Shown here in pieces: positions 1 to 64,000 of a DNA stretch of 64,000 nt. The stretch is from an uncultured virus (IMG/VR IMGVR_UViG_3300031646_000001) (taxonomy: Duplodnaviria; Heunggongvirae; Uroviricota; Caudoviricetes), in IMG/VR virus record IMGVR_UViG_3300031646_000001. The stretch is one strand, 5' to 3'. How positions within the stretch are numbered: position 1 is the stretch's first letter; each line of letters starts with the position of its first letter. The notes under the pieces are model-generated. The model did no database searches, had not been told where the DNA came from, and was given only the letters and a program-made list of their open reading frames with translations. The position numbers and the translations under genes were made by a program.

Positions 1-3000
1 GTCGTTATCAAATGTAACTTCAAATGTATCACCAATTTTTGTTGTTGGTGTTATTAGTGTTCCAACTATTGTTGGAACCGCTTGGCCTGTAATATTAACT
101 ATTGCTGTTGTTATCGAGCCGTCTATCCGTTCAATAATCTCAGGTTTTAATCCGCTATCAACTAATTTATGTACAGAGAATTCATTATTTGGGCCTCTTG
201 CAATATGTGCAGTTGAACCTACTGTTGGTTCAGTTGTTGCATTAACATTAGTATTTAAACCTGCTAATGTAGTATTGTCATATGCTCGATATGTAATATC
301 ATCTTTATGTACATATCCCGCAGTTGGTAATGCAGTTATTTCTGTAGTACCAATAGTATTCTTTGGCCAAACTTCCATTACTGGTGTTTTTGGCTTTCGT
401 AACCACCGCGTATCGTTTGTATGGTTAAGTTGTATAACATCGTCATTTAATGAATCAACCGATGTACTTTCATAAGTGAATTCAATCAATGGATTCTGTA
501 CCTTAACATCCGTTGCCTTAATTAATATTTCATTATCTGTGGTAATTCGTGTTGCACCAAAGTCACTTAGTTTAAGTGCAAACTCTTCATATAATGTAAG
601 TGCATCTTCATTAGTAATATTTGTATTACGAAGAAGACTTTTAATACTTTGGTTAGATCCTTTTTGTCGAATAAATCCTTTATAAAATTCATACGAAATA
701 TCATCATTGCCAGTAATGTTTGTTAAATAATCTCTTGGTTGATATCCTGTTAAATGTCTGGCCGAATCTCGTTGTGCTTTAGATACAACAGCATCAGTAG
801 TGTTATGAAATTTTCTATAATCATTAGCAACAGTATTAAAGTTTGGAAGAATAGTATCATTTTGAATAATATATCCACCAGACTCAACTTTACCGGTCCA
901 GTCATTTGTTTTAACAGCACTAAGTTTTAATTTTTCTTGGCGTAATCGAAACACTGGGTCATAAATTAAATCATTAAATCCTGTTTTGTTTTCAAAAAAC
1001 ATAACGTGTTCAGATTTGAACGTATTAACTTTTAATCCATAGATACCTATTCCAGATACTGTGCTAACTGAAAATGTATCTGCTTCTCTTTTAATATTTA
1101 AATTAGAAGCAGGAATATAGCCACCATTTTTATCAAGAATAGAATAAGTTCCATTAATAATTTCGTTGATGCTACTAATGCGTCCAAGTGATGTTGAATC
1201 TAATTTAATTTTATGTGCTGATGGACTTAATGCAATAAACGCTCCATCATCCCAGGTTGTTAATTGAGCCCAAAATATAAATTCTTTACCAGCGTGTTTC
1301 CAATCTAAAATAGTTTCTGCATCAATGTCCCACTCATCAAATATAAATCCAACCGCAGTTAAATATCGTTGATAACTAATTAAGAAATCAAACACCTCTT
1401 GTACATTGCTAAATTCAAATCCGTATTCAACTTCGGCAACTACATCATAATGTGTAGTATATTCTTCTACTCGAACTTCTTCAGTATCAACTGAATTGCT
1501 AGGGCCAGTAGTAACACTTGGTATAATTCTAAATACGGGATTAAATGGATCATATCCAAATACTTTATATCCCGTACTTGTAACTTCGATAATTACTCCA
1601 CTATATGATCTAACGCCTTCGCTGGCACTATTATAAATTGCAACAGATTTATCTTCTATTGGAATAAAAATACTATCCGAATCCCGTGTAGTGCTATACG
1701 AATCTGCTTGTATAGTAATGTTATTATTACTAATAAAGCCACCTGTTTTATAACCAAGATTTACTCCGGCTGTTTTTATGTCATTAGCAAAGCCAACATC
1801 ATAACTTATTCCTTGATCTAATAATAAATTATAAATCCATTGCTGATATCCAAAAACATATTCTTTTGTTGTGCTAGTATCAGTAAGTCCTAATTGATGA
1901 AATCTTAGTTCACTAATTTTCTTTCTTTTACTTGTATCCTCAAATAAAATTTGTGCCTTTTGTGCTTTGGCCCTTTTTAAATTTAATGTATCCCAATTCT
2001 TAGTTGCCCATTCTGCTGGGCGAGTTAAGAATGCTAATTTATTAATAATAAATGGCCATACAGGGTTTAATCTTATACTAAATTCTGCAGGCCCATAATC
2101 GCCGTTGCGCCATGGGTCATCTCTATGTGGGCCATATGGAACAGTATATCCTGATGCAGTAATTTGTACTGCTGGATCGCCAAAAATGCCTGATTGTACT
2201 GGATCTTTAAGTGTACCATATCCATCAACGGGAATATAATTACTTAAACCTGTTCGCTTAAATGGGTTATTAGTTAAGTAACTACTATCTGTAAAGTTTT
2301 CTCTAGCACCTGCTCTAATAATACCATTCTCTAAATCAGACCATAATGCAGTGTTGGTTTCAAGTGTAGTACCATATTGTGCATCCCACCACGATGGTTT
2401 AGAAGCAAAACCAAGCATCTCCCATGGGTGTGTATGTGGTCTATGTGTATCATAATAATACAAATAAATTCCACGCCATGCACCGGGTACTTCTTTGCCG
2501 TCTCTATCTGCTTCAGTAGCATAATTCCAAGTAAATGGTGAACTGCCATCATAGTCACGATGTGTAAATGTATCAACTTTGTTTTCAACACTCCAACGTT
2601 GATATATTGGTTCCATTATTCTATTATATTCAAATAAACTATAATCATTATCTCTAAATTTGCCTGGAACATATTCGTATTGATTTAGTTCTGGCATATA
2701 ATCCTCAGAAATAAATTTGTCTGGAATAGCATTATAAATTCTTTTTTCAAGTTCTAATAAACAGTCATCCTTGTAATCACCATACATTAAAGTACGAGAT
2801 CCATCATGGCCGACTATAAAGTTTTTAGTGCCATTAAAATATGTATTATCACCTTCGGCTTTTGGACGATATACTTGATACATTCCCAACATACTTGGTG
2901 TTGACGGAACAAAAGAATTTTGTATATTTTCAAATTCTCGTATTTGAATTTTATCATCTTTTTGTACACCATCTGTAAAAATAATACGTGTAACTGTAGT

Positions 3001-6000
3001 ACCAGAACTAGTAATGGTTGTAGCAAATTTATAATCAGATACTTGATTTAGTAAACTATAATTAGTTTCAATATTATTCTTTTTGTATATGTAAATAATT
3101 TTTGTACGATCATTAACACCTGTGATTGATAACAATGATGATAAATCAATATGATCAGCATTAAATGGTACAGTTACATCTGTTTTTATAAAGTTATCTC
3201 CAAATGCAAATGCTTTTGTTTCTTGAAATACTTTTAAATTACTTCTTGTTGAATACATATCCAGTAGGATAGTATCTACAAATACATCTATAGGTGTAGT
3301 TAAATGCTTTGTTACTAAAAATTCTGCTCTTTGTAAAAATTTATTTTTAAAATTTACATATTGTCGTTGATTAAATCTTATCGAATCTAAAATATGAAAC
3401 GATTCATGATTAGCAAGTAACCCCATAAGAGGTAACATAGAACTTTCATGTTGTAGTATTTTTAATCCTAAACTCAAATCTTTTTTGCTGTCTCGATAAT
3501 TATTATTTCCATATGCAATACCAGAAAAATCAGATTGATTTTGAATAATCGATGTAAAATGTTCTTGTAGTTCACTCGAACTTGCAGAGGTTATATCATT
3601 ATTATCGGGATTTGCTTCCAATGAATCCGGAATTTCAAAATAATGTACATCATTGAGATTAACAGCATCTTTAGTAAATGATTTTACTTCAATTAATTGG
3701 TCTTTGCTTAATATTTTATTAGTTGTAAATGTTAATGTATTATCACTAATATTATAATCATATGCTGTCGATGTTGTTGATTGCTTTGCTAGATCACCGT
3801 CAACTGTAACTATTACATCTGCTGGACTATTTGTTACAGGTGTAGTTTGTAAAATATATTCTTGTGTACCGTCGACATCTGACTTGTATTTTTCAATAAC
3901 CCTTTGCTTATTAAATACATTAGTAGGATTCCAACTATTATTAAAATTATCAATTTTCCGTGTTTCAGGCGGAATTTTAAATTTAACTTCTGTCCAGCCA
4001 TCTGTTTGCCACGTCATATCTTTACCACTGTAAAGAATACCATCACTAATTGTTACATAATCACCATGATTGATTGTAGTTGTTAAGTTTAATAATACTC
4101 GGCTGATACCGTTTGAGGTATCAATATTAATTGTATAAATTCCTGTTTGGCCTTCAAGTAATGCTAAATCTACTTGCTCGGCCCACGCTATTTCGGCAGG
4201 CGTGTCATCATCCCATTCGTCAATATCCCACCTTGCTGAAGTATAATTTTCTGCGTTGTTGATTAAAATAATTTTTTTACCATCATATGATGCTATGTCA
4301 TCAAATTCTGCTATTTGACTTGATAAGTTTCCATGTATATTATTATAACTTAATGTATCTTCGACTAAATCAACATTTTCGATAAATGTTACATCACCAA
4401 TGTCTCTGTTTAAATTATATTGGTTATAATATTTGTAACCAAAAATGTCATATTTACTTGATGTTCCCCAGGTAGTTGTGTCTTCTAAATTATTTTGGAA
4501 AACAATATCAGCAACCTGGCCAAATTCTTTGTATTCTAATGCTTTACCTATAACCACATCAGCAGTACCGGTTGACATTTTATAACTAAAAATAGGGTTT
4601 CCTGTAAAATCACTACTCGGATATATGCCAATATCGTCTAACTTAATTGTATTTAAATCATATAATTGGAATAATGGCTCATCATTTTGTGCAGTCTTAC
4701 TTTGACTTAAAATCCAATCGGAGCCAGTCCAATGATATTCTAAACCTTTTCGTTCATCGCCCTCTGTAACAAGGATTTTTTGTTTTGTTAAAATACTTTT
4801 TATTTCTACAAGCGTACATACACCTGATGTTACTGTAGCCCTATAAATTTTTCCTAACTGATCGGCACCAGAGCCGGAATCGATATCCCATGGCTTTGAA
4901 TCCCATTGTCCTTCGGTTGCGCCCGAAGTTGCATTAACAATTTTCTCGCCGTCCCATTTAATAAAAGTTAACAAGTTAGTTGAATTTAAAAAGATAATTG
5001 TATCATCGGTTGCAATAGTAATTCCGTCAATTGTAACATTAGATGCATTATGAACAATGTCATATGTTTGATCGGCCGCAAAGTTTACAATGCCAGCACT
5101 TTCGATACCATAATTATATAGTTCTAGATCATTATCAAATTCAATAATTGGGCGAACGGCCTTACGAGCAGAATCTAATGCAAATTCTGTTGCTTTTTGT
5201 GTAACAGTTGAATCCCACGATACTTCGTCCCAGACATCGCCTGTTTTGTCCCATGGATTATCAACAATATCATTATATGTAACTCCGGTCGAAATACCAG
5301 TACCTCTTAATAATACATCTTTATGGTACCAACCATTTGTGCGACTCCATGGATTTGTATCTACAGCGCCTCGTTCAATAGTTATATAATCTATTTTATC
5401 AGTTATTAATGTTGGTGTATATGCCCGTGTATCATTAAGCACTGGTGATGTTATGTCTAGTAAATCGATACTTGTACCAACTCCTGTTACAATATAATCT
5501 TTATTAAGATATCCTTGTGGAGAAATATTACTACCAGTAAATCTAACTTTTAATCCATTAGTAAATTTTACCTCATTATATGATGTAAATGATGTTTTGC
5601 CAATTATATCAGATACAATATTAAGATTTGTACTGCCTTGTATAATATCAAATCTAATAAGTTCTGCTGGTTCGTACCAATAATAATTTTCATAGTTAAT
5701 AAATTTATCTATGTCAATTGGCGGTGCCCACGAATATGCTTTAGATTTAAATAATCTATTATGATTGTCAACATTGCTTCCTTCAACTGCTAATGTTTTA
5801 ATCGTATCATCATAAAACAATGCATTTGTAATTTCTGCTGTGTCAATATCTTTTGTTGTTAATACCGGTTCTAATTGATAGTTTTGTCTAGTATAATCAA
5901 TTTCTGGTAAGAAAAAATCTTGATCAGGTTTGAAAGATTTTGGATCTTTTCTTCCAATATAACCAGTTACTTTTGATGTGTTATCATCTGAAAACCATTG

Positions 6001-6081
6001 GTCAATTGTACTCTGGAAAAATTTATCCAGGGTATTAGTTTGCAGTATCTGTGGTAATTTTTTAAATGTTCTTTCTGTCAT
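1..6081 (-). CDS. Very large virion/baseplate structural protein (>2027 aa, truncated by window start; absent from ORF track)
   Basis: ATG at 6081-6079 lies 1 nt past the gp6-like stop and reads MTERTFKKLPQILQTNTLDKFFQSTIDQWF...GYIGRK...RQNYQLEP. The same frame reads sensibly at spot-checked positions down to base 1 (...DTFEVTFDND). Its position after gp6 suggests a wedge (gp7-like) protein. Confidence 0.8.
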   Translation of the reverse strand, partial: MTERTFKKLPQILQTNTLDKFFQSTIDQWFSDDNTSKVTGYIGRKDPKSFKPDQDFFLPEIDYTRQNYQLEPVLTTKDIDTAEITNALFYDDTIKTLAVEGSNVDNHNRLFKSKAYSWAPPIDIDKFINYENYYWYEPAELIRFDIIQGSTNLNIVSDIIGKTSFTSYNEVKFTNGLKVRFTGSNISPQGYLNKDYIVTGVGTSIDLLDITSPVLNDTRAYTPTLITDKIDYITIERGAVDTNPWSRTNGWYHKDVLLRGTGISTGVTYNDIVDNPWDKTGDVWDEVSWDSTVTQKATEFALDSARKAVRPIIEFDNDLELYNYGIESAGIVNFAADQTYDIVHNASNVTIDGITIATDDTIIFLNSTNLLTFIKWDGEKIVNATSGATEGQWDSKPWDIDSGSGADQLGKIYRATVTSGVCTLVEIKSILTKQKILVTEGDERKGLEYHWTGSDWILSQSKTAQNDEPLFQLYDLNTIKLDDIGIYPSSDFTGNPIFSYKMSTGTADVVIGKALEYKEFGQVADIVFQNNLEDTTTWGTSSKYDIFGYKYYNQYNLNRDIGDVTFIENVDLVEDTLSYNNIHGNLSSQIAEFDDIASYDGKKIILINNAENYTSARWDIDEWDDDTPAEIAWAEQVDLALLEGQTGIYTINIDTSNGISRVLLNLTTTINHGDYVTISDGILYSGKDMTWQTDGWTEVKFKIPPETRKIDNFNNSWNPTNVFNKQRVIEKYKSDVDGTQEYILQTTPVTNSPADVIVTVDGDLAKQSTTSTAYDYNISDNTLTFTTNKILSKDQLIEVKSFTKDAVNLNDVHYFEIPDSLEANPDNNDITSASSSELQEHFTSIIQNQSDFSGIAYGNNNYRDSKKDLSLGLKILQHESSMLPLMGLLANHESFHILDSIRFNQRQYVNFKNKFLQRAEFLVTKHLTTPIDVFVDTILLDMYSTRSNLKVFQETKAFAFGDNFIKTDVTVPFNADHIDLSSLLSITGVNDRTKIIYIYKKNNIETNYSLLNQVSDYKFATTITSSGTTVTRIIFTDGVQKDDKIQIREFENIQNSFVPSTPSMLGMYQVYRPKAEGDNTYFNGTKNFIVGHDGSRTLMYGDYKDDCLLELEKRIYNAIPDKFISEDYMPELNQYEYVPGKFRDNDYSLFEYNRIMEPIYQRWSVENKVDTFTHRDYDGSSPFTWNYATEADRDGKEVPGAWRGIYLYYYDTHRPHTHPWEMLGFASKPSWWDAQYGTTLETNTALWSDLENGIIRAGARENFTDSSYLTNNPFKRTGLSNYIPVDGYGTLKDPVQSGIFGDPAVQITASGYTVPYGPHRDDPWRNGDYGPAEFSIRLNPVWPFIINKLAFLTRPAEWATKNWDTLNLKRAKAQKAQILFEDTSKRKKISELRFHQLGLTDTSTTKEYVFGYQQWIYNLLLDQGISYDVGFANDIKTAGVNLGYKTGGFISNNNITIQADSYSTTRDSDSIFIPIEDKSVAIYNSASEGVRSYSGVIIEVTSTGYKVFGYDPFNPVFRIIPSVTTGPSNSVDTEEVRVEEYTTHYDVVAEVEYGFEFSNVQEVFDFLISYQRYLTAVGFIFDEWDIDAETILDWKHAGKEFIFWAQLTTWDDGAFIALSPSAHKIKLDSTSLGRISSINEIINGTYSILDKNGGYIPASNLNIKREADTFSVSTVSGIGIYGLKVNTFKSEHVMFFENKTGFNDLIYDPVFRLRQEKLKLSAVKTNDWTGKVESGGYIIQNDTILPNFNTVANDYRKFHNTTDAVVSKAQRDSARHLTGYQPRDYLTNITGNDDISYEFYKGFIRQKGSNQSIKSLLRNTNITNEDALTLYEEFALKLSDFGATRITTDNEILIKATDVKVQNPLIEFTYESTSVDSLNDDVIQLNHTNDTRWLRKPKTPVMEVWPKNTIGTTEITALPTAGYVHKDDITYRAYDNTTLAGLNTNVNATTEPTVGSTAHIARGPNNEFSVHKLVDSGLKPEIIERIDGSITTAIVNITGQAVPTIVGTLITPTTKIGDTFEVTFDND

Positions 6082-6082
6082 A

Positions 6083-9000
6083 TTATCTAATCTTTAAATT
6101 CTGTTCTGTAAATCCTTTAACAACGTCGATATCAGTTACTTTTGCAACTGGTAAAAATAGTTCGTCAACTTCTGCTTTAACTTGGAATAGGTTACCAAAG
6201 TTACTTTCACTGTTTGTTGGCACTAATGCAACACTACTAATATTTGTTGGCATTGATTGATGTATAAATGCCGCAAGTTCTGTATAATAAAAACTCTCTC
6301 CCATGTCCCAATTATTAAGTAAAAAGAATCTATTAATTGCTTCAATAACTTGGCTCTTTACTTCGTTGTCACTTATGTCAGATCCAAGTGTTTTAATAAC
6401 TTTAAATGTTGCTTGTAGTTCGGTTATAGCCATTGAACCGAACAGTAATTTAAATTTCACTGGTCGGTAAATAATTTGATCACTAATACTTTTATAGTTA
6501 TTTAAATTATTAAACGAAATTGATAACTCAGTATTAGTTGGTGGAGCAGGAAATTCTACTAGTGTTTTATTATTTGCCTTCCACGAAAGAACGTTATCAT
6601 AATATGTTTTCGTTAATATAAAGATATCTATTAAGTTTGTTACGCTTGGATCAACTCGTTGATCGGTTGGAGCATAATGTTTCCATTGGAAGAATATTTT
6701 TTCTTCTGTGCTATTAGCAATTGTACTATCAGACGAATTAACTTTTGGTGTATTATATCCGCTTCTTCCAATAAATGCTGATAGTTTTAAAGTTCCATCA
6801 GTAGCATTTGTTAATGTAGTTAAACCATATGGCGTTACCGAAGCAATTTTCTTAAACACTTTTAAGTCTGTTCTGTAAATATATTTTCCAGCGTATGTAG
6901 AAGCATTTTGGATAATAACATTTTCTTCTGCTTGTGTATCTGCTTGTAGTACGTTTCGTGAAAGTTTATAATATGTATATCCGTCAAAGTCCGTATAAGT
7001 TTCTTCAAACAAATATCTTGCTACATCAACAAACTTGTCGAAACTTAAAGGATCATCTGGAATACCGTCGCCATCATTGTCGTGAAATGTAACTAATACT
7101 TTACGAGGATCTTGATAACCATCCGAATACGTTAACAATTTTGAAAGATTAAATTTAATATCTGTTTCTAAATTCTGATTTAATTTGATTACCGGTGTTC
7201 CTATTGTTGTTACCGGAGAATCTCCAGTTGGTGTTGAAAATGATACCGTTGTATCGCTAGTATAACCGTTACCTGGATCGGTAATTTCAACATGACTAAC
7301 AAATCCATCGATATTAATAGTGCTTGCACCAGTACCATTGGTTGTTTCGGCATATGAAATAAGTGGACGTCCTGTATAACCAAATCCAGGATCAATAATA
7401 TCAACTGATCTAATCGACCCGCTATTTGCAATTGTGCAAACTGGAGCAGGTGTCCAACCAGTGCCGCCGTTGTTTATTATTACAGCAGTAACCGCGCCGC
7501 CTGTTATTGTTACTGTGCCGGTGCCGTTGATCCCTGTATTTCCTGAGAACGCAACTGTTGCCGAAGTATATCCCGAGCCGCCGCCTGTTATTGTTATTGT
7601 ATCAATTATACCAGATGCATTTACAGTACACGTTGCAGTTGCTAATGTACCATCGCCCGAAATTGTTACCAAGGGCCGTGAATAATATCCGTTACCTGTG
7701 TTTCCTATTACAATACCGGTAACATTACCGGTAGCATTAACTGTTGCTGTTCCTGTAGTTGATGTGCCGCCAATTGGTGCTGTAGTAAATATTACCGTTG
7801 GAGGACTTCCTTGTGTATATCCTGAACCAGTATTAATCATTGTAACTGCTGTGATACTACTATTAAGTGTAGTTGCTCGTGCTTGTGCAATTGTTGAATA
7901 TCCGCCTCCAGTAAATGTAATAATTGCTGGTAGGTCGACACTAGTATAGCCCGAACCAGAATTAGTAACAGTTATACCGGTAACTGTACCTTCTTGGGTT
8001 GCGGTGGCTGTTGCTTGGCGCGATACACATGGTGCTGTGCCAGCAGGCGGCGCACCGATAGTTATTGTTGGAAGTGATTGATAACCACCGCCGCCAGTAA
8101 GGGGACTTGGTGAAAATGCAATGGATATAACTTTCCAATTAAGATCGAACGTTGCGCCGAGGCCACCTAATACTGGTACAGCAATTCCACCAGCAGTTGT
8201 GATATAATCACCACCTGCAAGCAATGTTGCGCCAGTAATTGCGCCGCCGCCGTCAACTGTATTAACTGTTATTGTTGCCGCTGTACCGCCAGTGAAGTCT
8301 CCACCACTTACAGTAAGAACATTACCTGCTGTATATCCTGCGCCGCCGTTGTTTATTGTTACTGGCGCACAGAGAGTTGGTGTACCTGTGTCATCACCTA
8401 CTGCCATATGTGCGACGCCAATGGCTTGTGTACCAAGTGCCGTGCCACATGAAATTGTTGCTTTACCAGCAGTTGGTGTAATCCAAGTTATTGTTAAGTT
8501 ATTATCGTCAACAAATGTAATTGTAGGAGCATCATAATGCCCTCTAATATTATAATATTTTGTTGCATCTGGACTTGCAAATCCTGCCATCAATAATGCA
8601 CTACCTAGTTTTGCAATATCAACGTTGACATGCTTTTTACCAAGATTGTGTGTTATGTTCCAAATTCCTGCTGGTGTCCCAGTAGTAAAATTAAATCCTG
8701 TGCCAGTTGCACCATTATTACCAAGGTTATGTGTTACAACAACATAACCGGCTTTGGTAACATTGGCTGGAAACTTGATTTTACATTGTGTGGTGCTAGT
8801 ATATTCAATAATCGGATGATCAAATCTGCCCTGGGCACTTATATCTGTCGAACCCTCAGTATAAACAACATCAATATTTGGATATTGTTCTCCTAAGTTA
8901 TGATTAATAATCCATTCATTAGTACTTAATTGTGCTGGGCTAACAAATTTTGACTTAATAATATCAATATAACCAATTGTATTTGAGTCCCATGTAACTT

Positions 9001-12000
9001 TTAAATTATTCTCATCAATAAATTCAACTGTCGGCTGCGAGTAAATATGATCAATTGCTAAATCATTCCCTCCTGATGTAACAATAATTTCATAATTAAC
9101 ATACTTTTGATTTAATCCATGATTTACATTCCAAACTGTACCTGAAAAACCAGGAGAATTAACCGTAACATCGGGTGTTGTAATATAGCCTCCGCCTTGG
9201 TCGGTTATTGTAGCGCCTGTTAATGCAGTGTCAATTGTTGCATATCCTAATGCAGTTATGCCGCCGCCGGCCGGAGCAGGAAATGCTATTGTAGGTAGTG
9301 ATGTATATCCTGCACCCGAAGCAAATAACTCAATTCCAATATCAGATATAGTATCATCTGCAATTGTTGGCAATGCTGTTGCTGACTCAGATAAATTTGC
9401 TTTTAATCTAAGAGAGCGGCCGCCGGTTGCAGTATTTAATACCCCGGAATTGTTAATCATAATTTCATTTTGAATACCGTTCGAATCAACTGTAACACTA
9501 TCTAAATAAGTTAGTGCAGGATCAATTGGTGCATATTCTGAACCGCCAATACCACCTGAAAGAAAGTTCCACGAAAGTTGTGCTACTGCGGTGGCCGGAT
9601 CAATTTCGCCAGGCTGTTGAAATTCAACAACAGGTGATGATGTATAACCATTACCCGGTGTTAAAATATTAATTCTATCAATTTGTGATCGTTTATCACT
9701 ATTAATTTTTAAAAGAGAAATTACATCTCTTTTTGCTTGTCCTGTTTTTACATCAACTGTTTTAAATGCATTGTCAAAATAGAATCTAACGTCTTCTTCA
9801 CTTTCAAAAATATAACGCATTCCTCTTGTTGATAAAGAAAAGTTTGCACTAGTAAGTGATGTTGCTTCAACGTATTCTATTTTAATAATCCAACTATCAT
9901 CTTTATTGGTATTAGTGTTATCTTGTGCATTAACTAAACTAAATTCTGTTGCTGTAGATAAGTTATTAGGATTGATTACATAAAATGCTGAAGTTTTATA
10001 ATCATAACCAATACCAAATGTGTTTTTAAGATCAAGTTGTGTAAAAATTGCTGTTTGTTCGGTGGTGTTAAATAATTTTCGAAATTTTGGATAAACCCGT
10101 GTTAAAATATATCCATCTGGTATAGAAACATTTAATTCAATCGGTCCAGTTGTTAATCCTGTTGGATTTCCTGATACAGTTAAATTTTCAACTGTAGCAA
10201 ATAATGTTAAAGACCTTGCAGAGTTTTGAAATTCTAGTAATGATTTCTCAACAATAAATTTATTTTTTCCTGTGCCGCTTGTACCTACAGTTTGATAATT
10301 AGTTGCAATACTTGCTACGTCTTGTTTTACAAAATACCCTTTATTACCGTCGGTTGACGATGGTAAAGTAACCCATTGCATAACTTCACTGGTAGTGAAT
10401 CGCCATGCTGAACTGCCATCGGCTGTGTGTACTGCTTTTCGATAAACATCATAATAAAAATTAATAACGTCGTCCTCTGATAATTGAGGTTGAACATATC
10501 TTTGAATAATAGTATTAGATGTTGTTGAAGATGTAAGTTCAGCAACAACTTGAATGTTCTGTTCGTCTTTGTAAATAAACCCATCTTCGGCAAATACATT
10601 TAAATTTTGTACAGTGCCGGTTGGATCATTAATGTCAATAAACCTACTATGCCCTGCGTGTGTTCTATTAATGGCTTTGATTTTAATAATGTCTGAATTC
10701 TTATATAATGGATATGTGTTATAATCCTCACCATTAACCATTCGATCCTGTGTATAAAATACTTGAGGAGCATTTGTTTTAATTTCAGCATTTGTTTCAG
10801 TTGCTAAACTATTGCTAATACTTCCAACAAGTCCAAGTGTTATGCTTAAGATATGAGTGGTATTGTTTTTACCTATGTAAGGTACTTGAATTGTTTGTAA
10901 ACCAATATCTTCTGGACGGGCCGTTGTTGTCAGGTTTGCACTTTGCCTATACCATACTCGTGTAGTTCCTGACGGTGCATCGCCAAATGAGCCATCTGCA
11001 AATCGTAATGATATTTTATCATTAACAGCCGACGTAACTGCAAAAATCTTTCTTTTATTTTTAAGTAAACTATTATAAACTACACTAGTACCATTTACGC
11101 TAGGTACTTTAGTCCAACTATCAAGTATAGTACCGGTTGAATCAACAGTTTGACACCAAACATCAAAATTATTAATATTCTCTTTATTAATAAAGATTTC
11201 TCTATTTGGTTGTGGCAGATCTAATGCAAAATCATCGAATGATAATGCACCTTGTTTTAGGTACATAAAGAATCCAGTTTGACTACTGTTATTACCTAAG
11301 CCATCATTGATGTAAAACATACTTAATCCATTTGCAGGATTTGGTTCTATTTCTTTCATAAACATGCCGTCTTCGAATGTAGCATTAACTACTTCGAACG
11401 GAAAACTTGCACCGTTAACATCCCCATTTAAAGAATAAGTAACTGCTAGATTTTTAATAGCATCAATAGTATATACTTCAATTGGAACAGCATCTACAGT
11501 ACCTTTTTTAACTGGAGTACCATATGGGTTTTGTGCTAGGAATGCCGCATTAAGTATTAATGTTAATTGTTCTAAATAATCAACATTATTTGGATCATTC
11601 CAATTTATTACTAAATTTGATAAATCATTTCCTGCACTATCAATAATTTGTTCGTCGGTTGATACAGCGAAAATCTTTATGACGCCGGCCGCTGGAAGAT
11701 TTCTCTTTGGAGTATAATTTAACATTTTTGCTAAACGTCGAATACTTTCGGTGCGTTCAGCAGTATCTAAAAAGTTTTCTCTAGTATTTAAGTCTTGTCT
11801 AAATGCAATTGTTTGGCCCATATATGCAAGTAGTTCAATGATAGCAATAAATTCACTGCTTTCGATAAAGTCATTAAATTCTTCTGGAAAATGCCGTTGT
11901 AAATATTCAATCATCGCACGTTTAATCGTATCAAAATCATATGCAGTAAAGTTAATTTCACTGAATGTTCGATAAATTGTTCTAAAATCTTCTGCGGCGA

Positions 12001-12031
12001 AAAAGTTATTTTGTCGTTGTATTTGGGCCAT
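6083..12031 (-). CDS. gp6: Baseplate wedge subunit, T4 gp6-like, with a large internal repeat insertion
   Basis: N-terminus (YDFDTIKRAMIEYL...FNDFIESSE...ELLAYMGQ...ENFLDTAERTESIRRLAKMLNY), RFADGSFG and TQDRMVNGEDY motifs are typical of gp6/baseplate J proteins; follows the gp25 gene. Confidence 0.85.
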   Translation of the reverse strand: MAQIQRQNNFFAAEDFRTIYRTFSEINFTAYDFDTIKRAMIEYLQRHFPEEFNDFIESSEFIAIIELLAYMGQTIAFRQDLNTRENFLDTAERTESIRRLAKMLNYTPKRNLPAAGVIKIFAVSTDEQIIDSAGNDLSNLVINWNDPNNVDYLEQLTLILNAAFLAQNPYGTPVKKGTVDAVPIEVYTIDAIKNLAVTYSLNGDVNGASFPFEVVNATFEDGMFMKEIEPNPANGLSMFYINDGLGNNSSQTGFFMYLKQGALSFDDFALDLPQPNREIFINKENINNFDVWCQTVDSTGTILDSWTKVPSVNGTSVVYNSLLKNKRKIFAVTSAVNDKISLRFADGSFGDAPSGTTRVWYRQSANLTTTARPEDIGLQTIQVPYIGKNNTTHILSITLGLVGSISNSLATETNAEIKTNAPQVFYTQDRMVNGEDYNTYPLYKNSDIIKIKAINRTHAGHSRFIDINDPTGTVQNLNVFAEDGFIYKDEQNIQVVAELTSSTTSNTIIQRYVQPQLSEDDVINFYYDVYRKAVHTADGSSAWRFTTSEVMQWVTLPSSTDGNKGYFVKQDVASIATNYQTVGTSGTGKNKFIVEKSLLEFQNSARSLTLFATVENLTVSGNPTGLTTGPIELNVSIPDGYILTRVYPKFRKLFNTTEQTAIFTQLDLKNTFGIGYDYKTSAFYVINPNNLSTATEFSLVNAQDNTNTNKDDSWIIKIEYVEATSLTSANFSLSTRGMRYIFESEEDVRFYFDNAFKTVDVKTGQAKRDVISLLKINSDKRSQIDRINILTPGNGYTSSPVVEFQQPGEIDPATAVAQLSWNFLSGGIGGSEYAPIDPALTYLDSVTVDSNGIQNEIMINNSGVLNTATGGRSLRLKANLSESATALPTIADDTISDIGIELFASGAGYTSLPTIAFPAPAGGGITALGYATIDTALTGATITDQGGGYITTPDVTVNSPGFSGTVWNVNHGLNQKYVNYEIIVTSGGNDLAIDHIYSQPTVEFIDENNLKVTWDSNTIGYIDIIKSKFVSPAQLSTNEWIINHNLGEQYPNIDVVYTEGSTDISAQGRFDHPIIEYTSTTQCKIKFPANVTKAGYVVVTHNLGNNGATGTGFNFTTGTPAGIWNITHNLGKKHVNVDIAKLGSALLMAGFASPDATKYYNIRGHYDAPTITFVDDNNLTITWITPTAGKATISCGTALGTQAIGVAHMAVGDDTGTPTLCAPVTINNGGAGYTAGNVLTVSGGDFTGGTAATITVNTVDGGGAITGATLLAGGDYITTAGGIAVPVLGGLGATFDLNWKVISIAFSPSPLTGGGGYQSLPTITIGAPPAGTAPCVSRQATATATQEGTVTGITVTNSGSGYTSVDLPAIITFTGGGYSTIAQARATTLNSSITAVTMINTGSGYTQGSPPTVIFTTAPIGGTSTTGTATVNATGNVTGIVIGNTGNGYYSRPLVTISGDGTLATATCTVNASGIIDTITITGGGSGYTSATVAFSGNTGINGTGTVTITGGAVTAVIINNGGTGWTPAPVCTIANSGSIRSVDIIDPGFGYTGRPLISYAETTNGTGASTINIDGFVSHVEITDPGNGYTSDTTVSFSTPTGDSPVTTIGTPVIKLNQNLETDIKFNLSKLLTYSDGYQDPRKVLVTFHDNDGDGIPDDPLSFDKFVDVARYLFEETYTDFDGYTYYKLSRNVLQADTQAEENVIIQNASTYAGKYIYRTDLKVFKKIASVTPYGLTTLTNATDGTLKLSAFIGRSGYNTPKVNSSDSTIANSTEEKIFFQWKHYAPTDQRVDPSVTNLIDIFILTKTYYDNVLSWKANNKTLVEFPAPPTNTELSISFNNLNNYKSISDQIIYRPVKFKLLFGSMAITELQATFKVIKTLGSDISDNEVKSQVIEAINRFFLLNNWDMGESFYYTELAAFIHQSMPTNISSVALVPTNSESNFGNLFQVKAEVDELFLPVAKVTDIDVVKGFTEQNLKIR

Positions 12032-12034
12032 TAT

Positions 12035-12406
12035 TTACTCCTGCAACTCCGTATTAAATTGTATTGCTAATGAATCAGTTATACCATCGGGTAAGTACGT
12101 TAATTGCATTTCTAATGTAATACTGTTATCAGTTTCAGTTAGTTGCGTATCACGTAATTCGACACGCGGATCTTCATTAACGATTCGTTCGGCATCTTGT
12201 AAAATTGCATCTTTTGATATTTCATCCAATGGATCCATTAGTAAATCATAGATTATGCTTCCAAAATTCGGAAGCATGACCCTTTCCCCCATTCTAGTAC
12301 TAAAATGATTTAATAAATCGATTTTTACTAAATCCATACCGGTTGCTGAGTACGAGGGCTTATCTCGATTAACTGTTGTAAAACCTTTGAAATAATAATC
12401 TTCCAT
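12035..12406 (-). CDS. gp25: Baseplate wedge subunit, gp25-like
   Basis: DLLNHFSTRMGERVMLPNFGSIIYDLLMDP...EDPRV signature; 123 aa. Confidence 0.9.
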   Translation of the reverse strand: MEDYYFKGFTTVNRDKPSYSATGMDLVKIDLLNHFSTRMGERVMLPNFGSIIYDLLMDPLDEISKDAILQDAERIVNEDPRVELRDTQLTETDNSITLEMQLTYLPDGITDSLAIQFNTELQE

Positions 12407-12471
12407 ATCTAATATACCGTTTTAATTATTTATCGTCGTAAATTCTATAGGGTTATATTAAGATATAAGAA

Positions 12472-14763
12472 TTAACCTAGAAGGGTACTTACATCCTCTT
12501 CATCGTTTTCGGCCACTATTACAACGCTTCTGGCTGGAAATGTAGTAAATAATTTTGCTTCGCGTGTGCGTCTGTTAAGTAATCCTTTACTAATAACTTT
12601 AGTTGGTACAAACACGGTTTGACCATTAACTGTTTTTTCAATATTTTTTGTAACTTTAGACCATTTCATCATTTCAGATGGTACTTTTTCTATATTACCA
12701 GCATTAATTTCTTTTACTAATGTGCTTTTTCGAAATGCATTAATTCCAATGTTATAAGCCATAGATGTTAATGCATCAAATTGATTTTGCGTTAATGGTT
12801 TTGTAATAGCGCCTTTTACTGCTCGTTCGGCCTCTCTCATATCTTGTGCTAATAATTCTTTTGCTTTTGCTTTATCAATAGTAGTAAATGATTCGCCTGC
12901 TTTAATTAAATGGCCATAGCCAATTGTAAGTTTACCAGCAGAATCTTTATAAGGAGTAGAACTATATCCTTCAAAATCTTTAACTATATCAACTCCCTTT
13001 TCACTTACTTTTGATAAGTTCATGTCGTGTAATATTGCTTCTCCGGCGGAATTAACTGGATCACTCTTTTTCTTAAATATTGGGTCACCTTCTGGCCCGA
13101 AGCGAACGCCTTCGTGAATACCCGTTTGATCAATTTTATCTAATGGTTTTGTTGCACTGGAACTTATTGCACCATCTTTAATTGGTTTATTAGTTGCTGG
13201 GTCAATAAATTTAGGTTCAACTGTATCGGAGGCCGCCTGAGGATATAATCCTCGAGTTAATTCATTTTTATGATATTGATATGGCTCTCTACTTGGCAGG
13301 CGAGTATGCCTGCCTTCGTGTGGTAAAATTTCTGGGCCTACACACTCAACGTAAGTTAAGACATCGTCAACAATTATTAATTCTGGAAGTATTGGCGCCG
13401 CAGGAAATATATCTGTTACGGCCTCAGGTCCGTTCATATGAATTTCTGGGGCAGTTTCTTTATAAATGCCACCTGCTTTAACATTCATTTCATCGTTTGA
13501 TGTAAAAAATGCTTTTGCCGCAGTGTGATAAGACATATTGTCTATCACATGATAATGTAAAGTTTTATGTATTAAGTGTCTCACATATCCAGCAATATCA
13601 GTTTCGATATCACCTTTATCTAATGTACCATGTATATGCCCGTTTTTTAATTCATAGATAATTGAACCATCAGCAATAGGTGTTTTAATCGGGTCACTTG
13701 CTTTTGCTGGATCATATGTTTGTCCTAAATCATTTGTTGAAATTCCCAAAGGTGGTGCATAATCGGCGGGCATATGTAAGTTAAGATCACGTCCAATGTC
13801 AATATTTAAATCTCTATCTGCCCGTATGTTAATATCTTCTTCTGCTCTAATCGAAAGATGCTGACCACTATAAATTTCAACATTACCAACTTGATCTAAT
13901 TCAATCCATGCCGTAGCATCCTTATTACAAATGTATACAAATCCTGATGAATCATGTAATAAGATTTGTGCGCCTCCCCGAGTACGTAATCGTATAAGTC
14001 CATTTTTATTATCATCCATAGGATCGCCATCATCCATAACAAATGTGTGGCCACCTGCCCTTTTAAAAGTTTCGCCAACCCTTAATGCATCAGGGTCAAT
14101 TGGACCCGGGGTGCTCATACCATATACGTGGCTTGGCGTTTCTCTGGCCGCACTACTTGATGTTGTTCCTCTATACGGGTCTTCAATTAGACCTTGAGCA
14201 ACCAATCTGTCATATGTTGGTTTATGATATGGCCGCAAGGGAGGCATTAATGGATCATTTAATGCTGGATCATATTTGTTATATTCTGTTGTTGGAACAA
14301 TCGGATAACACGGAGCATCGTGTTTGTCGTATACTCCTAATCCTGGCATACTATGATTCATAAAAGAATCTAATAAACAACCTATCCATACACCGCGAGA
14401 TAGGTCACCACCAATAAACATTACTAATACTTTATTACCAACATCGGGTGGTACTGCCCAAAAGCCATATGAGGTTGGAGTAAAATCATATGTTTTGTCA
14501 TGGATCCAATGTCGTTCAGCGGCCGGCGTTGATCCACCAAATGGTGTTGCATATGAAACTGTTTTCCAAAGTCTATAATTATCTTCGTCGCCGCCCATAT
14601 CTGGAAGATAAACTTCAAGTCTTCCCATATGTTGTGAATCGCGTGTACCTTTTACAATGCCAATATATAAACCATAGAATTTTTTATCACCGGTATCGCC
14701 TGTAAAATGCCCCGGTATTTCTTTTGATTGATTATACGACGGTAGATCGTCTTTTCTTACCAT
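12472..14763 (-). CDS. gp5: Baseplate hub/spike gp5-like protein with C-terminal GH24 lysozyme
   Basis: OB-fold N-terminus (GIVKGTRDSQHMGRLEVY...PPDVGNKVLVMF), GHTFVMDDG...IRLRTRGGAQILLHD spike region, C-terminal lysozyme FEGYSSTPYKDSAGKLTIGYGH (E-x8-D-x5-T) and GLLNRRTREAKLF. Confidence 0.85.
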   Translation of the reverse strand: MVRKDDLPSYNQSKEIPGHFTGDTGDKKFYGLYIGIVKGTRDSQHMGRLEVYLPDMGGDEDNYRLWKTVSYATPFGGSTPAAERHWIHDKTYDFTPTSYGFWAVPPDVGNKVLVMFIGGDLSRGVWIGCLLDSFMNHSMPGLGVYDKHDAPCYPIVPTTEYNKYDPALNDPLMPPLRPYHKPTYDRLVAQGLIEDPYRGTTSSSAARETPSHVYGMSTPGPIDPDALRVGETFKRAGGHTFVMDDGDPMDDNKNGLIRLRTRGGAQILLHDSSGFVYICNKDATAWIELDQVGNVEIYSGQHLSIRAEEDINIRADRDLNIDIGRDLNLHMPADYAPPLGISTNDLGQTYDPAKASDPIKTPIADGSIIYELKNGHIHGTLDKGDIETDIAGYVRHLIHKTLHYHVIDNMSYHTAAKAFFTSNDEMNVKAGGIYKETAPEIHMNGPEAVTDIFPAAPILPELIIVDDVLTYVECVGPEILPHEGRHTRLPSREPYQYHKNELTRGLYPQAASDTVEPKFIDPATNKPIKDGAISSSATKPLDKIDQTGIHEGVRFGPEGDPIFKKKSDPVNSAGEAILHDMNLSKVSEKGVDIVKDFEGYSSTPYKDSAGKLTIGYGHLIKAGESFTTIDKAKAKELLAQDMREAERAVKGAITKPLTQNQFDALTSMAYNIGINAFRKSTLVKEINAGNIEKVPSEMMKWSKVTKNIEKTVNGQTVFVPTKVISKGLLNRRTREAKLFTTFPARSVVIVAENDEEDVSTLLG

Positions 14764-14778
14764 AATTATATCTCACCA

Positions 14779-17700
14779 TTACCCAATTTGAGCGCCGCCT
14801 GCTTCCATGTTCTTAGCGTTATCAATTGCGATGTATTTGTCTGTTATGTGATAACCAGTTTTTTGCATAAATGCTTTATTTTCTCTGGCTGCGGCCGACA
14901 TGTTTTGGCCGCCGAATACTGTATTTAAATCTATACTAGTAGATCGTGTCAATGCTAATTCCTGAGAATATTCACCGTCTGAAAAATTATGTACTGCCGA
15001 AATTACTTGATAAACACCATTTAACGAATTGCGTTGTTGAATTTCCATTACTCCAGTTTCTGGATCATATGTATTAGATTGATCTGCAATAATAATACAA
15101 TACGCTTCACTAATACTTGGTGTAACAGACATGTCCTTGCCGAGTGCATCAAGTTGTTTTCCTTGATATATCTTCGGCCACCAAAATGGGTCTCCTCGAA
15201 TCGTCAGGGTAACGTTTACCATGTTCGTATTTTTACTTTGATAAATCTCTGAAAAAATATTTTTTCCTCTATCGTGGCCTTCTCTTATGCCAGCACTTTC
15301 TGTTTTTGCTACTACTGAACTTGCAAATTTTACAGGAAACATTACTCCTTGGTCAATTGCACTTTCTACAAGTTCATCGTTAATATCATTTAAAAATGTA
15401 GTTTTACCTAAAGCAACAGGCAACGATGCTGGCTCCCAACTAATAATCCGTATCGGGCCATTGCCTTTTTGGAATGCCCTTTGATTCGCCCCAAGGCCTT
15501 TTATTATGCCTTGTCTTTGTTCGGCGCCCATACCTTGTACATTAATGATTCGAACTTTTTCGCTTACTTTTGCACCAGTTCCTTGTAGGGTGCGGATCAC
15601 TTCTTTTTCTTGTATAGATATTATTTCGTCAGCATGCCGTTTTTGTTCGGACGTAAGTTTTGCTTCTGCTTTCGCAATTTCAAAACTATCTATCATTGGA
15701 TTTCCGTCATCGTCATATTCAATATTTTGCTTCGCTGCCTCTACTTCCTTTTCGGCTTTTTTAACAGCACCCGCCGATTGTTTTTCGGCTTCTTTAAGAA
15801 CTCGCAAATCTATTAAGGCTTTATCGGCAAAACCTAAATGTGCCGCACCTTGTTTAGCATCTCCTACTTGTACACCGTGTTGTCTTTGTTGATAACCTGA
15901 AACGATACCTGAGTATAATTGATTAGCATTGAATACTAAATTATCAAATGTCCACTCAAGGCCTTTAATTTCAGTATTTAAACCAGTATACATATGATGA
16001 TAACATTTTCTTACAAAGTTTCCTTTAAGCATTGCTTGTAACCGTGATATCGAAACACCTTTATTTTGTGTTGTTGTTGCTTGTTGAGTTTCAGAATAAC
16101 TTGGAGCAGAGCTTTCAAACACTTTGAAAAAGTTTTTGGATGCATATTTGCGTCTACCTATATCATAATCTTTTAATATAACTTCACTTTCGATTTGAAT
16201 AAATTCTCGTATTATATTATCTGGATTTATATTTTTTAGATCTTTTGCGGCCGTCTTTGACGCCGGATCTACAAGGCCAGAAATTAACGCTTGTGCTTCA
16301 ACAGTATTTGATACAAGATTAATAATAAGGTCAGTTAATCTAGTACCCCTTGCCGCAGTAATGGTAACTTTTCCTAAAGACTTATTTAAATCAGCAGTAT
16401 GTGCGGACTTTGCTTTTGATGTCGATTCGGAATTTTTGAGAGACGAAGACACATTGCGTGATGGGTGTCCTTTTGGTTCTGGTGTTGCAATACTTGTTTT
16501 TGGGTTGAATTCCGCTTTTTGGTTTGCTACATTATCAAAAAGTTTACCTTTACCAACTACCATTTTATAATCTTTAATTTTATTAATGCCGCCGCCGCTT
16601 GTTTCTGGAAATTCAATATAAATTTCATCTGGAATGATATGTACATCTTTGCCGTTAGTTTCTAACTTATACATTTCCGTAGTAATTTGTGTAAGAATTT
16701 CACCAACAGTATACCCTGATACAGTTATTTCTTCTTGTGTCGTTTGTAATTGATTATTAAATACTTGTGCGCGATAACTGACGAATGTAAGTTCATATGT
16801 TGAACCACCTTCGTCTAATGTTGCGGCACCTGCTTTAGCAATTCTAACTGGGAAACATCTAAATATTTTATTAATTTGTTTCTCCGGAGCATCAGTAATT
16901 GAATTTCTGCCATTCCACTCAACGTGTATAAACATAGGCATCTCCGTATGATCTTGCCATCCTCCAACAATTGATGCTTTAATTAATAAATCTATAAAAT
17001 CATTATTAGTCGGCGCTTTAATAGTAACTGTAACATCTAATGGTTGTGTACCTGTTCCTTGATCTGGATTTTTGCCAATAGTTGTCTTAAAAGATAATCC
17101 TTCTATATAAAATTCATCGGTGCCGGCCGATTGTGTTACAATAATTGCATTGTTTTTATAAGCATCAAGGCCTTTCATTGCAACCTCATTAATACGATGC
17201 CCTAAAACAATATTTGCAGGCAAAGCAAATAAGGTAATATTATATGCGACTAAATTAAACCCGGCAGTATCGTCTTCGTTAAAATATAATTTATTAGTTA
17301 AAAATTTATCTTGAAATAATGCATTAAGATCATCATATGATATTCGATTTTGATCTACACCATTTGATGTTGTTGGGGCCGTCGGATCCGACACTTTATA
17401 TTTGTTATTTCTAGGTGTATTTGGATTGCCGCCGCGGATATTATCTGATAGTTTGGCTTGGACATGAACGGCATGTTGATCAAACATATCGCCAAGATTA
17501 CCCACGCTCTCTGGTCCTTCAGTCATAGCAAGGCCGATCGCCGTGTTTTTTCTAACTTGTGCTTTTATTCCCGCCATTGCTACTGCAAATTCAACATCGC
17601 CTAAGTCATGAAGATCTTGTTTAGTAAGTGCGGCCATAAATGGTGCTACGATACCTTTAACTTCGGTATTGTTTGAACTCTCTGTACCTAGTTGTGGGTT

Positions 17701-17916
17701 GCGTACTGAATTAACGCCGCCGCGGGGGATTACCTTTTGTTCTTGTCGTGTTTTTATTTCTACCCCACCAAAAGGATCAATTCCCACTGATGAAGTACCT
17801 TGCGGAGACCGGAATGGCTCTTCGGCGACGTTATTTAGATCGGCTGCTCTTTTACGGGCCCGTCTGCGGGCCTTTATGATGTCCCTGATGGATACGTTCT
17901 TTTTTTCAGTACCCAT
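14779..17916 (-). CDS. Probable baseplate hub protein (gp27/late-control-D-like)
   Basis: C-terminal VTLTIRGDPFW...GVYQVISAVHNFSDGEYSQELAL motif; located between gp53-like and gp5-like genes. Confidence 0.55.
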   Translation of the reverse strand: MGTEKKNVSIRDIIKARRRARKRAADLNNVAEEPFRSPQGTSSVGIDPFGGVEIKTRQEQKVIPRGGVNSVRNPQLGTESSNNTEVKGIVAPFMAALTKQDLHDLGDVEFAVAMAGIKAQVRKNTAIGLAMTEGPESVGNLGDMFDQHAVHVQAKLSDNIRGGNPNTPRNNKYKVSDPTAPTTSNGVDQNRISYDDLNALFQDKFLTNKLYFNEDDTAGFNLVAYNITLFALPANIVLGHRINEVAMKGLDAYKNNAIIVTQSAGTDEFYIEGLSFKTTIGKNPDQGTGTQPLDVTVTIKAPTNNDFIDLLIKASIVGGWQDHTEMPMFIHVEWNGRNSITDAPEKQINKIFRCFPVRIAKAGAATLDEGGSTYELTFVSYRAQVFNNQLQTTQEEITVSGYTVGEILTQITTEMYKLETNGKDVHIIPDEIYIEFPETSGGGINKIKDYKMVVGKGKLFDNVANQKAEFNPKTSIATPEPKGHPSRNVSSSLKNSESTSKAKSAHTADLNKSLGKVTITAARGTRLTDLIINLVSNTVEAQALISGLVDPASKTAAKDLKNINPDNIIREFIQIESEVILKDYDIGRRKYASKNFFKVFESSAPSYSETQQATTTQNKGVSISRLQAMLKGNFVRKCYHHMYTGLNTEIKGLEWTFDNLVFNANQLYSGIVSGYQQRQHGVQVGDAKQGAAHLGFADKALIDLRVLKEAEKQSAGAVKKAEKEVEAAKQNIEYDDDGNPMIDSFEIAKAEAKLTSEQKRHADEIISIQEKEVIRTLQGTGAKVSEKVRIINVQGMGAEQRQGIIKGLGANQRAFQKGNGPIRIISWEPASLPVALGKTTFLNDINDELVESAIDQGVMFPVKFASSVVAKTESAGIREGHDRGKNIFSEIYQSKNTNMVNVTLTIRGDPFWWPKIYQGKQLDALGKDMSVTPSISEAYCIIIADQSNTYDPETGVMEIQQRNSLNGVYQVISAVHNFSDGEYSQELALTRSTSIDLNTVFGGQNMSAAARENKAFMQKTGYHITDKYIAIDNAKNMEAGGAQIG

Positions 17917-17917
17917 T

Positions 17918-18208
17918 TTACGACCTGCTTATAACGTTTATACGATTTGATGGGATTCGAATTTCTAAGCCAGATACAAAATCTTCGACCGGATCTATAA
18001 GAATATCGACATTTCGTAAAGCAAAGAGCCACCAATAGTTAGGCGACCCATATATTTCAGTTGCCATTAAGTCTGGACGTTTATTATATTTTGTTGGAAT
18101 AGTTAGTTTTTCATCGCTATTCGAAAAGGCCACGCCAGGATCCTGCCAGAGATCTAAGTAAAAATCTCTTCTATATGTATTAGAATAAAAACTATCATTT
18201 CCAGCCAT
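17918..18208 (-). CDS. gp53: Baseplate wedge gp53-like (LysM-like) protein
   Basis: RPDLMATEIYGSPNYWWLFALRN...DPVEDFVSGLEIRIP motif. Confidence 0.8.
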   Translation of the reverse strand: MAGNDSFYSNTYRRDFYLDLWQDPGVAFSNSDEKLTIPTKYNKRPDLMATEIYGSPNYWWLFALRNVDILIDPVEDFVSGLEIRIPSNRINVISRS

Positions 18209-18858
18209 TAACTAAACCCCTTTCCAAGTAATTTACCGTTAACAAAATCCTTCATTGTAAACTGTTTTCTTGTCTCATATGTATTATATGCTGGTGATAA
18301 TGATAAAATAAAAGTAACTTTAATTGGTATAAATGTTTGGTCTACAATTGGATTGCCGCCTTTAATTTGGCCATGAGCATTTTCAATTCTTGCAAAAACA
18401 TAATCAGTGCTAGTATCTAATGCATAGTTTAAGTTAGAAATTACTACAGGAATATTTTTAAAAAATCCTGGGCCATATCCACTAAAGTTTAATACAGGTG
18501 GTGGAACCCCTCGATTTTTATCGTTTTCTCCAAATCCCATTTTCATTGCTGATTTAAAGAAATGCAATGCCGCTACTGCATATTTTGCTTCAGCAGTTGT
18601 TGCCGCAGTAAACTCAGCAGAACAAGTAATTTCTTGCATAGAATGATTTTGAAAAAATTTATATACAAAATTACTATGCGTTGGTTGATGCGTTCCATAA
18701 TTTGAAACATAAGATGCATTAATCATTGGTGTATAAGGAAAAATTACACCATTGTCATTTAGTAAAGGGCCGAGGATATCGGTTGTTTTAACCTCGGCGC
18801 CAAGTGATTTCCCTATAGAATGTTTACAAGTTAATCGAACTCGTGGGTCTGATTGCAT
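18208..18858 (-). CDS. Tail tube initiator/baseplate cap (gp48/gp54-like)
   Basis: FPYTP...AEFTA...PPPVLNFSGYG...IPVVISN tube-fold motifs; baseplate operon context. Confidence 0.55.
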   Translation of the reverse strand: MQSDPRVRLTCKHSIGKSLGAEVKTTDILGPLLNDNGVIFPYTPMINASYVSNYGTHQPTHSNFVYKFFQNHSMQEITCSAEFTAATTAEAKYAVAALHFFKSAMKMGFGENDKNRGVPPPVLNFSGYGPGFFKNIPVVISNLNYALDTSTDYVFARIENAHGQIKGGNPIVDQTFIPIKVTFILSLSPAYNTYETRKQFTMKDFVNGKLLGKGFS

Positions 18859-19496
18859 TATCCTAACCTCTTTTTGAGCATGTCGAATGCATTCTCATCA
18901 AATTTTCCAAATAAATCAATAAACATTTCCTTTTGTTCCTCGGCATCTGCTGTTTTAAAATTTGCTCTAATTTCGCTTGCGCTAGTTGCTGGTTTACCTA
19001 ACACTTGAAATTCAAATGTTGGTACTGTACCAATGTAACTATGTTCTGCAAACGGTTTAGCATCTTCCATATTAGTCCAACGTTGAAAATGTGTTGGGCC
19101 TGTTCCACTTTTTAACATTTTTTGTCCCGAGTCAGGAAAACTAAAACGAGGATCTTCGGCCATATCTTTTTCACTTACAACGTATAGGACAACAATCTTT
19201 TTTGGATCATATTTGCCTGTAATTTCTACAGCATTATATGGATTTTTTGTTTGTATAATTGCATTCGAGTCGACCCCACCAAGGGTCATAAGTTGCTTTT
19301 TATCAGCAAACCCCATTGGATGTCTGTCGCCGCCAGAAACGTCACTAGTTGAAATAAACACATCGCCCTTACCTCCATATTGTTTACGAAGATAATTATA
19401 TACAGCACCATGTCCCTTATGGAACGGTTGGAATCTACCAGGGTATATGGCAATGATTTTTTGTGTAGTTGCTTCAAGCAATTCAAGTATACGCAT
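18858..19496 (-). CDS. Cytidylyltransferase-like (HIGH-motif) nucleotidyltransferase
   Basis: IYPGRFQPFHKGH (HxGH) and SASEIR motifs. Confidence 0.8.
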   Translation of the reverse strand: MRILELLEATTQKIIAIYPGRFQPFHKGHGAVYNYLRKQYGGKGDVFISTSDVSGGDRHPMGFADKKQLMTLGGVDSNAIIQTKNPYNAVEITGKYDPKKIVVLYVVSEKDMAEDPRFSFPDSGQKMLKSGTGPTHFQRWTNMEDAKPFAEHSYIGTVPTFEFQVLGKPATSASEIRANFKTADAEEQKEMFIDLFGKFDENAFDMLKKRLG

Positions 19497-19517
19497 TAAA
19501 TCATTCTCCTATAACTT

Positions 19518-19523
19518 TATTTA
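19518..19523 (-). promoter_or_regulatory. Late promoter motif TAAATA for the NTase/baseplate operon
   Basis: GATAAATA on the minus strand ~20 nt upstream of the 19496 ATG; the same motif recurs before most structural genes (e.g. 12427-12432 minus). Confidence 0.65.
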
Positions 19524-19548
19524 TCGTAAAAAAATCTTCAGAATTTAC

Positions 19549-19577
19549 TTGACCTTGCAAGGAAAATATATTATAAT
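19549..19577 (+). promoter_or_regulatory. Sigma70-type promoter for gp55-gp47-gp46-sbmA
   Basis: TTGACC-17 nt-TATAAT, then the AGGAGA RBS before ATG 19602. Confidence 0.75.
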
Positions 19578-19601
19578 ATACAATATAGGTAGGAGAACAT
19601 A

Positions 19602-20477
19602 ATGGCAAGAAGACAAAAATATTTAAATAATAAAGACATGCTTCTGCAGATACACAAGTCAAAAACTAGTTTCTGTTATTATATTGATAAAAGTTATAAT
19701 GATTTTGATATTATTTTGCCAAGCGTTGATGATATTATTGAGGAAAATATTGTATTAGCAAGATTAGCAAAGGCTAAGCGTATTAAAGATGGTATTGTAG
19801 CACGAATGAAGGAAGACGGAAAAGTTGTTAAAGCATCTAATATTCATGTTGATCCTGATAATGATGTTCAATTAGAAGAATTAGTTTTTCGTGTAATGAC
19901 TTATGATCATATTCCAGAAGATTCAACACGTAAGAAAAATCCAAAAACAGAAGCAGATAGGCGTACTAAAGTTCCATTCCCTCCCTTTAAACATTATGCG
20001 TTTGTTGGCGATGAATTAAAAGAAGTTGGCCGTAGCCATTGGAAGGGCGGTCTAAAAAATGGAAGATTTGATTTATTAACTGGGAAGGTAACAAACGAAT
20101 TGGCTATGATGTATCTTAAATTAGTTGAACGTTATAGTATGCGTAGTAACTGGCGTGGATATACTTATGTTGATGAAATGCGTGGCCAAGCATTATTGCA
20201 ATTGTCTCAAATAGGATTACAGTTTGACGAAAGTAAGTCACAAAATCCTTTTGCTTATTATACGGCGGCTATTACAAATAGTTTTACCCGTGTATTGAAC
20301 GTTGAAAAACGTAACCAAAACATTCGAGATGATATGCTCCAAGAAGCGGGTGCTATGCCAAGTTTTACTAGACAAATAAAACATGAGGAAGAGCAAAAAC
20401 TTCAACGAGAGCAAAAGATGAAAGCCTCAGAGGAAGCAATTGCAAAAACCAAGTCGGAAGAAGAAAGTACAGGATGA
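19602..20477 (+). CDS. gp55: Late-transcription sigma factor, gp55-like
   Basis: YLNNKDML N-terminus; RSNWRGYTYVDEMRGQALLQL...FDESKSQNPFAYYTAAITNSFTRVLNVEKRNQ signature; precedes gp47/gp46. Confidence 0.85.
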   Translation: MARRQKYLNNKDMLLQIHKSKTSFCYYIDKSYNDFDIILPSVDDIIEENIVLARLAKAKRIKDGIVARMKEDGKVVKASNIHVDPDNDVQLEELVFRVMTYDHIPEDSTRKKNPKTEADRRTKVPFPPFKHYAFVGDELKEVGRSHWKGGLKNGRFDLLTGKVTNELAMMYLKLVERYSMRSNWRGYTYVDEMRGQALLQLSQIGLQFDESKSQNPFAYYTAAITNSFTRVLNVEKRNQNIRDDMLQEAGAMPSFTRQIKHEEEQKLQREQKMKASEEAIAKTKSEEESTG

Positions 20478-21489
20478 ACCATTATTTAATAGAGTAGCAT
20501 GTTTTACAGATATCCATTTTGGATTAAAAAATAATAGTAAATTACATAACGAAGATTGCTTAAACTTTGTTAAATGGTTTATTAATGTCGCAAAAGAAAA
20601 CAACTGCGAGACATGTATTTTTTTAGGAGATTGGCATCATAATAGGGCCAGTCTTAATGTAAGCACACTAAATTACTCGTTAAAGGCATTGACATTACTA
20701 AACAATGCATTTAATAACGTATACTTTATTAATGGTAATCACGATCTTTATTACAGGGATACTCGAGAACTAAACAGTATCGAGTTTAATAAATTACTCC
20801 CAAATTTTACTCAAATTAATGATCCATTCATTAAAGGTGACGTGGCGATCGTGCCATGGCTAGTTAGCAATGAATGGAAAAAGATTCAAAAAATTAAATG
20901 TAAATATATGTTTGGGCACTTTGAGTTGCCTAACTTTTATATGAATGCTATGGTTAAAATGCCAGATCATGGTACTATTAATGATAGCCATCTTTCAAAC
21001 CCTGATTTAGTTTTTAGCGGCCATTTTCATAAGCGACAAACTAAAGGAAATATTGTTTATATGGGCAATGCTTTCCCTCATAATTATGCTGATGCTTGGG
21101 ATGATGAAAGAGGAATGATGTGGTTTGAATGGGGCAAAGATCCAGTGTTTATTACTTGGCCAGATCAGCCAACATATAAAACACTTAAATTAACTTCATT
21201 ATTAAATGATCCAGAAAAATATTTAAGTATAAAAGGAAATTTGCGTGTTAATATTGATACTAATATTACATATGATGAAGCAAATTTTATAAAAGAACTA
21301 TTTACACAAATTTATAAATTACGAGAATTTGTTTTAATGCCGTCAAAAGATACCGAGCATGAGGATGGTGAAAGCATTGGGGAGATCCAATTTAAAAGCG
21401 TTGATCAAATAGTTATAACGCATTTACAAGATATACGAAGTGATACATTTGACCCAAATATTCTCGTAGCAATTTATAATTCGTTATAG
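20440..21489 (+). CDS. gp47: Recombination endonuclease subunit (Mre11/SbcD-like)
   Basis: Metallophosphoesterase motifs DIHFG, GDWHH, GNHD, GHFE, SGHFH; TTG start preceded by GAGGA. Confidence 0.9.
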   Translation: MQKPSRKKKVQDEPLFNRVACFTDIHFGLKNNSKLHNEDCLNFVKWFINVAKENNCETCIFLGDWHHNRASLNVSTLNYSLKALTLLNNAFNNVYFINGNHDLYYRDTRELNSIEFNKLLPNFTQINDPFIKGDVAIVPWLVSNEWKKIQKIKCKYMFGHFELPNFYMNAMVKMPDHGTINDSHLSNPDLVFSGHFHKRQTKGNIVYMGNAFPHNYADAWDDERGMMWFEWGKDPVFITWPDQPTYKTLKLTSLLNDPEKYLSIKGNLRVNIDTNITYDEANFIKELFTQIYKLREFVLMPSKDTEHEDGESIGEIQFKSVDQIVITHLQDIRSDTFDPNILVAIYNSL

Positions 21490-21496
21490 GATTTAT

Positions 21497-23260
21497 ATGT
21501 TATTAATTAAAAATATTACATTAAAAAACTTTATGAGCGTTGGTGCAGTAACGCAGGCCGTTACTTTTGATCAAGACCAATTAACACTAGTATTAGGTAA
21601 TAACATTGATCTAGGTAGCGATGGTTCTCGTAATGGTACCGGTAAAACTACATTAGTTAATGCCATTAGTTATGCGTTATTTGGAACAGCAATAACAAAT
21701 ATTCGTCGAGATAACCTTATTAATAAAACTAATGGTAAAAACATGGTTGTTAGTTTAACATTTACTGCCGGCGATCATGAATATAAAATTGAAAGAGGTA
21801 GACGCCCAAATAAATTTAAATTTTATGTAGATAATAAAGCAAATGAAGATGATGAAATTGATGAAGCTCAGGGAGAAATTCGACAAACCCAAAAAATAAT
21901 TGAAGATATTATTAAAATGAGCTCAATAATGTTTAAGCATATTGTAGCACTTAATACATATACCGAACCTTTCCTTAATATGAGGGCAAATGATCAACGA
22001 GAATTTATTGAGGAACTTCTTGGTATTACCGAACTAAGCAAAAAAGCAGAAATACTTAAAGAACAAATTAAAGAAAATAAAGAATCAATTACTGAAGAAA
22101 ATTATAGAATAAAGTCTGTGCAAGATGCTAATGAAAAGATAGAAGCACAAATTGAAAAAGCACAAAACAGAAGTAATAAATGGGATGATGAACATACATT
22201 AACTATTAATCGATATAAAGATGCACTTACAAAGTTATCAGAAATTGATATTGATATAGAGATTCAAGCACATAAAGATCTAGAAATTTATAATCAAAAA
22301 AGCACAGACATTCGACGTTATAATAGAGAAATGGCATTGCTTAGCCGACAAGAGAATAATGATTTATCAATGATTGATACAATTTCGGATAATTTAGAAA
22401 TTGCTAAAAATCATACGTGTTTTACATGTGGCCAAGACATTCACGATAAAGCACATGAAAAAATTATTAATGAATTAACAGAAAAATTAGATAGTACAAA
22501 TATTAATTTAAAAGAAACCTTAAAACTGATAAAAAAGTTACAACATAAGTTAGATAAAATTGGTGATCCTGGTGATGTGCCAGATACATTTTATGATGGT
22601 AAAGGTGATGCATATGATCACCAAGATAGTGTTAGTAGACTTGCAGATAATTTAGAGAAAGAATTAAAAACTAAAAATCCACATATTGAACAAATTGAAG
22701 AATTAAAATCAGGTGGCCTGCAAAGCATTAAATATGATACAACCGAACAGTTAGAAGATTTAAAAAATCATCAAGAGTTTTTGTTAAAACTGCTAATTAA
22801 TAAGGACAGTTTCATACGAAAGAGTATTATTGACCAAAATTTATCTTACTTAAATAATAGATTAGATTATTACTTAACTAAAATTGGGTTGCCACACGAA
22901 GTACAGTTTTTAAGTGACCTTAGTGTTGAGATTACAGAGTTAGGTAGAGAGTTAGATTTTGATAATTTGTCGCGTGGTGAGCGGAACAGGCTTATTTTAA
23001 GTTTAAGTTGGGCATTTAGAGATGTATTTGAAAATTTAAACGAACCTGTTAATTTAATGTTTATTGACGAATTGATTGATAACGGAACAGATACAGCAGG
23101 AGTAGAGGCGGCGCTCTCAGTACTAAAAAAAGTAACAAGAGAACGTAAAAAGAATATATTTTTAATTAGTCATCGCGAAGAACTCATAGGTCGCGTATCA
23201 AATGTTTTAAATGTTATCAAAGAAAATGGATTTACTTCGTTTATTAAAGAGGACGAGTAG
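21497..23260 (+). CDS. gp46: Recombination ATPase subunit (Rad50/SbcC-like)
   Basis: Walker A NGTGKTT, zinc-hook CFTCGQ, signature LSRGE, Walker B FIDE, ISH. Confidence 0.92.
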   Translation: MLLIKNITLKNFMSVGAVTQAVTFDQDQLTLVLGNNIDLGSDGSRNGTGKTTLVNAISYALFGTAITNIRRDNLINKTNGKNMVVSLTFTAGDHEYKIERGRRPNKFKFYVDNKANEDDEIDEAQGEIRQTQKIIEDIIKMSSIMFKHIVALNTYTEPFLNMRANDQREFIEELLGITELSKKAEILKEQIKENKESITEENYRIKSVQDANEKIEAQIEKAQNRSNKWDDEHTLTINRYKDALTKLSEIDIDIEIQAHKDLEIYNQKSTDIRRYNREMALLSRQENNDLSMIDTISDNLEIAKNHTCFTCGQDIHDKAHEKIINELTEKLDSTNINLKETLKLIKKLQHKLDKIGDPGDVPDTFYDGKGDAYDHQDSVSRLADNLEKELKTKNPHIEQIEELKSGGLQSIKYDTTEQLEDLKNHQEFLLKLLINKDSFIRKSIIDQNLSYLNNRLDYYLTKIGLPHEVQFLSDLSVEITELGRELDFDNLSRGERNRLILSLSWAFRDVFENLNEPVNLMFIDELIDNGTDTAGVEAALSVLKKVTRERKKNIFLISHREELIGRVSNVLNVIKENGFTSFIKEDE

Positions 23261-23268
23261 GAGGCATA

Positions 23269-24300
23269 ATGTTAAAAGCATTTTTTAGAAGTAAACAATG
23301 GGCCTTATGGGCCTGGGGCGGAGGTGGTTTACTTGCTATCTCTTTATGGATACAAGTACAGATAACAGTAGCCATAAACAAGTGGTATGGCGGCTTTTAT
23401 GATTTACTACAAACATCAGGAACATATAAAGATAATTCAGCAGAAGGTATTGCGTTATTTTACGATAAGTTAATTAGTCTTTCTTATTGGACTAATGGCT
23501 TCGAAGGTGACCCATCTTTTGTTGTGTTAGCATTCCCTTATGTTGTATTAGCAGTACTAACAGGTTGGTTTACTCGTGTATATGGACTGCGATGGCGCGA
23601 AGCAATAACGTTTAATTACATACCGCGTTGGCGTACAGTTAAGGAAGAAATAGAAGGCGCATCCCAGCGTATTCAAGAAGACTGTAATCGGTTTGCGCGA
23701 ATTGTAGAGTCATTGGGTTTACAAGTTGTTAGAGCTATTATGACATTAGTAGCATTTATTCCAGTATTATGGGGTTTAAGTAGTGCTGTTGAAATCCCAT
23801 TCTTTAGTGAAATACCTGGGTCATTAGTTTGGGTAGCTCTCACGGTATCATTGGGTGGTTTAATAATCTCATGGTTTGTAGGTTGGAAATTACCAGGACT
23901 TGAATACAATAATCAGAGAGTAGAAGCGGCGTTTAGAAAAGATTTAGTACTTGGCGAAGATGATAAAGCCAACTACGCACAGCCCGAAACTATATTAAGT
24001 TTGTTTACAGGAATAAAATTTAACTATCATAGGCTGTATTTACATTATGGTTATTTTGATACATGGATGATTATGTATGACCAATTTATGGTCATTGTTC
24101 CATACTTAATAATCGGTCCAGGTTTGTTTACTGGCGCAATATTGTTAGGTGTGGTAGTACAAGTTAGTAATGCGTTTAGTAAAGTACATGGTGGATTTGC
24201 ATTATTCTTACATAATTGGACTACAATAACTGAACTTCGTAGCATATGGAAACGTTTGCACGAATTCGAAAAAAATCTCGATAAGTACGCAATTGCTTAA
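23269..24300 (+). CDS. sbmA: SbmA/BacA-family peptide transporter (membrane protein)
   Basis: VAINKWYGGFYDLLQ, LRWREA, IEGASQRIQED, LPGLEYNNQRVEAAFRKDLVLGED and NWTTITELRSIWKRLHEFE motifs; multiple TM segments; GGAGG RBS. Confidence 0.85.
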   Translation: MLKAFFRSKQWALWAWGGGGLLAISLWIQVQITVAINKWYGGFYDLLQTSGTYKDNSAEGIALFYDKLISLSYWTNGFEGDPSFVVLAFPYVVLAVLTGWFTRVYGLRWREAITFNYIPRWRTVKEEIEGASQRIQEDCNRFARIVESLGLQVVRAIMTLVAFIPVLWGLSSAVEIPFFSEIPGSLVWVALTVSLGGLIISWFVGWKLPGLEYNNQRVEAAFRKDLVLGEDDKANYAQPETILSLFTGIKFNYHRLYLHYGYFDTWMIMYDQFMVIVPYLIIGPGLFTGAILLGVVVQVSNAFSKVHGGFALFLHNWTTITELRSIWKRLHEFEKNLDKYAIA

Positions 24301-24308
24301 TTAGAGAG

Positions 24309-24330
24309 GAGAGGGGCAAATACCCCTCTT
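24309..24330 (+). terminator. Hairpin separating sbmA from the radical SAM cassette
   Basis: GAGAGGGG-caaata-CCCCTCTT inverted repeat; weak U-tract. Confidence 0.45.
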
Positions 24331-24353
24331 CAACTGTAAGGTAAATATTAGTA

Positions 24354-25253
24354 ATGAAGTATTTTGAAACAGAACCAGAAGATAATATTTTTACTGCATT
24401 AGTTGCAGATCTCACCCACCGTTGTAATATGGAATGTGCCAATTGTTATATCCCTAATCGTGCATTTCCTGATATGGACGCTAACAAATTATATTCATTT
24501 TTAGAACGTTTACCTAATAGAATATATGTTAGACTTATTGGTGCAGAACCAACAATGCGTGAAGATTTATTTGATATTATTCGTAATATTAAAAAGATTG
24601 GGCATAAGTGCAGTCTAACAACCAATGGGTTAAAATTAGGGCATAGAGATTATGTTAAGGAAATTAAAAATGCTGGCCTGCGCCTTATTTTAATTTCAAT
24701 GAATGGCGCCGGCGATGATGATGTTTATAAAATTATTGATAGTGGAAAATATGCAAATTTAAAAATTAGAGCACTTCGTAATTGTATGTTAGAAAATATG
24801 ATTATTAATACAGGAACTATTATTGCAAAAGGTATTAATGAACATACAATCGATGATCAAGTTAATTTGTTTTTTAATATAATGGAAGAAACAAATTATA
24901 AACCAAGAGTCAAACCTATATTACGTTTTAAAAGTGTTGGCAAAATTGGCAGGCATATGGATGGAGATACTACATATAATATTAATGAACTTATTGATCT
25001 TTTTAAACAAAAATTTGATATACAGCCTTCGGATCAACCAGTACAAAATAGTGGTAGGACATCTGTTGATGGAACCTATGGATTAATTGGAACTATATAT
25101 GAATATAACAATGTTCTAATACGTTTTGTTGATTGGGAAGTTGACGATGACGGTGTAGTTGATTCAGGTAGTGAATATAGAGGACGTATTACTAAAGATT
25201 GGAAATGTGCTCCATTTTTTGAAAATATAAAGTTAAACGAATATGGATATTAA
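24354..25253 (+). CDS. Radical SAM enzyme (MoaA-like core, no obvious SPASM domain)
   Basis: CNMECANC (CxxxCxxC), LIGAEPT and LTTNG motifs; TAAATA at 24342-24347. Confidence 0.88.
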   Translation: MKYFETEPEDNIFTALVADLTHRCNMECANCYIPNRAFPDMDANKLYSFLERLPNRIYVRLIGAEPTMREDLFDIIRNIKKIGHKCSLTTNGLKLGHRDYVKEIKNAGLRLILISMNGAGDDDVYKIIDSGKYANLKIRALRNCMLENMIINTGTIIAKGINEHTIDDQVNLFFNIMEETNYKPRVKPILRFKSVGKIGRHMDGDTTYNINELIDLFKQKFDIQPSDQPVQNSGRTSVDGTYGLIGTIYEYNNVLIRFVDWEVDDDGVVDSGSEYRGRITKDWKCAPFFENIKLNEYGY

Positions 25254-25863
25254 TGAAATTATTAATAATCCAGATCCAGTAATATTGGGTATTATAGAAA
25301 AAGAATTACAAACATTATCAGAGCAAAATTTACATAACGTTGAAAATTACCAAGGGTTAATAACTGATATGAAGGACTATGATTGTTTTCATGTTATAAC
25401 CGAGGACGATACACTTATTGCTTTCTGTGGTTTATACAGTAAACGTTGGAATAATGTTGGTAGAGCATTACAACGTGCATATAAGAATCCATTATATAGA
25501 CGCAAAAGTTTAGCATATAATTCTACTGACAATATGCAACATTTATGGAGTGAAATTTTTGCTCCTTTACAAATTGCATTTGCTAACAAAATTGGATTGG
25601 ATGCTGTATTTGTTACTACAGAATTTCCACGTCGGTGGAAAAGTTTAAATCGATTTACTCAACGTTTAAATGGAACGTTTGAAATGCTTCCAAATATGTA
25701 CTTTATATGCAATAAATATAATACAGAAGGAAAATATATCGGAGCACATTTTGCAAAAACGTGTTGGCAAAATGTATCATTGTGTATTTTAAATGATGAA
25801 TATGTATTTGATTTCGATTCAATGACGCATAATGAATGGAGAAGTTATTTTGAAAAACAGTAA
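25243..25863 (+). CDS. GNAT-like acyltransferase (putative)
   Basis: LIAFCGL...GRALQRAYKNPLYRRK resembles the GNAT beta4/acyl-CoA loop; overlaps both neighbouring genes. Confidence 0.45.
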   Translation: MDINEIINNPDPVILGIIEKELQTLSEQNLHNVENYQGLITDMKDYDCFHVITEDDTLIAFCGLYSKRWNNVGRALQRAYKNPLYRRKSLAYNSTDNMQHLWSEIFAPLQIAFANKIGLDAVFVTTEFPRRWKSLNRFTQRLNGTFEMLPNMYFICNKYNTEGKYIGAHFAKTCWQNVSLCILNDEYVFDFDSMTHNEWRSYFEKQ

Positions 25864-26467
25864 ACCAATTAGTTTAGATAATTTATTAAATTATTCAGAT
25901 CAAACATTCATTGACGTTGCGGCCGAAATTGAAAAAGTAATTCAAAAAGTAAAACCTATTTACATTGGAAAAGATTCTGATGGCGATCTTGCATTAGTAG
26001 ATGAAAAAAACAAAGAATGGGGAGCATGGGTATTAGTTGATGATACTGTATATGGGGATGTTGATTATTATAAACCGCGCAGTTGGAATGCAATGGCCTT
26101 GCGTTTATTTCCAAAATTAGTTAAGTTTATAAACGATTTACCTATCGAGGGGTTAGGTAGAGCAATAATAATGTCAATTGATGCTAATAAAGAAGTTACA
26201 ACACACATTGATAATCAATTTTTGGATAATCAAGAAGTTTTTGATTATGATAGATTATTAAACATTAGTTTTGGAAATAAGAAACGTTTATATATGTACA
26301 ACCCCGATACTAATACAAAAAAATATTTCGAAGGTAAAATTAATTGGATTGATGTAAGTGATTATCACGGAGTTGATCCTTCTGCAGATTTTACATACTC
26401 TGTAAGGGTTGATGCAAAACTTAATAAAGATTTTAGACAACTGGTTCACGATAAGTATGGGGTATAA
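25832..26467 (+). CDS. Asp/Asn beta-hydroxylase-like 2OG-Fe(II) oxygenase
   Basis: GRAIIM...HID...YHGVD...SVRVD cupin facial triad (HxD...H) plus a 2OG-binding Arg. Confidence 0.65.
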   Translation: MNGEVILKNSKPISLDNLLNYSDQTFIDVAAEIEKVIQKVKPIYIGKDSDGDLALVDEKNKEWGAWVLVDDTVYGDVDYYKPRSWNAMALRLFPKLVKFINDLPIEGLGRAIIMSIDANKEVTTHIDNQFLDNQEVFDYDRLLNISFGNKKRLYMYNPDTNTKKYFEGKINWIDVSDYHGVDPSADFTYSVRVDAKLNKDFRQLVHDKYGV

Positions 26468-26505
26468 TCAATAAATACTACTATTACTTTTTAGGAGTTT
26501 GTCTG

Positions 26506-27333
26506 ATGATTAGTGATCTCGAAGTATTTGATTATTTTAAACAAGGATTACATGAAGAAGTTTTAACTCATCCAATTATCAAACGCAACAGATATCTATG
26601 GTGGTTTTCTCAGAACACAGATTTAGATAAAGAAGACATTATCTACTTTGCAAAACAATTTTCTGTTTTTTCAAATCAATTTATTATTGCACAATTACTA
26701 AAAACACTCAATTCAAATAGTCTCGAACAAATGCGAGATGCTAAAGAAATATTAGTAAATGAATTAGGAGTTGTATTTAAGTCTGAAAATAAAGTAAATG
26801 CAACTGAAATCGATCCCGAAGTAGTTGGTGTAGAAGGTACCGTTGATGGCGGCACATTTAGATTTAAGGCCGCACATTTTGAATGGCTTTTATTTTTTGT
26901 AAAGCCGCTTGGATTAACATTTAATGATATTGGTAAACGTAAACATGCTGATCCAGCAACACTTTTCTTTTGTGATGAGTTAATTAGAATCTACGGTAGT
27001 GATGATTTTAGTACTGCCGCTGGCGCTAGTTTTGCTGTTGAAAATTGGGCAAATGCCGGTTTTTGGAAACAGTTAATTCAAGGATTGGAATGTTATAGTA
27101 AAGAATCTGGAATACAATTAAACTTAGGATTCTTTAAATGGCATGATGCATTAGAAGCACAACACGCACAACACACATGGGATGAGTTAGAAGATTTGTT
27201 TCTTAATAATAAAGACTTCGACCAGGATAAATTTATTCGTGGGGCACTAGAAATGCTCGACGGTGTTCAAGCATTTTGGGAAGGGTTAGATCAGCACAGG
27301 ATTACAAGGTACTGGCGCGATACCAGAGGTTAA
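26506..27333 (+). CDS. Heme-oxygenase-like diiron oxidase (CADD/PqqC/TenA superfamily)
   Basis: NELG...AHFEW, FAVENW and FFKWHDALEAQHAQH (H-x3-E-x2-H) ligand pattern; own TAAATA (26472-26477) and AGGAG RBS. Confidence 0.7.
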   Translation: MISDLEVFDYFKQGLHEEVLTHPIIKRNRYLWWFSQNTDLDKEDIIYFAKQFSVFSNQFIIAQLLKTLNSNSLEQMRDAKEILVNELGVVFKSENKVNATEIDPEVVGVEGTVDGGTFRFKAAHFEWLLFFVKPLGLTFNDIGKRKHADPATLFFCDELIRIYGSDDFSTAAGASFAVENWANAGFWKQLIQGLECYSKESGIQLNLGFFKWHDALEAQHAQHTWDELEDLFLNNKDFDQDKFIRGALEMLDGVQAFWEGLDQHRITRYWRDTRG

Positions 27334-27833
27334 TCTTTTTGTGAGTATTCTTTAACATTCTCTTTATTATCAGAAAAGAATTTATCAAATTCACAAAAAT
27401 ACCAACTTTTGTATGTGATGCCACGGTTAGTAACCATATGATGTTTAAGTTCATACATTACATATTTGCCTTTGCGATTAAACTTCATAATAATTAAATT
27501 AAAGTCGCCTTCGTCGGCGGCATCGTATGTCTGTTGTATCCAAGTGTTTAGAATTGGAATTTCTTTATTTTGAAACAACTGATGAAACGGAAAATCCGCG
27601 TATGCTTTACATTCAACGTTCAAATGTCCCCAATTGTCTGGCGGAATGATATCACTTTTGAATCCTCTAATTTGATTCTCTGATAAGTGTTCTTTACGAA
27701 CAGCATTTTGTCCACCAACGTATGCACCACTTTGTGGTACTCTTGTAAAACTATCCTCGTATAATTCAGACAAGTAATTTGCTATGTCTCTTTCAAAAGT
27801 TTTACCTTTGTCTTTAGATTTTTTTCCTGACAT
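27330..27833 (-). CDS. Holliday junction resolvase (PD-(D/E)xK, Hjc-like)
   Basis: SKDKGKTFERDIA...SGAY.GG...SDII...VECKAY motifs. Confidence 0.8.
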   Translation of the reverse strand: MSGKKSKDKGKTFERDIANYLSELYEDSFTRVPQSGAYVGGQNAVRKEHLSENQIRGFKSDIIPPDNWGHLNVECKAYADFPFHQLFQNKEIPILNTWIQQTYDAADEGDFNLIIMKFNRKGKYVMYELKHHMVTNRGITYKSWYFCEFDKFFSDNKENVKEYSQKD

Positions 27834-27860
27834 TTATTTTCCTTTTTTTGTAGAAACCGG

Positions 27861-27889
27861 TTGACAACGTTCTCTACTTTGTGTATTAT
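27861..27889 (+). promoter_or_regulatory. Sigma70-type promoter reading into the non-coding element
   Basis: TTGACA-17 nt-TATTAT. Confidence 0.65.
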
Positions 27890-27913
27890 ATAGTCAATGG
27901 TACAAAAAGTCAA
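27885..27913 (-). promoter_or_regulatory. Sigma70-type promoter for the resolvase
   Basis: Minus strand TTGACT-17 nt-TATAAT; its -10 box overlaps that of the plus-strand promoter. Confidence 0.7.
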
Positions 27914-28455
27914 ATGAAATTATCAAACATCAGGCGCAGTAGGCACACGGCACACTTGGCACACAAACGCGGCAAAAACAAAATCAGGCTTCGCAAAATT
28001 AAACTTTCTAATAAAACTATTAATGGCACACTAGGCAACATTTAGGCATTACATAGCAACCTTAATGGTGTTAAGAGCACCCGCATCGAGGCTGTTTTTT
28101 ACGGTCGGATTTTGCGAAGACGTAATTACGTTGTTGCAGGGAAAACGCTAACCTAAGGCTAGAACGATTACGGCTCTGAGAAAAAAGCAACCGTATACTT
28201 TAGTAGATGTTGTCAGTAAGCATCACTAAAGTTCCGTTGGTATAGAAGACTGAGGTAGGGAGTACCGGCTAACCGCTTCCGCAAAACAATCCTCTTTATT
28301 GAATGGTGAAATACTCGAATGATGACACCTCATACTTCTCCCTTGCGGGAGAAGTATGGCAAAAATCTGAATGATAACAAGTAATCTTATATAAGAAGTA
28401 AAAGAAAGTTTGAATAGAATGAAAAACTTTTACAATGCCTGTTAAGGCATTCCTA
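27896..28455 (+). ncRNA. Putative large structured non-coding RNA (family not recognised)
   Basis: No long ORF in ~630 bp; upstream promoter; helices 27989-27999/28109-28119 (11 bp), 28197-28204/28225-28232, 28331-28358 (12-bp hairpin), 28434-28451 and others. Confidence 0.6.
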
Positions 28456-28464
28456 AAGTGAATA

Positions 28465-28671
28465 TTAGTTACGCTTCGTCGGACTCTGAGTAGGTAATAA
28501 CTTATTTTCGACTTTTAACAATATCATGTTGATACTTGTAATACATTCATACCAAAAATAAAGCGTAACCGGAACTAGCCAAACAAGTGCTATATAAAGT
28601 ACACTTGGTTCGCTTTTTAATATAAAAATAACAAAAAGACTGAATGCTGTTGCTAAAAACATAAACTTCAT
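28465..28671 (-). CDS. Small membrane protein (two hydrophobic segments), function unknown
   Basis: 68 aa; ATG overlaps the TGA of the gp51-like frame (ATGA coupling). Confidence 0.55.
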   Translation of the reverse strand: MKFMFLATAFSLFVIFILKSEPSVLYIALVWLVPVTLYFWYECITSINMILLKVENKLLPTQSPTKRN

Positions 28672-28898
28672 AATAATGCTATACCGGATTCTTTAGTACG
28701 TTCTATATTTTGTTCAATTAAATCCATAATCATACTTCGATCGTCTATACTTAATTGCCAGGCTTGTTCGATAGTAATACTACCTCTCATATACCAGCAG
28801 ATTTCAAGTACTTGCTTTTTTAAGGCTCTAGTTTCTGTTGCAAGATCATTTAGATAGTCGGAAATCTCTTCTTGAGACCCGACTAGGAGCCTATATCG
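28668..28898 (-). CDS. gp51-like/gpGT-like C-terminal segment, probably reached by -1 frameshift from the gp26-like gene
   Basis: 76-codon frame RYRLLVGSQEEISDYLNDLATETRALKKQVLEICWYMRGSITIEQAWQLSIDDRSMIMDLIEQNIERTKESGIALL; first ATG is only at codon 37 (28790); frame opens at the T-TTT-TTC heptamer. Confidence 0.7.
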   Translation of the reverse strand, partial: RYRLLVGSQEEISDYLNDLATETRALKKQVLEICWYMRGSITIEQAWQLSIDDRSMIMDLIEQNIERTKESGIALL

Positions 28899-29773
28899 AA
28901 AAAACTTGCTGGATTAAATTCTATTTTTTGATTATAAGAATGTTCGCATTCCGGGCATACAAGTTTCCACTCTCTAGCGATGCCTTTGTCATTTACACTA
29001 TTTGCTTCGTTCATGATTAGATCGGCTTCTTGTTTTCCAATGCCTTGTACCCATGCTAAAATATGTTTTTTATTAGTAACTTCAGTTTCTTCGGTTGCTT
29101 CGCCCTCTTCATCTTCGGTACTAGGTATAATAACTTTAATAATAGAATTGGCCAAGATTACAATATTCAAATCTGCCATTGCTTGAAAACTTTTATTAAA
29201 TACCTTTAATTTTTCAAAGTCATCAATTTTCTTTTCTTCATCAGATGTTAATCTATTAAGTTCGGTAGTTTCACGGAATGCTTGAAGAGCAGCCATTTGA
29301 CTATCTTTATATGTATATGGCCGAATATAAACAGTTAAACCATTATCTAGATTAACTATATATTCGTCATCTAGTTCTTCAACAGTTTCTAAAATAGCCT
29401 CGATATTAACATCATAATCATGCTTGTGCTCACATTCAGGACACTCAGAACCAATTGGTAAATCTTGCCCGTATGTTGCATATCTCGATGCAAGTAAAAT
29501 TACATCAACATCATTTGATGATAAGTTATAAACATCTTGAATTCCTGTTACACTACGAATAACTGAAACTAAACTTTCACCGTTTAGCAATGCATCAGGA
29601 TTACGAAGCATGGTTTCGTCTTTTGCAGTCATCGGAAAAATAGGAATTTCGTCAGTAATTTGACTTTGTGTGTCCAGTTCTGAAAATTTACCTCGACTTG
29701 GTAAAGATACATATAATTTTGGAACTCTAAGAAATCCGTCCAATGGATTAATATTTTTTACGTTAGTAGTCAT
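28883..29773 (-). CDS. gp26: Baseplate hub assembly/tail assembly chaperone, gp26-like
   Basis: PMTAKDETML..PDALLNGES, DVDVILLASRYATYG, two CPECEH zinc knuckles; divergent from the tape measure gene. Confidence 0.75.
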   Translation of the reverse strand: MTTNVKNINPLDGFLRVPKLYVSLPSRGKFSELDTQSQITDEIPIFPMTAKDETMLRNPDALLNGESLVSVIRSVTGIQDVYNLSSNDVDVILLASRYATYGQDLPIGSECPECEHKHDYDVNIEAILETVEELDDEYIVNLDNGLTVYIRPYTYKDSQMAALQAFRETTELNRLTSDEEKKIDDFEKLKVFNKSFQAMADLNIVILANSIIKVIIPSTEDEEGEATEETEVTNKKHILAWVQGIGKQEADLIMNEANSVNDKGIAREWKLVCPECEHSYNQKIEFNPASFFDIGS

Positions 29774-29879
29774 GTCTGTTTTGACCTCCGAATTTCGTTG
29801 GATAAATATTATTATATAATAAGATAATGTTAACCTATAATATTATTTATCTACGTATATAATGGTGGATTAAGCAAAT

Positions 29880-32800
29880 ATGGCAGAAATGATGATCGAT
29901 GATTGGGCAACGGAGACGACGCTCGATAAAATCAGACAAATTCTAGAAGGTAATATTAAAAAAGGCCCGCTAGATGCCCTTCTCAAAGTAATGGAGGACA
30001 TGGCTAAAGGAAAGGACGTTGATGCGGCCCGGGCCCGATCCGTTATGGAATCTGCTAAAGCAACTGCTGATGCAACCACCTCAAGCGCAGATGCAGAAGG
30101 TAAAAAGTCAGGTGTTGAAGATTCTCGTTGGCGCAAATTAATCGACAACGGCAAAAAAGTCCACAATGAAATTGCAAAACAAGATATTGGTAAGCATTTA
30201 ATGGATGCTGGCGGTATGCTTGCTATGCCTATTGCGTCAATGGAAGACGCATTTGCTAAAATTAGTGGAGTGTTTACAGCAGTTGGCGCAAGTGTTTTTA
30301 ATGCATCAAAAGCATTAATATCAAGTATGGGTAAAATTGGTGCAGGCATTGGTAAAGCAATGGGTGCTATTGGTATGTTTGGCGGTGCTTTATTAAGTGT
30401 TGCCACAGGCGCAGTTGGATATTTACTCGGTGCTATAACCGCAATGGGAGATACATTCTTTGATCTGTATGATACAGGTATTAACTTTGCATCAGGATTA
30501 AAAGAAGGTGCATCTGGTATAGGATCAATGTTAGAAGTTGCTACTGATGCTAGATTATCTCTTGGAGATTTTGCAGAATACTTAGCAAAAAATACTTCAG
30601 TGGCACTTAGTATTGGTACTAAAAATATGGCGCAACTTAGTCTTGGTGTTAGAGATGCAATATATGATATGGGTGCCTTTGGAATGTCAATTTCAGAGAC
30701 TAATGAATATTTAGGCGATTATTTAGAATCGTCACGTTTGACTGGCACATTAGAATCAATGAACCAAGCACAACGAACGCAAGCAGGCGCGGAATATTTA
30801 GAACAAATTACTAGGTTATCTGCGGCAACCGGTAAACGACGAAAGCAAGTTGCTGAAGAATTAGCACAAATAAAGAAAAGTACTGGTGCTCGAGCCTTTT
30901 TAATGGCCCTTGGTGATAAAGAAAGATTACAAGCAGAGCAGGCAATCGACACGATGACGGGTTTAATGAATACGTTTGATGACACCGGCGGTATGTCTAA
31001 AGATTTTGCCGACTCGCTGTTGTTAGGAAACTTTGCCGCAACCGAAACTGGTATTGCAATGGCACAATCCGGACGTCAAGTTGAAGCAAACATGATTCAA
31101 GACATTCAAAATAGACTTAAAAATGGCCAATTAAATAAGAAACAAGCCGAAGAAGAAATGAAGCGAGTGGCTGCTTATGCGGCCGCTAATACATCCGCAA
31201 TAGAAGCCACAGCACAAATAGCCGTGGCGTTCGGCGACGAAGCCCGTCAACATGTAGCGTTTACAGCAGGTGCTAAATTATTAAACAAATCTATGGCAGA
31301 CATGAATACTGGAGTAACCAAGACCGAAAAAAGTATCGGAAACTGGGATGAAATGCAAAATGCTATCTCACAGACTTGGCAAAAATTTATGTCTACCTTA
31401 TTTGGCGGCGATGAAGGAAATGACTTTTCTAAGATATTAGGCGATATCTCAGCGACGTTCAGCACAATGTTAGGTCCAAACTCAGATTTTACTAAATCAT
31501 TGCATAGTTTTGCTGAAACAATGGCAACACATGTATTAGAGGCATTAAAATGGTTTCAGAGCGGCGGCGCCAAGGAAACGATGGGAAAGATAAAGACCTT
31601 TTTAGCAGAACTCCCAGTTAAAATTAAGGCGTTTACTGCTGGCCTCGGTGAAATGGTAGACGCTATTAAGAGCTTTTTAATGAAAGACTCCGGTGAAAAA
31701 GACAAAGATGGCAAAGCAATTATGGAATTTAAATCCTTTGGCGAAATTATTGGCGACACAATTAAAAAAGGCCTTGCCGCGGTAAATTGGCTTAAAGTTG
31801 GAGGTATTATTGCGGCCGCATTTGCTGGTATATTCCTTATGAAATCCGTTGTAGGCATGTTTACTTCATCACTTACTACTGGTATGGGTTCTCTATTAGG
31901 CAAAGTGGCACCTGGCTTAGCAAAAGTAACCGGCGGCGCTGGCGCGGCCGTTAGTAAGGTAGCAGGCGGCGGCGGCGCAAGCAAAGGCGGAATGGATACA
32001 ATTGCTAAAGCAGTAGGTAAACTTGGTAAAGGAGTTGGCCAAGCAATTAAAGGACTTATGCAAGGCGTGGCCGGCGGATTAAGTGCATTCAAACCACAAG
32101 TATTAATAGGTGCAGTAATATTTGGTTTATCGATAGCGGCAGTCGGCGCAGGTATAGCGGCGGCGGCGTGGATTATGGGTAAAGCATTACCCACACTTGC
32201 TGAAGGTTTAGGAAGTTTTGCTACTCTTGATGGAGATAATTTACTTGATGTTGGTTTAGGAATGCTTGCTGTAGCCGCAGGATTAGCGGCTATGGGCGCC
32301 GGATCGGTAGTCTCAGGAATTGGTGGTTTAGTAGGCGGCGCATTTAGTAAATTAGGAGACATGATCGGCGCTAAAAGTCCACTTGTAATGTTAGAAGAAT
32401 TTAGTAAAGTTAATATTAATACTAAAAACGCTATAAAAAATGCCGAAGCAATGGTAGCATTTTCAAAAGCAATGGCTATGGGAGGCGGCGGAGCGGCCGC
32501 GGCAGGTATTGGTACGTTAGTTGGCGGAATAACTGGTGCCCTTGGTAAATTCTTTGGCGCCGATGATCCGTTAACACAACTTAAAAAGTTTGGCGCGGTT
32601 GATATCGATGGTGCAAAAGTTAAAGTTAATGCCGAGGCAATGAAACTTTTTGCTAGTGCAATGGCAGATGCACCAACAATGAAAACAGATGTAGTCGGTG
32701 CGTTGTTTGCTGGAGTTGTAAGCATTTTTGGCGGCACTGTAACAATGCCTTGGGCCAATTTAAAGTTATTTGCTGATGCAGATGTCGACGGAGCAAAAGT

Positions 32801-34088
32801 TAAAGTTAATGCTGAAGCAATGAAACTCTTTGCCAGTGCAATGGAGGCCGCACCAGTAATCAAGCCAGATATAGTTGGTGCTTTGTTTGCTGGAGTTGTA
32901 AGCATTTTCGGCGGCACTGCAACAATGCCTTGGGCCAATTTAAAGTTATTTGCCGATGCTGATATTGATGGTGCAAAAGTTAAAACTAATGCCGACGCAA
33001 TGAAACTTTTTGCCACAGCGATGGAAACTGCACCAGTAATCAAATCAGATGTAATTGGTGCGTTGTTTGGAGCAATTGTAAGTATATTTGGTGGCGAAGT
33101 AAAAATGCCGTGGGATAACTTAAAGTTATTTGCCGATGCTGATATTGATGGAGTAAAAGTAACAGCAAATTCTGCCGCAATGAAAGCATTTTCCAACGCA
33201 ATGACTAATGTACCAGTAATTGAAACTACAAAGGTTGGTGGATTATTTGGTGCTATTGGAACTATTTTCAGTGGTAAAACAGTAATGCCATGGGCAAATG
33301 TAAAAGCATTTGCTGATGCAGACATGGGCGATGCAACTAAGTTAACGGCAAATGCTAAAGCATTAGGTGATTTTGGTACAGCAGTATCAGGTATGCCAGT
33401 AATGCCAGAAGGCACAAGAGAAGGTGGTGCTTGGGGATTTGTTAAAGGTATATTTGCTGGCGACACAAAAATGCCATGGGATAAAGTGAAAGCATTTGCT
33501 GATGCAGACATGGGCGATACTACTAAAATAGTAGCCAATGCTAATGCTTTATCAATATTTAGTAAAACAATGTCAGGTATTGATCTAGCAAGTCTCGAAG
33601 CATGGGGCGATTCGGATTCAATGGATAAAATGTCTAGTGCATTTGGAAACTTGTTTGGTAAAAATTCACCATTAACTCAAATAGCAAACTTAGATAAAAT
33701 TTCTACGCCATTATCAACAGCAGGCACATCATTAGATGCTTTTAATCCTAAAATGAAAACATTATATGATATGTTAAAAGATCCTGCATTTGTAGCAGGC
33801 GCCGGAGCAATTAAAGTATTAACTTCTAATTTAGGAGATCTTGATGATGCAGTTAATGACTGGTCGAAAGATGAATTAGAACAATTTAAATCTATTACTT
33901 CGTCGTTAGGTAATTTCACAGGCGCTCAAATTAAAGGCGGCCAAGAAGCACAAACAGGAAAATTAGAAGAAATTAATACATTATTAAAATCCATCGACGA
34001 ACACGTTGTTGCACAGACAACAGCATTGTTAGGTGAGGGTAAGAGAACTACCGCGGCCACTAAAGACTCAAGTATGCATGTATCTTAA
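29880..34088 (+). CDS. Tape measure protein
   Basis: 1402 aa, Ala/Gly-rich helical and amphipathic sequence, WATETTL N-terminus, tandem ~60-aa repeats; TAAATA at 29803-29808. Confidence 0.7.
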   Translation: MAEMMIDDWATETTLDKIRQILEGNIKKGPLDALLKVMEDMAKGKDVDAARARSVMESAKATADATTSSADAEGKKSGVEDSRWRKLIDNGKKVHNEIAKQDIGKHLMDAGGMLAMPIASMEDAFAKISGVFTAVGASVFNASKALISSMGKIGAGIGKAMGAIGMFGGALLSVATGAVGYLLGAITAMGDTFFDLYDTGINFASGLKEGASGIGSMLEVATDARLSLGDFAEYLAKNTSVALSIGTKNMAQLSLGVRDAIYDMGAFGMSISETNEYLGDYLESSRLTGTLESMNQAQRTQAGAEYLEQITRLSAATGKRRKQVAEELAQIKKSTGARAFLMALGDKERLQAEQAIDTMTGLMNTFDDTGGMSKDFADSLLLGNFAATETGIAMAQSGRQVEANMIQDIQNRLKNGQLNKKQAEEEMKRVAAYAAANTSAIEATAQIAVAFGDEARQHVAFTAGAKLLNKSMADMNTGVTKTEKSIGNWDEMQNAISQTWQKFMSTLFGGDEGNDFSKILGDISATFSTMLGPNSDFTKSLHSFAETMATHVLEALKWFQSGGAKETMGKIKTFLAELPVKIKAFTAGLGEMVDAIKSFLMKDSGEKDKDGKAIMEFKSFGEIIGDTIKKGLAAVNWLKVGGIIAAAFAGIFLMKSVVGMFTSSLTTGMGSLLGKVAPGLAKVTGGAGAAVSKVAGGGGASKGGMDTIAKAVGKLGKGVGQAIKGLMQGVAGGLSAFKPQVLIGAVIFGLSIAAVGAGIAAAAWIMGKALPTLAEGLGSFATLDGDNLLDVGLGMLAVAAGLAAMGAGSVVSGIGGLVGGAFSKLGDMIGAKSPLVMLEEFSKVNINTKNAIKNAEAMVAFSKAMAMGGGGAAAAGIGTLVGGITGALGKFFGADDPLTQLKKFGAVDIDGAKVKVNAEAMKLFASAMADAPTMKTDVVGALFAGVVSIFGGTVTMPWANLKLFADADVDGAKVKVNAEAMKLFASAMEAAPVIKPDIVGALFAGVVSIFGGTATMPWANLKLFADADIDGAKVKTNADAMKLFATAMETAPVIKSDVIGALFGAIVSIFGGEVKMPWDNLKLFADADIDGVKVTANSAAMKAFSNAMTNVPVIETTKVGGLFGAIGTIFSGKTVMPWANVKAFADADMGDATKLTANAKALGDFGTAVSGMPVMPEGTREGGAWGFVKGIFAGDTKMPWDKVKAFADADMGDTTKIVANANALSIFSKTMSGIDLASLEAWGDSDSMDKMSSAFGNLFGKNSPLTQIANLDKISTPLSTAGTSLDAFNPKMKTLYDMLKDPAFVAGAGAIKVLTSNLGDLDDAVNDWSKDELEQFKSITSSLGNFTGAQIKGGQEAQTGKLEEINTLLKSIDEHVVAQTTALLGEGKRTTAATKDSSMHVS
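32575..33545 (+). repeat. ~180-bp (60-aa) tandem repeats in the tape measure gene, 5-6 copies
   Basis: MPW(A/D)NLKLFADAD(V/I)DGAKVK.NA.AMKLFA unit; DNA aligns at 32581, 32761, 32941 and 33121, then degenerates. Confidence 0.85.
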
Positions 34089-34093
34089 AAGAC

Positions 34094-34122
34094 TTGACTG
34101 TGGTAATAAATACTGTTATAAT
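34094..34122 (+). promoter_or_regulatory. Composite promoter for the portal gene: sigma70 consensus with a nested late motif
   Basis: TTGACT-17 nt-TATAAT, with TAAATA (34107-34112) inside the spacer. Confidence 0.6.
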
Positions 34123-34147
34123 TAACAAATAATTTGGATGAATCTTA

Positions 34148-35881
34148 ATGAGTTGGCGAAAACATTTTACAGTATACGATCAATCTAACTTTAGAGGTAG
34201 AGCAGATAGTGCTACCGGAACAGGTGCGGCATCTAATAGCAAATATGCTTCGTGGTTACCTGAAGTATATATGGGCCCACCTAATAGACTCGAACGTTAT
34301 ATGCAATATGACCAAATGGATGCAGATAGTGAAGTAAATGCGGCATTAGATATTATTGCTGAATTTTGTACACAAGTCGATGATGCTACAACATTACCAT
34401 TTGAAATACATTTTAAAAAAGAAGCAACTGAATCAGAAATTAATGTATTGCAAAGTACTTTAAGACAATGGTGTAATATTAATGATATGGATCGTCGTGC
34501 TTGGCGTTTAGTGCGTAGCACATTAAAATATGGCGATCAATTTTTTATGCGTGATCCTGAAACTTGGAAGTTATATTGGATCGATCCAGCAAAAGTTGAA
34601 AAGGTTATTGTTAATGAAGGCAAGGGCAAAAAAGCAGAAGAATATTGGATTAAAGATTTAGATCTTAATTTGCAAACTTTAGTTGCAAGTAATATGCATT
34701 CTGGACGTGATTATTCGTCCAAAGCAAATCCAGCCATCCCAAATATAACAGGTGGCCAATCATCGTCGACTGTTGGTTCAATGGAAGGCTTAGGTATGGG
34801 AGGCTCAACAGCAGGATTTAGTAATGCAGTACCAGTTGATGCAACTAATATTGTACATATTAGTTTAAGTGAAGGCTTAGATAATAACTGGCCTTTTGGT
34901 AATAGTATTTTAGAGCCAGTTTATAAAATCTTTAAGCAAAAAGAAATGCTTGAAGATGCTATTTTAATTTATCGTGTACAACGTGCTCCAGAACGCAGAG
35001 TATTTTATGTTGATGTTGGTGATATGCCACGTTCACGTGCTATGGCGTTTATTGAGCAAGTTAAAAATGAAATTCATCAAAAAAGAATTCCTAATAAATC
35101 AGGCGGCGGCGCCAATGTAATGGACGCGGCATATAATCCATTATCAATGATTGAGGATTATTTCTTTGCACAAACTTCTGAAGGTAGAGGTTCACGAGTT
35201 GAAACATTACCGGGTGGTGAGAATTTAGGACAAATTGATGATTTAAAATATTTTAATAATAAATTATTACGTGGTTTACGTGTACCAAGTTCTTATTTGC
35301 CAACAGGACCAGAAGACGGTACTGCTGTTTATAGTGATGGCAGAGTTGGTACAGCATTTATTCAGGAATATAGATTTACAAATTTCTGTAAAAGACTACA
35401 AGATTTAATTTCACCGTGGTTAGATGATGAATTTAAATTATTTTGTAAACAGCGAGGTATTGAGGTCGAAGCAAGTTTGTTCGAATTAGAATTTACAGAA
35501 CCACAAAATTTTGGTAAGTATAGACAAATTGAAGTTGATGGCGCACAAATGAATGTGTTTTCAGCCGCTGTAGCAATTCCGTTTATGAGTAAACGTTTTG
35601 CAATGAAACGGTATTTGGCATTGACAGATGACGAAATCCAACAAAATGAAAGATTATTCCTTGAGGAAGTTGGCGCCGAACATCCAATGACTGCACTTGA
35701 TGCAAGCATGGTTGATGTTGGTGTACGTCCAATGGATAGTGGTGATTTAGCACCTGATATTGATGCAGATTTGGATATGGGTGGCGATATAGGTGGTATG
35801 GAACCCGGAGCAGAGTCTCCAATTAGTGGTGCAGAAAATGCGCCAGCACCTGTAGCACCAGCGGCAGAACCGGCTGTATAA
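34148..35881 (+). CDS. gp20: Portal protein
   Basis: LEDAILIYRVQRAPERRVFYVDVGDMP, EDYFF..EGRGSRVETLPGGENLGQIDD, LRVPSSYL. Confidence 0.95.
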   Translation: MSWRKHFTVYDQSNFRGRADSATGTGAASNSKYASWLPEVYMGPPNRLERYMQYDQMDADSEVNAALDIIAEFCTQVDDATTLPFEIHFKKEATESEINVLQSTLRQWCNINDMDRRAWRLVRSTLKYGDQFFMRDPETWKLYWIDPAKVEKVIVNEGKGKKAEEYWIKDLDLNLQTLVASNMHSGRDYSSKANPAIPNITGGQSSSTVGSMEGLGMGGSTAGFSNAVPVDATNIVHISLSEGLDNNWPFGNSILEPVYKIFKQKEMLEDAILIYRVQRAPERRVFYVDVGDMPRSRAMAFIEQVKNEIHQKRIPNKSGGGANVMDAAYNPLSMIEDYFFAQTSEGRGSRVETLPGGENLGQIDDLKYFNNKLLRGLRVPSSYLPTGPEDGTAVYSDGRVGTAFIQEYRFTNFCKRLQDLISPWLDDEFKLFCKQRGIEVEASLFELEFTEPQNFGKYRQIEVDGAQMNVFSAAVAIPFMSKRFAMKRYLALTDDEIQQNERLFLEEVGAEHPMTALDASMVDVGVRPMDSGDLAPDIDADLDMGGDIGGMEPGAESPISGAENAPAPVAPAAEPAV

Positions 35882-35894
35882 GGTAAATAATATT

Positions 35895-36119
35895 ATGAAA
35901 GTAAAAGATATTTTAATTGAAGGTTATTATGATGTCGAGAAAGACAGGTACGGTGTTGCTCTAATTGATGACACCCGACGTCCACGATTTACTTTAGAAC
36001 ATTTAAATAAATTAAGAAAAGTTAGAGAATTTCGTAAATTTGAAAAAATTAATAGAAAATCTTTATTGCAACAAATATATGGTCCACCGCCAGCAGAAGG
36101 CGAAATGGGCGGTTTATAA
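35895..36119 (+). CDS. Small head-associated protein
   Basis: 74 aa between portal and core genes; DTRRPRFTLEHLNKLRK; TAAATA 5 nt upstream. Confidence 0.65.
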   Translation: MKVKDILIEGYYDVEKDRYGVALIDDTRRPRFTLEHLNKLRKVREFRKFEKINRKSLLQQIYGPPPAEGEMGGL

Positions 36120-36289
36120 TAATATAATAATTAAAATATTAGTTATTGAAATTAAAAATTATTTAAATATATTTCCGGCCAAAAAAACATCTTTTTCGGC
36201 CTAAAAATCCCCTTATTACCCCCCTTTTAAGTAAGACATCTTAAATATTATTACAAACTCTTTCGCGGTTAGAAGAGAGGAGAATTCGG

Positions 36290-37219
36290 ATGTCAAGACA
36301 AAAACTTGAAAAGGTATTAGAATACCTTATTAATGATGAAGAAGCACAGGCAACTGATCTTTTGCATCAAGTTTTCGTTGAGAAGGCTCGCAGTATTCAC
36401 GAATCATTAATTGAAGATGAGGATGAGGATATTGATGAGGCTCTTAATGATGACGATGATGCCGAAGAAAAATCTGTCGACGAAAATATGAAATCTGATT
36501 TTAGGGATGAAATGAAGGACGAAAACGAAAGTGTTCGAACTCATGAAGATGAACTAGAAGCAGAAGAAGCATTTGAAGCCGATGATGATGACGATGCTGA
36601 ATTTGATGACGCTGAAGCAGAAGACGAACTAGACGACATGATGGGTAACGACGAAGCCGAAGCACCAGAAGGTGAAGAGGAAGAAGTCGAAGACCGAGTA
36701 GATGATCTAGAAACCGCAATCGAAGAACTTAAAGCACAGTTTGATGAACTCATGGGTGCAGAAGATACAGGCGACGAAATGGACGCCGGTGATGAAATGG
36801 GCATGGATGATGAAATGACCATGGAATTACCAGCAGAAGAAGAGTCAATTGCATTCGAAGCCAAAGACGACGATGAAGAAAACGTTGATGAGGCAAAAGC
36901 CGATGATGATGACGATGCTGATGAGTTGGACGAGGCTGCAGATTTAAAGGCTGTTGGCAATGCAAAGATGGGTGATGATGGCGACGCTGGTGCAAAAAGC
37001 ACAATTACAGGCGGAAACCTCAAGAAATCCGATCAAGGTGTCAAAGTTCCAAATATTGCAGGCGGCGATGAGAAAGGTCGTTCAGCAGACAAACCTGCCG
37101 AAGGCATGACAACAAATCAAGATGCTAAACTTTCAGCCGGACCAAAGGCAGAAAGTGGCGACAAGTCTGATAAAGGCGCAAAATCGATGGTAGGCGCTGG
37201 TAAAGACTTAAGGAAATAA
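36290..37219 (+). CDS. Acidic prohead core/scaffold protein (gp67-like position)
   Basis: Extremely Asp/Glu-rich; lies between portal and protease; GAGGAG RBS; TAAATA at 36242-36247. Confidence 0.65.
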   Translation: MSRQKLEKVLEYLINDEEAQATDLLHQVFVEKARSIHESLIEDEDEDIDEALNDDDDAEEKSVDENMKSDFRDEMKDENESVRTHEDELEAEEAFEADDDDDAEFDDAEAEDELDDMMGNDEAEAPEGEEEEVEDRVDDLETAIEELKAQFDELMGAEDTGDEMDAGDEMGMDDEMTMELPAEEESIAFEAKDDDEENVDEAKADDDDDADELDEAADLKAVGNAKMGDDGDAGAKSTITGGNLKKSDQGVKVPNIAGGDEKGRSADKPAEGMTTNQDAKLSAGPKAESGDKSDKGAKSMVGAGKDLRK

Positions 37220-37225
37220 TGAGTA

Positions 37226-37870
37226 ATGATTAAACCTTTATATGAACGTTTAACATTTGATCAAGCTCAAGCAACTGTTGAGTCGCGTAATCGCGACGAC
37301 GGTACAGGTAAAGATCTTTATATGAAAGGTATCTTTATCCAGGGTGGTGTTAAGAACCAAAATGAACGTGTTTATCCTGTAAACGAAATAAACTCTGCTG
37401 TTGAATCAATAATGGAGCGATTGCGTGAAGGACAAACAGTTCTTGGAGAAGCAGATCACCCAGAAGAACTGACAGTTAACTTGGACAGGGTTAGTCACAT
37501 CATTCAAGAAATGTGGATGGATGGACCTAATGGATATGGTAAACTTAAAATAGTTCCAACTCCAATGGGTAACATTGTAGCAACATTGCTTGAAAGTGGT
37601 GCAAAATTAGGCGTATCCTCTAGAGGCAGCGGTAACGTAAACGAAGGCGGAGAAGTATCCGAATTTGAAATTGTTACTGTTGATATAGTAGCTCAACCAA
37701 GTGCCCCGAAAGCATATCCAAAGACTGTTTATGAAAGTCTTCAGAATTATGAAAAGGGACAAAATTTACATAACCTAGCAGAAGCAATGGTGCATGATAA
37801 AAAAGCTCAAAAATATTTACAAGATGGTATTGTAAAATTTCTTGAGGAATTAAGAAAAGGAAGTAATTAG
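37226..37870 (+). CDS. gp21: Prohead protease
   Basis: GIFIQGGVKNQNERVYP, GEADHP, LGVSSRGSG, TVDIVAQPSAP. Confidence 0.95.
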   Translation: MIKPLYERLTFDQAQATVESRNRDDGTGKDLYMKGIFIQGGVKNQNERVYPVNEINSAVESIMERLREGQTVLGEADHPEELTVNLDRVSHIIQEMWMDGPNGYGKLKIVPTPMGNIVATLLESGAKLGVSSRGSGNVNEGGEVSEFEIVTVDIVAQPSAPKAYPKTVYESLQNYEKGQNLHNLAEAMVHDKKAQKYLQDGIVKFLEELRKGSN

Positions 37871-37879
37871 GAGAAACAC

Positions 37880-38959
37880 ATGGCCGAAGCACTCAAAGAA
37901 TTACTAGAGAGCGATCTCCTAGACGAAAATACAAAAGCCAGTATTCAAGAAGCATGGGAAAGTAACATAGCAGAGGCGAAAGAAGCAATTGCTTCAGAAC
38001 TTCGCGAAGAGTTTGCCAATCGCTATGACAGTGACAAGGCACAACTTGTCGAGGCTATGGATAACATGCTTAATGATACTATTAAGGCCGAAATCGAAGA
38101 GTTCAATGAAGAACGCAAAGGTCTACTACAGGCCCGAGTTGATTATAAGAATGCAGTAAAAATTCATACTGAGGCTTTAAATCAATTTGTAATGGATTCA
38201 CTTAAGGGTGAAATCAACGAACTCAGAGAAGATCGCAACCAACAATTTAGTAACTTTAACAAATTGGAAGGTTTTGTACTAAAGCAACTCGCAGGCGAGA
38301 TTGCCGAATTCAACGATGATAAGAAGTCACTCGCTGAAGCAAAAGTTAAATTAATTACGGAAGGTCGTTCAAAATTAAATGAGGCGAAAGCCAAATTTAT
38401 TAAGCGTAGTGCAAAAACTGTGGAAGCAGTTATTGAAAAAGTACTACGTAGCGAAATGACGCAATTAAGAGAAGATATTAAGTCCGCACGTGAAAACAAC
38501 TTCGGACGTAAGATTTTCGAATCATTTGCCGCAGAGTATATGACATCATATCTCGCAGAAGGTACAGAAATCCGAAAACTCAATTTAAATATTGAGAAAC
38601 AACAAAAATCAATCAATACGCTAACTGAAGCAAAAGAAAATGCAGAAATTGCCGGAAGGAAACTTCAGGGCAAAATCAACCGTGATAAAGTCATGGGTGA
38701 ACTGCTAGGCCCTCTAGCAAAAGCAAAGCGTGAGATTATGGAAGAATTACTTGAAAGTGTTCAGACAAAGAACCTTAAAGGTAGTTTCCAAAAATACTTA
38801 CCAGCAGTTTTGAATGAAATCGCTGTTAAGGACGATACTTCAAAGAAGGCTACGCTCACCGAAAGAACTGGTGATAAAGTAGTAGCAAAATCAGAAGAAA
38901 CCTCTAGAGATGGTACAGCGCAGGTTGTTCATCTTAAGAAATTAGCAGGAATCAATTAA
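37880..38959 (+). CDS. gp22: Prohead core scaffolding protein
   Basis: Coiled-coil and Glu-rich; located between protease and major capsid genes. Confidence 0.8.
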   Translation: MAEALKELLESDLLDENTKASIQEAWESNIAEAKEAIASELREEFANRYDSDKAQLVEAMDNMLNDTIKAEIEEFNEERKGLLQARVDYKNAVKIHTEALNQFVMDSLKGEINELREDRNQQFSNFNKLEGFVLKQLAGEIAEFNDDKKSLAEAKVKLITEGRSKLNEAKAKFIKRSAKTVEAVIEKVLRSEMTQLREDIKSARENNFGRKIFESFAAEYMTSYLAEGTEIRKLNLNIEKQQKSINTLTEAKENAEIAGRKLQGKINRDKVMGELLGPLAKAKREIMEELLESVQTKNLKGSFQKYLPAVLNEIAVKDDTSKKATLTERTGDKVVAKSEETSRDGTAQVVHLKKLAGIN

Positions 38960-38969
38960 GGAGAGAACA

Positions 38970-40154
38970 ATGGCAGAAAACCTTATGGAAAATGCAAACT
39001 GGGGTGCCACTAAAGAGGCTCTTCTAGAAGGACTAGAAGGCCAGCGTAAGCAGACAATGAATGTGATCTTAGAGAATACTAAGTCACATCTTACAGAAGC
39101 GGCTACCGCTGGTGCTACTGCCTCAGGCAACGTAGCAACCTTGAATAAGGTCATTTTACCAGTAATTAGACGTGTAATGCCAACAGTAATCGCTAACGAG
39201 ATTGTTGGTGTTCAGCCTATGACTGGTCCAGTTGGACAAATTCACACATTACGTGTACGTTACGCAGACACTTTTAATAGTGCCGGTGGCGTAGACACCG
39301 CGGCAGGCGAAGAGGCATTAAGCCCATTCAAGATTGCCGCAGGCTATTCAGGATCGGCCGCTGACGATAAGGCAGCAGGTACAGCCGCTCTTGAAGGTAA
39401 CGCGGGTAACCGTTTATCAATTCAGATCGTAAAAGAAACAGTAGAAGCGAAGTCACGCAAAATGTCCGCACGTTGGACTTTTGAGGCAGCGCAGGATGCT
39501 CAAGCAATGCACGGCATTGATGTTGAAGCAGAAATTCTTGCCGCACTAGCACAAGAAATTACTACTGAAATCGATCAGGAAATTCTATCATCTTTGCGTT
39601 CACTTGCAGGCGCAGATGTAACTTACACACAGGGTAGTGTAACAGGTACACCAACATACGTAGGTGACCGTCACGCCGCTCTTGCAATTCTAATGAACCA
39701 GCAGGCTAACCTAGTAGCGGCTCGCACAAGACGCGGCGCGGCTAACTGGGCAGTTGTTCCACCAAATGGACTAACAGTTCTACAAAGTGCAACAACTTCG
39801 GCATTTGCTCGTACAACAGAAGGCACATTCGAAGCACCAACAAACGTCAAGTTTGTAGGTACATTGAATGGTACAATGCGTATCTATGTTGATACATATT
39901 ACACAGAAGACGGTTCGTCAGCAGACATTCTAATGGGCTATAAAGGCTCAACAGAGACAGACGCGGCGGCATTCTATTGCCCATACGTACCACTAATGAG
40001 TAGTGGTGTCGTAATGGATCCAGCAACATTCGAGCCAGTCGTGTCATTTATGTCACGTTATGGTTACAAAGAGTTAACTAATACAGCGAACTCCTTTGGT
40101 AACGCAGGCGACTATGTATCTGGTATTGCACTAGCAGGTCTTGCATTCGTATAA
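38970..40154 (+). CDS. gp23: Major capsid protein
   Basis: IRRVMPTVIANEIVGVQPMTGPVGQIHTLR, SRKMSARWTFEAAQD, EIDQEI, FYCPYVPL, SRYG; likely cleavage site HLTE/A. Confidence 0.97.
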   Translation: MAENLMENANWGATKEALLEGLEGQRKQTMNVILENTKSHLTEAATAGATASGNVATLNKVILPVIRRVMPTVIANEIVGVQPMTGPVGQIHTLRVRYADTFNSAGGVDTAAGEEALSPFKIAAGYSGSAADDKAAGTAALEGNAGNRLSIQIVKETVEAKSRKMSARWTFEAAQDAQAMHGIDVEAEILAALAQEITTEIDQEILSSLRSLAGADVTYTQGSVTGTPTYVGDRHAALAILMNQQANLVAARTRRGAANWAVVPPNGLTVLQSATTSAFARTTEGTFEAPTNVKFVGTLNGTMRIYVDTYYTEDGSSADILMGYKGSTETDAAAFYCPYVPLMSSGVVMDPATFEPVVSFMSRYGYKELTNTANSFGNAGDYVSGIALAGLAFV

Positions 40155-40177
40155 AACATTACGCATGTTTATAGTTT

Positions 40178-40206
40178 AGAAGCCCGGGTTTACCCGGGCT
40201 TCTTTT
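40178..40206 (+). terminator. Intrinsic terminator after gp23
   Basis: AGAAGCCCGGG-ttta-CCCGGGCTTCT followed by TTT. Confidence 0.85.
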
Positions 40207-40267
40207 ATGAGCGTTCACCTTCCTTAATAGATAAATATAATTAAAGCATCGCATTAAGGTGAAATAA

Positions 40268-42553
40268 ATGGCACAAAGTTCAATTAGAAATTTAAATATT
40301 GATGGAAATTTAGTTATTTCCGGTAGTACCACACAGTTAGATGTGAATACAATTGTTGTTGATGATAATAATATTACTATTAATGATATTACAACACCAA
40401 CTGATGCAACTGCTAATCAGGGTGGATTAACATTAAAAGGTACAACCGATAAAACAATTAACTGGGTTGATGCAAATGATGCATGGACATTAAGTGAGCA
40501 TTTAGATATAGCAGATACTAAAGGATATCGAATTAATAATGTTTCAGTATTAACTGCAACTACACTTGGTAGTTCTGTTATTAATAGTAGTTTAACAAGC
40601 ATTGGAACATTAACTGAATTAACTGTTGATAACATTAAAATTGATGGTTCTAATATTGGACTACTAACTGATTTAGATTTAATTACTCTAACAAACAATA
40701 CTGTTACAGTATTAGGTGCCGTTCATGCTACAACATTGCATGGCGATGGCAATGCAGTTACAAATTTAAATACATCATCATTTTCGGCACCAGGAAGTAA
40801 TGGCGATATAATTATAAATTCATCTGGTGGATTGGGTGCAATATCTACAGTTCCTTTGGCCCAAGGTGGTACAGGTGGCACAGATGCTGATACAGCAAAA
40901 ACTAATTTAGGTTTAGGTACTGGTAGTTCACCAACCTTTGGTAGTACAAACGGCGGCCATGGCGCCGTTCACATTGAAGCACATCCAGATGGCTCAACAC
41001 TTAAAACGGCTGGCCTTTTGCAACGAAGTCTTCCACCGGCTGCCGGCTCTGGCCATAGATTTTTTACTGGTATAGGCGACGCAAATGGTAGTTATTTAAT
41101 TTCACATAAAGTTACAAGCGATGCTGGTGTCGATTCCGGAACTGCAAAAGTTTATTTTTGGACAACAGATATTGGAAATAAAGTATACCTTGGTGGTACT
41201 TATCCTTCCGCAACAACAACGAATGCTTATATTAATGGTTTAGCATATCCAACAGCAGATGGTTCTAATGGTCAAGTTATGACTACAAATGGCGCAGGCA
41301 CATTAAGTTTTACAAGTGTTTCTGGAATAGGCGCATTGTTGGCGTCAAACAATTTAAGTGATTTAGCAAGTGCCGCAACATCAAGAACTAACTTAGGATT
41401 AGGTACATCAGCAACACAAAATTCGGGTGTGTTTGCACAAGTTGCTAATAATTTAAGTGATGTTACAGCCGCAACAGCAAGAACTAATTTAGGTATTACA
41501 GCAACAGGCGCAGATACTGCTTATGCATTTAGAGCAAATAATTTAAGTGATGTTACAGCCGCAACAGCAAGAACTAACTTAGGCGTAACAGCAACAGGTG
41601 CTGATACCGCTTATAGTTTTAGAGCAAATAATCTAAGTGATTTAGCAAATGCCGCAACAGCAAGAACTAACTTAGGCGTAACAGCAACAGGTGCTGATAC
41701 TGCATATAATTTTCGAGCAAACAATTTAAGTGATTTAGCAAATGCCGCAACAGCAAGAACTAACTTAGGGTTAGGTACAATTGCTACACAAGCCGCTAAT
41801 GCTGTTGACATTGACGGTGGTGCAATTGATGGCGCAACAATTGGCGCTAACTCAGCACAACCTGCAACAGTTACAACATTTACTTCAACTGGTATCGATG
41901 ATAATGCTTCTTCAACTGCAATGACAATTGCTTCTAATCAAGATACAACGTTCGCGCAAGGCATTAAAGTTGGTAATATAGCAGGTGCCGCAGGCGCAGG
42001 TAACATACGTTGGTCAGGCACAGACTTCCAAGGACATGATGGTAGTAATTGGCAATCATTAACAAGTGCCGCAACTGCTTCGGTAAGTGGTAACATTGCA
42101 ACATTTACAACAACACAAGCAATAACAGGTACATCATATGCTGATGTTCCTGGGTATACAACAGCAATTACAGTAACAAATTCAAATATTATTAATGTAC
42201 AAGTTAACGTTGATTTACTCGCGCCCGCCACTTCCTTCCTGTCTTATCTTAAATTGGTAAGAGTTATAGGTGGTACACCTACAGATTTATATGAAGATGA
42301 AAGCGGCTCGTCGTCTAATGAAAATCCCAATCATTTTAATATTTCATATGCAGATGCCCATGGCCAAGCAAACGGTACTGTTATTACATATAAACTAATG
42401 GCAAAAGTATCGGGTAATACATTAACTGTTAATCCGTATGCAAACAATGCACAAATTTTCGTTTATGAAATTACAACAAGTCCAACCGCAGTTACATCAG
42501 TATGGGGCCAGACTGGCGACGTTACTTCAGCCGACTGGGGCTCGGTAGCATAA
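40268..42553 (+). CDS. Fibre/virion structural protein with ANNLSD...ARTNLG repeats
   Basis: Gly/Thr/Ala-rich; YPTADGSNGQVMTTNGAGTLSF fibre motif; five repeats; TAAATA at 40232-40237. Confidence 0.7.
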   Translation: MAQSSIRNLNIDGNLVISGSTTQLDVNTIVVDDNNITINDITTPTDATANQGGLTLKGTTDKTINWVDANDAWTLSEHLDIADTKGYRINNVSVLTATTLGSSVINSSLTSIGTLTELTVDNIKIDGSNIGLLTDLDLITLTNNTVTVLGAVHATTLHGDGNAVTNLNTSSFSAPGSNGDIIINSSGGLGAISTVPLAQGGTGGTDADTAKTNLGLGTGSSPTFGSTNGGHGAVHIEAHPDGSTLKTAGLLQRSLPPAAGSGHRFFTGIGDANGSYLISHKVTSDAGVDSGTAKVYFWTTDIGNKVYLGGTYPSATTTNAYINGLAYPTADGSNGQVMTTNGAGTLSFTSVSGIGALLASNNLSDLASAATSRTNLGLGTSATQNSGVFAQVANNLSDVTAATARTNLGITATGADTAYAFRANNLSDVTAATARTNLGVTATGADTAYSFRANNLSDLANAATARTNLGVTATGADTAYNFRANNLSDLANAATARTNLGLGTIATQAANAVDIDGGAIDGATIGANSAQPATVTTFTSTGIDDNASSTAMTIASNQDTTFAQGIKVGNIAGAAGAGNIRWSGTDFQGHDGSNWQSLTSAATASVSGNIATFTTTQAITGTSYADVPGYTTAITVTNSNIINVQVNVDLLAPATSFLSYLKLVRVIGGTPTDLYEDESGSSSNENPNHFNISYADAHGQANGTVITYKLMAKVSGNTLTVNPYANNAQIFVYEITTSPTAVTSVWGQTGDVTSADWGSVA
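41340..41775 (+). repeat. Five ~90-100-bp coding repeats (ANNLSD-x-AATARTNLG)
   Basis: aat(t/c)taagtga...gcaacagcaagaactaac/tttagg recurs at ~41351, 41450, 41539, 41629 and 41722. Confidence 0.85.
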
Positions 42554-42697
42554 CATACTATTAAACTTCATTCTCCCTAATAATCAATAAATACATGCAG
42601 TTGTTAATTGTTCAAGAGGGTGTAGGCACCCAATTGTTTTAAAATATCAGAAATATTTTATAAAATATTTACGACTATATATACGGGAGAATAATAA

Positions 42698-44131
42698 ATG
42701 CCAAATTATGCAGTACAACGTCGACGTGGTACTACTGCCCAACATAGCTCATTTACAGGCCTAGAAGGTGAATTGTCAGTTGATACAACGAAGGACATTG
42801 TTGTTGTTCATGATGGTTCAACAGCAGGCGGCCGAGCAATGCTACGTGAAGACGTAGACAATCTAGCAAATGACGCTATCTCAGGTGATAAAGTTCATGG
42901 TGGTACTATTAGTGGTAGCGTAATCTTAGATGATGGCGCTAACGCAACAACACAATCAGCAGGTAATGCTACAACTTTACTTGCTACAACAGCATTTGTA
43001 ACAACAGCAGTTGCAGGTGAAAACACACTAGCGGAGATGGGCGATGTTGCTCTTTCAACTCCAGCAGATGCCGCATTACTATTATACGACACAGGCTCTT
43101 CAACTTGGAGAGATGCGGCTATGTCAGGCGATGCAACAATCAGCGACACTGGTGCAATTACAGTTTCTGGTTCTGCTACAGCAGATGCATGGTCAACAGC
43201 AAGAACATTGTCCTTTACAGGCGATGTAACTGGCTCAGGTTCAGTAGATGGCTCAGGCAACGTAGCAACCGCTTTAACAATCGCAGCAGATTCAGTTGCA
43301 CTAGGTACCGATACTACTGGTAACTATGTGTTGTCAGTTGCAGACTCAGGCGGCGGCAATATTACAGTTACTAATGGTGTAGCAGAGGGTGGTGCAGTAA
43401 CACTTAATACCGCACAAGATATCGCTACAGGTGATTCACCAACATTTGTTGGTTTAACACTTACTGGCGACTTAACTGTTGGTGGTACAACAACTACAGT
43501 TAACTCAACTGTTGTTTCAATTGCAGACGCAATGATTCAGTTAGCATCAGGTAACTCATCCGCGACAGCCGCTTACATTGGTATGCAGGCAGAGCGCGGT
43601 AGCGGCTCGTTCGGAGATCCAGATGCATACTTTGTTTGGGAAGAATCATCAGATCGTTGGAGAGCAACAACTTCACCAGATGGTACAAATCACACAGATG
43701 CAAATATGCAATGTGGTACACTAAATGGTACAGCAACAGCCGCTCTATATTCTGACTTAGCAGAACGCTATTCATCAGATGCAGTATACGAAGCCGGCAC
43801 AGTTGTTAGTTTTGGTGGCGCAAACGAAGTTACACAAAGTACAGAAATGTATGATACTCGTGTAGCAGGCGTTGTTTCTACTAATCCAGCACATTTAATG
43901 AATGCCGAAGCAGGCACAAACGAAACTCATCCAGCAATCGCACTAAGCGGTCGCGTTCCAGTAAAAGTTATGGGTACAGTACGCAAGGGCGACCTAATGG
44001 TAACATCAGCACAAACTGGTGTAGCAATGGCCGCAGACGAGCGTGTAACAGGAGCAATCATTGGTAAGGCTATTGAAGCACATACTGGTGAAGGTATTGG
44101 TGTTATTGAAGTTCTAATTGCAATGATGTAA
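42698..44131 (+). CDS. Tail fibre/spike with Mtd-like N-terminal anchor and C-terminal intramolecular chaperone (peptidase G2/IMC-like)
   Basis: QRRRGTTAQHSSFTGLEGELSVDTTKDIVVVHDGSTAGG N-terminus; YSDLAERY...GTVVSFGG...GVVSTNPA...GRVPVKV..GDLMV..IIGKA C-terminus. Confidence 0.75.
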   Translation: MPNYAVQRRRGTTAQHSSFTGLEGELSVDTTKDIVVVHDGSTAGGRAMLREDVDNLANDAISGDKVHGGTISGSVILDDGANATTQSAGNATTLLATTAFVTTAVAGENTLAEMGDVALSTPADAALLLYDTGSSTWRDAAMSGDATISDTGAITVSGSATADAWSTARTLSFTGDVTGSGSVDGSGNVATALTIAADSVALGTDTTGNYVLSVADSGGGNITVTNGVAEGGAVTLNTAQDIATGDSPTFVGLTLTGDLTVGGTTTTVNSTVVSIADAMIQLASGNSSATAAYIGMQAERGSGSFGDPDAYFVWEESSDRWRATTSPDGTNHTDANMQCGTLNGTATAALYSDLAERYSSDAVYEAGTVVSFGGANEVTQSTEMYDTRVAGVVSTNPAHLMNAEAGTNETHPAIALSGRVPVKVMGTVRKGDLMVTSAQTGVAMAADERVTGAIIGKAIEAHTGEGIGVIEVLIAMM

Positions 44132-44154
44132 TTTATACTTTTAACATATAGATT

Positions 44155-44185
44155 ATAAAGAGGGCTATTAGCCCTCTTTATTTTT
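44155..44185. terminator. Terminator between convergent genes
   Basis: ATAAAGAGGGCT-att-AGCCCTCTTTAT followed by TTTT. Confidence 0.75.
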
Positions 44186-44851
44186 GAGTTTAATAATAGT
44201 TAAAGGTTCATTCGGATCATATTCGTACATTGTATTAAATGCTTTAATCCAAAGATCAAATTCTTTTTGTTGTTCAAGTGCTTCATGGTATATAACAGGA
44301 AGCATATACATATTAGTATTCTTCCATCGTATAGCATGATGTTTAATTAATTGTTTTAAATTTTCATTGTCAAATTTAATTGATTCAATTACCTCGTCAA
44401 GCCATTTATGATTTTTAAATAAACTTAAAAACCAGATGTGTGTTTTATTGTTCTCATCATATTCAAGTTGTGTTACTTGTAAGTCATAATATAATGCTCT
44501 TACAGGATGAATCTCTGGACGATATTTTATTAAAACTGTTGGAAATTTAAAATCTGCTTTTTTTGATTTATATGTGTCTTGTAATACAAGGTAATCATTT
44601 GCAAAATCATTTTTATTTTTATGATATTTGTCTACTTTAAAGTTAATAATCTGCCTTTTAATTTCCTGCAGAAGTTTTCGAGTTTTTTTATCCGTAAACT
44701 CTTTTTTCCAATAATCTATAGCAAGGTACGCTGAACTGAATTTATTCTTATACTTTCCTTCTGAAAAGTATTTTGGGATAGTTCCAGTTATGTCGAATGC
44801 CTTTATTTGCCTATGTAATTCTGCCTTTATTAGATTAATTATAGTTGCCAT
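44168..44851 (-). CDS. Hypothetical protein
   Basis: 227-aa ORF with AAGGAG RBS and a minus-strand TAAATA at 44888-44893. Confidence 0.7.
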   Translation of the reverse strand: MATIINLIKAELHRQIKAFDITGTIPKYFSEGKYKNKFSSAYLAIDYWKKEFTDKKTRKLLQEIKRQIINFKVDKYHKNKNDFANDYLVLQDTYKSKKADFKFPTVLIKYRPEIHPVRALYYDLQVTQLEYDENNKTHIWFLSLFKNHKWLDEVIESIKFDNENLKQLIKHHAIRWKNTNMYMLPVIYHEALEQQKEFDLWIKAFNTMYEYDPNEPLTIIKLKNKEG

Positions 44852-45013
44852 TCATGGCTCCTTATACAATTTACAATTTACTATAAATATTTACAATTAA
44901 TTGCTTGTTCGATAAAACTGGCTTTTAGTATTATAAGATCTTATAATTTAAAAAAGAATTCGTGTAAATACTACTGTTACACATTTGTAAGAATTGTAAA
45001 TTGTGAGGGAAAA

Positions 45014-45595
45014 ATGGAAATCCAAAAACATCAGTTGTTCGCAACTGAAATCTATACCACTAACTTTGAAACATCAGATGATGTTAACAAAGTTATATTA
45101 GAACAGTTTGATGCAAGCAAAGAATATCATACTGTTTCACATCATAACACCATGAGGTATGAGAATACCTATGTTTCTGTACAACACGTTCCTGCTGTCC
45201 AAGCAATCTTAACATCTGCTGTAGCAGTAACAAGTGTTTTTACAAAACAACAATTTCAAATCAATGAAAATAATTGGTGGTTTAATATTATGAAAGGTGG
45301 TGATGTTACTGATCCACATGGACATAGTCCTGGTCCTGTTTGGTCTGGCGTTTATTATGTCAAAGTACCCGCAGGGAGTGGAAAGTTATATTTCACTTAT
45401 AATCGTATGCATATTAAAGAACCAAATTTCTACAAGTATATTGGACATAATTTCCAAGATGTTGAAATTATTCCAGTCGAAGGTATGATGGTTATTTTTC
45501 CAAGTTGGTTAGATCATAGAGTTGGAATGCAACAAAATAATGAAGATCGCATTTCAATATCGTTTAATATGAGATACCCACATGGAATATTATAA
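45014..45595 (+). CDS. 2OG-Fe(II) oxygenase (TIGR02466-like phage family)
   Basis: WFNIM...PHGH..WSGVYYV...EGMMVIFPSWLDHRV...RISISFN; TAAATA at 44965-44970. Confidence 0.85.
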   Translation: MEIQKHQLFATEIYTTNFETSDDVNKVILEQFDASKEYHTVSHHNTMRYENTYVSVQHVPAVQAILTSAVAVTSVFTKQQFQINENNWWFNIMKGGDVTDPHGHSPGPVWSGVYYVKVPAGSGKLYFTYNRMHIKEPNFYKYIGHNFQDVEIIPVEGMMVIFPSWLDHRVGMQQNNEDRISISFNMRYPHGIL

Positions 45596-45622
45596 TATCA
45601 TACAATGCAAGTAATACTTCGA

Positions 45623-45826
45623 TAAATACTTGTAACAAGTGCTCTAATTAGTACTTGTGTCTCGTTCCGTAACAGGAACTCCATGCGTTTATCTGCCCCC
45701 GCCTGAGACCGGGGAGGTTTAGAGAGGCATCTCTTAACTAAGCCTAGGATAAGTCAACATATGCAGTTGGCCTAGTCTAGAGTGATAAACAAGCCTATTT
45801 ATAGACTTAATGGAGGTAATCATAAA
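45623..45826 (+). promoter_or_regulatory. Late promoter plus ~200-nt structured 5' leader of the large fibre gene
   Basis: TAAATA 45623-45628, several hairpins, a long-range GTTTATC/GATAAAC pairing, GGAGGT RBS at 45812-45817. Confidence 0.55.
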
Positions 45827-48800
45827 ATGGCAAATATCAAAAACTTTGGTATTGCTGGTGTTTCAGCCGACGTTCAGATGGGTAAGAGTGGTGGCCGCTT
45901 AGTATATGATAGCGGTAATACACTATTCAAATTTACTACATCAGACGGTTCAACATTAGCAAAACTACGTGTCGCTGAACCATCAGGTACAACTGATGCT
46001 GCTTCGAAAGGATACGTTGATGGTGTTGCTTCTGGCTTAGATGTTAAAGATTCGGTACGTGTTGCTACTACAGCGGCAGGTACTCTCTCTTCATCTTTTG
46101 CTAACGGCAGTACAGTTGACGGCATTTCACTAGCAACCAACGACAGAATTTTAATTCAAGACCAAGTAAGTGGTGCAGAAAACGGTATCTACACAGTTAA
46201 CGCTTCTGGCGCACCAACTCGTGCAACAGATTTCGACGCTGACAGTGAAGTAACCGCTGGTGCATTTACATTCGTTGAAGAAGGTACAACAAACGCTGAT
46301 AACGGTTTTGTACTAACAACAGATGGTACAATCACAGTAGGTACAACAGCAATAGCGTTCGCTCAGTTCTCTGGTGCGGGTTCAATTATTGCTGGTGCAG
46401 GTTTAACTAAATCTGGTAGCACATTGAATGTTATTGCAGGTACTGGTATTACAGTAAATGCTAACGATGTGCAGATTTCTGCCTCATACGCTGGTCAAAA
46501 TACAATAACAACCCTCGGTACAGTTGCTACAGGTACATGGAACGGCACAGGCATTGCAAATGCTTATGTTGACAATGACCTAACAATTTCCGGTGGTACA
46601 GTAGACAATTCAATAATTGGTGGTACAACACCAGTTGCTGGTACGTTTACAACACTAACAGCCAATACATCTCTTGTAGGTACATTGGGAACAGCCGCAC
46701 AAGGTAGCGTTACATCTTTGGGTACACTAACAGCACTCAACGTTGATAACCTTAACTTAAACGGTAATGCAATTACATCAACAGACTCTAATGGTAACAT
46801 TGACCTAACCCCACACGGTGTTGGTGAAGTTAACATTACTAAAGTTGATATTGACGGCGGCGCAATCGACGGCACAATAATTGGTGCTAACTCAGCAGTC
46901 GCTGGTACATTCGGTGCCTTAACATCAACTGGTACATCAACACACGCATCAGTAGATATTAATGGTGGTGCAATTGACGGAACTAACATTGGTGCGGCTT
47001 CGGTTGGTACTGGTGCGTTCTCAACAATTAGTGCAACTGGTACAACAACTGGTGTTGCCGCTAATTATAGTGGCGCAGTAGGCGTTGACGGTAACTTTGA
47101 TGTTGCTACTAACAAGTTCACCGTAGCCGCGGCGACTGGTAATACAGTTGTTGCTGGTACACTTGGTGTAACTGGTCTATCAACATTGGCAACAGTTGAT
47201 GTTGGTGGTGGTGCAATTGACGGTACAATAGTTGGTGCCGCTTCGGCAGCCGCTGGTACGTTTACAGCATTAACTGCAACAGGCACATCGACACTTCCAG
47301 TTATTAATGGTAGTGGTGCGTGGACCAACACTGGTACACTTACAGCAGGTACAGTTGACATTAATGGCGGTGCTATTGACGGCACTAACATTGGTGCTAA
47401 CGCACAAGGCACTGGTCGTTTTTCATCGTTGCAAGCAGATACACTTGCTGGCGCATTGAATGCTTCTAGTCAAGCCATTACAAACGTTAATATTGATAGT
47501 GGTGCAATCGACGGTACTCCAATTGGTGCAAATTCAGTATCAACTGGTGCTTTCGGCGCATTAACATCAACTAGTCATGTTTCCTCAGGTAACATTTCTG
47601 GTGTTGACGGTACATTCTCCGGTAACCTCGCAGTTACAGGTAATATTGTTGGTAGCGGCAATTTAACAATCAGTGGTGATACTGTTACAGCAAACGTAAC
47701 AACTATTACTATTGAAGATCCACTAATGCTACTTTCAAGTAGTGCAGCCGATGCTGGTACAGTTGACGCTGGTTTTGTTGTAGAGCGTGGTTCTTCTGCT
47801 AACGTAGCATTGCTATGGGACGAATCAGCAGATGAGTTCGCGGCAATTTCTACAACAGATACAGGTACTACAGCAGGTAACGTTACAATCGCTGCCTATG
47901 CAGACTTCAAGGCCAAAGATGTTCAGGCCGGAGGTGCATTAACAGCAGCCGGTGCTACAACACTTAGTGGTGCTCTTACTGTTTCAGGTGGTGGTGCAGT
48001 TGCTCTAGGTGCAAGTGCCTTAACAGGTTCTGGTGCGTGGACACATACTGGTACACTTACAGCAGGTACAGTTGACATTAACGGTGGTGCAATTGATGGA
48101 ACAGCAATTGGTGCGGCTTCGGCAAGCACTGGTGCGTTCTCAACATTGAGTGCAACCGGTACATCAACACTAACAACTGTTGATATCAATGCAGGTAATA
48201 TTGATAATACAGTAATTGGTGCAAGTACAGCAGTCGCTGGTACATTTGCGGCGTTGACAGCAACTGGCACATCAACACTTTCAACTGTTGATATTAACGC
48301 TGGTGCAATTGATGGAACAGCAATTGGTGCAAATTCAGTATCAACTGGTGCGTTCTCAACAATTAGTGCAACTGGTGCAATCACTGGTGATTTAACTGGT
48401 GACGTAGCAGGTAACGTAACATCAACTGGTACTTCAACTTTCACAACCGTAGATATTAACGGTGGTGCAATTGACGGTACTAATATTGGTGCTAACCAAG
48501 TAGGTACTGGACACTTCTCAACATTAGGTGCAACCGGTACATTAACTGGTGTTGCCGCTAACTTTAGTGGTGCAGTAGGCGTTGATGGCAACTTTGATGT
48601 TGCTACTAACAAGTTCACAGTAAATGCAACTAGTGGTAACACACAGGTTGCTGGTACACTGGGTTCAACAGGTGCAATTACAGCATCAGCAGGCGTAACT
48701 GGTGATTTAACTGGTAACGTTGCTGGTAACGTAACATCAACTGGTACTTCAACTTTCACAACCGTAGATATTAACGGTGGTGCAATTGATGGTACAGCAA

Positions 48801-51076
48801 TTGGTGCTAACTCAGCATCAACTGGTGCGTTCTCAACATTGAGTGCAACAGGTACAACAACTGGTGTTGCCGCTAACTTTAGTGGTGCAGTAGGCGTTGA
48901 TGGCAACTTTGATGTTGCAACCAACAAAATGACAGTCGCAGCCGCATCTGGTAATACAACTATTGCTGGTACACTTGGCGTAACTGGTGCAATTACTGGT
49001 GCTTTAACTGGTAACGTAACTGGTAATGTAACTGGTGACTTAACTGGTAACAGTGCTGGTACACATACTGGTGCAGTATCTGGTAACGTAACATCAACTG
49101 GTACTTCAACATTTACAACTGTTGACATTAATGGCGGTGCTATTGATGGTACAATTATTGGTGCTAACGCAGCCGTAGCAGCCGATTTTACAACAATGGA
49201 TGCAACTGGTAATGTTACAATTGGCGGTACTCTAGCAGTAACCGGTAATACAACACTAACAGGCAACCTAACTATAAACGGTACAACAACAGATGTTTCA
49301 ACTGTTAATACAGTAATTGAAGACGCTGTTATTATGGTCAACAATGGCGAATCTGGTGCAAGCGTTACAGGCGTTTTCTCTGGTATCTCAGTTGACCGTG
49401 GTTCGTCAGCAAATGCCCATATGGTATTTGATGATGGACAAGATCGTTGGGAATTCCTAACAGGCCACGACACAATTGCTTCAGCCTCACTTGGCAACGT
49501 AGCATTTGGTACAGTCGGTGCAGGTACATGGCAAGGTACAGCAATTGCTGACACATATGTTGCTAACGATCTAACAATTAGTGGTGGTACAGTAAACAAC
49601 TCAGTCATTGGTGGTTCAACTGCCGCGGCTGGTACATTTACAACACTTGGCTTTGATACACTAGGTTCTGCTGTTGATATGGGGAACCAAAATCTTACTA
49701 ATGTTGACATTGATAGCGGTGCTATTGATGGTACAGTAATTGGTGCCGCTTCGGCAGCCGCAATTACAGGTACTACTATTACAGCAAGTTCCTCATTAGT
49801 AGGTACACTAGGTACAGCATCTCAAACTAATGTTACCGGTCTCGGTACAATTGGTACAGGTGTATGGCAGGGTACAGCAGTAGCCGCAGGCTTCGGTGGT
49901 ACCGGTATTGATACTTCAAGTTCAACTGGCGCAGTTCGCGTAGACAGTGGTACTTGGTCTGTAGGTGATGTAAGCCTAACAGCAGACGTATCTGGTACAC
50001 TTCCAGTTGCAAATGGTGGTACTGGTATTACATCAGGAACAACTAATCAGTTCTTGAAGTTTACAGGTTCTACAACAATTGGTGCAGGCTATGCAGAAGA
50101 CCTCTATGCTAATGATGTTAAAGTCTTTAGTGCAAGTGGTGCAACAACCTCAGGTGCTGGTGAAGGTGTAAAACTAACCAACGCTTCCGGTAAGGCATAC
50201 TTCCGTTCAGTGAATACAGCAGGCTCAGGCGACGTTGATCTATATCTCGGCGCTCAAGACTCTGGTGACGTTGTTATTGAAGGTACAGGTAATGGCGTAG
50301 TTAAAGGCGATAACGATCTCGACTTAACAGTACGAGGTGGTGATTCCTCTGCCGCAGACGCTGGTGATTTAATTCTCTCCGGTGGTAACGGCACAGGCTC
50401 AAATGCCTCTGGTAATGTATACATCCAGGGCGGTTTGGGTGGTTCTGCTAACGGTAATGTACAAATTCGTGATGCAAATGGCTTAGAAGTATTGAAATTC
50501 ACAGAGACAGGAAGTGCTGTCAATGAGATGACAATTGCTAACGCGGCCACATCAGGTACACCAACCTTAAGCACAACAGGTAGCGACACAAACATTACAT
50601 TGCTTATCAGTCCTAAGGGTTCGGGCGTTATTAACGTTCCAGCATCTTATGCGGCACGAGCAGGTTTTGGCACAAACTCACTAGCAACAAAAGAATATGT
50701 TGATAATAATTCTTCAACAGAAACTTTTGCTAGACGTGCGTCGTTCACAGCCAATAGTTCAGCAAATGATTTTGCTGTTGGTACTATTAACTCAGGTACA
50801 ACAAACTATATTAATCGAGTAACAGTAGCCGTTACAACTGCTTTAAGCGGTGGTAGCGTATCTGGCGTTCGACTACATGATGGTACAGCGTACTTGACCG
50901 CTCTAGATGATTGTGATACATCAGAAACAGGAACTTATGTTATTGATCTTCCAACATCAACAGCAACAGCCGCAAGTGCGGTACTTACAGCAAAAGTTGT
51001 TCAGAGCAATGGCACAACTGCCTCTGTTCCAACAGCAGGCGTTGTAGTAGTAACAGCACAGTGGGTGAAAGTATAA
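45827..51076 (+). CDS. Large fibre/adhesin-like virion protein (1749 aa)
   Basis: Start moved from 45782 to ATG 45827 because of the GGAGGT RBS; DAASKGYVD, DRILIQDQVSGAENGIY...RATDFD fibre head; many VDINGGAIDGT.IGA repeats. Confidence 0.8.
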   Translation: MANIKNFGIAGVSADVQMGKSGGRLVYDSGNTLFKFTTSDGSTLAKLRVAEPSGTTDAASKGYVDGVASGLDVKDSVRVATTAAGTLSSSFANGSTVDGISLATNDRILIQDQVSGAENGIYTVNASGAPTRATDFDADSEVTAGAFTFVEEGTTNADNGFVLTTDGTITVGTTAIAFAQFSGAGSIIAGAGLTKSGSTLNVIAGTGITVNANDVQISASYAGQNTITTLGTVATGTWNGTGIANAYVDNDLTISGGTVDNSIIGGTTPVAGTFTTLTANTSLVGTLGTAAQGSVTSLGTLTALNVDNLNLNGNAITSTDSNGNIDLTPHGVGEVNITKVDIDGGAIDGTIIGANSAVAGTFGALTSTGTSTHASVDINGGAIDGTNIGAASVGTGAFSTISATGTTTGVAANYSGAVGVDGNFDVATNKFTVAAATGNTVVAGTLGVTGLSTLATVDVGGGAIDGTIVGAASAAAGTFTALTATGTSTLPVINGSGAWTNTGTLTAGTVDINGGAIDGTNIGANAQGTGRFSSLQADTLAGALNASSQAITNVNIDSGAIDGTPIGANSVSTGAFGALTSTSHVSSGNISGVDGTFSGNLAVTGNIVGSGNLTISGDTVTANVTTITIEDPLMLLSSSAADAGTVDAGFVVERGSSANVALLWDESADEFAAISTTDTGTTAGNVTIAAYADFKAKDVQAGGALTAAGATTLSGALTVSGGGAVALGASALTGSGAWTHTGTLTAGTVDINGGAIDGTAIGAASASTGAFSTLSATGTSTLTTVDINAGNIDNTVIGASTAVAGTFAALTATGTSTLSTVDINAGAIDGTAIGANSVSTGAFSTISATGAITGDLTGDVAGNVTSTGTSTFTTVDINGGAIDGTNIGANQVGTGHFSTLGATGTLTGVAANFSGAVGVDGNFDVATNKFTVNATSGNTQVAGTLGSTGAITASAGVTGDLTGNVAGNVTSTGTSTFTTVDINGGAIDGTAIGANSASTGAFSTLSATGTTTGVAANFSGAVGVDGNFDVATNKMTVAAASGNTTIAGTLGVTGAITGALTGNVTGNVTGDLTGNSAGTHTGAVSGNVTSTGTSTFTTVDINGGAIDGTIIGANAAVAADFTTMDATGNVTIGGTLAVTGNTTLTGNLTINGTTTDVSTVNTVIEDAVIMVNNGESGASVTGVFSGISVDRGSSANAHMVFDDGQDRWEFLTGHDTIASASLGNVAFGTVGAGTWQGTAIADTYVANDLTISGGTVNNSVIGGSTAAAGTFTTLGFDTLGSAVDMGNQNLTNVDIDSGAIDGTVIGAASAAAITGTTITASSSLVGTLGTASQTNVTGLGTIGTGVWQGTAVAAGFGGTGIDTSSSTGAVRVDSGTWSVGDVSLTADVSGTLPVANGGTGITSGTTNQFLKFTGSTTIGAGYAEDLYANDVKVFSASGATTSGAGEGVKLTNASGKAYFRSVNTAGSGDVDLYLGAQDSGDVVIEGTGNGVVKGDNDLDLTVRGGDSSAADAGDLILSGGNGTGSNASGNVYIQGGLGGSANGNVQIRDANGLEVLKFTETGSAVNEMTIANAATSGTPTLSTTGSDTNITLLISPKGSGVINVPASYAARAGFGTNSLATKEYVDNNSSTETFARRASFTANSSANDFAVGTINSGTTNYINRVTVAVTTALSGGSVSGVRLHDGTAYLTALDDCDTSETGTYVIDLPTSTATAASAVLTAKVVQSNGTTASVPTAGVVVVTAQWVKV

Positions 51077-51113
51077 GCGTTAATTCGCTAGTAGCGGATT
51101 AACTGCTACGAAT

Positions 51114-51569
51114 TTAAGGAGCCTCGGGGGAAACCCCGGGGTTTTCTTTTAATTCTCTTTGAAGAATAGAGGTAAGTTTGTTAACATTATTTTTATTATG
51201 AAGGATAAGTTTAGTTCCGGCATGTAATGGTTTCGGCCACGCTCCAATTTTAACCCAAGCATAACCATCATTTTCATCATTTAAAATAGGATGGAATTCA
51301 CTATTAATTATACTAACAAAACTTGCATATTTAAATGCTTCGTCGTTGCTAATAAAATTATCTAAAGGATATGTTTTAAGAATTTTTGGAACGAAAATAA
51401 GTTCTTCTTTAATTTCTCGGGTTAATGCTATACCTAAAGATTCACCCGGCTCGACCTTACCACCAAAAAAACTCCAGGTTAAAGGGTGCGAACTTTCTGC
51501 ACTTCGAAGTCCTAACATTACACGTTTTGTTTTTAAACTTAAAAATATGGTGCCTACGGCCTCAATCAC
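51114..51569 (-). CDS. NUDIX hydrolase
   Basis: Nudix box GGKVEPGESLGIALTREIKEEL. Confidence 0.9.
   Translation of the reverse strand: MIEAVGTIFLSLKTKRVMLGLRSAESSHPLTWSFFGGKVEPGESLGIALTREIKEELIFVPKILKTYPLDNFISNDEAFKYASFVSIINSEFHPILNDENDGYAWVKIGAWPKPLHAGTKLILHNKNNVNKLTSILQRELKENPGVSPEAP
51122..51150 (+). terminator. Intrinsic terminator after the large fibre gene
   Basis: CCTCGGGG-GAAA-CCCCGGGG followed by TTTTCTTTT; overlaps the NUDIX 3' end. Confidence 0.8.
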
Positions 51570-51762
51570 TACTATGAACCTTTGTTTTAAATGAACACTT
51601 GTTACAAGTATATATGCATTCTGTTGTTTCGTATAGAATTGTACCGCGACGGCATTGTGGACACTGAATTAGTGTTGGACGCAACTCATTTAATTTACAA
51701 TTTTCCAGAAACCTGGATAATATCTTCCTTGGTAAGAATTTGCCCATTCTATACCGTCCCAT
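51562..51762 (-). CDS. Small zinc-ribbon protein (start uncertain, possibly TTG near 51684)
   Basis: CPQC-x15-CNKC; stop overlaps the NUDIX start; fills the gap after gp15. Confidence 0.4.
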   Translation of the reverse strand: MGRYRMGKFLPRKILSRFLENCKLNELRPTLIQCPQCRRGTILYETTECIYTCNKCSFKTKVHSSD

Positions 51763-53087
51763 TTAAACTGTTCACCAGTAAAATTATTTTGAATATAAGT
51801 AGGGCCCGATGACCCTGACGAATCAAAATGCACTACCCACGCACCACCGTTGTATTGTATTAAATCGTTTTTGCTTGCTTGTAAATTTGCCCATGCATTG
51901 GTAACATCTGCGGCATCAGGCCCGCCAATATCATCTAAAATTAGATATCGCTGATTAACGGCGGCCGCAGGTAATGTACCATCACCTGGATAATTGTTAT
52001 GTGGATTAATTACTGCATTTACAGTAAGATCTGTTCCTGGCAATGTATCGGTATCAACCGTAAAATCAACGACGTTTGTTACTCCGGTTGTAGCGATAGT
52101 TCCAACAATGTCATTTGGATCTGTTTGTAATTCAGGATCAGATTGTAACCTTAATCTAACTTGTGTTACATTATTTGTTATACCACCATATGGTAGTAAG
52201 TATTTTGCCCAATCAAATGCCGCGCCAGTTGAATCTTCATTAATACCAGCGTGAGTTAATAATTGTATTTGAGGGGGGGTTCCCGAAACCACTTTGATTG
52301 AAGTATCTTCTGGTGTAACAATTTGCCTATTTAGATAAGTTGCATCACCAAAAAAGTCAAATGCTTCTGGATCATAATTAAGATCTATATCTTGTGTTCT
52401 AGCAGTAACTTGATGAATTAATTTTTGTTGTGTTATTTTGACCGGAGGACTAACCCAAACTGGCATTGTAAATGTTAATGACCCAACATCAATTTGAGAA
52501 TCAATACCTTGTGGGACACCTCTAGCAGACCAACTAATATCTGTTAGTTCAACTACAGTTAATGATGTCCAATCTAATATGTTTGTATTTGCTTGTAATT
52601 CAATTGCAGGATTAAACAGTACTAATATTTGTTCCATTAATTGTAATTTTTGATCGGTATTACTAGTCCATATATCAACTTGCATAGTTAACGTATATGG
52701 TGTTGGCATTAATCTTTCGACGGTATACATATTACCAATTTCGTTTGTATATTTTCCTGTTTCTTGATCAAATTTTCGTTCTGTTACATGTTTTTGATCT
52801 GTATAAAATGGGTCAAGTGTTCGTGTTCTGTCTGGTTGTAGTGTTAATATATGAGATGTAATAAATGGACACGAGTTAACAACATTCTCACTATTGTTTC
52901 GTAATATATGCCCAACCATTCTTTGCATATCAGCATATCTGCAAGGTACCTTTATAAATTTTTCTATGTCGTCTTTGCCCTTACCAGTTTTAATTAATAA
53001 GCCACCAAATAATCGCATAAATTGCAGAAGGTATCTGCGAAATTGCTCATCATAAAAGTATCCTGCTTCGTTATATCTAGTTGCCAT
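51690..53087 (-). CDS. gp15: Tail sheath stabiliser/terminator gp15-like, with C-terminal extension
   Basis: YFYDEQFRRYLLQFMRLFG, VPCRY, PTPYTLTMQVDIWT..QKLQLMEQILVLFNP. Confidence 0.8.
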   Translation of the reverse strand: MATRYNEAGYFYDEQFRRYLLQFMRLFGGLLIKTGKGKDDIEKFIKVPCRYADMQRMVGHILRNNSENVVNSCPFITSHILTLQPDRTRTLDPFYTDQKHVTERKFDQETGKYTNEIGNMYTVERLMPTPYTLTMQVDIWTSNTDQKLQLMEQILVLFNPAIELQANTNILDWTSLTVVELTDISWSARGVPQGIDSQIDVGSLTFTMPVWVSPPVKITQQKLIHQVTARTQDIDLNYDPEAFDFFGDATYLNRQIVTPEDTSIKVVSGTPPQIQLLTHAGINEDSTGAAFDWAKYLLPYGGITNNVTQVRLRLQSDPELQTDPNDIVGTIATTGVTNVVDFTVDTDTLPGTDLTVNAVINPHNNYPGDGTLPAAAVNQRYLILDDIGGPDAADVTNAWANLQASKNDLIQYNGGAWVVHFDSSGSSGPTYIQNNFTGEQFKWDGIEWANSYQGRYYPGFWKIVN

Positions 53088-53088
53088 T

Positions 53089-54186
53089 TTAGAAATCCGA
53101 CTTTGGTTTTACTGCTTTACTTATACCTTGTTTTGAAGGAATAGTAGCACCAGTATTGCCATCAATAATTAAATTAGTATTTTTTGTAAATTTATGTAGA
53201 ATTGCATTACCAGCCGCCCATATACCACGTTGATCGTCTTCGACTTTAAGCCAATGATTACCTGATTTTTTATATAATCGATGAGGAGTATAATCTGTGC
53301 GTAAATAATATGCACCGTCGGTGGCGTTTGTTGGAAATGTTGCGCCACTACCAACAACAGATGCACCGTTATCGGGTACAGCATCTTCAAGAAATATACC
53401 TTTCTTTTTATCAGTTTCATTAAAATATAAATGAGCAGTATCAAATCCGTGTTTTGGAACTTCATTTTCTGCTTGTTCAAGTACTGCTTCGCTTATATCA
53501 ATTTCACTACTATATGTACTAAGAATATTTTTTAAATCATCTGCATCATCGCCGTCACCGAGAATATCTCTATATTCGACTGTATCTTGCAATGCTTGGC
53601 ACTTGACACGTATCATGTGTGGCCACCAATTTGCATCAAATCCGCCTGCTTCTCTTACAACATCTTCTACAACATAAAATTTGCGTATCGGACCTGCTGA
53701 ATTATCAAGTCCTGTATCATCAGCCAAGTGTGGCAATTCTAAAACATCGCCGCTCATTATTTTACGACCTAAAATAGTCATATGATCATTTAAATGAAAT
53801 GTCATATAAATGTTATCAGCAGATAGAAACATACCAAATTGTGTTAAATCAAAATCATTATCTTGTGGTTGATATACGCCTCGCATATCATAAACAATTT
53901 CATCATATTTGCGATCTCTATTTTCTAAGAATAATAAATCTTGTATTTTTGTTTCTGCAACAATGTTTTTAGGATCTGTTGATTTCTTTGACGCATAGTT
54001 AGGTTTTGTTGCATCTGCTTTATTTACAGTTCCGTCTGGGTTAATTGTTTCGCCCTGGTCATAGACACCTATATACTTGTGTATAAAAACACCAGTACCG
54101 CCAGCATAAATATGTTCGCCGACTAACCGATCTACAAATTTGTAGTCATTGCCCTTTTCAGGCCTCCATAATGATAGTCGTGGCAT
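53089..54186 (-). CDS. gp14: Neck protein gp14-like
   Basis: Start reassigned to MPRLSLW at 54186 (GAGG RBS, TAAATA at 54207-54212); QDLLFLENRDRKY, DLTQFG, GRKIMSGDVLELPH. Confidence 0.75.
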   Translation of the reverse strand: MPRLSLWRPEKGNDYKFVDRLVGEHIYAGGTGVFIHKYIGVYDQGETINPDGTVNKADATKPNYASKKSTDPKNIVAETKIQDLLFLENRDRKYDEIVYDMRGVYQPQDNDFDLTQFGMFLSADNIYMTFHLNDHMTILGRKIMSGDVLELPHLADDTGLDNSAGPIRKFYVVEDVVREAGGFDANWWPHMIRVKCQALQDTVEYRDILGDGDDADDLKNILSTYSSEIDISEAVLEQAENEVPKHGFDTAHLYFNETDKKKGIFLEDAVPDNGASVVGSGATFPTNATDGAYYLRTDYTPHRLYKKSGNHWLKVEDDQRGIWAAGNAILHKFTKNTNLIIDGNTGATIPSKQGISKAVKPKSDF

Positions 54187-54226
54187 ATAATGTAACCTCT
54201 TTATTGTATTTACCGTTTTCTTTAGG

Positions 54227-54255
54227 TTGACAAATGGATAAATGTAGTTTATCAT
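54227..54255 (+). promoter_or_regulatory. Sigma70-type promoter
   Basis: TTGACA-17 nt-TATCAT upstream of 54287. Confidence 0.65.
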
Positions 54256-54286
54256 ATATAAGTACATAAAATCTCGTGGAGATATA

Positions 54287-55588
54287 ATGGCCATTTATAA
54301 AACAACTAAAAAATCTAAAAAACGTAGACCTCGTAAAAAAACAGACCTCGGCGAGTCCCCCAATTGGCCAGTATTTTTAGCCGACGGCCCTACGGATATG
54401 GCTATATATTCATATCATTCGCATTCTATGCAATGGTATAACTATAATCATAAAGCCAAAGATTTGCGTAAAGATGTTGAATTGTATCTAAAAAAGAACA
54501 AATATTCTAAAAAAGACATTAATGCTTGGAAGGCCGCAGATGTTTGGCGTACAGGTGTTACTGTTTCAGGTTTATGTAAAATGATGAATGAAGGAATGAT
54601 TGAGGTTCTACCTAATCCGTATAAACAAGATAATAAGTATAAACATTCTTATGATAAAACTTGGGAGCCTGTATCTGGACATATATGGATACAAAACAAA
54701 CTTGCTGAAATAATTGATCATGGTAAAAAAGCAATTGCTGAAAACAAAGTAGTTGAAAAAGAAAATAAATTAAAAGCACCCCCAAAAACAATTCAAGAAC
54801 GTATGCACGAAAAACTTTTAGAATTTTTAGAAGAAACCGAAGGTGCAATAGAAGATTTTTTATATGGTGACAAGCCTTTTGTATCAGATTATAGTATGTA
54901 TAAACATCTTACAAGAGACGCATTGCCTCCTAAAATAGCATCGCAAATTGTTAAAATATATGAAGGCGAGGCCGAAGAATACCAAGAATTAGCAAAGCCT
55001 TGCACAGAATCACAATTAAAGAAAATGACTGAGCAGGATCAAGATTATCATATGCAACTGTTAGAAGGACATTCTCATACGACAAAACCTCAAGCAAAAA
55101 AAATTGCTACGTTTTATGAAACCCTTATTGCTGATGTTAATATGTATATTGATTCTGCTAAAGTTTCGAGAACACCTCGTAAGAAAAAAGCACCAACAAA
55201 AGAAAAGTTAATAGCAAAACTTAAATTTAAAACAAATGATGAAAAATATAGGATAGCAAGTATTAATCCAATAGATATTATCGGTGCTGATGAATTATGG
55301 GTGTTTAATACTAAAACACGTAAACTTGGAAAGTATATAGCATTGAATACCGATCCTATGGGACTTAAAAGAGATGGTTCGGGACTATCAGTAAAAGGTA
55401 CTACAATTTTAGGTTTTCATGTTGAACAAAGTATTCAGAAGACTTTGCGTAAGCCTGAAGAACAATTAAAAGAATTTACAAAATCAGGAAAAGTAAAACT
55501 TCGAAAGTTTCTCGAAAAAATTAAGACTACAGATATTAAATTAACCGGTAGAATTAATAACGAGACGATTATACTCAAAGCCAGTTAA
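54287..55588 (+). CDS. Hypothetical protein of T4-like phages (basic termini)
   Basis: 433-aa ORF with GGAG RBS; C-terminal IIGADELWVFNTKTRKLG...SVKGTTI...KTLRKPEEQL...GRIN domain that I recall from T4-like phages. Confidence 0.7.
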   Translation: MAIYKTTKKSKKRRPRKKTDLGESPNWPVFLADGPTDMAIYSYHSHSMQWYNYNHKAKDLRKDVELYLKKNKYSKKDINAWKAADVWRTGVTVSGLCKMMNEGMIEVLPNPYKQDNKYKHSYDKTWEPVSGHIWIQNKLAEIIDHGKKAIAENKVVEKENKLKAPPKTIQERMHEKLLEFLEETEGAIEDFLYGDKPFVSDYSMYKHLTRDALPPKIASQIVKIYEGEAEEYQELAKPCTESQLKKMTEQDQDYHMQLLEGHSHTTKPQAKKIATFYETLIADVNMYIDSAKVSRTPRKKKAPTKEKLIAKLKFKTNDEKYRIASINPIDIIGADELWVFNTKTRKLGKYIALNTDPMGLKRDGSGLSVKGTTILGFHVEQSIQKTLRKPEEQLKEFTKSGKVKLRKFLEKIKTTDIKLTGRINNETIILKAS

Positions 55589-55600
55589 ATACATATAGAA

Positions 55601-55894
55601 ATGTATTTGAAGGAGATGGGTCTAATGGGACACTTGAAAGATGCCGCGATCGCGGCGAATCGTAAATGTAACTTTTCTTATTACTGCTATCATGCTTGGA
55701 TAGCATGCCGAGCAGGAACCTTGTTGGGATATTTGTCACTAATGTCATATGTCCATGCTTTTTTTCCGTTCGTATATGCTAAGTTCGGCCTGGCTGAATT
55801 AATTATTCGTAATACTAATAATATACGTAGGTCTATACCCGATTGGGAAGGCTGGAAAGAGTTAGATAATTGGGATGATGAGAAATACAAATAA
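55601..55894 (+). CDS. Small hydrophobic protein (HAFFPF motif), function unknown
   Basis: 97 aa; TAAATA at 55586-55591. Confidence 0.55.
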   Translation: MYLKEMGLMGHLKDAAIAANRKCNFSYYCYHAWIACRAGTLLGYLSLMSYVHAFFPFVYAKFGLAELIIRNTNNIRRSIPDWEGWKELDNWDDEKYK

Positions 55895-55955
55895 ATAATA
55901 CTATGAAAAAACTTCTACTAATTATCATTGATAAGTCCGTAGTAAAGGAATAATA

Positions 55956-58900
55956 ATGTTTAACTTGAACGATAGATATATCGTTTCGAGTGGTGAATTT
56001 GTTCTGTCAGGTGTACAAGCAATTGTAAAATTGTCCCTTCTTCAAAAAGAACTTGATAAGAAGAATGGGTTAAATACTGCCGGTTATGTAACAGGATACA
56101 GAGGATCGCCGCTCGGAACAGTAGATAAGGAGTTTCTCGCCCAGAGAGACCTTTTAACTAAAAACAACATTACTTTTCATCCTAGCATTAACGAAGATAT
56201 TGCAGTTGCAACATTGCAAGGTACACAGCAATTAGGCATTGTATCCAAGGCTACTGTTGACGGCGTATTTGGATTCTGGTATGGCAAAGGCCCGGGTGTT
56301 GATAGATCCGGAGATCAATTTAAGCATACAAGTTTTTTTGGTACTTCGCAATATGGTGGCTGTTTAGCATTTGCTGGTGACGATCATTCAAACAAAAGTT
56401 CTACTATCCCCCACGAGACTGGCCCCACGTTTAAAACGTGGCGTATACCCGTTATAACGCCCGCTACAGTGGAGGATGTTATCCGGCTGGGTCTAATGGG
56501 TATCGCTATGAGTCGATACAGTGGATTATGGTCTAGTATGAAGATTATTTCTAACTTAGCAGATGCGTATCAAACTGTTAGTATTAATTTAGATAGTTGG
56601 AAGCCAAATATCCCTAATAATCCTCCAGTGGTGTTTGATGTTCATGCACGGTGGCCTGATTTAGGTGTTGAGCAAGAAGCACGTATTACAGAACAAAAAC
56701 TTCCTGCATTGCAAGAATTTATGCGGTATAATATGTTTGATAGTTATAACTTGCCAAAAGAAACGCATATGCGATTTAGTAGTGATAATCGCGTTGGCAT
56801 TGTTGCTGTCGGAAAAAGTTATGTTGATACGTTAACTGCAATGCAAAAACTTGGAATTACAACAGATGATGTTGGTTTATATAAAGTTGGAATAGCCTGG
56901 CCATTGCACGAAGAACACCTCATAAATTTTTGTACATCATATCATGATATTCTTGTTGTCGAAGAAAAATCTGGATTAGTTGAAGATCAATTGTATAAAC
57001 TTTTATATAATAAACAACATAAGTGTAATTCTAGTAGAGATCAAATAAAAATACATGGTAAGAATTTATTACCGCAAAATTTAGATTTTGATGCATATGA
57101 AATAGCAAAAGCATTACAAGAATTATTTGATAAAACCGGCGGTGTTTGGGGTTGGGGTATTGGAAATGCTGACGGCGGCAAGAAAGCATTAGACGTAAAA
57201 CTAGACGATAGTTACGAATCAGTAGAAAAAAGAGAACCGCATTTTTGTAGTGGTTGCCCACACAATTCAAGTACAGTATTACCAGAAGGTAGCAAAGCAT
57301 TAATAGGCATTGGTTGTCATTATATGACAGCGTGGATGCCTGACAGGCCAAGTGTTACGTTAATGCCTATGGGCGGCGAAGGCGCAAACTGGATTGCGGC
57401 ACAACATTATCAAGAAGCCAAACACGTATTTGTAAACTTAGGTGACGGTACATATTTTCATAGTGGATTGTTAGCAATTAGAGCAAGCGTTGCCGCTGAT
57501 AGTACTATTACATATAAAATATTATATAATGATGCAGTAGCAATGACAGGCGGCCAGCCAATAGATGGTGACCTCTCGGTAGCACGTATATGTGAACAAG
57601 TAATGGCAGAAGGGGTTAAAGACGTAGCAGTAGTTACAGTCGATGGTTATGCTAATGAAATTTTGCCGCGCGGAGTTACATTACATTCAAAAGACGAATA
57701 TATACAGTTGCAAAAAAGTTATACAAAAATTAAAGGCACTAGTGTAATAGTATTTGATCAACAATGTGCTACAGAAAAAAGAAGAAAACGAAAACGAGGC
57801 TTACAACCACTAGCAGAAGAATTTGTATGGATTAATTCAGCAGTATGTGAGAACTGTGGTGACTGTTCAACACAATCAAATTGTCTAAGTATAATTCCAA
57901 CAGAAACTAAATTAGGAACAAAACGACAAATAGATTATGATAACTGTAACTATTCTTACGATTGCTTAGAAGGATTCTGTCCTTCGTTTGCTACAATTAA
58001 AGGACGTAAACCAGCAGTAGAACTTGTTAAACCAAAGTTCCCAAAGTTAGTTAATTATTTGCATCCAAAAATTTCAAAGCCGGAACGTTATAATATACTT
58101 GTTGCTGGTATCGGCGGCACTGGCGTTATTAGCACTAGTCAAATGATGTGTGTTGCCTCACATATCGATGGCATAAAAGTTATCTCAACAGATCAGACCG
58201 GGTTAGCACAAAAGTACGGAGCAGTAACATCTACAATTAGTTTAGGAGAGAAAGCATTTGGCAGAATGTTTCCAAAATCCTGTGATGTAGTAATAGGCAT
58301 AGATCCACAAGTTACAGCAATGGAAGATTCAATGCGTTTTATTGGGCCGAATACAACAGTTATTCTTAATAAAAGTTTGGCGGCCAATGCTGAGATAATA
58401 AGAAATAGAGATTGGAAGTTAGAACTTGATGATATTGTTAATGTATTAAAAACACAATGTAAGGAAGTAATTATTATAGATGCTTCTAATTACGCTAAAA
58501 AAATAACTGGTAATGCTGTAATGGTTAATATGTTGATGCTTGGTTACGCATATGAAAAATGCTTGTTACCATATAGTGAAAAAGCAATGATAAAAGCAAT
58601 TGAAGCAAACGGTGTCGCAGTAGATAGTAATAAAAATGCGTGGATGATTGGCAGGCAATCTGCTACAGTCGAAGGCCATGGCGCAATTGAACGTTCTTTG
58701 AATCCAGAGGTAAAAGATACTTTTTATAGTGCAATGTATCATAGGCACGAATTGTTAAAGAAATATCAAGACGAAGAATATGCTAACATTTATTTAGACA
58801 TAGTTACGAGAGCAAAGTTAAAAGAAGATTTCTTAAATTCAGGCACTCACAGTCATTTTAATACAGAATTTTCCGAAGCAGTAATGCGTAATTTATACAA

Positions 58901-59309
58901 GTTAATGGCATACAAAGATGAATATGAAGTAGCCCGTATTTGGAGTGCAACACCTGAAATTAACAAATATAAAACAATTAAATTTCATATGTGCTTGCCT
59001 TGGAATCGAAAGTCACAAAAGAAAACAAGAATAGGCACGTGGGCAAAATATGTATTTGCTGTATTACAACATGGTAAAAAACTTAGAGGTAAAATATATG
59101 ATCCTCTTGGATTTACATATGAACGAAGGCTGGAAAGAAAAATAAGAGATTGCTATATTTTGTTGGTTGAAGAGTGGATCAAAAATATTAAGACGGATAA
59201 CTATAGTAATACAGAAAGACTAGCAAAACTCCCTGATAACATTAGAGGATATGGACATATTAAGTTAGCAAGTATTTGTAATTGTGAATTATTTAAGGAC
59301 GTAATATGA
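55956..59309 (+). CDS. ior: Fused indolepyruvate/phenylpyruvate:ferredoxin oxidoreductase family protein (IorA-IorB fusion)
   Basis: GYRGSPLG, WYGKGPGVDRSGD, GDDHSNKSST, FCSGCPHN, GIGCHYM, TPP motif GDGTYFHSG...NDAVAMTGGQ, Fe-S CENCGDC/CLEGFCP, GIGGTGV, GLAQK, KLMAYKDEYEVAR, IRGYGHIK. Confidence 0.93.
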   Translation: MFNLNDRYIVSSGEFVLSGVQAIVKLSLLQKELDKKNGLNTAGYVTGYRGSPLGTVDKEFLAQRDLLTKNNITFHPSINEDIAVATLQGTQQLGIVSKATVDGVFGFWYGKGPGVDRSGDQFKHTSFFGTSQYGGCLAFAGDDHSNKSSTIPHETGPTFKTWRIPVITPATVEDVIRLGLMGIAMSRYSGLWSSMKIISNLADAYQTVSINLDSWKPNIPNNPPVVFDVHARWPDLGVEQEARITEQKLPALQEFMRYNMFDSYNLPKETHMRFSSDNRVGIVAVGKSYVDTLTAMQKLGITTDDVGLYKVGIAWPLHEEHLINFCTSYHDILVVEEKSGLVEDQLYKLLYNKQHKCNSSRDQIKIHGKNLLPQNLDFDAYEIAKALQELFDKTGGVWGWGIGNADGGKKALDVKLDDSYESVEKREPHFCSGCPHNSSTVLPEGSKALIGIGCHYMTAWMPDRPSVTLMPMGGEGANWIAAQHYQEAKHVFVNLGDGTYFHSGLLAIRASVAADSTITYKILYNDAVAMTGGQPIDGDLSVARICEQVMAEGVKDVAVVTVDGYANEILPRGVTLHSKDEYIQLQKSYTKIKGTSVIVFDQQCATEKRRKRKRGLQPLAEEFVWINSAVCENCGDCSTQSNCLSIIPTETKLGTKRQIDYDNCNYSYDCLEGFCPSFATIKGRKPAVELVKPKFPKLVNYLHPKISKPERYNILVAGIGGTGVISTSQMMCVASHIDGIKVISTDQTGLAQKYGAVTSTISLGEKAFGRMFPKSCDVVIGIDPQVTAMEDSMRFIGPNTTVILNKSLAANAEIIRNRDWKLELDDIVNVLKTQCKEVIIIDASNYAKKITGNAVMVNMLMLGYAYEKCLLPYSEKAMIKAIEANGVAVDSNKNAWMIGRQSATVEGHGAIERSLNPEVKDTFYSAMYHRHELLKKYQDEEYANIYLDIVTRAKLKEDFLNSGTHSHFNTEFSEAVMRNLYKLMAYKDEYEVARIWSATPEINKYKTIKFHMCLPWNRKSQKKTRIGTWAKYVFAVLQHGKKLRGKIYDPLGFTYERRLERKIRDCYILLVEEWIKNIKTDNYSNTERLAKLPDNIRGYGHIKLASICNCELFKDVI

Positions 59310-59722
59310 AGTTGCAAGGATTACATCATTTTGCGTGGAAGTGCCGAAACGCAGATGAAACGATACATTTTTATTCACATATCTTAAAACTTCCACACGT
59401 TCATACTATCGAAAAGGATCATGTTCCGAGTACAGGAGCATATGCACCTTATAAACATATTTTCTTCCAAATGGAAGATGGCAGTAATATTGCTTTTTTT
59501 GATTTAGGTGATAATAAAGGAACCACAACAGATTGTGATGATTGGGTAGTGCATTTTGCTTTTAATGTTAGTACAAAAGAAGATGTTGATAATTGGTGTC
59601 AATATTTAAAAAATAATAATATAGATGTTATAGGCCCTACTAATCATGATGATTGGATTTATAGCATTTATTTTTTCGATCCTAATGGATTGAGATTAGA
59701 GATTACAACACAGATAAACTAG
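59306..59722 (+). CDS. VOC/glyoxalase-superfamily metalloenzyme
   Basis: LHHFAW...HIFF...HFAF...SIYFFDPNGLRLEIT (His/His/Glu ligands); ATGA overlap with ior. Confidence 0.88.
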   Translation: MKLQGLHHFAWKCRNADETIHFYSHILKLPHVHTIEKDHVPSTGAYAPYKHIFFQMEDGSNIAFFDLGDNKGTTTDCDDWVVHFAFNVSTKEDVDNWCQYLKNNNIDVIGPTNHDDWIYSIYFFDPNGLRLEITTQIN

Positions 59723-59738
59723 TATATGGAAATATTAA

Positions 59739-60497
59739 ATGACAGGCGGCCGAATAAAAGATTCAAGTAGTGTAAAAATAACACAGTTTTGTGATGGGAG
59801 CGCATATTTAATTCATGCGGAAAGAGTTCGAAAATCACGCGGAGAAGAATTACCTGAGCAATTGAGAACAGATCCGTTAATGTACCAAGGCGTTAGCGAT
59901 AAATTTTTAGAATATAACGAACCAATATATCCTTATAAAGAGGCATATGGTTTAGATTTTGAAGCAGAAGTTGGTGTAATTTTAGATGATACCCCAATGG
60001 GGGTATCTGTATCCGAAGCAACAGAATATATTAAATATGTTACAATTATTAATGACATTAGTTTGCGTAAATTAATACCTGCAGAATTAGCAAAAGGTTT
60101 TGGATTTTTACAAGGAAAACCTCATAGTTCCCTTGGATTAAAATGTATTCCTTTGCGTTTTTTAAATGGCACTTGGAAAGAACATGATGCTGTATTAGAT
60201 GCAGACTTGGTTATTAATTATAATGGTGAGGAATTTGGTAGAATTAATACTGCAAATATGGATTTTAATTTTGCACAACTAATTTCACATGCGGCAAAAA
60301 CTCGTCCATTGTCTTCAGGAACATTGATAGGAAGCGGCACTGTAAGCTCTCATGATCTTTCTGACGGTTATGGTTGTTTATTAGAACGCAATGTAGTTGA
60401 AAGCATTAATGAATTTATGAATCCCGGCGATACAATTAAAATGTATATAGTTGGATATGAAGATACATTAATTATAGATCAACAAGTTGCTTTCTAG
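59739..60497 (+). CDS. Fumarylacetoacetate hydrolase family protein (appears N-terminally shortened)
   Basis: DGSAYLIH..VRK.RG...DPLMYQG.SD, DFEAEV, NDISLR.LIP.ELAKGFGFLQGKP, GTLIGSGTVS. Confidence 0.88.
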   Translation: MTGGRIKDSSSVKITQFCDGSAYLIHAERVRKSRGEELPEQLRTDPLMYQGVSDKFLEYNEPIYPYKEAYGLDFEAEVGVILDDTPMGVSVSEATEYIKYVTIINDISLRKLIPAELAKGFGFLQGKPHSSLGLKCIPLRFLNGTWKEHDAVLDADLVINYNGEEFGRINTANMDFNFAQLISHAAKTRPLSSGTLIGSGTVSSHDLSDGYGCLLERNVVESINEFMNPGDTIKMYIVGYEDTLIIDQQVAF

Positions 60498-60525
60498 GTA
60501 AATACTACTGTATAGAGGGACACAG

Positions 60526-61278
60526 ATGCCACGAAAACCTACTTTAGCACGAAATGAAGTTATTCAGCGTTTAACAACACGTCTCGGCGGCGGCATGGTT
60601 GATGTGGAATTAGATCCAGATCATTATAATGTTGCTATCGATAGAGCAATTGATCGCTATAGACAGCGATCATCTAATGCTACCGAAGAAAGCGGAATGT
60701 TTTTAACGTTGCAACCAGACATAACAGAGTATATTCTACCAAATGAAGTATTAGAAGTACGTAAGTTATATAGACGTGCTATAGGCAGTGATTCTGGCAC
60801 AGGCGCTGGAATAGATCCATTTGATATGGCATTTACAAATCTTTATATTTTGCAAGCAGGCCGCGTTGGCGGCGTCGCTTTATATGATGCATTTACTCAA
60901 TACCAAGAAGTTGTAGGTAGAATTTTTGGTAGCGAAACAAATTTTATGTGGCATCCTAATACACACAAGTTAGAAATTATTCGAAGAGTAAAGAATGAAG
61001 AAAGCATTCTTTTACATGTTCATAACGAAAAACCAGAGAATGAAGTATTAAGAGATCGTAGAAGTAGATTATGGTTAGAGGATTATGCTTTGGCAAATTG
61101 TAAAATTATGTTAGGAGAAGCAAGAGGAAAATATCAATCCTTACCTGGTGCAGCCGGCGGCGTAGCCTTAAATGGCGAGACTTTAAAACAAGAAGGCCAA
61201 GCCGAGTTAGATCGGCTCGAAATGGAAATTACTCGTTACGGAGACGGCGGCGAACCACCTACTTTTATAATCGGTTAA
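60526..61278 (+). CDS. gp13: Neck protein gp13-like
   Basis: RLGGGMVDVELDPDHY, WLEDYALANCKIMLGEARGKY..LPGAAGGVALNGETLK; TAAATA at 60499-60504. Confidence 0.85.
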   Translation: MPRKPTLARNEVIQRLTTRLGGGMVDVELDPDHYNVAIDRAIDRYRQRSSNATEESGMFLTLQPDITEYILPNEVLEVRKLYRRAIGSDSGTGAGIDPFDMAFTNLYILQAGRVGGVALYDAFTQYQEVVGRIFGSETNFMWHPNTHKLEIIRRVKNEESILLHVHNEKPENEVLRDRRSRLWLEDYALANCKIMLGEARGKYQSLPGAAGGVALNGETLKQEGQAELDRLEMEITRYGDGGEPPTFIIG

Positions 61279-61287
61279 GGAGTTCAA

Positions 61288-61557
61288 ATGTTACCAACCG
61301 ATTCCCGGGCCGAATGGCCCTATATAAATAAACCTCCCCAATATGGCACTATGGATGATCTGTCCACTGCTGATTTACTACAACTTGAAAAATTAATTTT
61401 AAATACATTAAAAGGAAATACAAATAGAGGACCAACGTATGGTGAGTTTTCTATTGTAGGACTTAATGGTTGGTTAAACGAGTGTCGTAGTATTTTACAA
61501 AAACGTAAGTATAAAAGTTCTTATAAAATATTAAAAAATATGGTGTTAACTGCTTGA
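61288..61557 (+). CDS. Hypothetical protein
   Basis: 89-aa ORF with AAGGAG RBS. Confidence 0.6.
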   Translation: MLPTDSRAEWPYINKPPQYGTMDDLSTADLLQLEKLILNTLKGNTNRGPTYGEFSIVGLNGWLNECRSILQKRKYKSSYKILKNMVLTA

Positions 61558-61582
61558 CATAGACTAAGAATAATGTTATTAT
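61554..61582 (+). promoter_or_regulatory. Sigma70-type promoter for the dNMP kinase
   Basis: TTGACA-17 nt-TATTAT ending 6 nt before ATG 61589. Confidence 0.6.
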
Positions 61583-61588
61583 AATATT

Positions 61589-62278
61589 ATGATTATTGGG
61601 TTATCTGGATTAGCAGGTAGTGGTAAAGATACAGTAGCATCTTTTATTGCTGAAAAGCACGAATTTGATAGAGTAAGTTTTGCCGGCGCCTTAAAAGATG
61701 CTACGGCCGCAGTTTTTTCCTGGCCGCGAGAATTACTTGAAGGCGACACAAATGAAAGTAGAGATTGGCGAGAACAAGTAGACACTTATTGGAGTGCAAA
61801 GTTTGGTTATGCTGTTACTCCTCGGACAATTCTTCAACAGTTTGGTACAAATGTATGCAGAGAACATTTAAATGATAATATCTGGATTTATTGTGTAGAG
61901 AAAAAATTACAAGAAAATAACAAAAATAAATTAAATACAGTAATTACAGATGTGCGGTTTCCAAATGAAATAAAAATGATTAAACAGGCCGGCGGAAAGT
62001 GTTTTCATGTTAAACGTGGCCCAGAGCCTAAATGGTGGCACTTGGCAAAGGCAGCAAATGGGTTAGAAGAAAATTTTAAAAATGATGTCATGTTCGAAGG
62101 AGATAGTGCTGTAATTTCTAATAAATTAGAGATTGAATATAATCTCCATATTAGTGAGTGGGCCTGGGTCGGGTCTTCGTTTGATAGTGTAATAAATAAT
62201 AATAGTACATTAGAGGCGTTAGATGAAAAAGTAACCAATCTATTAGCCGTTTATGATTTCTTTGGCAAGGATATATAG
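61589..62278 (+). CDS. gp1: Deoxynucleoside monophosphate kinase (T4 gp1-like)
   Basis: IIGLSGLAGSGKDT P-loop, SFAGALKD, TPRTILQQFGT, ITDVRFPNE. Confidence 0.9.
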   Translation: MIIGLSGLAGSGKDTVASFIAEKHEFDRVSFAGALKDATAAVFSWPRELLEGDTNESRDWREQVDTYWSAKFGYAVTPRTILQQFGTNVCREHLNDNIWIYCVEKKLQENNKNKLNTVITDVRFPNEIKMIKQAGGKCFHVKRGPEPKWWHLAKAANGLEENFKNDVMFEGDSAVISNKLEIEYNLHISEWAWVGSSFDSVINNNSTLEALDEKVTNLLAVYDFFGKDI

Positions 62279-62316
62279 TCAGCCAGTAATTAACGTAATA
62301 TAGAATGATGAAAGGC

Positions 62317-62340
62317 AACCGGCTATATAGTCGGTTTTAT
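62317..62340 (+). terminator. Probable terminator
   Basis: AACCGGCT-atat-AGTCGGTT followed by TTAT. Confidence 0.55.
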
Positions 62341-62406
62341 AATGATTTCCAATAAATACTGTTAACAACTTATATAAGTTATTATTAAGTTTAAGGGGAA
62401 AGATAA

Positions 62407-64000
62407 ATGCCAACATTAGTATCACCGGGCGTATCGGTTAGCGTAATCGATGAGTCCTTTTACGGATCCGCTGGTTCCGGTACTATACCTTTAATTGTAT
62501 TCGCAACGGCTGCCACTAAGGCACACCCAAGCGGCACAGGTACAGCAACTGGTACAACAGCGATCACAGATGAAGTAAAACTTATTACTTCACAACGAGA
62601 ACTAATTCAAACATATGGCGATCCTTCCTTCAGGTCGGTTAGCGGAACACAAATTCATGCTGATAATCAGAATGAATATGGTCTATTAGCGGCACATAGT
62701 TACCTAGGAATTGCAAACAGAGCATATATGCTTCGTGCAAATCTTGATTTAGGTCAACTAGGTGCGGCTTCGACTGCTCCAGCCGGCGCACCTGTTAATG
62801 GTACACACTGGTTAGATTTAACAACATCTACGATGGGCGTTTTTTCTTACAATGCGGGAACAGCAACTTGGGTTGCACAAACTGCATCTAAGTTAAACGC
62901 ATCCACTGAGGTTGATGCTGGTACCGGTGCACCGTTAAATAGTATCGGCCTGGACGGAGCGTTCGCATGGGTTGCAACTGTAGGTGGCAATGCTCATAAT
63001 AGAATCTGGAACAAAGTAAGTGGTGTTTGGTATCACTTAGGTACAGATACTTGGAGAGCAGCCGCATCAAAAGACTTTCAGTTTGCCGCACATACTGCCA
63101 TACCAACTGTAAAATCAACAGAAGGTGGCGGCGGTGCATTAGCAACCGGCGATGTATGGATTAAAACAACAGAATTCAATAACGGTACAAAAATGGTAGT
63201 GAAATCATATGATACATCTACCAAGAAATGGACCACAATTACTTGCCCAGTATTAGCAGATACAACCGCGGCTTGGACAAATTTTACAACTCCAGTTGCA
63301 GGTAACTTGTTTGCTAAGTACAATCACGAGCAAGGAGCACACACTTTAAAAGTTGCATCACATTCAATTTTACGATTTAATGGTAGTGCAACACTAGCAG
63401 TTACAGGTAGTGCCAATCCAGCACCAACTGCAACGCACACAATGGTAATTAATGGTACAACCGTTACGTACTCATCGAGTGCAGATTCAGCAGTTATTAG
63501 GACGGCAGCACTTGTTAATTCGGCGGCGATCACAAATATTACCGCTAGTGTAGCAAGTAACAAACTAGTTATTACAAATACAGCAGGTAAGGACATTGTT
63601 CTTGCCGCGGGTTCAGGGACTTTGATTACTGATTTAGGTCTAACCGCAGGAACAAGTTCAAACTGGGTTGCACTCAGTTATGAGCCAAATTTAAATACTC
63701 CAGTTGGTGCCACACCTAATGGTACATTATGGTATGATAGCAGAATTACTACAGTAGATTTGCTTGAAACATATGATAATGCAGGTGTGACAACATGGAG
63801 AACATTTAGTGGTACATTAACACCATCGGCATCAAAACCAACAACACCTTCTGCAGGTGATATATGGATTGATACAACTGACACTGAAAATTATCCACTA
63901 ATGTACAAATATAATGGTACAACATCTGTTTGGGATGTTATTGATAAGACAGACCAGACAACTAGCGAAGGTATTATATTTGGCGATTTCCGAGAAACTG
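62407..64000 (+). CDS. gp18: Tail sheath protein (N-terminal part, truncated by window end; absent from ORF track)
   Basis: MPTLVSPGVSVSVIDESFYG...LITSQRELIQTYGDPSF...NEYGLLAAHSYLGIANRAYMLRA; TAAATA at 62353-62358 and GGGG RBS. Confidence 0.9.
   Translation, partial: MPTLVSPGVSVSVIDESFYGSAGSGTIPLIVFATAATKAHPSGTGTATGTTAITDEVKLITSQRELIQTYGDPSFRSVSGTQIHADNQNEYGLLAAHSYLGIANRAYMLRANLDLGQLGAASTAPAGAPVNGTHWLDLTTSTMGVFSYNAGTATWVAQTASKLNASTEVDAGTGAPLNSIGLDGAFAWVATVGGNAHNRIWNKVSGVWYHLGTDTWRAAASKDFQFAAHTAIPTVKSTEGGGGALATGDVWIKTTEFNNGTKMVVKSYDTSTKKWTTITCPVLADTTAAWTNFTTPVAGNLFAKYNHEQGAHTLKVASHSILRFNGSATLAVTGSANPAPTATHTMVINGTTVTYSSSADSAVIRTAALVNSAAITNITASVASNKLVITNTAGKDIVLAAGSGTLITDLGLTAGTSSNWVALSYEPNLNTPVGATPNGTLWYDSRITTVDLLETYDNAGVTTWRTFSGTLTPSASKPTTPSAGDIWIDTTDTENYPLMYKYNGTTSVWDVIDKTDQTTSEGIIFGDFRET

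Follow-up and report, generated by a model that had tools for sequence, protein, structure and literature searches.

The largest gap in the window, a stretch of 64,000 nucleotides of DNA from an uncultured virus, very probably holds a stand-alone, promoter-driven gene for a structured non-coding RNA of about 450 bases. Its membership in an RNA family common to many uncultured marine jumbo phages and bacterial genomic islands is well supported. As to mechanism, we tentatively favour an RNA that acts in trans and rides as cargo on mobile elements; identity and mechanism blended into one explanation stand at little better than an even chance. The first-pass annotation had proposed an RNA folded into several helices and driven by a dedicated promoter, and this core proposal is borne out by conservation, covariation, a G-U bias on the plus strand and contigs in RNA libraries.

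The gap, its promoters and its expression

In an ORF scan of the window, positions 27834-28464 (631 nt) form the largest stretch free of ORFs of at least 60 aa, the runner-up being 211 nt, and the region was rightly described as the largest gap. It is also GC-richer, as had been claimed (0.40-0.41 over 27850-28300, most flanking segments falling at 0.27-0.36). If our reading holds, annotators should be wary of tiny ORFs called in gaps of this kind, which are probably not genuine. An ATG-started frame is present in the 3' domain of several copies; on visual inspection, though, indels put it out of register and its peptides vary from clade to clade, and we rejected a small-ORF reading.

The plus-strand promoter TTGACA-17-TATTAT that had been seen in front of the element lies at 27861-27889, is of the sigma-70 type and matches 11 of the 12 consensus positions. 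Both hexamers are conserved in all seven loci of the window's clade that reach the region, and in locus L005. Host-type RNA polymerase would initiate here, and the -10 box predicts a start near 27896. Overlapping this -10 box is that of a divergent minus-strand promoter, TTGACT-17-TATAAT (27885-27913; AAAAGTCAAATGAAA and TATTATATAG conserved), for a PDDEXK_15/RusA-like endonuclease of 167 aa encoded divergently from the RNA (27330-27833, minus strand; PF24608, E 2.2e-26; phrog_244). The predicted transcript would begin with a C/A-rich leader (27896-28043, plus strand) with repeated GGCAC(AC) words at 27933-27964 and 28025-28040, followed by a compact core at 28044-28378. Copies of the GGCAC word are likewise found ahead of the core in both the main family and the clade of the window.

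Downstream of the core are two plus-strand hairpins (28405-28451), AAAGTTT/AAACTTT at 28405-28430 and AATGCCT/AGGCATT at 28434-28451, at the boundary with convergent minus-strand genes. Both are conserved in the window's clade with invariant stems; that of the 28434-28451 hairpin never varies. Neither strand has a T run after these hairpins, so a terminator role is unsupported, and no intrinsic-terminator-like site was found on the plus strand between 27300 and 29000.

Three metatranscriptome runs each yielded one contig over the element (27912-28342, 27908-28325 and 27908-28309), with depths of 7.5, 10.7 and 16.8, the highest of the 8-kb stretch in each run (other listed contigs, 2.5-10.3). 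A fourth run, from another study, gave a contig of a relative at 27944-28142. Contigs in RNA libraries are a weak hint of expression, as DNA may be present in such libraries and contigs cannot show ends, strand or level. The metatranscriptome check suggested earlier finds coverage of about 27908-28342, and these contigs say nothing on strand or abundance; stretches lacking contig cover likewise carry no weight.

A pseudoknotted core with a matched pair of repeat words

Base pairing was evaluated in three alignments, A4, A5 and A7, the last consisting of 20 phage sequences including the window. Over the 38 pairs of A4, 95.9% of cells are paired, and sliding the partners lowers this to 45.5% or less; two-sided changes occur at 27 pairs, and none of 500 shuffles attained the observed values. 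Paired cells reach 90.5% in A7 (at most 53.6% when slid) and 92.1% in A5. G-U cells far exceed A-C cells in three alignments (123 vs 6, 241 vs 25 and 51 vs 30), which puts the fold on the plus strand, with the caveat that pairing in plus-strand single-stranded DNA would yield identical covariation. Folding of the single sequence 28037-28385 is beyond chance on both strands (z = -2.98 on plus, -3.11 on minus); single-sequence folding cannot separate the strands.

The window has one copy of the core (28044-28378, plus strand), the sole nhmmer hit there. Its 5' domain (28044-28158, the match beginning at 28044) is clade-specific and contains a putative palindrome hairpin at 28120-28131; different hairpins (CGTGA-ATA-TCACG; ACGT-TTAAT-ACGT) stand there in the next clade. 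Covariation supports the helices Hb, Ha, Hf, Hd and Hh, all on the plus strand, into which the core folds, and two pseudoknots that tie them together. Hb (TACGG/CCGTA, 28169-28195) has a near-invariant 17-nt loop, CTCTGAGAAAAAAGCAA, conserved across phage and bacterial copies; it covaries in all three alignments, with two-sided changes at four of five pairs in A4 and A5 and at three of five in A7. Ha (ACTTTAGT-A-GATG/CATC-ACTAAAGT, 28197-28232) changes on both sides at nine of ten pairs in A4, and A7 and A5 agree. The Ha loop supplies the 5' strand of pseudoknot PKa (28213-28302), in which TCAGTAA at 28213-28219 pairs with TTATTGA at 28296-28302, on the strand past Hf (two-sided changes at 7/7 pairs in A7 and 4/4 in A4). 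Pseudoknot PKb (28236-28273) links GTTGG at 28236-28240, on the strand after Ha, to CTAAC at 28269-28273 in the Hd loop. Four of its five pairs change on both sides in A4, and in A5, made with a model that does not include PKb, 95% of cells are paired and four of five pairs again change. Hf (28252-28294) joins GAGG at 28252-28255 to CCTC at 28291-28294 and encloses Hd; all four of its pairs show two-sided changes in A7, with 100% of cells paired. Hd itself (28258-28280) pairs GGGAG at 28258-28262 with CTTCC at 28276-28280 (96-100% of cells across A4, A7 and A5). Hh, a perfect 12-bp hairpin at 28331-28358, has 97.5% of cells paired over eight counted pairs in A7, three of them two-sided, with G-U variants.

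Every complementary segment listed in the first-pass annotation exists in the sequence, and about half of its helices hold. Hb, Ha (listed as ACTTTAGT-GATG/CATC-ACTAAAGT) and Hh are all supported by the relatives. The stem at 28258-28280 survives in its outer part, GGGAG/CTTCC, and loses its inner CGG/CCG, since the loop CTAAC pairs with GTTGG in PKb. TGAGGT/ACCTCA gives way to Hf, the GAGG at 28252-28255 covarying instead with CCTC at 28291-28294. The 11-bp long-range helix (27989-27999/28109-28119) falls as well: the nearest relative, L201, breaks two of its 11 pairs and turns two others into G-U, and the region is unrelated in the next clade. Two further pairings were considered and rejected. 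An 11-nt GAAA-receptor reading of TATGG/CCTAAT around Hd is absent from the window, and its bases fit a continuous helix; for a CCG/CGG pairing suggested by RNAalifold, CAG/CTG covariation favours Hf.

On either side of Hh lie two copies of one word, X1 (GAATGATGACA, 28317-28327) and X2 (GAATGATAACA, 28369-28379, a direct copy on the same plus strand), both predicted to be single-stranded. X1 would sit in the loop of a proposed hairpin, Hg (GGTG/CACC, 28305-28329, plus strand), which is invariant in the window's clade and was drawn from a reading of the alignment. These words, only 7-11 nt long, vary among lineages and match each other inside each RNA: in a table read by eye, at least 15 variants occur, and for about 44 of the 49 representatives the longest shared word is the X1/X2 pair. 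In loci L004 and L212, X1 is deleted and X2 decayed. Around these sites a box C/D, kink-turn-like element had been suggested, which we discard: the main family lacks the CTGA beside X2 (it has ACATGATAAC and the like), ATGATGA is one of the two direct repeats, and the single match to snoRNA models is at chance level (E 1.3). X as a stop codon would fit the phage copies, which have TGA, TAA or TAG at one position, but bacterial copies have CTTCAAGAT or CTTCAGAT. Antiparallel pairing of X1 with X2 is contradicted by variants such as TGATGC/TGATAC. The always-identical word pair is a concrete puzzle.

Two identical X sites, together with a complex pseudoknotted core and near-invariant single-stranded stretches, could be expected of a self-processing ribozyme, in which cleavage at or near X would free the Hh segment or set the 3' end. 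The RNA contigs ending at 28309-28342, near X1, are a weak hint in the same direction, but contig ends differ from RNA ends. No Rfam ribozyme family matches, and a search of the RNA copies found no consistent internal guide complementary to X. We consider such a ribozyme highly unlikely.

The same features can also be read at the level of DNA, as a replication origin or a packaging or recombination site, with the repeated GGCAC words as iterons and X1-Hh-X2 as direct repeats around a perfect inverted repeat. The DNA enzymes among the neighbours and the site between convergent or divergent gene blocks would suit this reading. However, protein-bound palindromes cannot produce long-range pseudoknot covariation, the strong surplus of G-U relative to A-C is consistent with one strand being read as RNA, and the conserved promoter and the contigs in RNA libraries also speak against it. 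The alternative of a replication or packaging origin, raised in the first-pass annotation, is the less likely one, and we give a DNA-level element very little credence.

Distribution, gene neighbours and possible modes of action

Related loci were collected through a syntenic anchor, the gp26-like baseplate-hub gene (28883-29773, minus strand). For the window's own place, the nearest record and the metagenome contig L200 were used. Among 101 distinct gp26 loci of marine T4-like jumbo phages whose flank reaches 1500 nt or more, 65 carry the element, at 322-1677 nt from the anchor gene. A profile match is lacking in the other 36 syntenic loci, at least one of which (L005) carries a divergent version. 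Over 199 loci plus the window, nhmmer found 109 hits. The phage site is fixed, with the baseplate-hub gene on one side and gp46/47, the recombination-nuclease genes, on the other. A blastn search of 50,697 phage records with the gap, or with a main-family copy, as query gave no match. If our reading holds, few non-coding genes would be as widespread in uncultured marine jumbo phages.

In 90 of the 109 hits, a SegE-like GIY-YIG gene lies immediately upstream on the same strand, and the core begins just past its stop codon. The SegE-like proteins are 140 aa long, with the catalytic domain spanning residues 3-123, and the module of SegE gene and RNA is found in both orientations. In most relatives the RNA follows a same-strand gene and could there be a 3' UTR instead of a free RNA. 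The bacterial copies adjoin genes for tyrosine integrases, serine recombinases or HNH proteins; the neighbours overall include SegE-like GIY-YIG, PDDEXK, integrase and HNH genes. A same-strand integrase or recombinase gene precedes the bacterial copies L294/L308 (one place), L300/L311 and L283. Pfam returned nothing for the ORFs of 62-64 aa that follow the RNA in betaproteobacterial islands.

Retroregulation of lambda int by sib offers a model for a role in cis. A comparable element, a 3' UTR or leader of the nuclease or recombinase transcript controlling its stability or processing, would account for the position of the core after the SegE-like stop codon and for the bacterial copies trailing a same-strand integrase or recombinase. 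In L068, in L005 and in the window's clade, however, the nuclease gene points away from the RNA, which has a conserved promoter to itself, and the phage loci inspected (the window, L008 and L049) have no gene after it on the same strand. A fold of this size, with two pseudoknots, would also far exceed the needs of a stabiliser. We regard a cis-acting mRNA element as improbable.

Omega RNAs serve IscB and TnpB as guides, and bridge RNAs serve IS110. By analogy, X1/X2 or another variable part could guide the adjacent nuclease or recombinase to DNA. The adjacent GIY-YIG, PDDEXK, HNH, tyrosine- and serine-recombinase genes would agree with such a cofactor, as would the minimal SegE-like protein, almost all catalytic domain, the lineage-variable yet matched X words and the deletion of X1 with decay of X2 in L004 and L212. 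But one scaffold for six unrelated enzyme families is hard to credit, and selfish genes landing beside a conserved RNA gene would be a simpler account; X is also short, at 7-11 nt. The 64-kb window has no enriched and no complementary site for X (seven matches with at most one mismatch, 3.6 expected), and no target was found there. The neighbouring enzymes belong to families other than IscB, TnpB and IS110. An RNA cofactor of this kind appears very doubtful. We hold as equally speculative the proposal of a new mobile-element ribonucleoprotein, guide- or bridge-like and outside IscB/TnpB/IS110, with the RNA as its subunit for nucleic-acid recognition, in which X1 and X2 would base-pair with a pair of DNA sites or ends and pass them to an adjacent minimal nuclease or recombinase such as the 140-aa GIY-YIG protein.

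For a trans-acting RNA carried as mobile-element cargo, which we tentatively prefer, the rigid pseudoknotted body may display the near-invariant Hb loop to a partner conserved across hosts. X1 and X2 would then each bind a copy of a partner specific to the lineage, for which a nucleic acid is the simplest candidate. The cargo view draws on the SegE-like gene upstream of most hits and its module with the RNA in both orientations, on the integrase, recombinase and HNH neighbours of the bacterial copies, and on the detection of RF01712 in just one of 150 genomes of one bacterial family.

Relation to known large RNAs and to Methylobacterium-1

GOLLD, ROOL, OLE and HEARO are large 'ornate' RNAs with Rfam families, often found on phages or mobile elements, and most have no known biochemical role. 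The present RNA is like them in its size of several hundred nucleotides, its many helices, its pseudoknots and its mobile carriage; its neighbours differ. A likeness to GOLLD and ROOL had been proposed at the outset, and it stands for scale, while no homology was found. None of the Rfam 15 covariance models for GOLLD, ROOL, OLE, HEARO, group I and II introns, RNase P, tmRNA and self-cleaving ribozymes gave a match. ARAGORN found no tRNA or tmRNA either, in keeping with the earlier failure to assign the element to tRNA, tmRNA, RNase P or an intron.

Pseudomonas phage PA5oct provides a lead, not a result. In its genome, portal and hub are followed by a 2.2-kb stretch of tiny ORFs, then a RusA-like gene and gp46/47, which is the gene order of the window, with a TTGACA-17-TATAAT promoter divergent from the RusA-like gene. 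The 2.2-kb stretch has a 130-nt module (83-84% identity) in common with two other PA5oct places, one of them inside ncRNA004, whose transcription was demonstrated by RNA-seq (Lood et al., 2020, PMC7318152). By eye, all three places have an Hb-like GCTCTGGT(A/C)GAAA loop, a pair formed by TTCCG plus 5 nt and their complement plus a CCGCCTC-like sequence, and a terminal hairpin. The PA5oct loci are far longer than the present RNA, and matches to them by nhmmer and by model R1 are not significant (best E 0.098 and 0.14).

The closest relation is to RF01712, Methylobacterium-1. Bacterial copies are found by a profile built from phages only: the A7 profile hits L308, at the same place as L294, with E 1.3e-10, and L311 with E 1.6e-9. 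On the RF01712 model, L294 scores 49.9 bits, above the gathering cut-off of 40 bits, and a second copy, L292, 35.3 bits. As the phage profile reaches bacterial copies and one of these passes the cut-off, a portion of the fold had been in the catalogue since 2010, with no function attached. The claim of novelty is therefore only partly kept: the window itself matches no Rfam family, and part of the fold is already RF01712 through the bacterial copies. A search of 27700-28700 at E up to 10 found no RF01712, the whole window has none at gathering score, and the model also misses 11 phage loci (E up to 5). The window is linked to the RF01712-positive member through the intermediates in the A7 profile. 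On L294, the three hairpins and CCGU tail of the model correspond to a hairpin before Hb, Hb, Ha and the conserved CCG; the window has the RF01712-type features Hb (28169-28195), Ha (28197-28232) and CCGT (28234-28237), supported by covariation.

A published table lists the Methylobacterium-1 motif as RNA ('Y'), not cis-regulatory ('n'), in 'Methylobacterium, marine' (Weinberg et al., 2010, PMC2864571). The two families have a bacterial member, L294, in common and are alike in having no assigned function; RF01712 occurs in one of 150 genomes of one bacterial family. The RF01712 model differs in its short Hb loop and in its length of 103 nt, which ends short of Hf and Hd, the two pseudoknots, Hh and the X repeats; it represents the 5'-central third of the RNA, about 100 nt of the fold. 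Neither the phage synteny nor the link to nuclease and recombinase genes was found in the published literature surveyed. If our reading is true, the 15-year-old orphan Methylobacterium-1 is only the front third of a double-pseudoknot RNA of about 330-450 nt, which travels in bacteria with integrases, resolvases and homing nucleases. It would constitute a new class of large structured RNA with abundant natural variation for modelling, and Alsobacter soli SH9, possibly along with phage PA5oct, would offer cultured handles on it.

A promoted, non-coding gap beside the baseplate hub gene

A marine T4-like jumbo phage is the source of the window, which encodes several proteins of 1400-2000 aa and recombination nucleases resembling gp46/47, besides a T4-type portal (34148-35881) and a gp26-like baseplate hub (28883-29773, - strand). 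A 255-kb metagenome contig (L200) carries a stretch identical to it, and its nearest cultured relatives by gp26 are jumbo phages including PA5oct, Phosso, Atu_ph07 and Rak2-like phages (29-34% identity). Two very long - strand ORFs occupy 1-12031 (2027 aa, open at the window edge, and 1982 aa). Between gp46 and the RNA locus sit an SbmA/BacA-like transporter gene (PF05992, E 3.8e-117) and then a radical SAM gene (23269-25253); this cargo was not found in relatives L008 and L049.

The first-pass annotation had placed a promoter-driven structured RNA in what it took to be the largest and a GC-richer gap, and these observations hold. The interval 27834-28464 (631 nt) is the largest ORF-free gap of the window, the runner-up having 211 nt, and its GC content is 0.40-0.41 versus about 0.27-0.36 in the flanks. 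The proposed promoter, TTGACA-17-TATTAT, is present at 27861-27889 (+ strand). Its -10 box overlaps that of a - strand promoter (TTGACT-17-TATAAT, 27913-27885), which serves the PDDEXK_15 / RusA-like gene at 27330-27833. Both promoters are conserved in all seven window-clade loci that extend this far (gp26 57-100% identical), as well as in the more distant L005. We consider it very probable that a genuine gene for a structured RNA, with a promoter of its own, lies in the gap, and that it represents a divergent phage lineage of a family in which the Rfam motif RF01712 (Methylobacterium-1 RNA) makes up the first third.

Words of the stretch occur in 17 runs of RNA libraries and in one more that is guessed to be RNA. 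The three best runs, possibly from one campaign, each gave one contig, spanning 27912-28342, 27908-28325 or 27908-28309; with depths of 7.5, 10.7 and 16.8, these are the top contigs within 24000-32000 (other listed contigs, 2.5-10.3). A run from another study gave a relative's contig over 27944-28142, at a depth of 10.7 versus 2-4.2. Being contigs, these data are no proof of ends, strand or level, and their agreement with a start near 27896 is a weak hint. The leader (27896-28043, and its equivalents in relatives) is rich in C and A, poor in G and contains 3-10 GGCA(C) words; words of this kind lie upstream of the core in bacterial copies such as L292 and L283.

Conservation and gene neighborhood in phages

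The word GGCTCTGAGAAAAAGCAACC, first seen by blastn against 80 gp26-anchored IMG/VR loci, is common to the gap and its relatives. Around it, some 450 nt of non-coding sequence are conserved among phages with gp26 identities of only 33-40%. A nucleotide profile of the core gave 109 matches among 199 loci and the window, with a single match in the window (28044-28378, + strand, E 1.8e-43). As the first-pass annotation had proposed, syntenic relatives were collected through gp26, and the element is conserved in at least 65 of the 101 distinct gp26 loci whose flank measures 1500 nt or more. This count is a floor because at least one "negative" locus, L005 (gp26 54% identity; 5050-5660, - strand of the locus), holds a version with a different middle: it keeps the promoter, leader, 3' hairpin and the hairpin Hh between its flanking words X1 and X2, and the profiles miss it. 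Other profile-negative loci may therefore still carry the RNA.

In the 65 loci, the distance from gp26 to the element is 322-1677 nt (median 715), and the two share a strand in 43 and lie on opposite strands in 22. For 90 of the 109 matches, a 140-aa SegE-like GIY-YIG gene (PF19835 over residues 3-123) ends just upstream on the strand of the element, an arrangement that a cis-acting UTR element could share; we regard this reading as unlikely. The gene-plus-RNA module is found in both orientations between gp26 and gp46 (L008 versus L049). A PDDEXK_15 gene stands there instead in the window's clade, in L068/L071 and in L005, running divergently, and in L132, on the strand of the element. In L033 (reverse strand), two different GIY-YIG genes in tandem (145 and 226 aa) precede the RNA, which suggests that homing-endonuclease genes landed repeatedly at the RNA site. 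It is improbable, with nuclease genes of more than one kind as neighbors, that the RNA is a guide-like cofactor of the adjoining enzymes.

In the cultured phage PA5oct the gene order is preserved: the hub gene and a RusA-like gene enclose 2.2 kb annotated solely with tiny ORFs (gp337-gp341). Its syntenic stretch (L280 7860-8920, - strand of the locus; about 75.8-76.85 kb of the record) has a perfect sigma-70 promoter, TTGACA-17-TATAAT, divergent from the RusA-like gene. Two further copies of a 130-nt module in this stretch are at 12.9 kb and 246.16 kb (L315, L316), the latter inside the published + strand transcript ncRNA004 (246116-246734; PMC7318152). Read by eye, each of the three places has a terminal hairpin, a loop resembling that of Hb and, ahead of letters similar to CCGCCTC, a complementary pair reminiscent of PKb; none of the profiles or models tried scored them. 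The PA5oct loci are a lead as possible family members.

A covarying fold with two pseudoknots

Helices were derived from covariation, then tested by pair counts against slid controls and 500 shuffles. In A4 (MAFFT, 27 main-family sequences, 38 pairs), 95.9% of cells are paired versus 45.5% in the best slid control, 27 pairs change on both sides, and no shuffle reached the observed values. In A7 (MAFFT, 43 pairs), which takes in the window among 20 second-subfamily sequences, the figures are 90.5%, 53.6% and 29 pairs, with 0/500 shuffles reaching the observed value on four measures and 13/500 on one. A5, 64 sequences aligned to covariance model R1 and so biased towards the nested helices, gave 92.1%, 46.4%, 30 pairs and 0/500. 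The covariation that the first-pass annotation proposed to test is found. Both pseudoknots covary in A4 (4/4 and 4/5 pairs); in A7, PKa covaries in 7/7 pairs and helix Hf in 4/4, with 100% of cells paired. PKb is 95% paired in A5 with 4/5 pairs covarying, though it was left out of the model. R1, built without the window, scores 28159-28302 at 39 bits (E 4.7e-6).

The fold comprises Hb (28169-28173 / 28191-28195, 17-nt loop), Ha (28197-28232), PKa (28213-28219 / 28296-28302), PKb (28236-28240 / 28269-28273), Hf (28252-28255 / 28291-28294), Hd (28258-28262 / 28276-28280) and Hh (28331-28358). Among the stems first proposed, four stand: Hb, Ha, Hh and the outer part of Hd. The inner CGG/CCG of Hd gives way to PKb, which engages the loop, and the GAGG of TGAGGT/ACCTCA pairs elsewhere, in Hf. 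The 11-bp long-range helix has two broken pairs and two G-U pairs in L201, and the next clade has unrelated sequence in its place; nor is there support for the box C/D reading. That the RNA is a self-processing ribozyme is improbable.

We assign the fold to the + strand because G-U cells exceed A-C cells (123:6, 241:25 and 51:30 in the three alignments). Single-sequence folding beats shuffles on both strands (z -2.98 and -3.11) and does not discriminate between them. A site acting at the DNA level is, by a small margin, the least probable of the readings. A word of 7-11 nt, X1 (28317-28327), lies 5' of Hh and recurs 3' of it as a direct copy, X2 (28369-28379); it is the longest word common to both flanks in about 44 of 49 representatives (table read by eye). 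At least 15 forms of its first 3-4 letters occur (ACA-, TCG-, ACT-, GAA-, AGA-, GTA- etc.), followed by TGAT or TAAT. The forms differ among lineages, yet match between both copies of one RNA. L004 and L212 have X1 deleted and X2 decayed. No internal complement of X was found within the RNA, and no target site stands out in the window.

The mechanism we favor, tentatively, is a trans-acting RNA carried by mobile elements. The invariant Hb loop would be held out by a rigid body with two pseudoknots to a partner conserved across hosts, and the matched X words would face a second partner, specific to the lineage and probably a nucleic acid.

Bacterial copies and the Methylobacterium-1 motif

Scanning 185,579 species genomes with an 18-nt word gave 20 loci, where about 17 are expected by chance (our own arithmetic). 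R1 scored ten at 23.9-36.8 bits and six at 16.3 bits, the value of the word alone. The good loci show the whole architecture by eye, and a phage-only profile matches bacterial loci (E 1.3e-10, 1.6e-9 and 3.4e-8). Bacterial copies adjoin tyrosine integrases, a large serine recombinase, a small resolvase, or HNH / HNH-HIT genes. One genome has integrase, RNA, cargo and resolvase between pntB and groEL, and a second RNA copy 44 kb off. Of 150 genomes from that bacterial family, RF01712 was found in the centre genome and no other, which fits mobile cargo rather better than a housekeeping gene.

Betaproteobacterial islands (L308 8660-10870; L310 13492-19898; L312 5663-10295) carry, on one strand, an integrase, sometimes HNH-HIT, the RNA and a conserved 62-64-aa ORF without a Pfam family. 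A Polynucleobacter MAG (G003) has two RNA copies on one contig, and Oxalobacteraceae records (G004) have three R1 matches.

Searching under the motif's name, we found one relevant paper, of 2010, which lists Methylobacterium-1 from Methylobacterium and marine samples and classes it as probably an RNA and as not cis-regulatory (PMC2864571). In the literature searched, the full-length fold, phage distribution and enzyme neighborhood were not found described, and subscription-only papers and supplements, including that of the 2010 paper, may hold more. By Rfam, bacterial locus L294 is a Methylobacterium-1 RNA (49.9 bits, cut-off 40), and L292 scores 35.3 bits, below that cut-off. The RF01712 model itself is 103 nt long and limited to the hairpin before Hb, Hb, Ha and CCGU.

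Follow-up and report, generated by a model that had tools for sequence, protein, structure and literature searches.

Phages carry single metabolic genes. The described systems closest to the locus reported here comprise a dioxygenase, two enzyme families of bacterial catabolic clusters and a group of jumbo phages. The Acinetobacter glyoxalase-fold homogentisate 1,2-dioxygenase has a solved structure (9U42), according to the accessible portion of its literature (Seo et al., 2025, PMID 40650421; cited in PMC13572102). The fused indolepyruvate ferredoxin oxidoreductases of Pseudomonadota (NF009589/NF009588) include Phaeobacter Ior1, which feeds tropodithietic acid synthesis according to the accessible part of PMC5577590. 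Hydrolases of the fumarylacetoacetase (FAH) family with ~330 aa and the domains PF01557 and PF18288 (PDB 3LZK) belong to hppD-hmgA-maiA clusters.

The window, i.e., the whole stretch of DNA that was analyzed (64,000 nucleotides), encoded a major capsid protein 71% identical to that of PA5oct, and the source is a marine, PA5oct/GAP32-like jumbo myophage. As in such phages and in phage AMGs generally, a late sigma factor was present and host-type cargo lay between core genes. The Ior, VOC and FAH genes are intact and belong to the phage as cargo, occupying a variable slot ahead of its neck gene (Table 1). Both flanks were phage genes, as an earlier note on this DNA had claimed: a phrog_11903 gene and a virion protein gene lay upstream of the cassette, and genes for the head-tail adaptor, a dNMP kinase and the tail sheath lay downstream. 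Assemblies made independently also placed viral genes on either side of it. The interval 55586..60497 also contained a 97-aa ORF that was absent from the earlier note; in further phages (L045-L047, L049), this ORF accompanies cargo with VOC and FAH.

Table 1. Features of the cargo slot and related positions in the window.
Feature	Position	Strand	Remark
phrog_11903 gene, conserved in phages	54287..55588	+	left edge of cargo slot
TAAATA motif upstream of 97-aa ORF	55586..55591	+	likely late promoter (inferred function)
97-aa ORF	55601..55894	+	DUF6356 match weak, under cut-off
TAAATA motif, 64 nt upstream of Ior start	55892..55897	+	likely late promoter for Ior-VOC-FAH
Fused IorAB-family 2-oxoacid:acceptor oxidoreductase, 1117 aa	55956..59309	+	profile match and conserved residues
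Single-domain VOC protein, 138 aa, H8/H83/E132	59306..59722	+	predicted glyoxalase-fold homogentisate 1,2-dioxygenase
FAH-family hydrolase, 252 aa	59739..60497	+	natural short form; predicted fumarylacetoacetase
Neck / head-tail adaptor gene	60526..61278	+	right edge of slot; own TAAATA at 60499
HDO, heme-oxygenase-like putative diiron protein	26506..27333	+	not linked to cassette; homologues in sister cassettes

The GC contents of Ior, VOC and FAH were 0.36, 0.32 and 0.34, and their GC3 values (0.25, 0.22 and 0.18) lay around the contig median of 0.228 (genes of at least 130 aa), so the phage-like AT-richness noticed earlier was borne out. The cassette order was kept in strains L137 and L138 (Ior identity 88-90%) and in a sister phage (56%), and therefore the cassette is not chimeric. 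Public contigs bridged both of its borders, although none of those compared covered the whole stretch alone. A chimera at the borders, which the earlier note had named as a threat to its reading, was contradicted by these diverged copies and bridging contigs. Host contamination, which it had thought unlikely, is opposed by the GC3, the viral flanks and a viral Ior clade far from bacterial copies, and decay of the cargo by purifying selection (dN/dS <0.4). Assembly chimera, contamination or decay is extremely improbable as an explanation. Among 50,697 GenBank phage records, there was no FAH match. For Ior and VOC, matches of full length occurred on contigs that bear a phage label but are annotated with bacterial chromosome genes, and a third Ior match, in an unannotated record, shared 23% identity.

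The TAAATA motif was found upstream of 22 of 54 genes, compared with 7.7 ± 2.5 in 1000 shuffles (shuffle maximum 16). It had been reported before the cassette genes; this held for Ior, and also for the 97-aa ORF and the neck gene, but not for VOC or FAH. The VOC start overlapped the Ior stop (ATGA), in agreement with the claimed translational coupling. A sigma-70 promoter scan gave matches not above shuffled sequence. A late sigma factor gene was located at 19602-20477 of the same stretch, and together with the late-type motif before Ior it is consistent with the suggested use late in infection, when the cassette is likely expressed. Cassette contigs occurred in four metatranscriptome libraries, where DNA carry-over could account for them; RNA depth differences between sheath and cargo were set aside, since genes cannot be ranked by the depth of contigs.

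Of 96 metagenome loci with this FAH family, the best 80 were used to count neighboring genes. VOC was present in 47 of these and an HmgA-type gene in 16, and no locus had both. VOC and HppD occurred together in 25 (7 groups at 90% FAH identity), and the VOC-HppD-FAH association spanned two different gene orders; Ior was found in only 7. MaiA was detected in none of the 47 VOC loci and in none of five phage records, and a search of five phage records gave no 2Fe-2S ferredoxin (PF00111). The sister phage L147/L148 had the order aminotransferase-Ior-VOC-FAH-HDO-HppD-neck-dNMP kinase-sheath in the same slot and thus also carried the likely upstream steps, whereas L060 (IMG/VR) had HppD-FAH-VOC, and both phage HppDs passed TIGR01263. 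On this contig, among the hppD/fahA partners, only FAH adjoined VOC.

The earlier note had treated the three genes as a single module. However, Ior occurred without VOC/FAH in L031, L033, L034, and L035, and VOC+FAH occurred without Ior, for instance in a 323-kb phage (90% complete) that gave no HppD, MaiA or Ior match. Because they occur separately, Ior and VOC+FAH likely work side by side as two arms and are not successive steps of a single chain. We consider it fairly probable, from gene content and context, that this cargo represents two arms of aromatic amino-acid breakdown, likely used late. In the first arm, VOC would cleave homogentisate and the short FAH would release fumarate and acetoacetate; the host would supply HppD and MaiA for this phage, and sister phages would bring their own HppD. 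In the second, Ior would decarboxylate phenylpyruvate-type 2-oxoacids to acyl-CoA, reducing a host electron carrier. The gain for virion production would be carbon, reductant and released amino nitrogen.

The Ior gene had been read as encoding an intact TPP/Fe-S oxidoreductase, and the profiles agreed: over its full length it scored 1142 bits with NCBIfam PRK13030 and 1092 bits with PRK13029, above the respective cut-offs of 816 and 952, and it missed the cut-offs of the two-subunit archaeal-type IorAB models (TIGR03336, 132/651 bits; TIGR03334, 84/206 bits). It had the same domain order, 11 cysteines and TPP motif as the fused enzymes of Pseudomonadota. All 11 cysteines invariant across 64 non-viral alignment rows were retained; E80, GDGTYFHSG (496-504), C431/C434/C454/C604 and the ferredoxin-domain cysteines C631/634/637/643/664/670/675 were kept. 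We take GDGTYFHSG to be the TPP motif, E80 the activating Glu and the cysteines Fe-S ligands. However, only 257 of 332 bacterially conserved columns were kept, and the viral proteins (1061-1117 aa) were trimmed in seven loops relative to bacterial ones; the best matches outside the viral clade had 1150-1208 aa and 39-42% identity. In an 88-row FastTree phylogeny, which was flagged for composition bias and in which the placement of L034 is unsure, they formed a separate, long-branched clade distant from bacterial copies. L037 (GC 0.70, grouping with bacteria) and L036 (possible prophage edge) were not counted as viral Ior cargo. No PDB sequence relative of Ior was found, and its AlphaFold model (pLDDT 54.7) was too low for structural use.

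Phage Iors recurred beside enzymes likely to make 2-oxoacids, namely a class-III aminotransferase (L029, L030, L032) and a D-amino acid dehydrogenase (L035). The earlier note had called the action of fused Iors on aryl-pyruvates established. For this fused Ior such a status is not supported, because the family is also found in a leucine-catabolism cluster of Acinetobacter, with genes for enoyl-CoA hydratase, carboxylase, a LeuA-like lyase and isovaleryl-CoA dehydrogenase. In an alternative reading, VOC+FAH serve tyrosine breakdown but Ior acts on branched-chain 2-oxoacids or on 2-oxoacids broadly, and the slot would hold a general amino-acid scavenging kit instead of an aromatic cassette. A two-subunit relative in R. 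rubrum has been proposed for isoleucine breakdown (accessible part of PMC7238569), and the Iors free of VOC/FAH and the Leu/Phe/Trp-type dehydrogenase, GlnII and Amt in sister cargo fit this explanation as well. Ior nevertheless lay immediately upstream of VOC in L030/L147, L149, L207 and L029, and its viral clade joined no particular bacterial subgroup, and we regard such a kit as rather unlikely.

The VOC protein passed PF00903, and its His/His/Glu residues were invariant in 29 aligned VOCs. By both sequence and fold, its nearest solved structure was 9U42 (TM 0.90). The two shared the His/His/Glu triad, the motifs VPST..PY.H.F, W..H.AF and SIYFFDPN, a family neighborhood with hppD and fahA, and the exclusion of HmgA. 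They differed in identity (38%) and length (138 vs. 182 aa), and the phage protein belonged to a sister subfamily, phage-encoded and without adjacent maiA. It had no match to the canonical cupin HmgA models and missed the FosA/FosB NCBIfam cut-offs (best 41 bits vs. 171). This solved precedent and the gene neighborhoods favor the earlier suggestion of a candidate non-canonical homogentisate dioxygenase. Annotation pipelines name such VOCs 'glyoxalase' or 'FosB', and because of these labels the phage genes are easy to miss.

VOC could instead cleave another hydroquinone or catechol, or be another VOC enzyme, its link with HppD and FAH partly reflecting inherited hitch-hiking. In quick trees of about 140 columns, phage VOCs fell outside the 14-row clade (support 97) containing the Acinetobacter hpd-cluster VOC, to which they were 37-43% identical; identity was 49-61% to several bacterial VOCs whose gene contexts are unrelated to tyrosine (L064, L066, L067, L069, L070, L076, L077), and close bacterial relatives lay beside alpha/beta-hydrolase-like or CoA-metabolism genes. 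A count in 301 alphaproteobacterial genomes favors homogentisate cleavage: a strong VOC match was present in 14/16 HppD-positive genomes without an HmgA match and in 8/77 with HmgA. However, this count used a 1e-30 cut-off picked after seeing the data, ignored kinship and mostly reflected the Acinetobacter-type clade. The nearest two bacterial FAH-VOC pairs (G001, G266) had no strong HppD or HmgA match, and G210 and G065 carried a phage-type-related VOC together with HmgA. On the other hand, positions near the metal site that are invariant in the Acinetobacter-type clade were mostly kept in the phage VOC, L068 had the order monooxygenase-VOC-fumarylacetoacetase, and the HppD association recurred across orders and sequence groups as described above. 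Another activity is distinctly unlikely.

The hydrolase passed PF01557, as expected from its earlier assignment to the FAH family, but with 25 bits it stayed under the cut-off of 375 of TIGR01266, which models canonical fumarylacetoacetases. It had the same catalytic domain and neighborhood as the 3LZK-type enzymes, and bacterial long forms of the same FAH adjoined hppD and maiA. It lacked the ~80-aa N-terminal domain (PF18288) of its bacterial relatives, which was absent across the whole short FAH clade, and kept 63/76 catalytic-domain columns invariant in 20 long forms. Its invariant residues were H26, D73, E75, E77, D106, K127, and T201. A broken gene was rejected because most relatives were short (92/120 best matches had at most 301 aa, some being fragments) and selection was purifying.

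The enzymes might also alter host chemistry rather than nutrition, by removing homogentisate, a redox-active pyomelanin precursor, or by shifting phenylacetyl-CoA to antimicrobials or signals. The role of Phaeobacter Ior1 and the near-complete phage keeping VOC+FAH without HppD accord with this. Many relatives, however, carried homogentisate-making HppD and deaminating or nitrogen-assimilation genes, which pathway flux fits better, and such a role is very unlikely.

In sister cassettes, the gene between FAH and HppD was a homologue of HDO; homologues also lay beside bacterial hppD-hmgA-fahA-maiA, and HDO probably belongs to the same gene set as the cassette. It was detected in 0/401 sampled Pseudomonadota genomes; the bacterial copies found were Methylococcales MAG proteins, and no PDB sequence relative was found. 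Apart from the two-arm reading, we speculated that marine jumbo phages keep a streamlined Phe/Tyr degradation route of non-canonical parts: a deaminating enzyme, HDO as a pterin-independent phenylalanine hydroxylase in place of PhhA, HppD, the 138-aa VOC dioxygenase, a MaiA-bypassing FAH and viral Ior. FAH without its N-terminal domain would then hydrolyze maleylacetoacetate directly, making MaiA unnecessary, and the viral Ior clade would supply low-potential electrons. We regard this route as unlikely.

The literature searched, mostly open-access, contained no description of Ior, HppD or homogentisate genes in phages, although supplementary AMG tables may list them. Such terms were absent from the accessible portions of PMC7824862, PMC9123017, PMC13282480 and PMC6008428 and of the main text of PMC9007349, and that of PMC5343134 did not mention Ior. 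If true, aromatic amino-acid breakdown by phages would be a form of viral metabolic hijacking that we have not found in print. The set raises three enzyme questions: a minimal homogentisate dioxygenase, a possible MaiA-bypassing FAH and an hppD-tied orphan diiron protein. Several marine jumbo phages keep a reshuffled amino-acid catabolic set under purifying selection, including a 1117-aa oxidoreductase and predicted ring-cleavage steps, and if these enzymes are active, infected cells would mineralize aromatic amino acids under viral control.

The virus record is 77,933 bases long, and the window (bases 1–64000) encoded baseplate, portal, prohead protease, major capsid, tail-sheath-stabiliser and tail-sheath proteins. 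The major capsid protein shared 71% identity with that of Pseudomonas phage PA5oct and 65% with those of GAP32-like phages. A region identical to the window's was found on a 255-kb metagenome contig (L139), and the phage is therefore a jumbo myophage. Among the runs listed, all 24 holding the region were marine or seawater metagenomes. L062, a contig assigned to a Methylophilaceae MAG, closely matched viral locus L049 and is probably a mis-binned phage; its assignment gave a weak hint of Methylophilaceae as host. A 1764-aa Gly/Thr/Ala-rich repetitive protein (45782–51076), which had no Pfam match, is probably a virion fibre.

The cassette is real. The earlier note had described an intact fused IorAB-family oxidoreductase gene (Ior) translationally coupled to a VOC gene, followed by an FAH-family hydrolase gene, all AT-rich like the phage; the reading frames and family matches (see table) and the base composition bore this out. 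It had also placed these genes behind TAAATA motifs, which held for Ior but not for VOC and FAH. The motif, also present 5′ of a 97-aa ORF in the same cargo slot and of the neck gene, preceded 22 of 54 genes, vs. 7.7 ± 2.5 in shuffles. Since it precedes structural genes and a late sigma factor is encoded, we infer that TAAATA is a late promoter.

Coordinates of cassette genes and related features (window positions unless a locus is named)
Feature	Position	Remarks
Ior	55956–59309	open, full length; family match
VOC	59306–59722	overlaps Ior stop; open, full length; family match
FAH	59739–60497	open, full length; family match
Late sigma factor	19602–20477	
HDO, heme-oxygenase-like putative diiron protein	26506–27333	
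HDO homologues	L147:6775–7596; L188:2233–3135	

A single DNA run, which may be the source sample, yielded contigs for 53931–58931 (0 differences) and 59949–63000. Two RNA-library contigs, possibly derived from DNA in the library, joined FAH to the neck gene and covered the Ior end, VOC and FAH, respectively. Gene order was the same in strains L137 and L138 (88–90% Ior identity). Chimeric assembly was ruled out, as contigs reached across the borders and the strains kept the order; the cassette is not a chimera. Pairwise dN/dS, rough because many dS exceeded 1, was 0.12–0.26 for Ior (6 pairs), 0.03–0.18 for VOC (9 of 10 pairs; one saturated) and 0.19–0.40 for FAH (6 pairs), compared with 0.08–0.11 for the neck gene.

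Both genes bordering the slot, phrog_11903 and neck, were present in 17 of 25 non-self viral loci from the neck-gene search. Thirteen of these slots were empty. Of the other four, a class-III aminotransferase occupied two, Ior together with a thioredoxin-like gene one, and an unknown gene the last. The fullest slot, aminotransferase-Ior-VOC-FAH-HDO-HppD-neck, occurred in sister phages L004, L030, L147, and L148, which are probably one population and so not independent. Cassette parts move separately among phages. A 323-kb, 90%-complete phage carried VOC-FAH-aminotransferase, with HDO elsewhere and no match to Ior, HppD or MaiA. Ior without VOC or FAH was found in large phage contigs L033, L034, and L035, directly 5′ of a D-amino acid dehydrogenase gene in L035. 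The L034 and L035 Iors were more distant (37%), had DNA polymerase B/terminase and thyA/DHFR genes as neighbours, and are possibly separate captures.

Phage loci L045–L047 and L052 carried a DUF6356-like ORF, HDO, VOC, a 349-aa Rossmann-type dehydrogenase-like gene and FAH; GlnII-like or ammonium-transporter genes lay opposite, and the same virion-protein gene adjoined the set. An amino-acid dehydrogenase lay between VOC and FAH at L167:4728–5762 (its top match, to a ScyB-like Trp dehydrogenase, scored below the cut-off), and L156 and L169 carried related genes. A second cargo slot in the window (23269–26467, before HDO) held an SbmA/BacA-family transporter (passing NF009036), a radical SAM protein and two unknown ORFs; in L033 an SbmA homologue lay ~7 kb from Ior.

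The best solved relative of VOC was an Acinetobacter enzyme (PDB 9U42), whose homogentisate 1,2-dioxygenase activity was demonstrated by Seo et al. (2025), according to PMC13572102. An Acinetobacter record showed the cluster fahA-maiA-VOC-iclR-hpd, with VOC annotated as FosB. GenBank records "Acinetobacter phage MD-2021a" (L135, L136), which contained bacterial chromosome genes, had a homogentisate-dioxygenase-type VOC annotated as fosfomycin resistance protein FosB. HppD was detected in 93 of 301 alphaproteobacterial genomes, 77 with and 16 without a match to HmgA, the canonical homogentisate dioxygenase (one 56-residue fragment match excluded). VOC (E < 1e-30) was found in 14 of the 16 vs. 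8 of the 77 (Fisher p 2e-9, kinship uncorrected). Among the best 80 of 96 metagenome loci from the short-FAH search, 47 had VOC, 16 an HmgA-type gene and none both; VOC and HppD co-occurred in 25 (7 groups at 90%), and MaiA occurred in 17, never with VOC, although some absences reflect truncation of these 1–13 kb loci. Phage-type genes accompanied VOC and HppD in L142, L147, L167, L203, and L216; L155 and L159 may or may not be viral. It is likely that the phage VOC cleaves homogentisate. The clade formed by the phage VOCs (17 rows, support 92) lay outside that of the Acinetobacter type (14 rows, support 97), and the bacterial VOCs closest to the phage proteins had mixed gene contexts. Therefore, the phage VOC probably acts in the same way as the Acinetobacter enzyme, but orthology was not established. 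A phage-clade VOC (67% identity; L073:6004–6495) was seen on a contig of 24% GC assigned to a Marinimicrobia MAG; the genes next to this VOC gave the impression of giant-virus genes.

The FAH alignment to its solved relative 3LZK began at chain residue 98. Short forms (≤301 aa) made up 92 of the 120 best matches and are a family of their own. The phage FAH retained 63 of 76 columns invariant in 20 long forms. As long forms adjoin hppD, hmgA or VOC, and maiA, and in one case acetoacetate-CoA ligase, it was predicted to be a fumarylacetoacetase.

Among the best 120 of 8000 scored Ior matches, 17 showed 46–92% identity (sixteen of 1061–1117 aa, one 666-aa fragment), and the next 39–42%. The phylogeny against bacterial copies proposed earlier placed these 17 in a separate viral clade, with long-branch warnings. 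The phage Ior had each of the 11 cysteines that did not vary across 64 non-viral rows and 257 of 332 conserved columns; its loops are trimmed. Phaeobacter Ior1 is presumably of the fused type; a fused Acinetobacter copy sits among leucine-catabolism genes. Ior1 turns phenylpyruvate into phenylacetyl-CoA according to a review (PMC5577590), and a branched-chain role is proposed for a two-subunit relative in PMC7238569.

HDO was found in 41 of the best 80 of 96 FAH loci. In phages it lay between FAH and HppD; in Methylococcales it was divergent from hppD-hmgA-fahA-maiA. HDO is a candidate for a missing oxygenase step, e.g., as a PhhA substitute.

The Ior, VOC and FAH enzyme families are already known. 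No case of jumbo phages carrying and reshuffling them was found among 50,697 phage records or in the literature searched; subscription papers and supplementary AMG tables could bear on the point. Because, in textbook biochemistry, Ior and HppD both use aryl-pyruvates, the genes were read as two arms rather than one chain, an interpretation we moderately favour as a whole. In the first arm, host or phage HppD would convert 4-hydroxyphenylpyruvate to homogentisate, VOC would open this to maleylacetoacetate, host MaiA would isomerise it to fumarylacetoacetate (or the step would be bypassed), and FAH would release fumarate and acetoacetate. In the second, Ior would convert phenylpyruvate or other 2-oxoacids to acyl-CoA, CO2 and a reduced carrier. 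Such an oxoacid drain would pull deamination, consistent with the GlnII and ammonium-transporter genes adjoining some sister cassettes.
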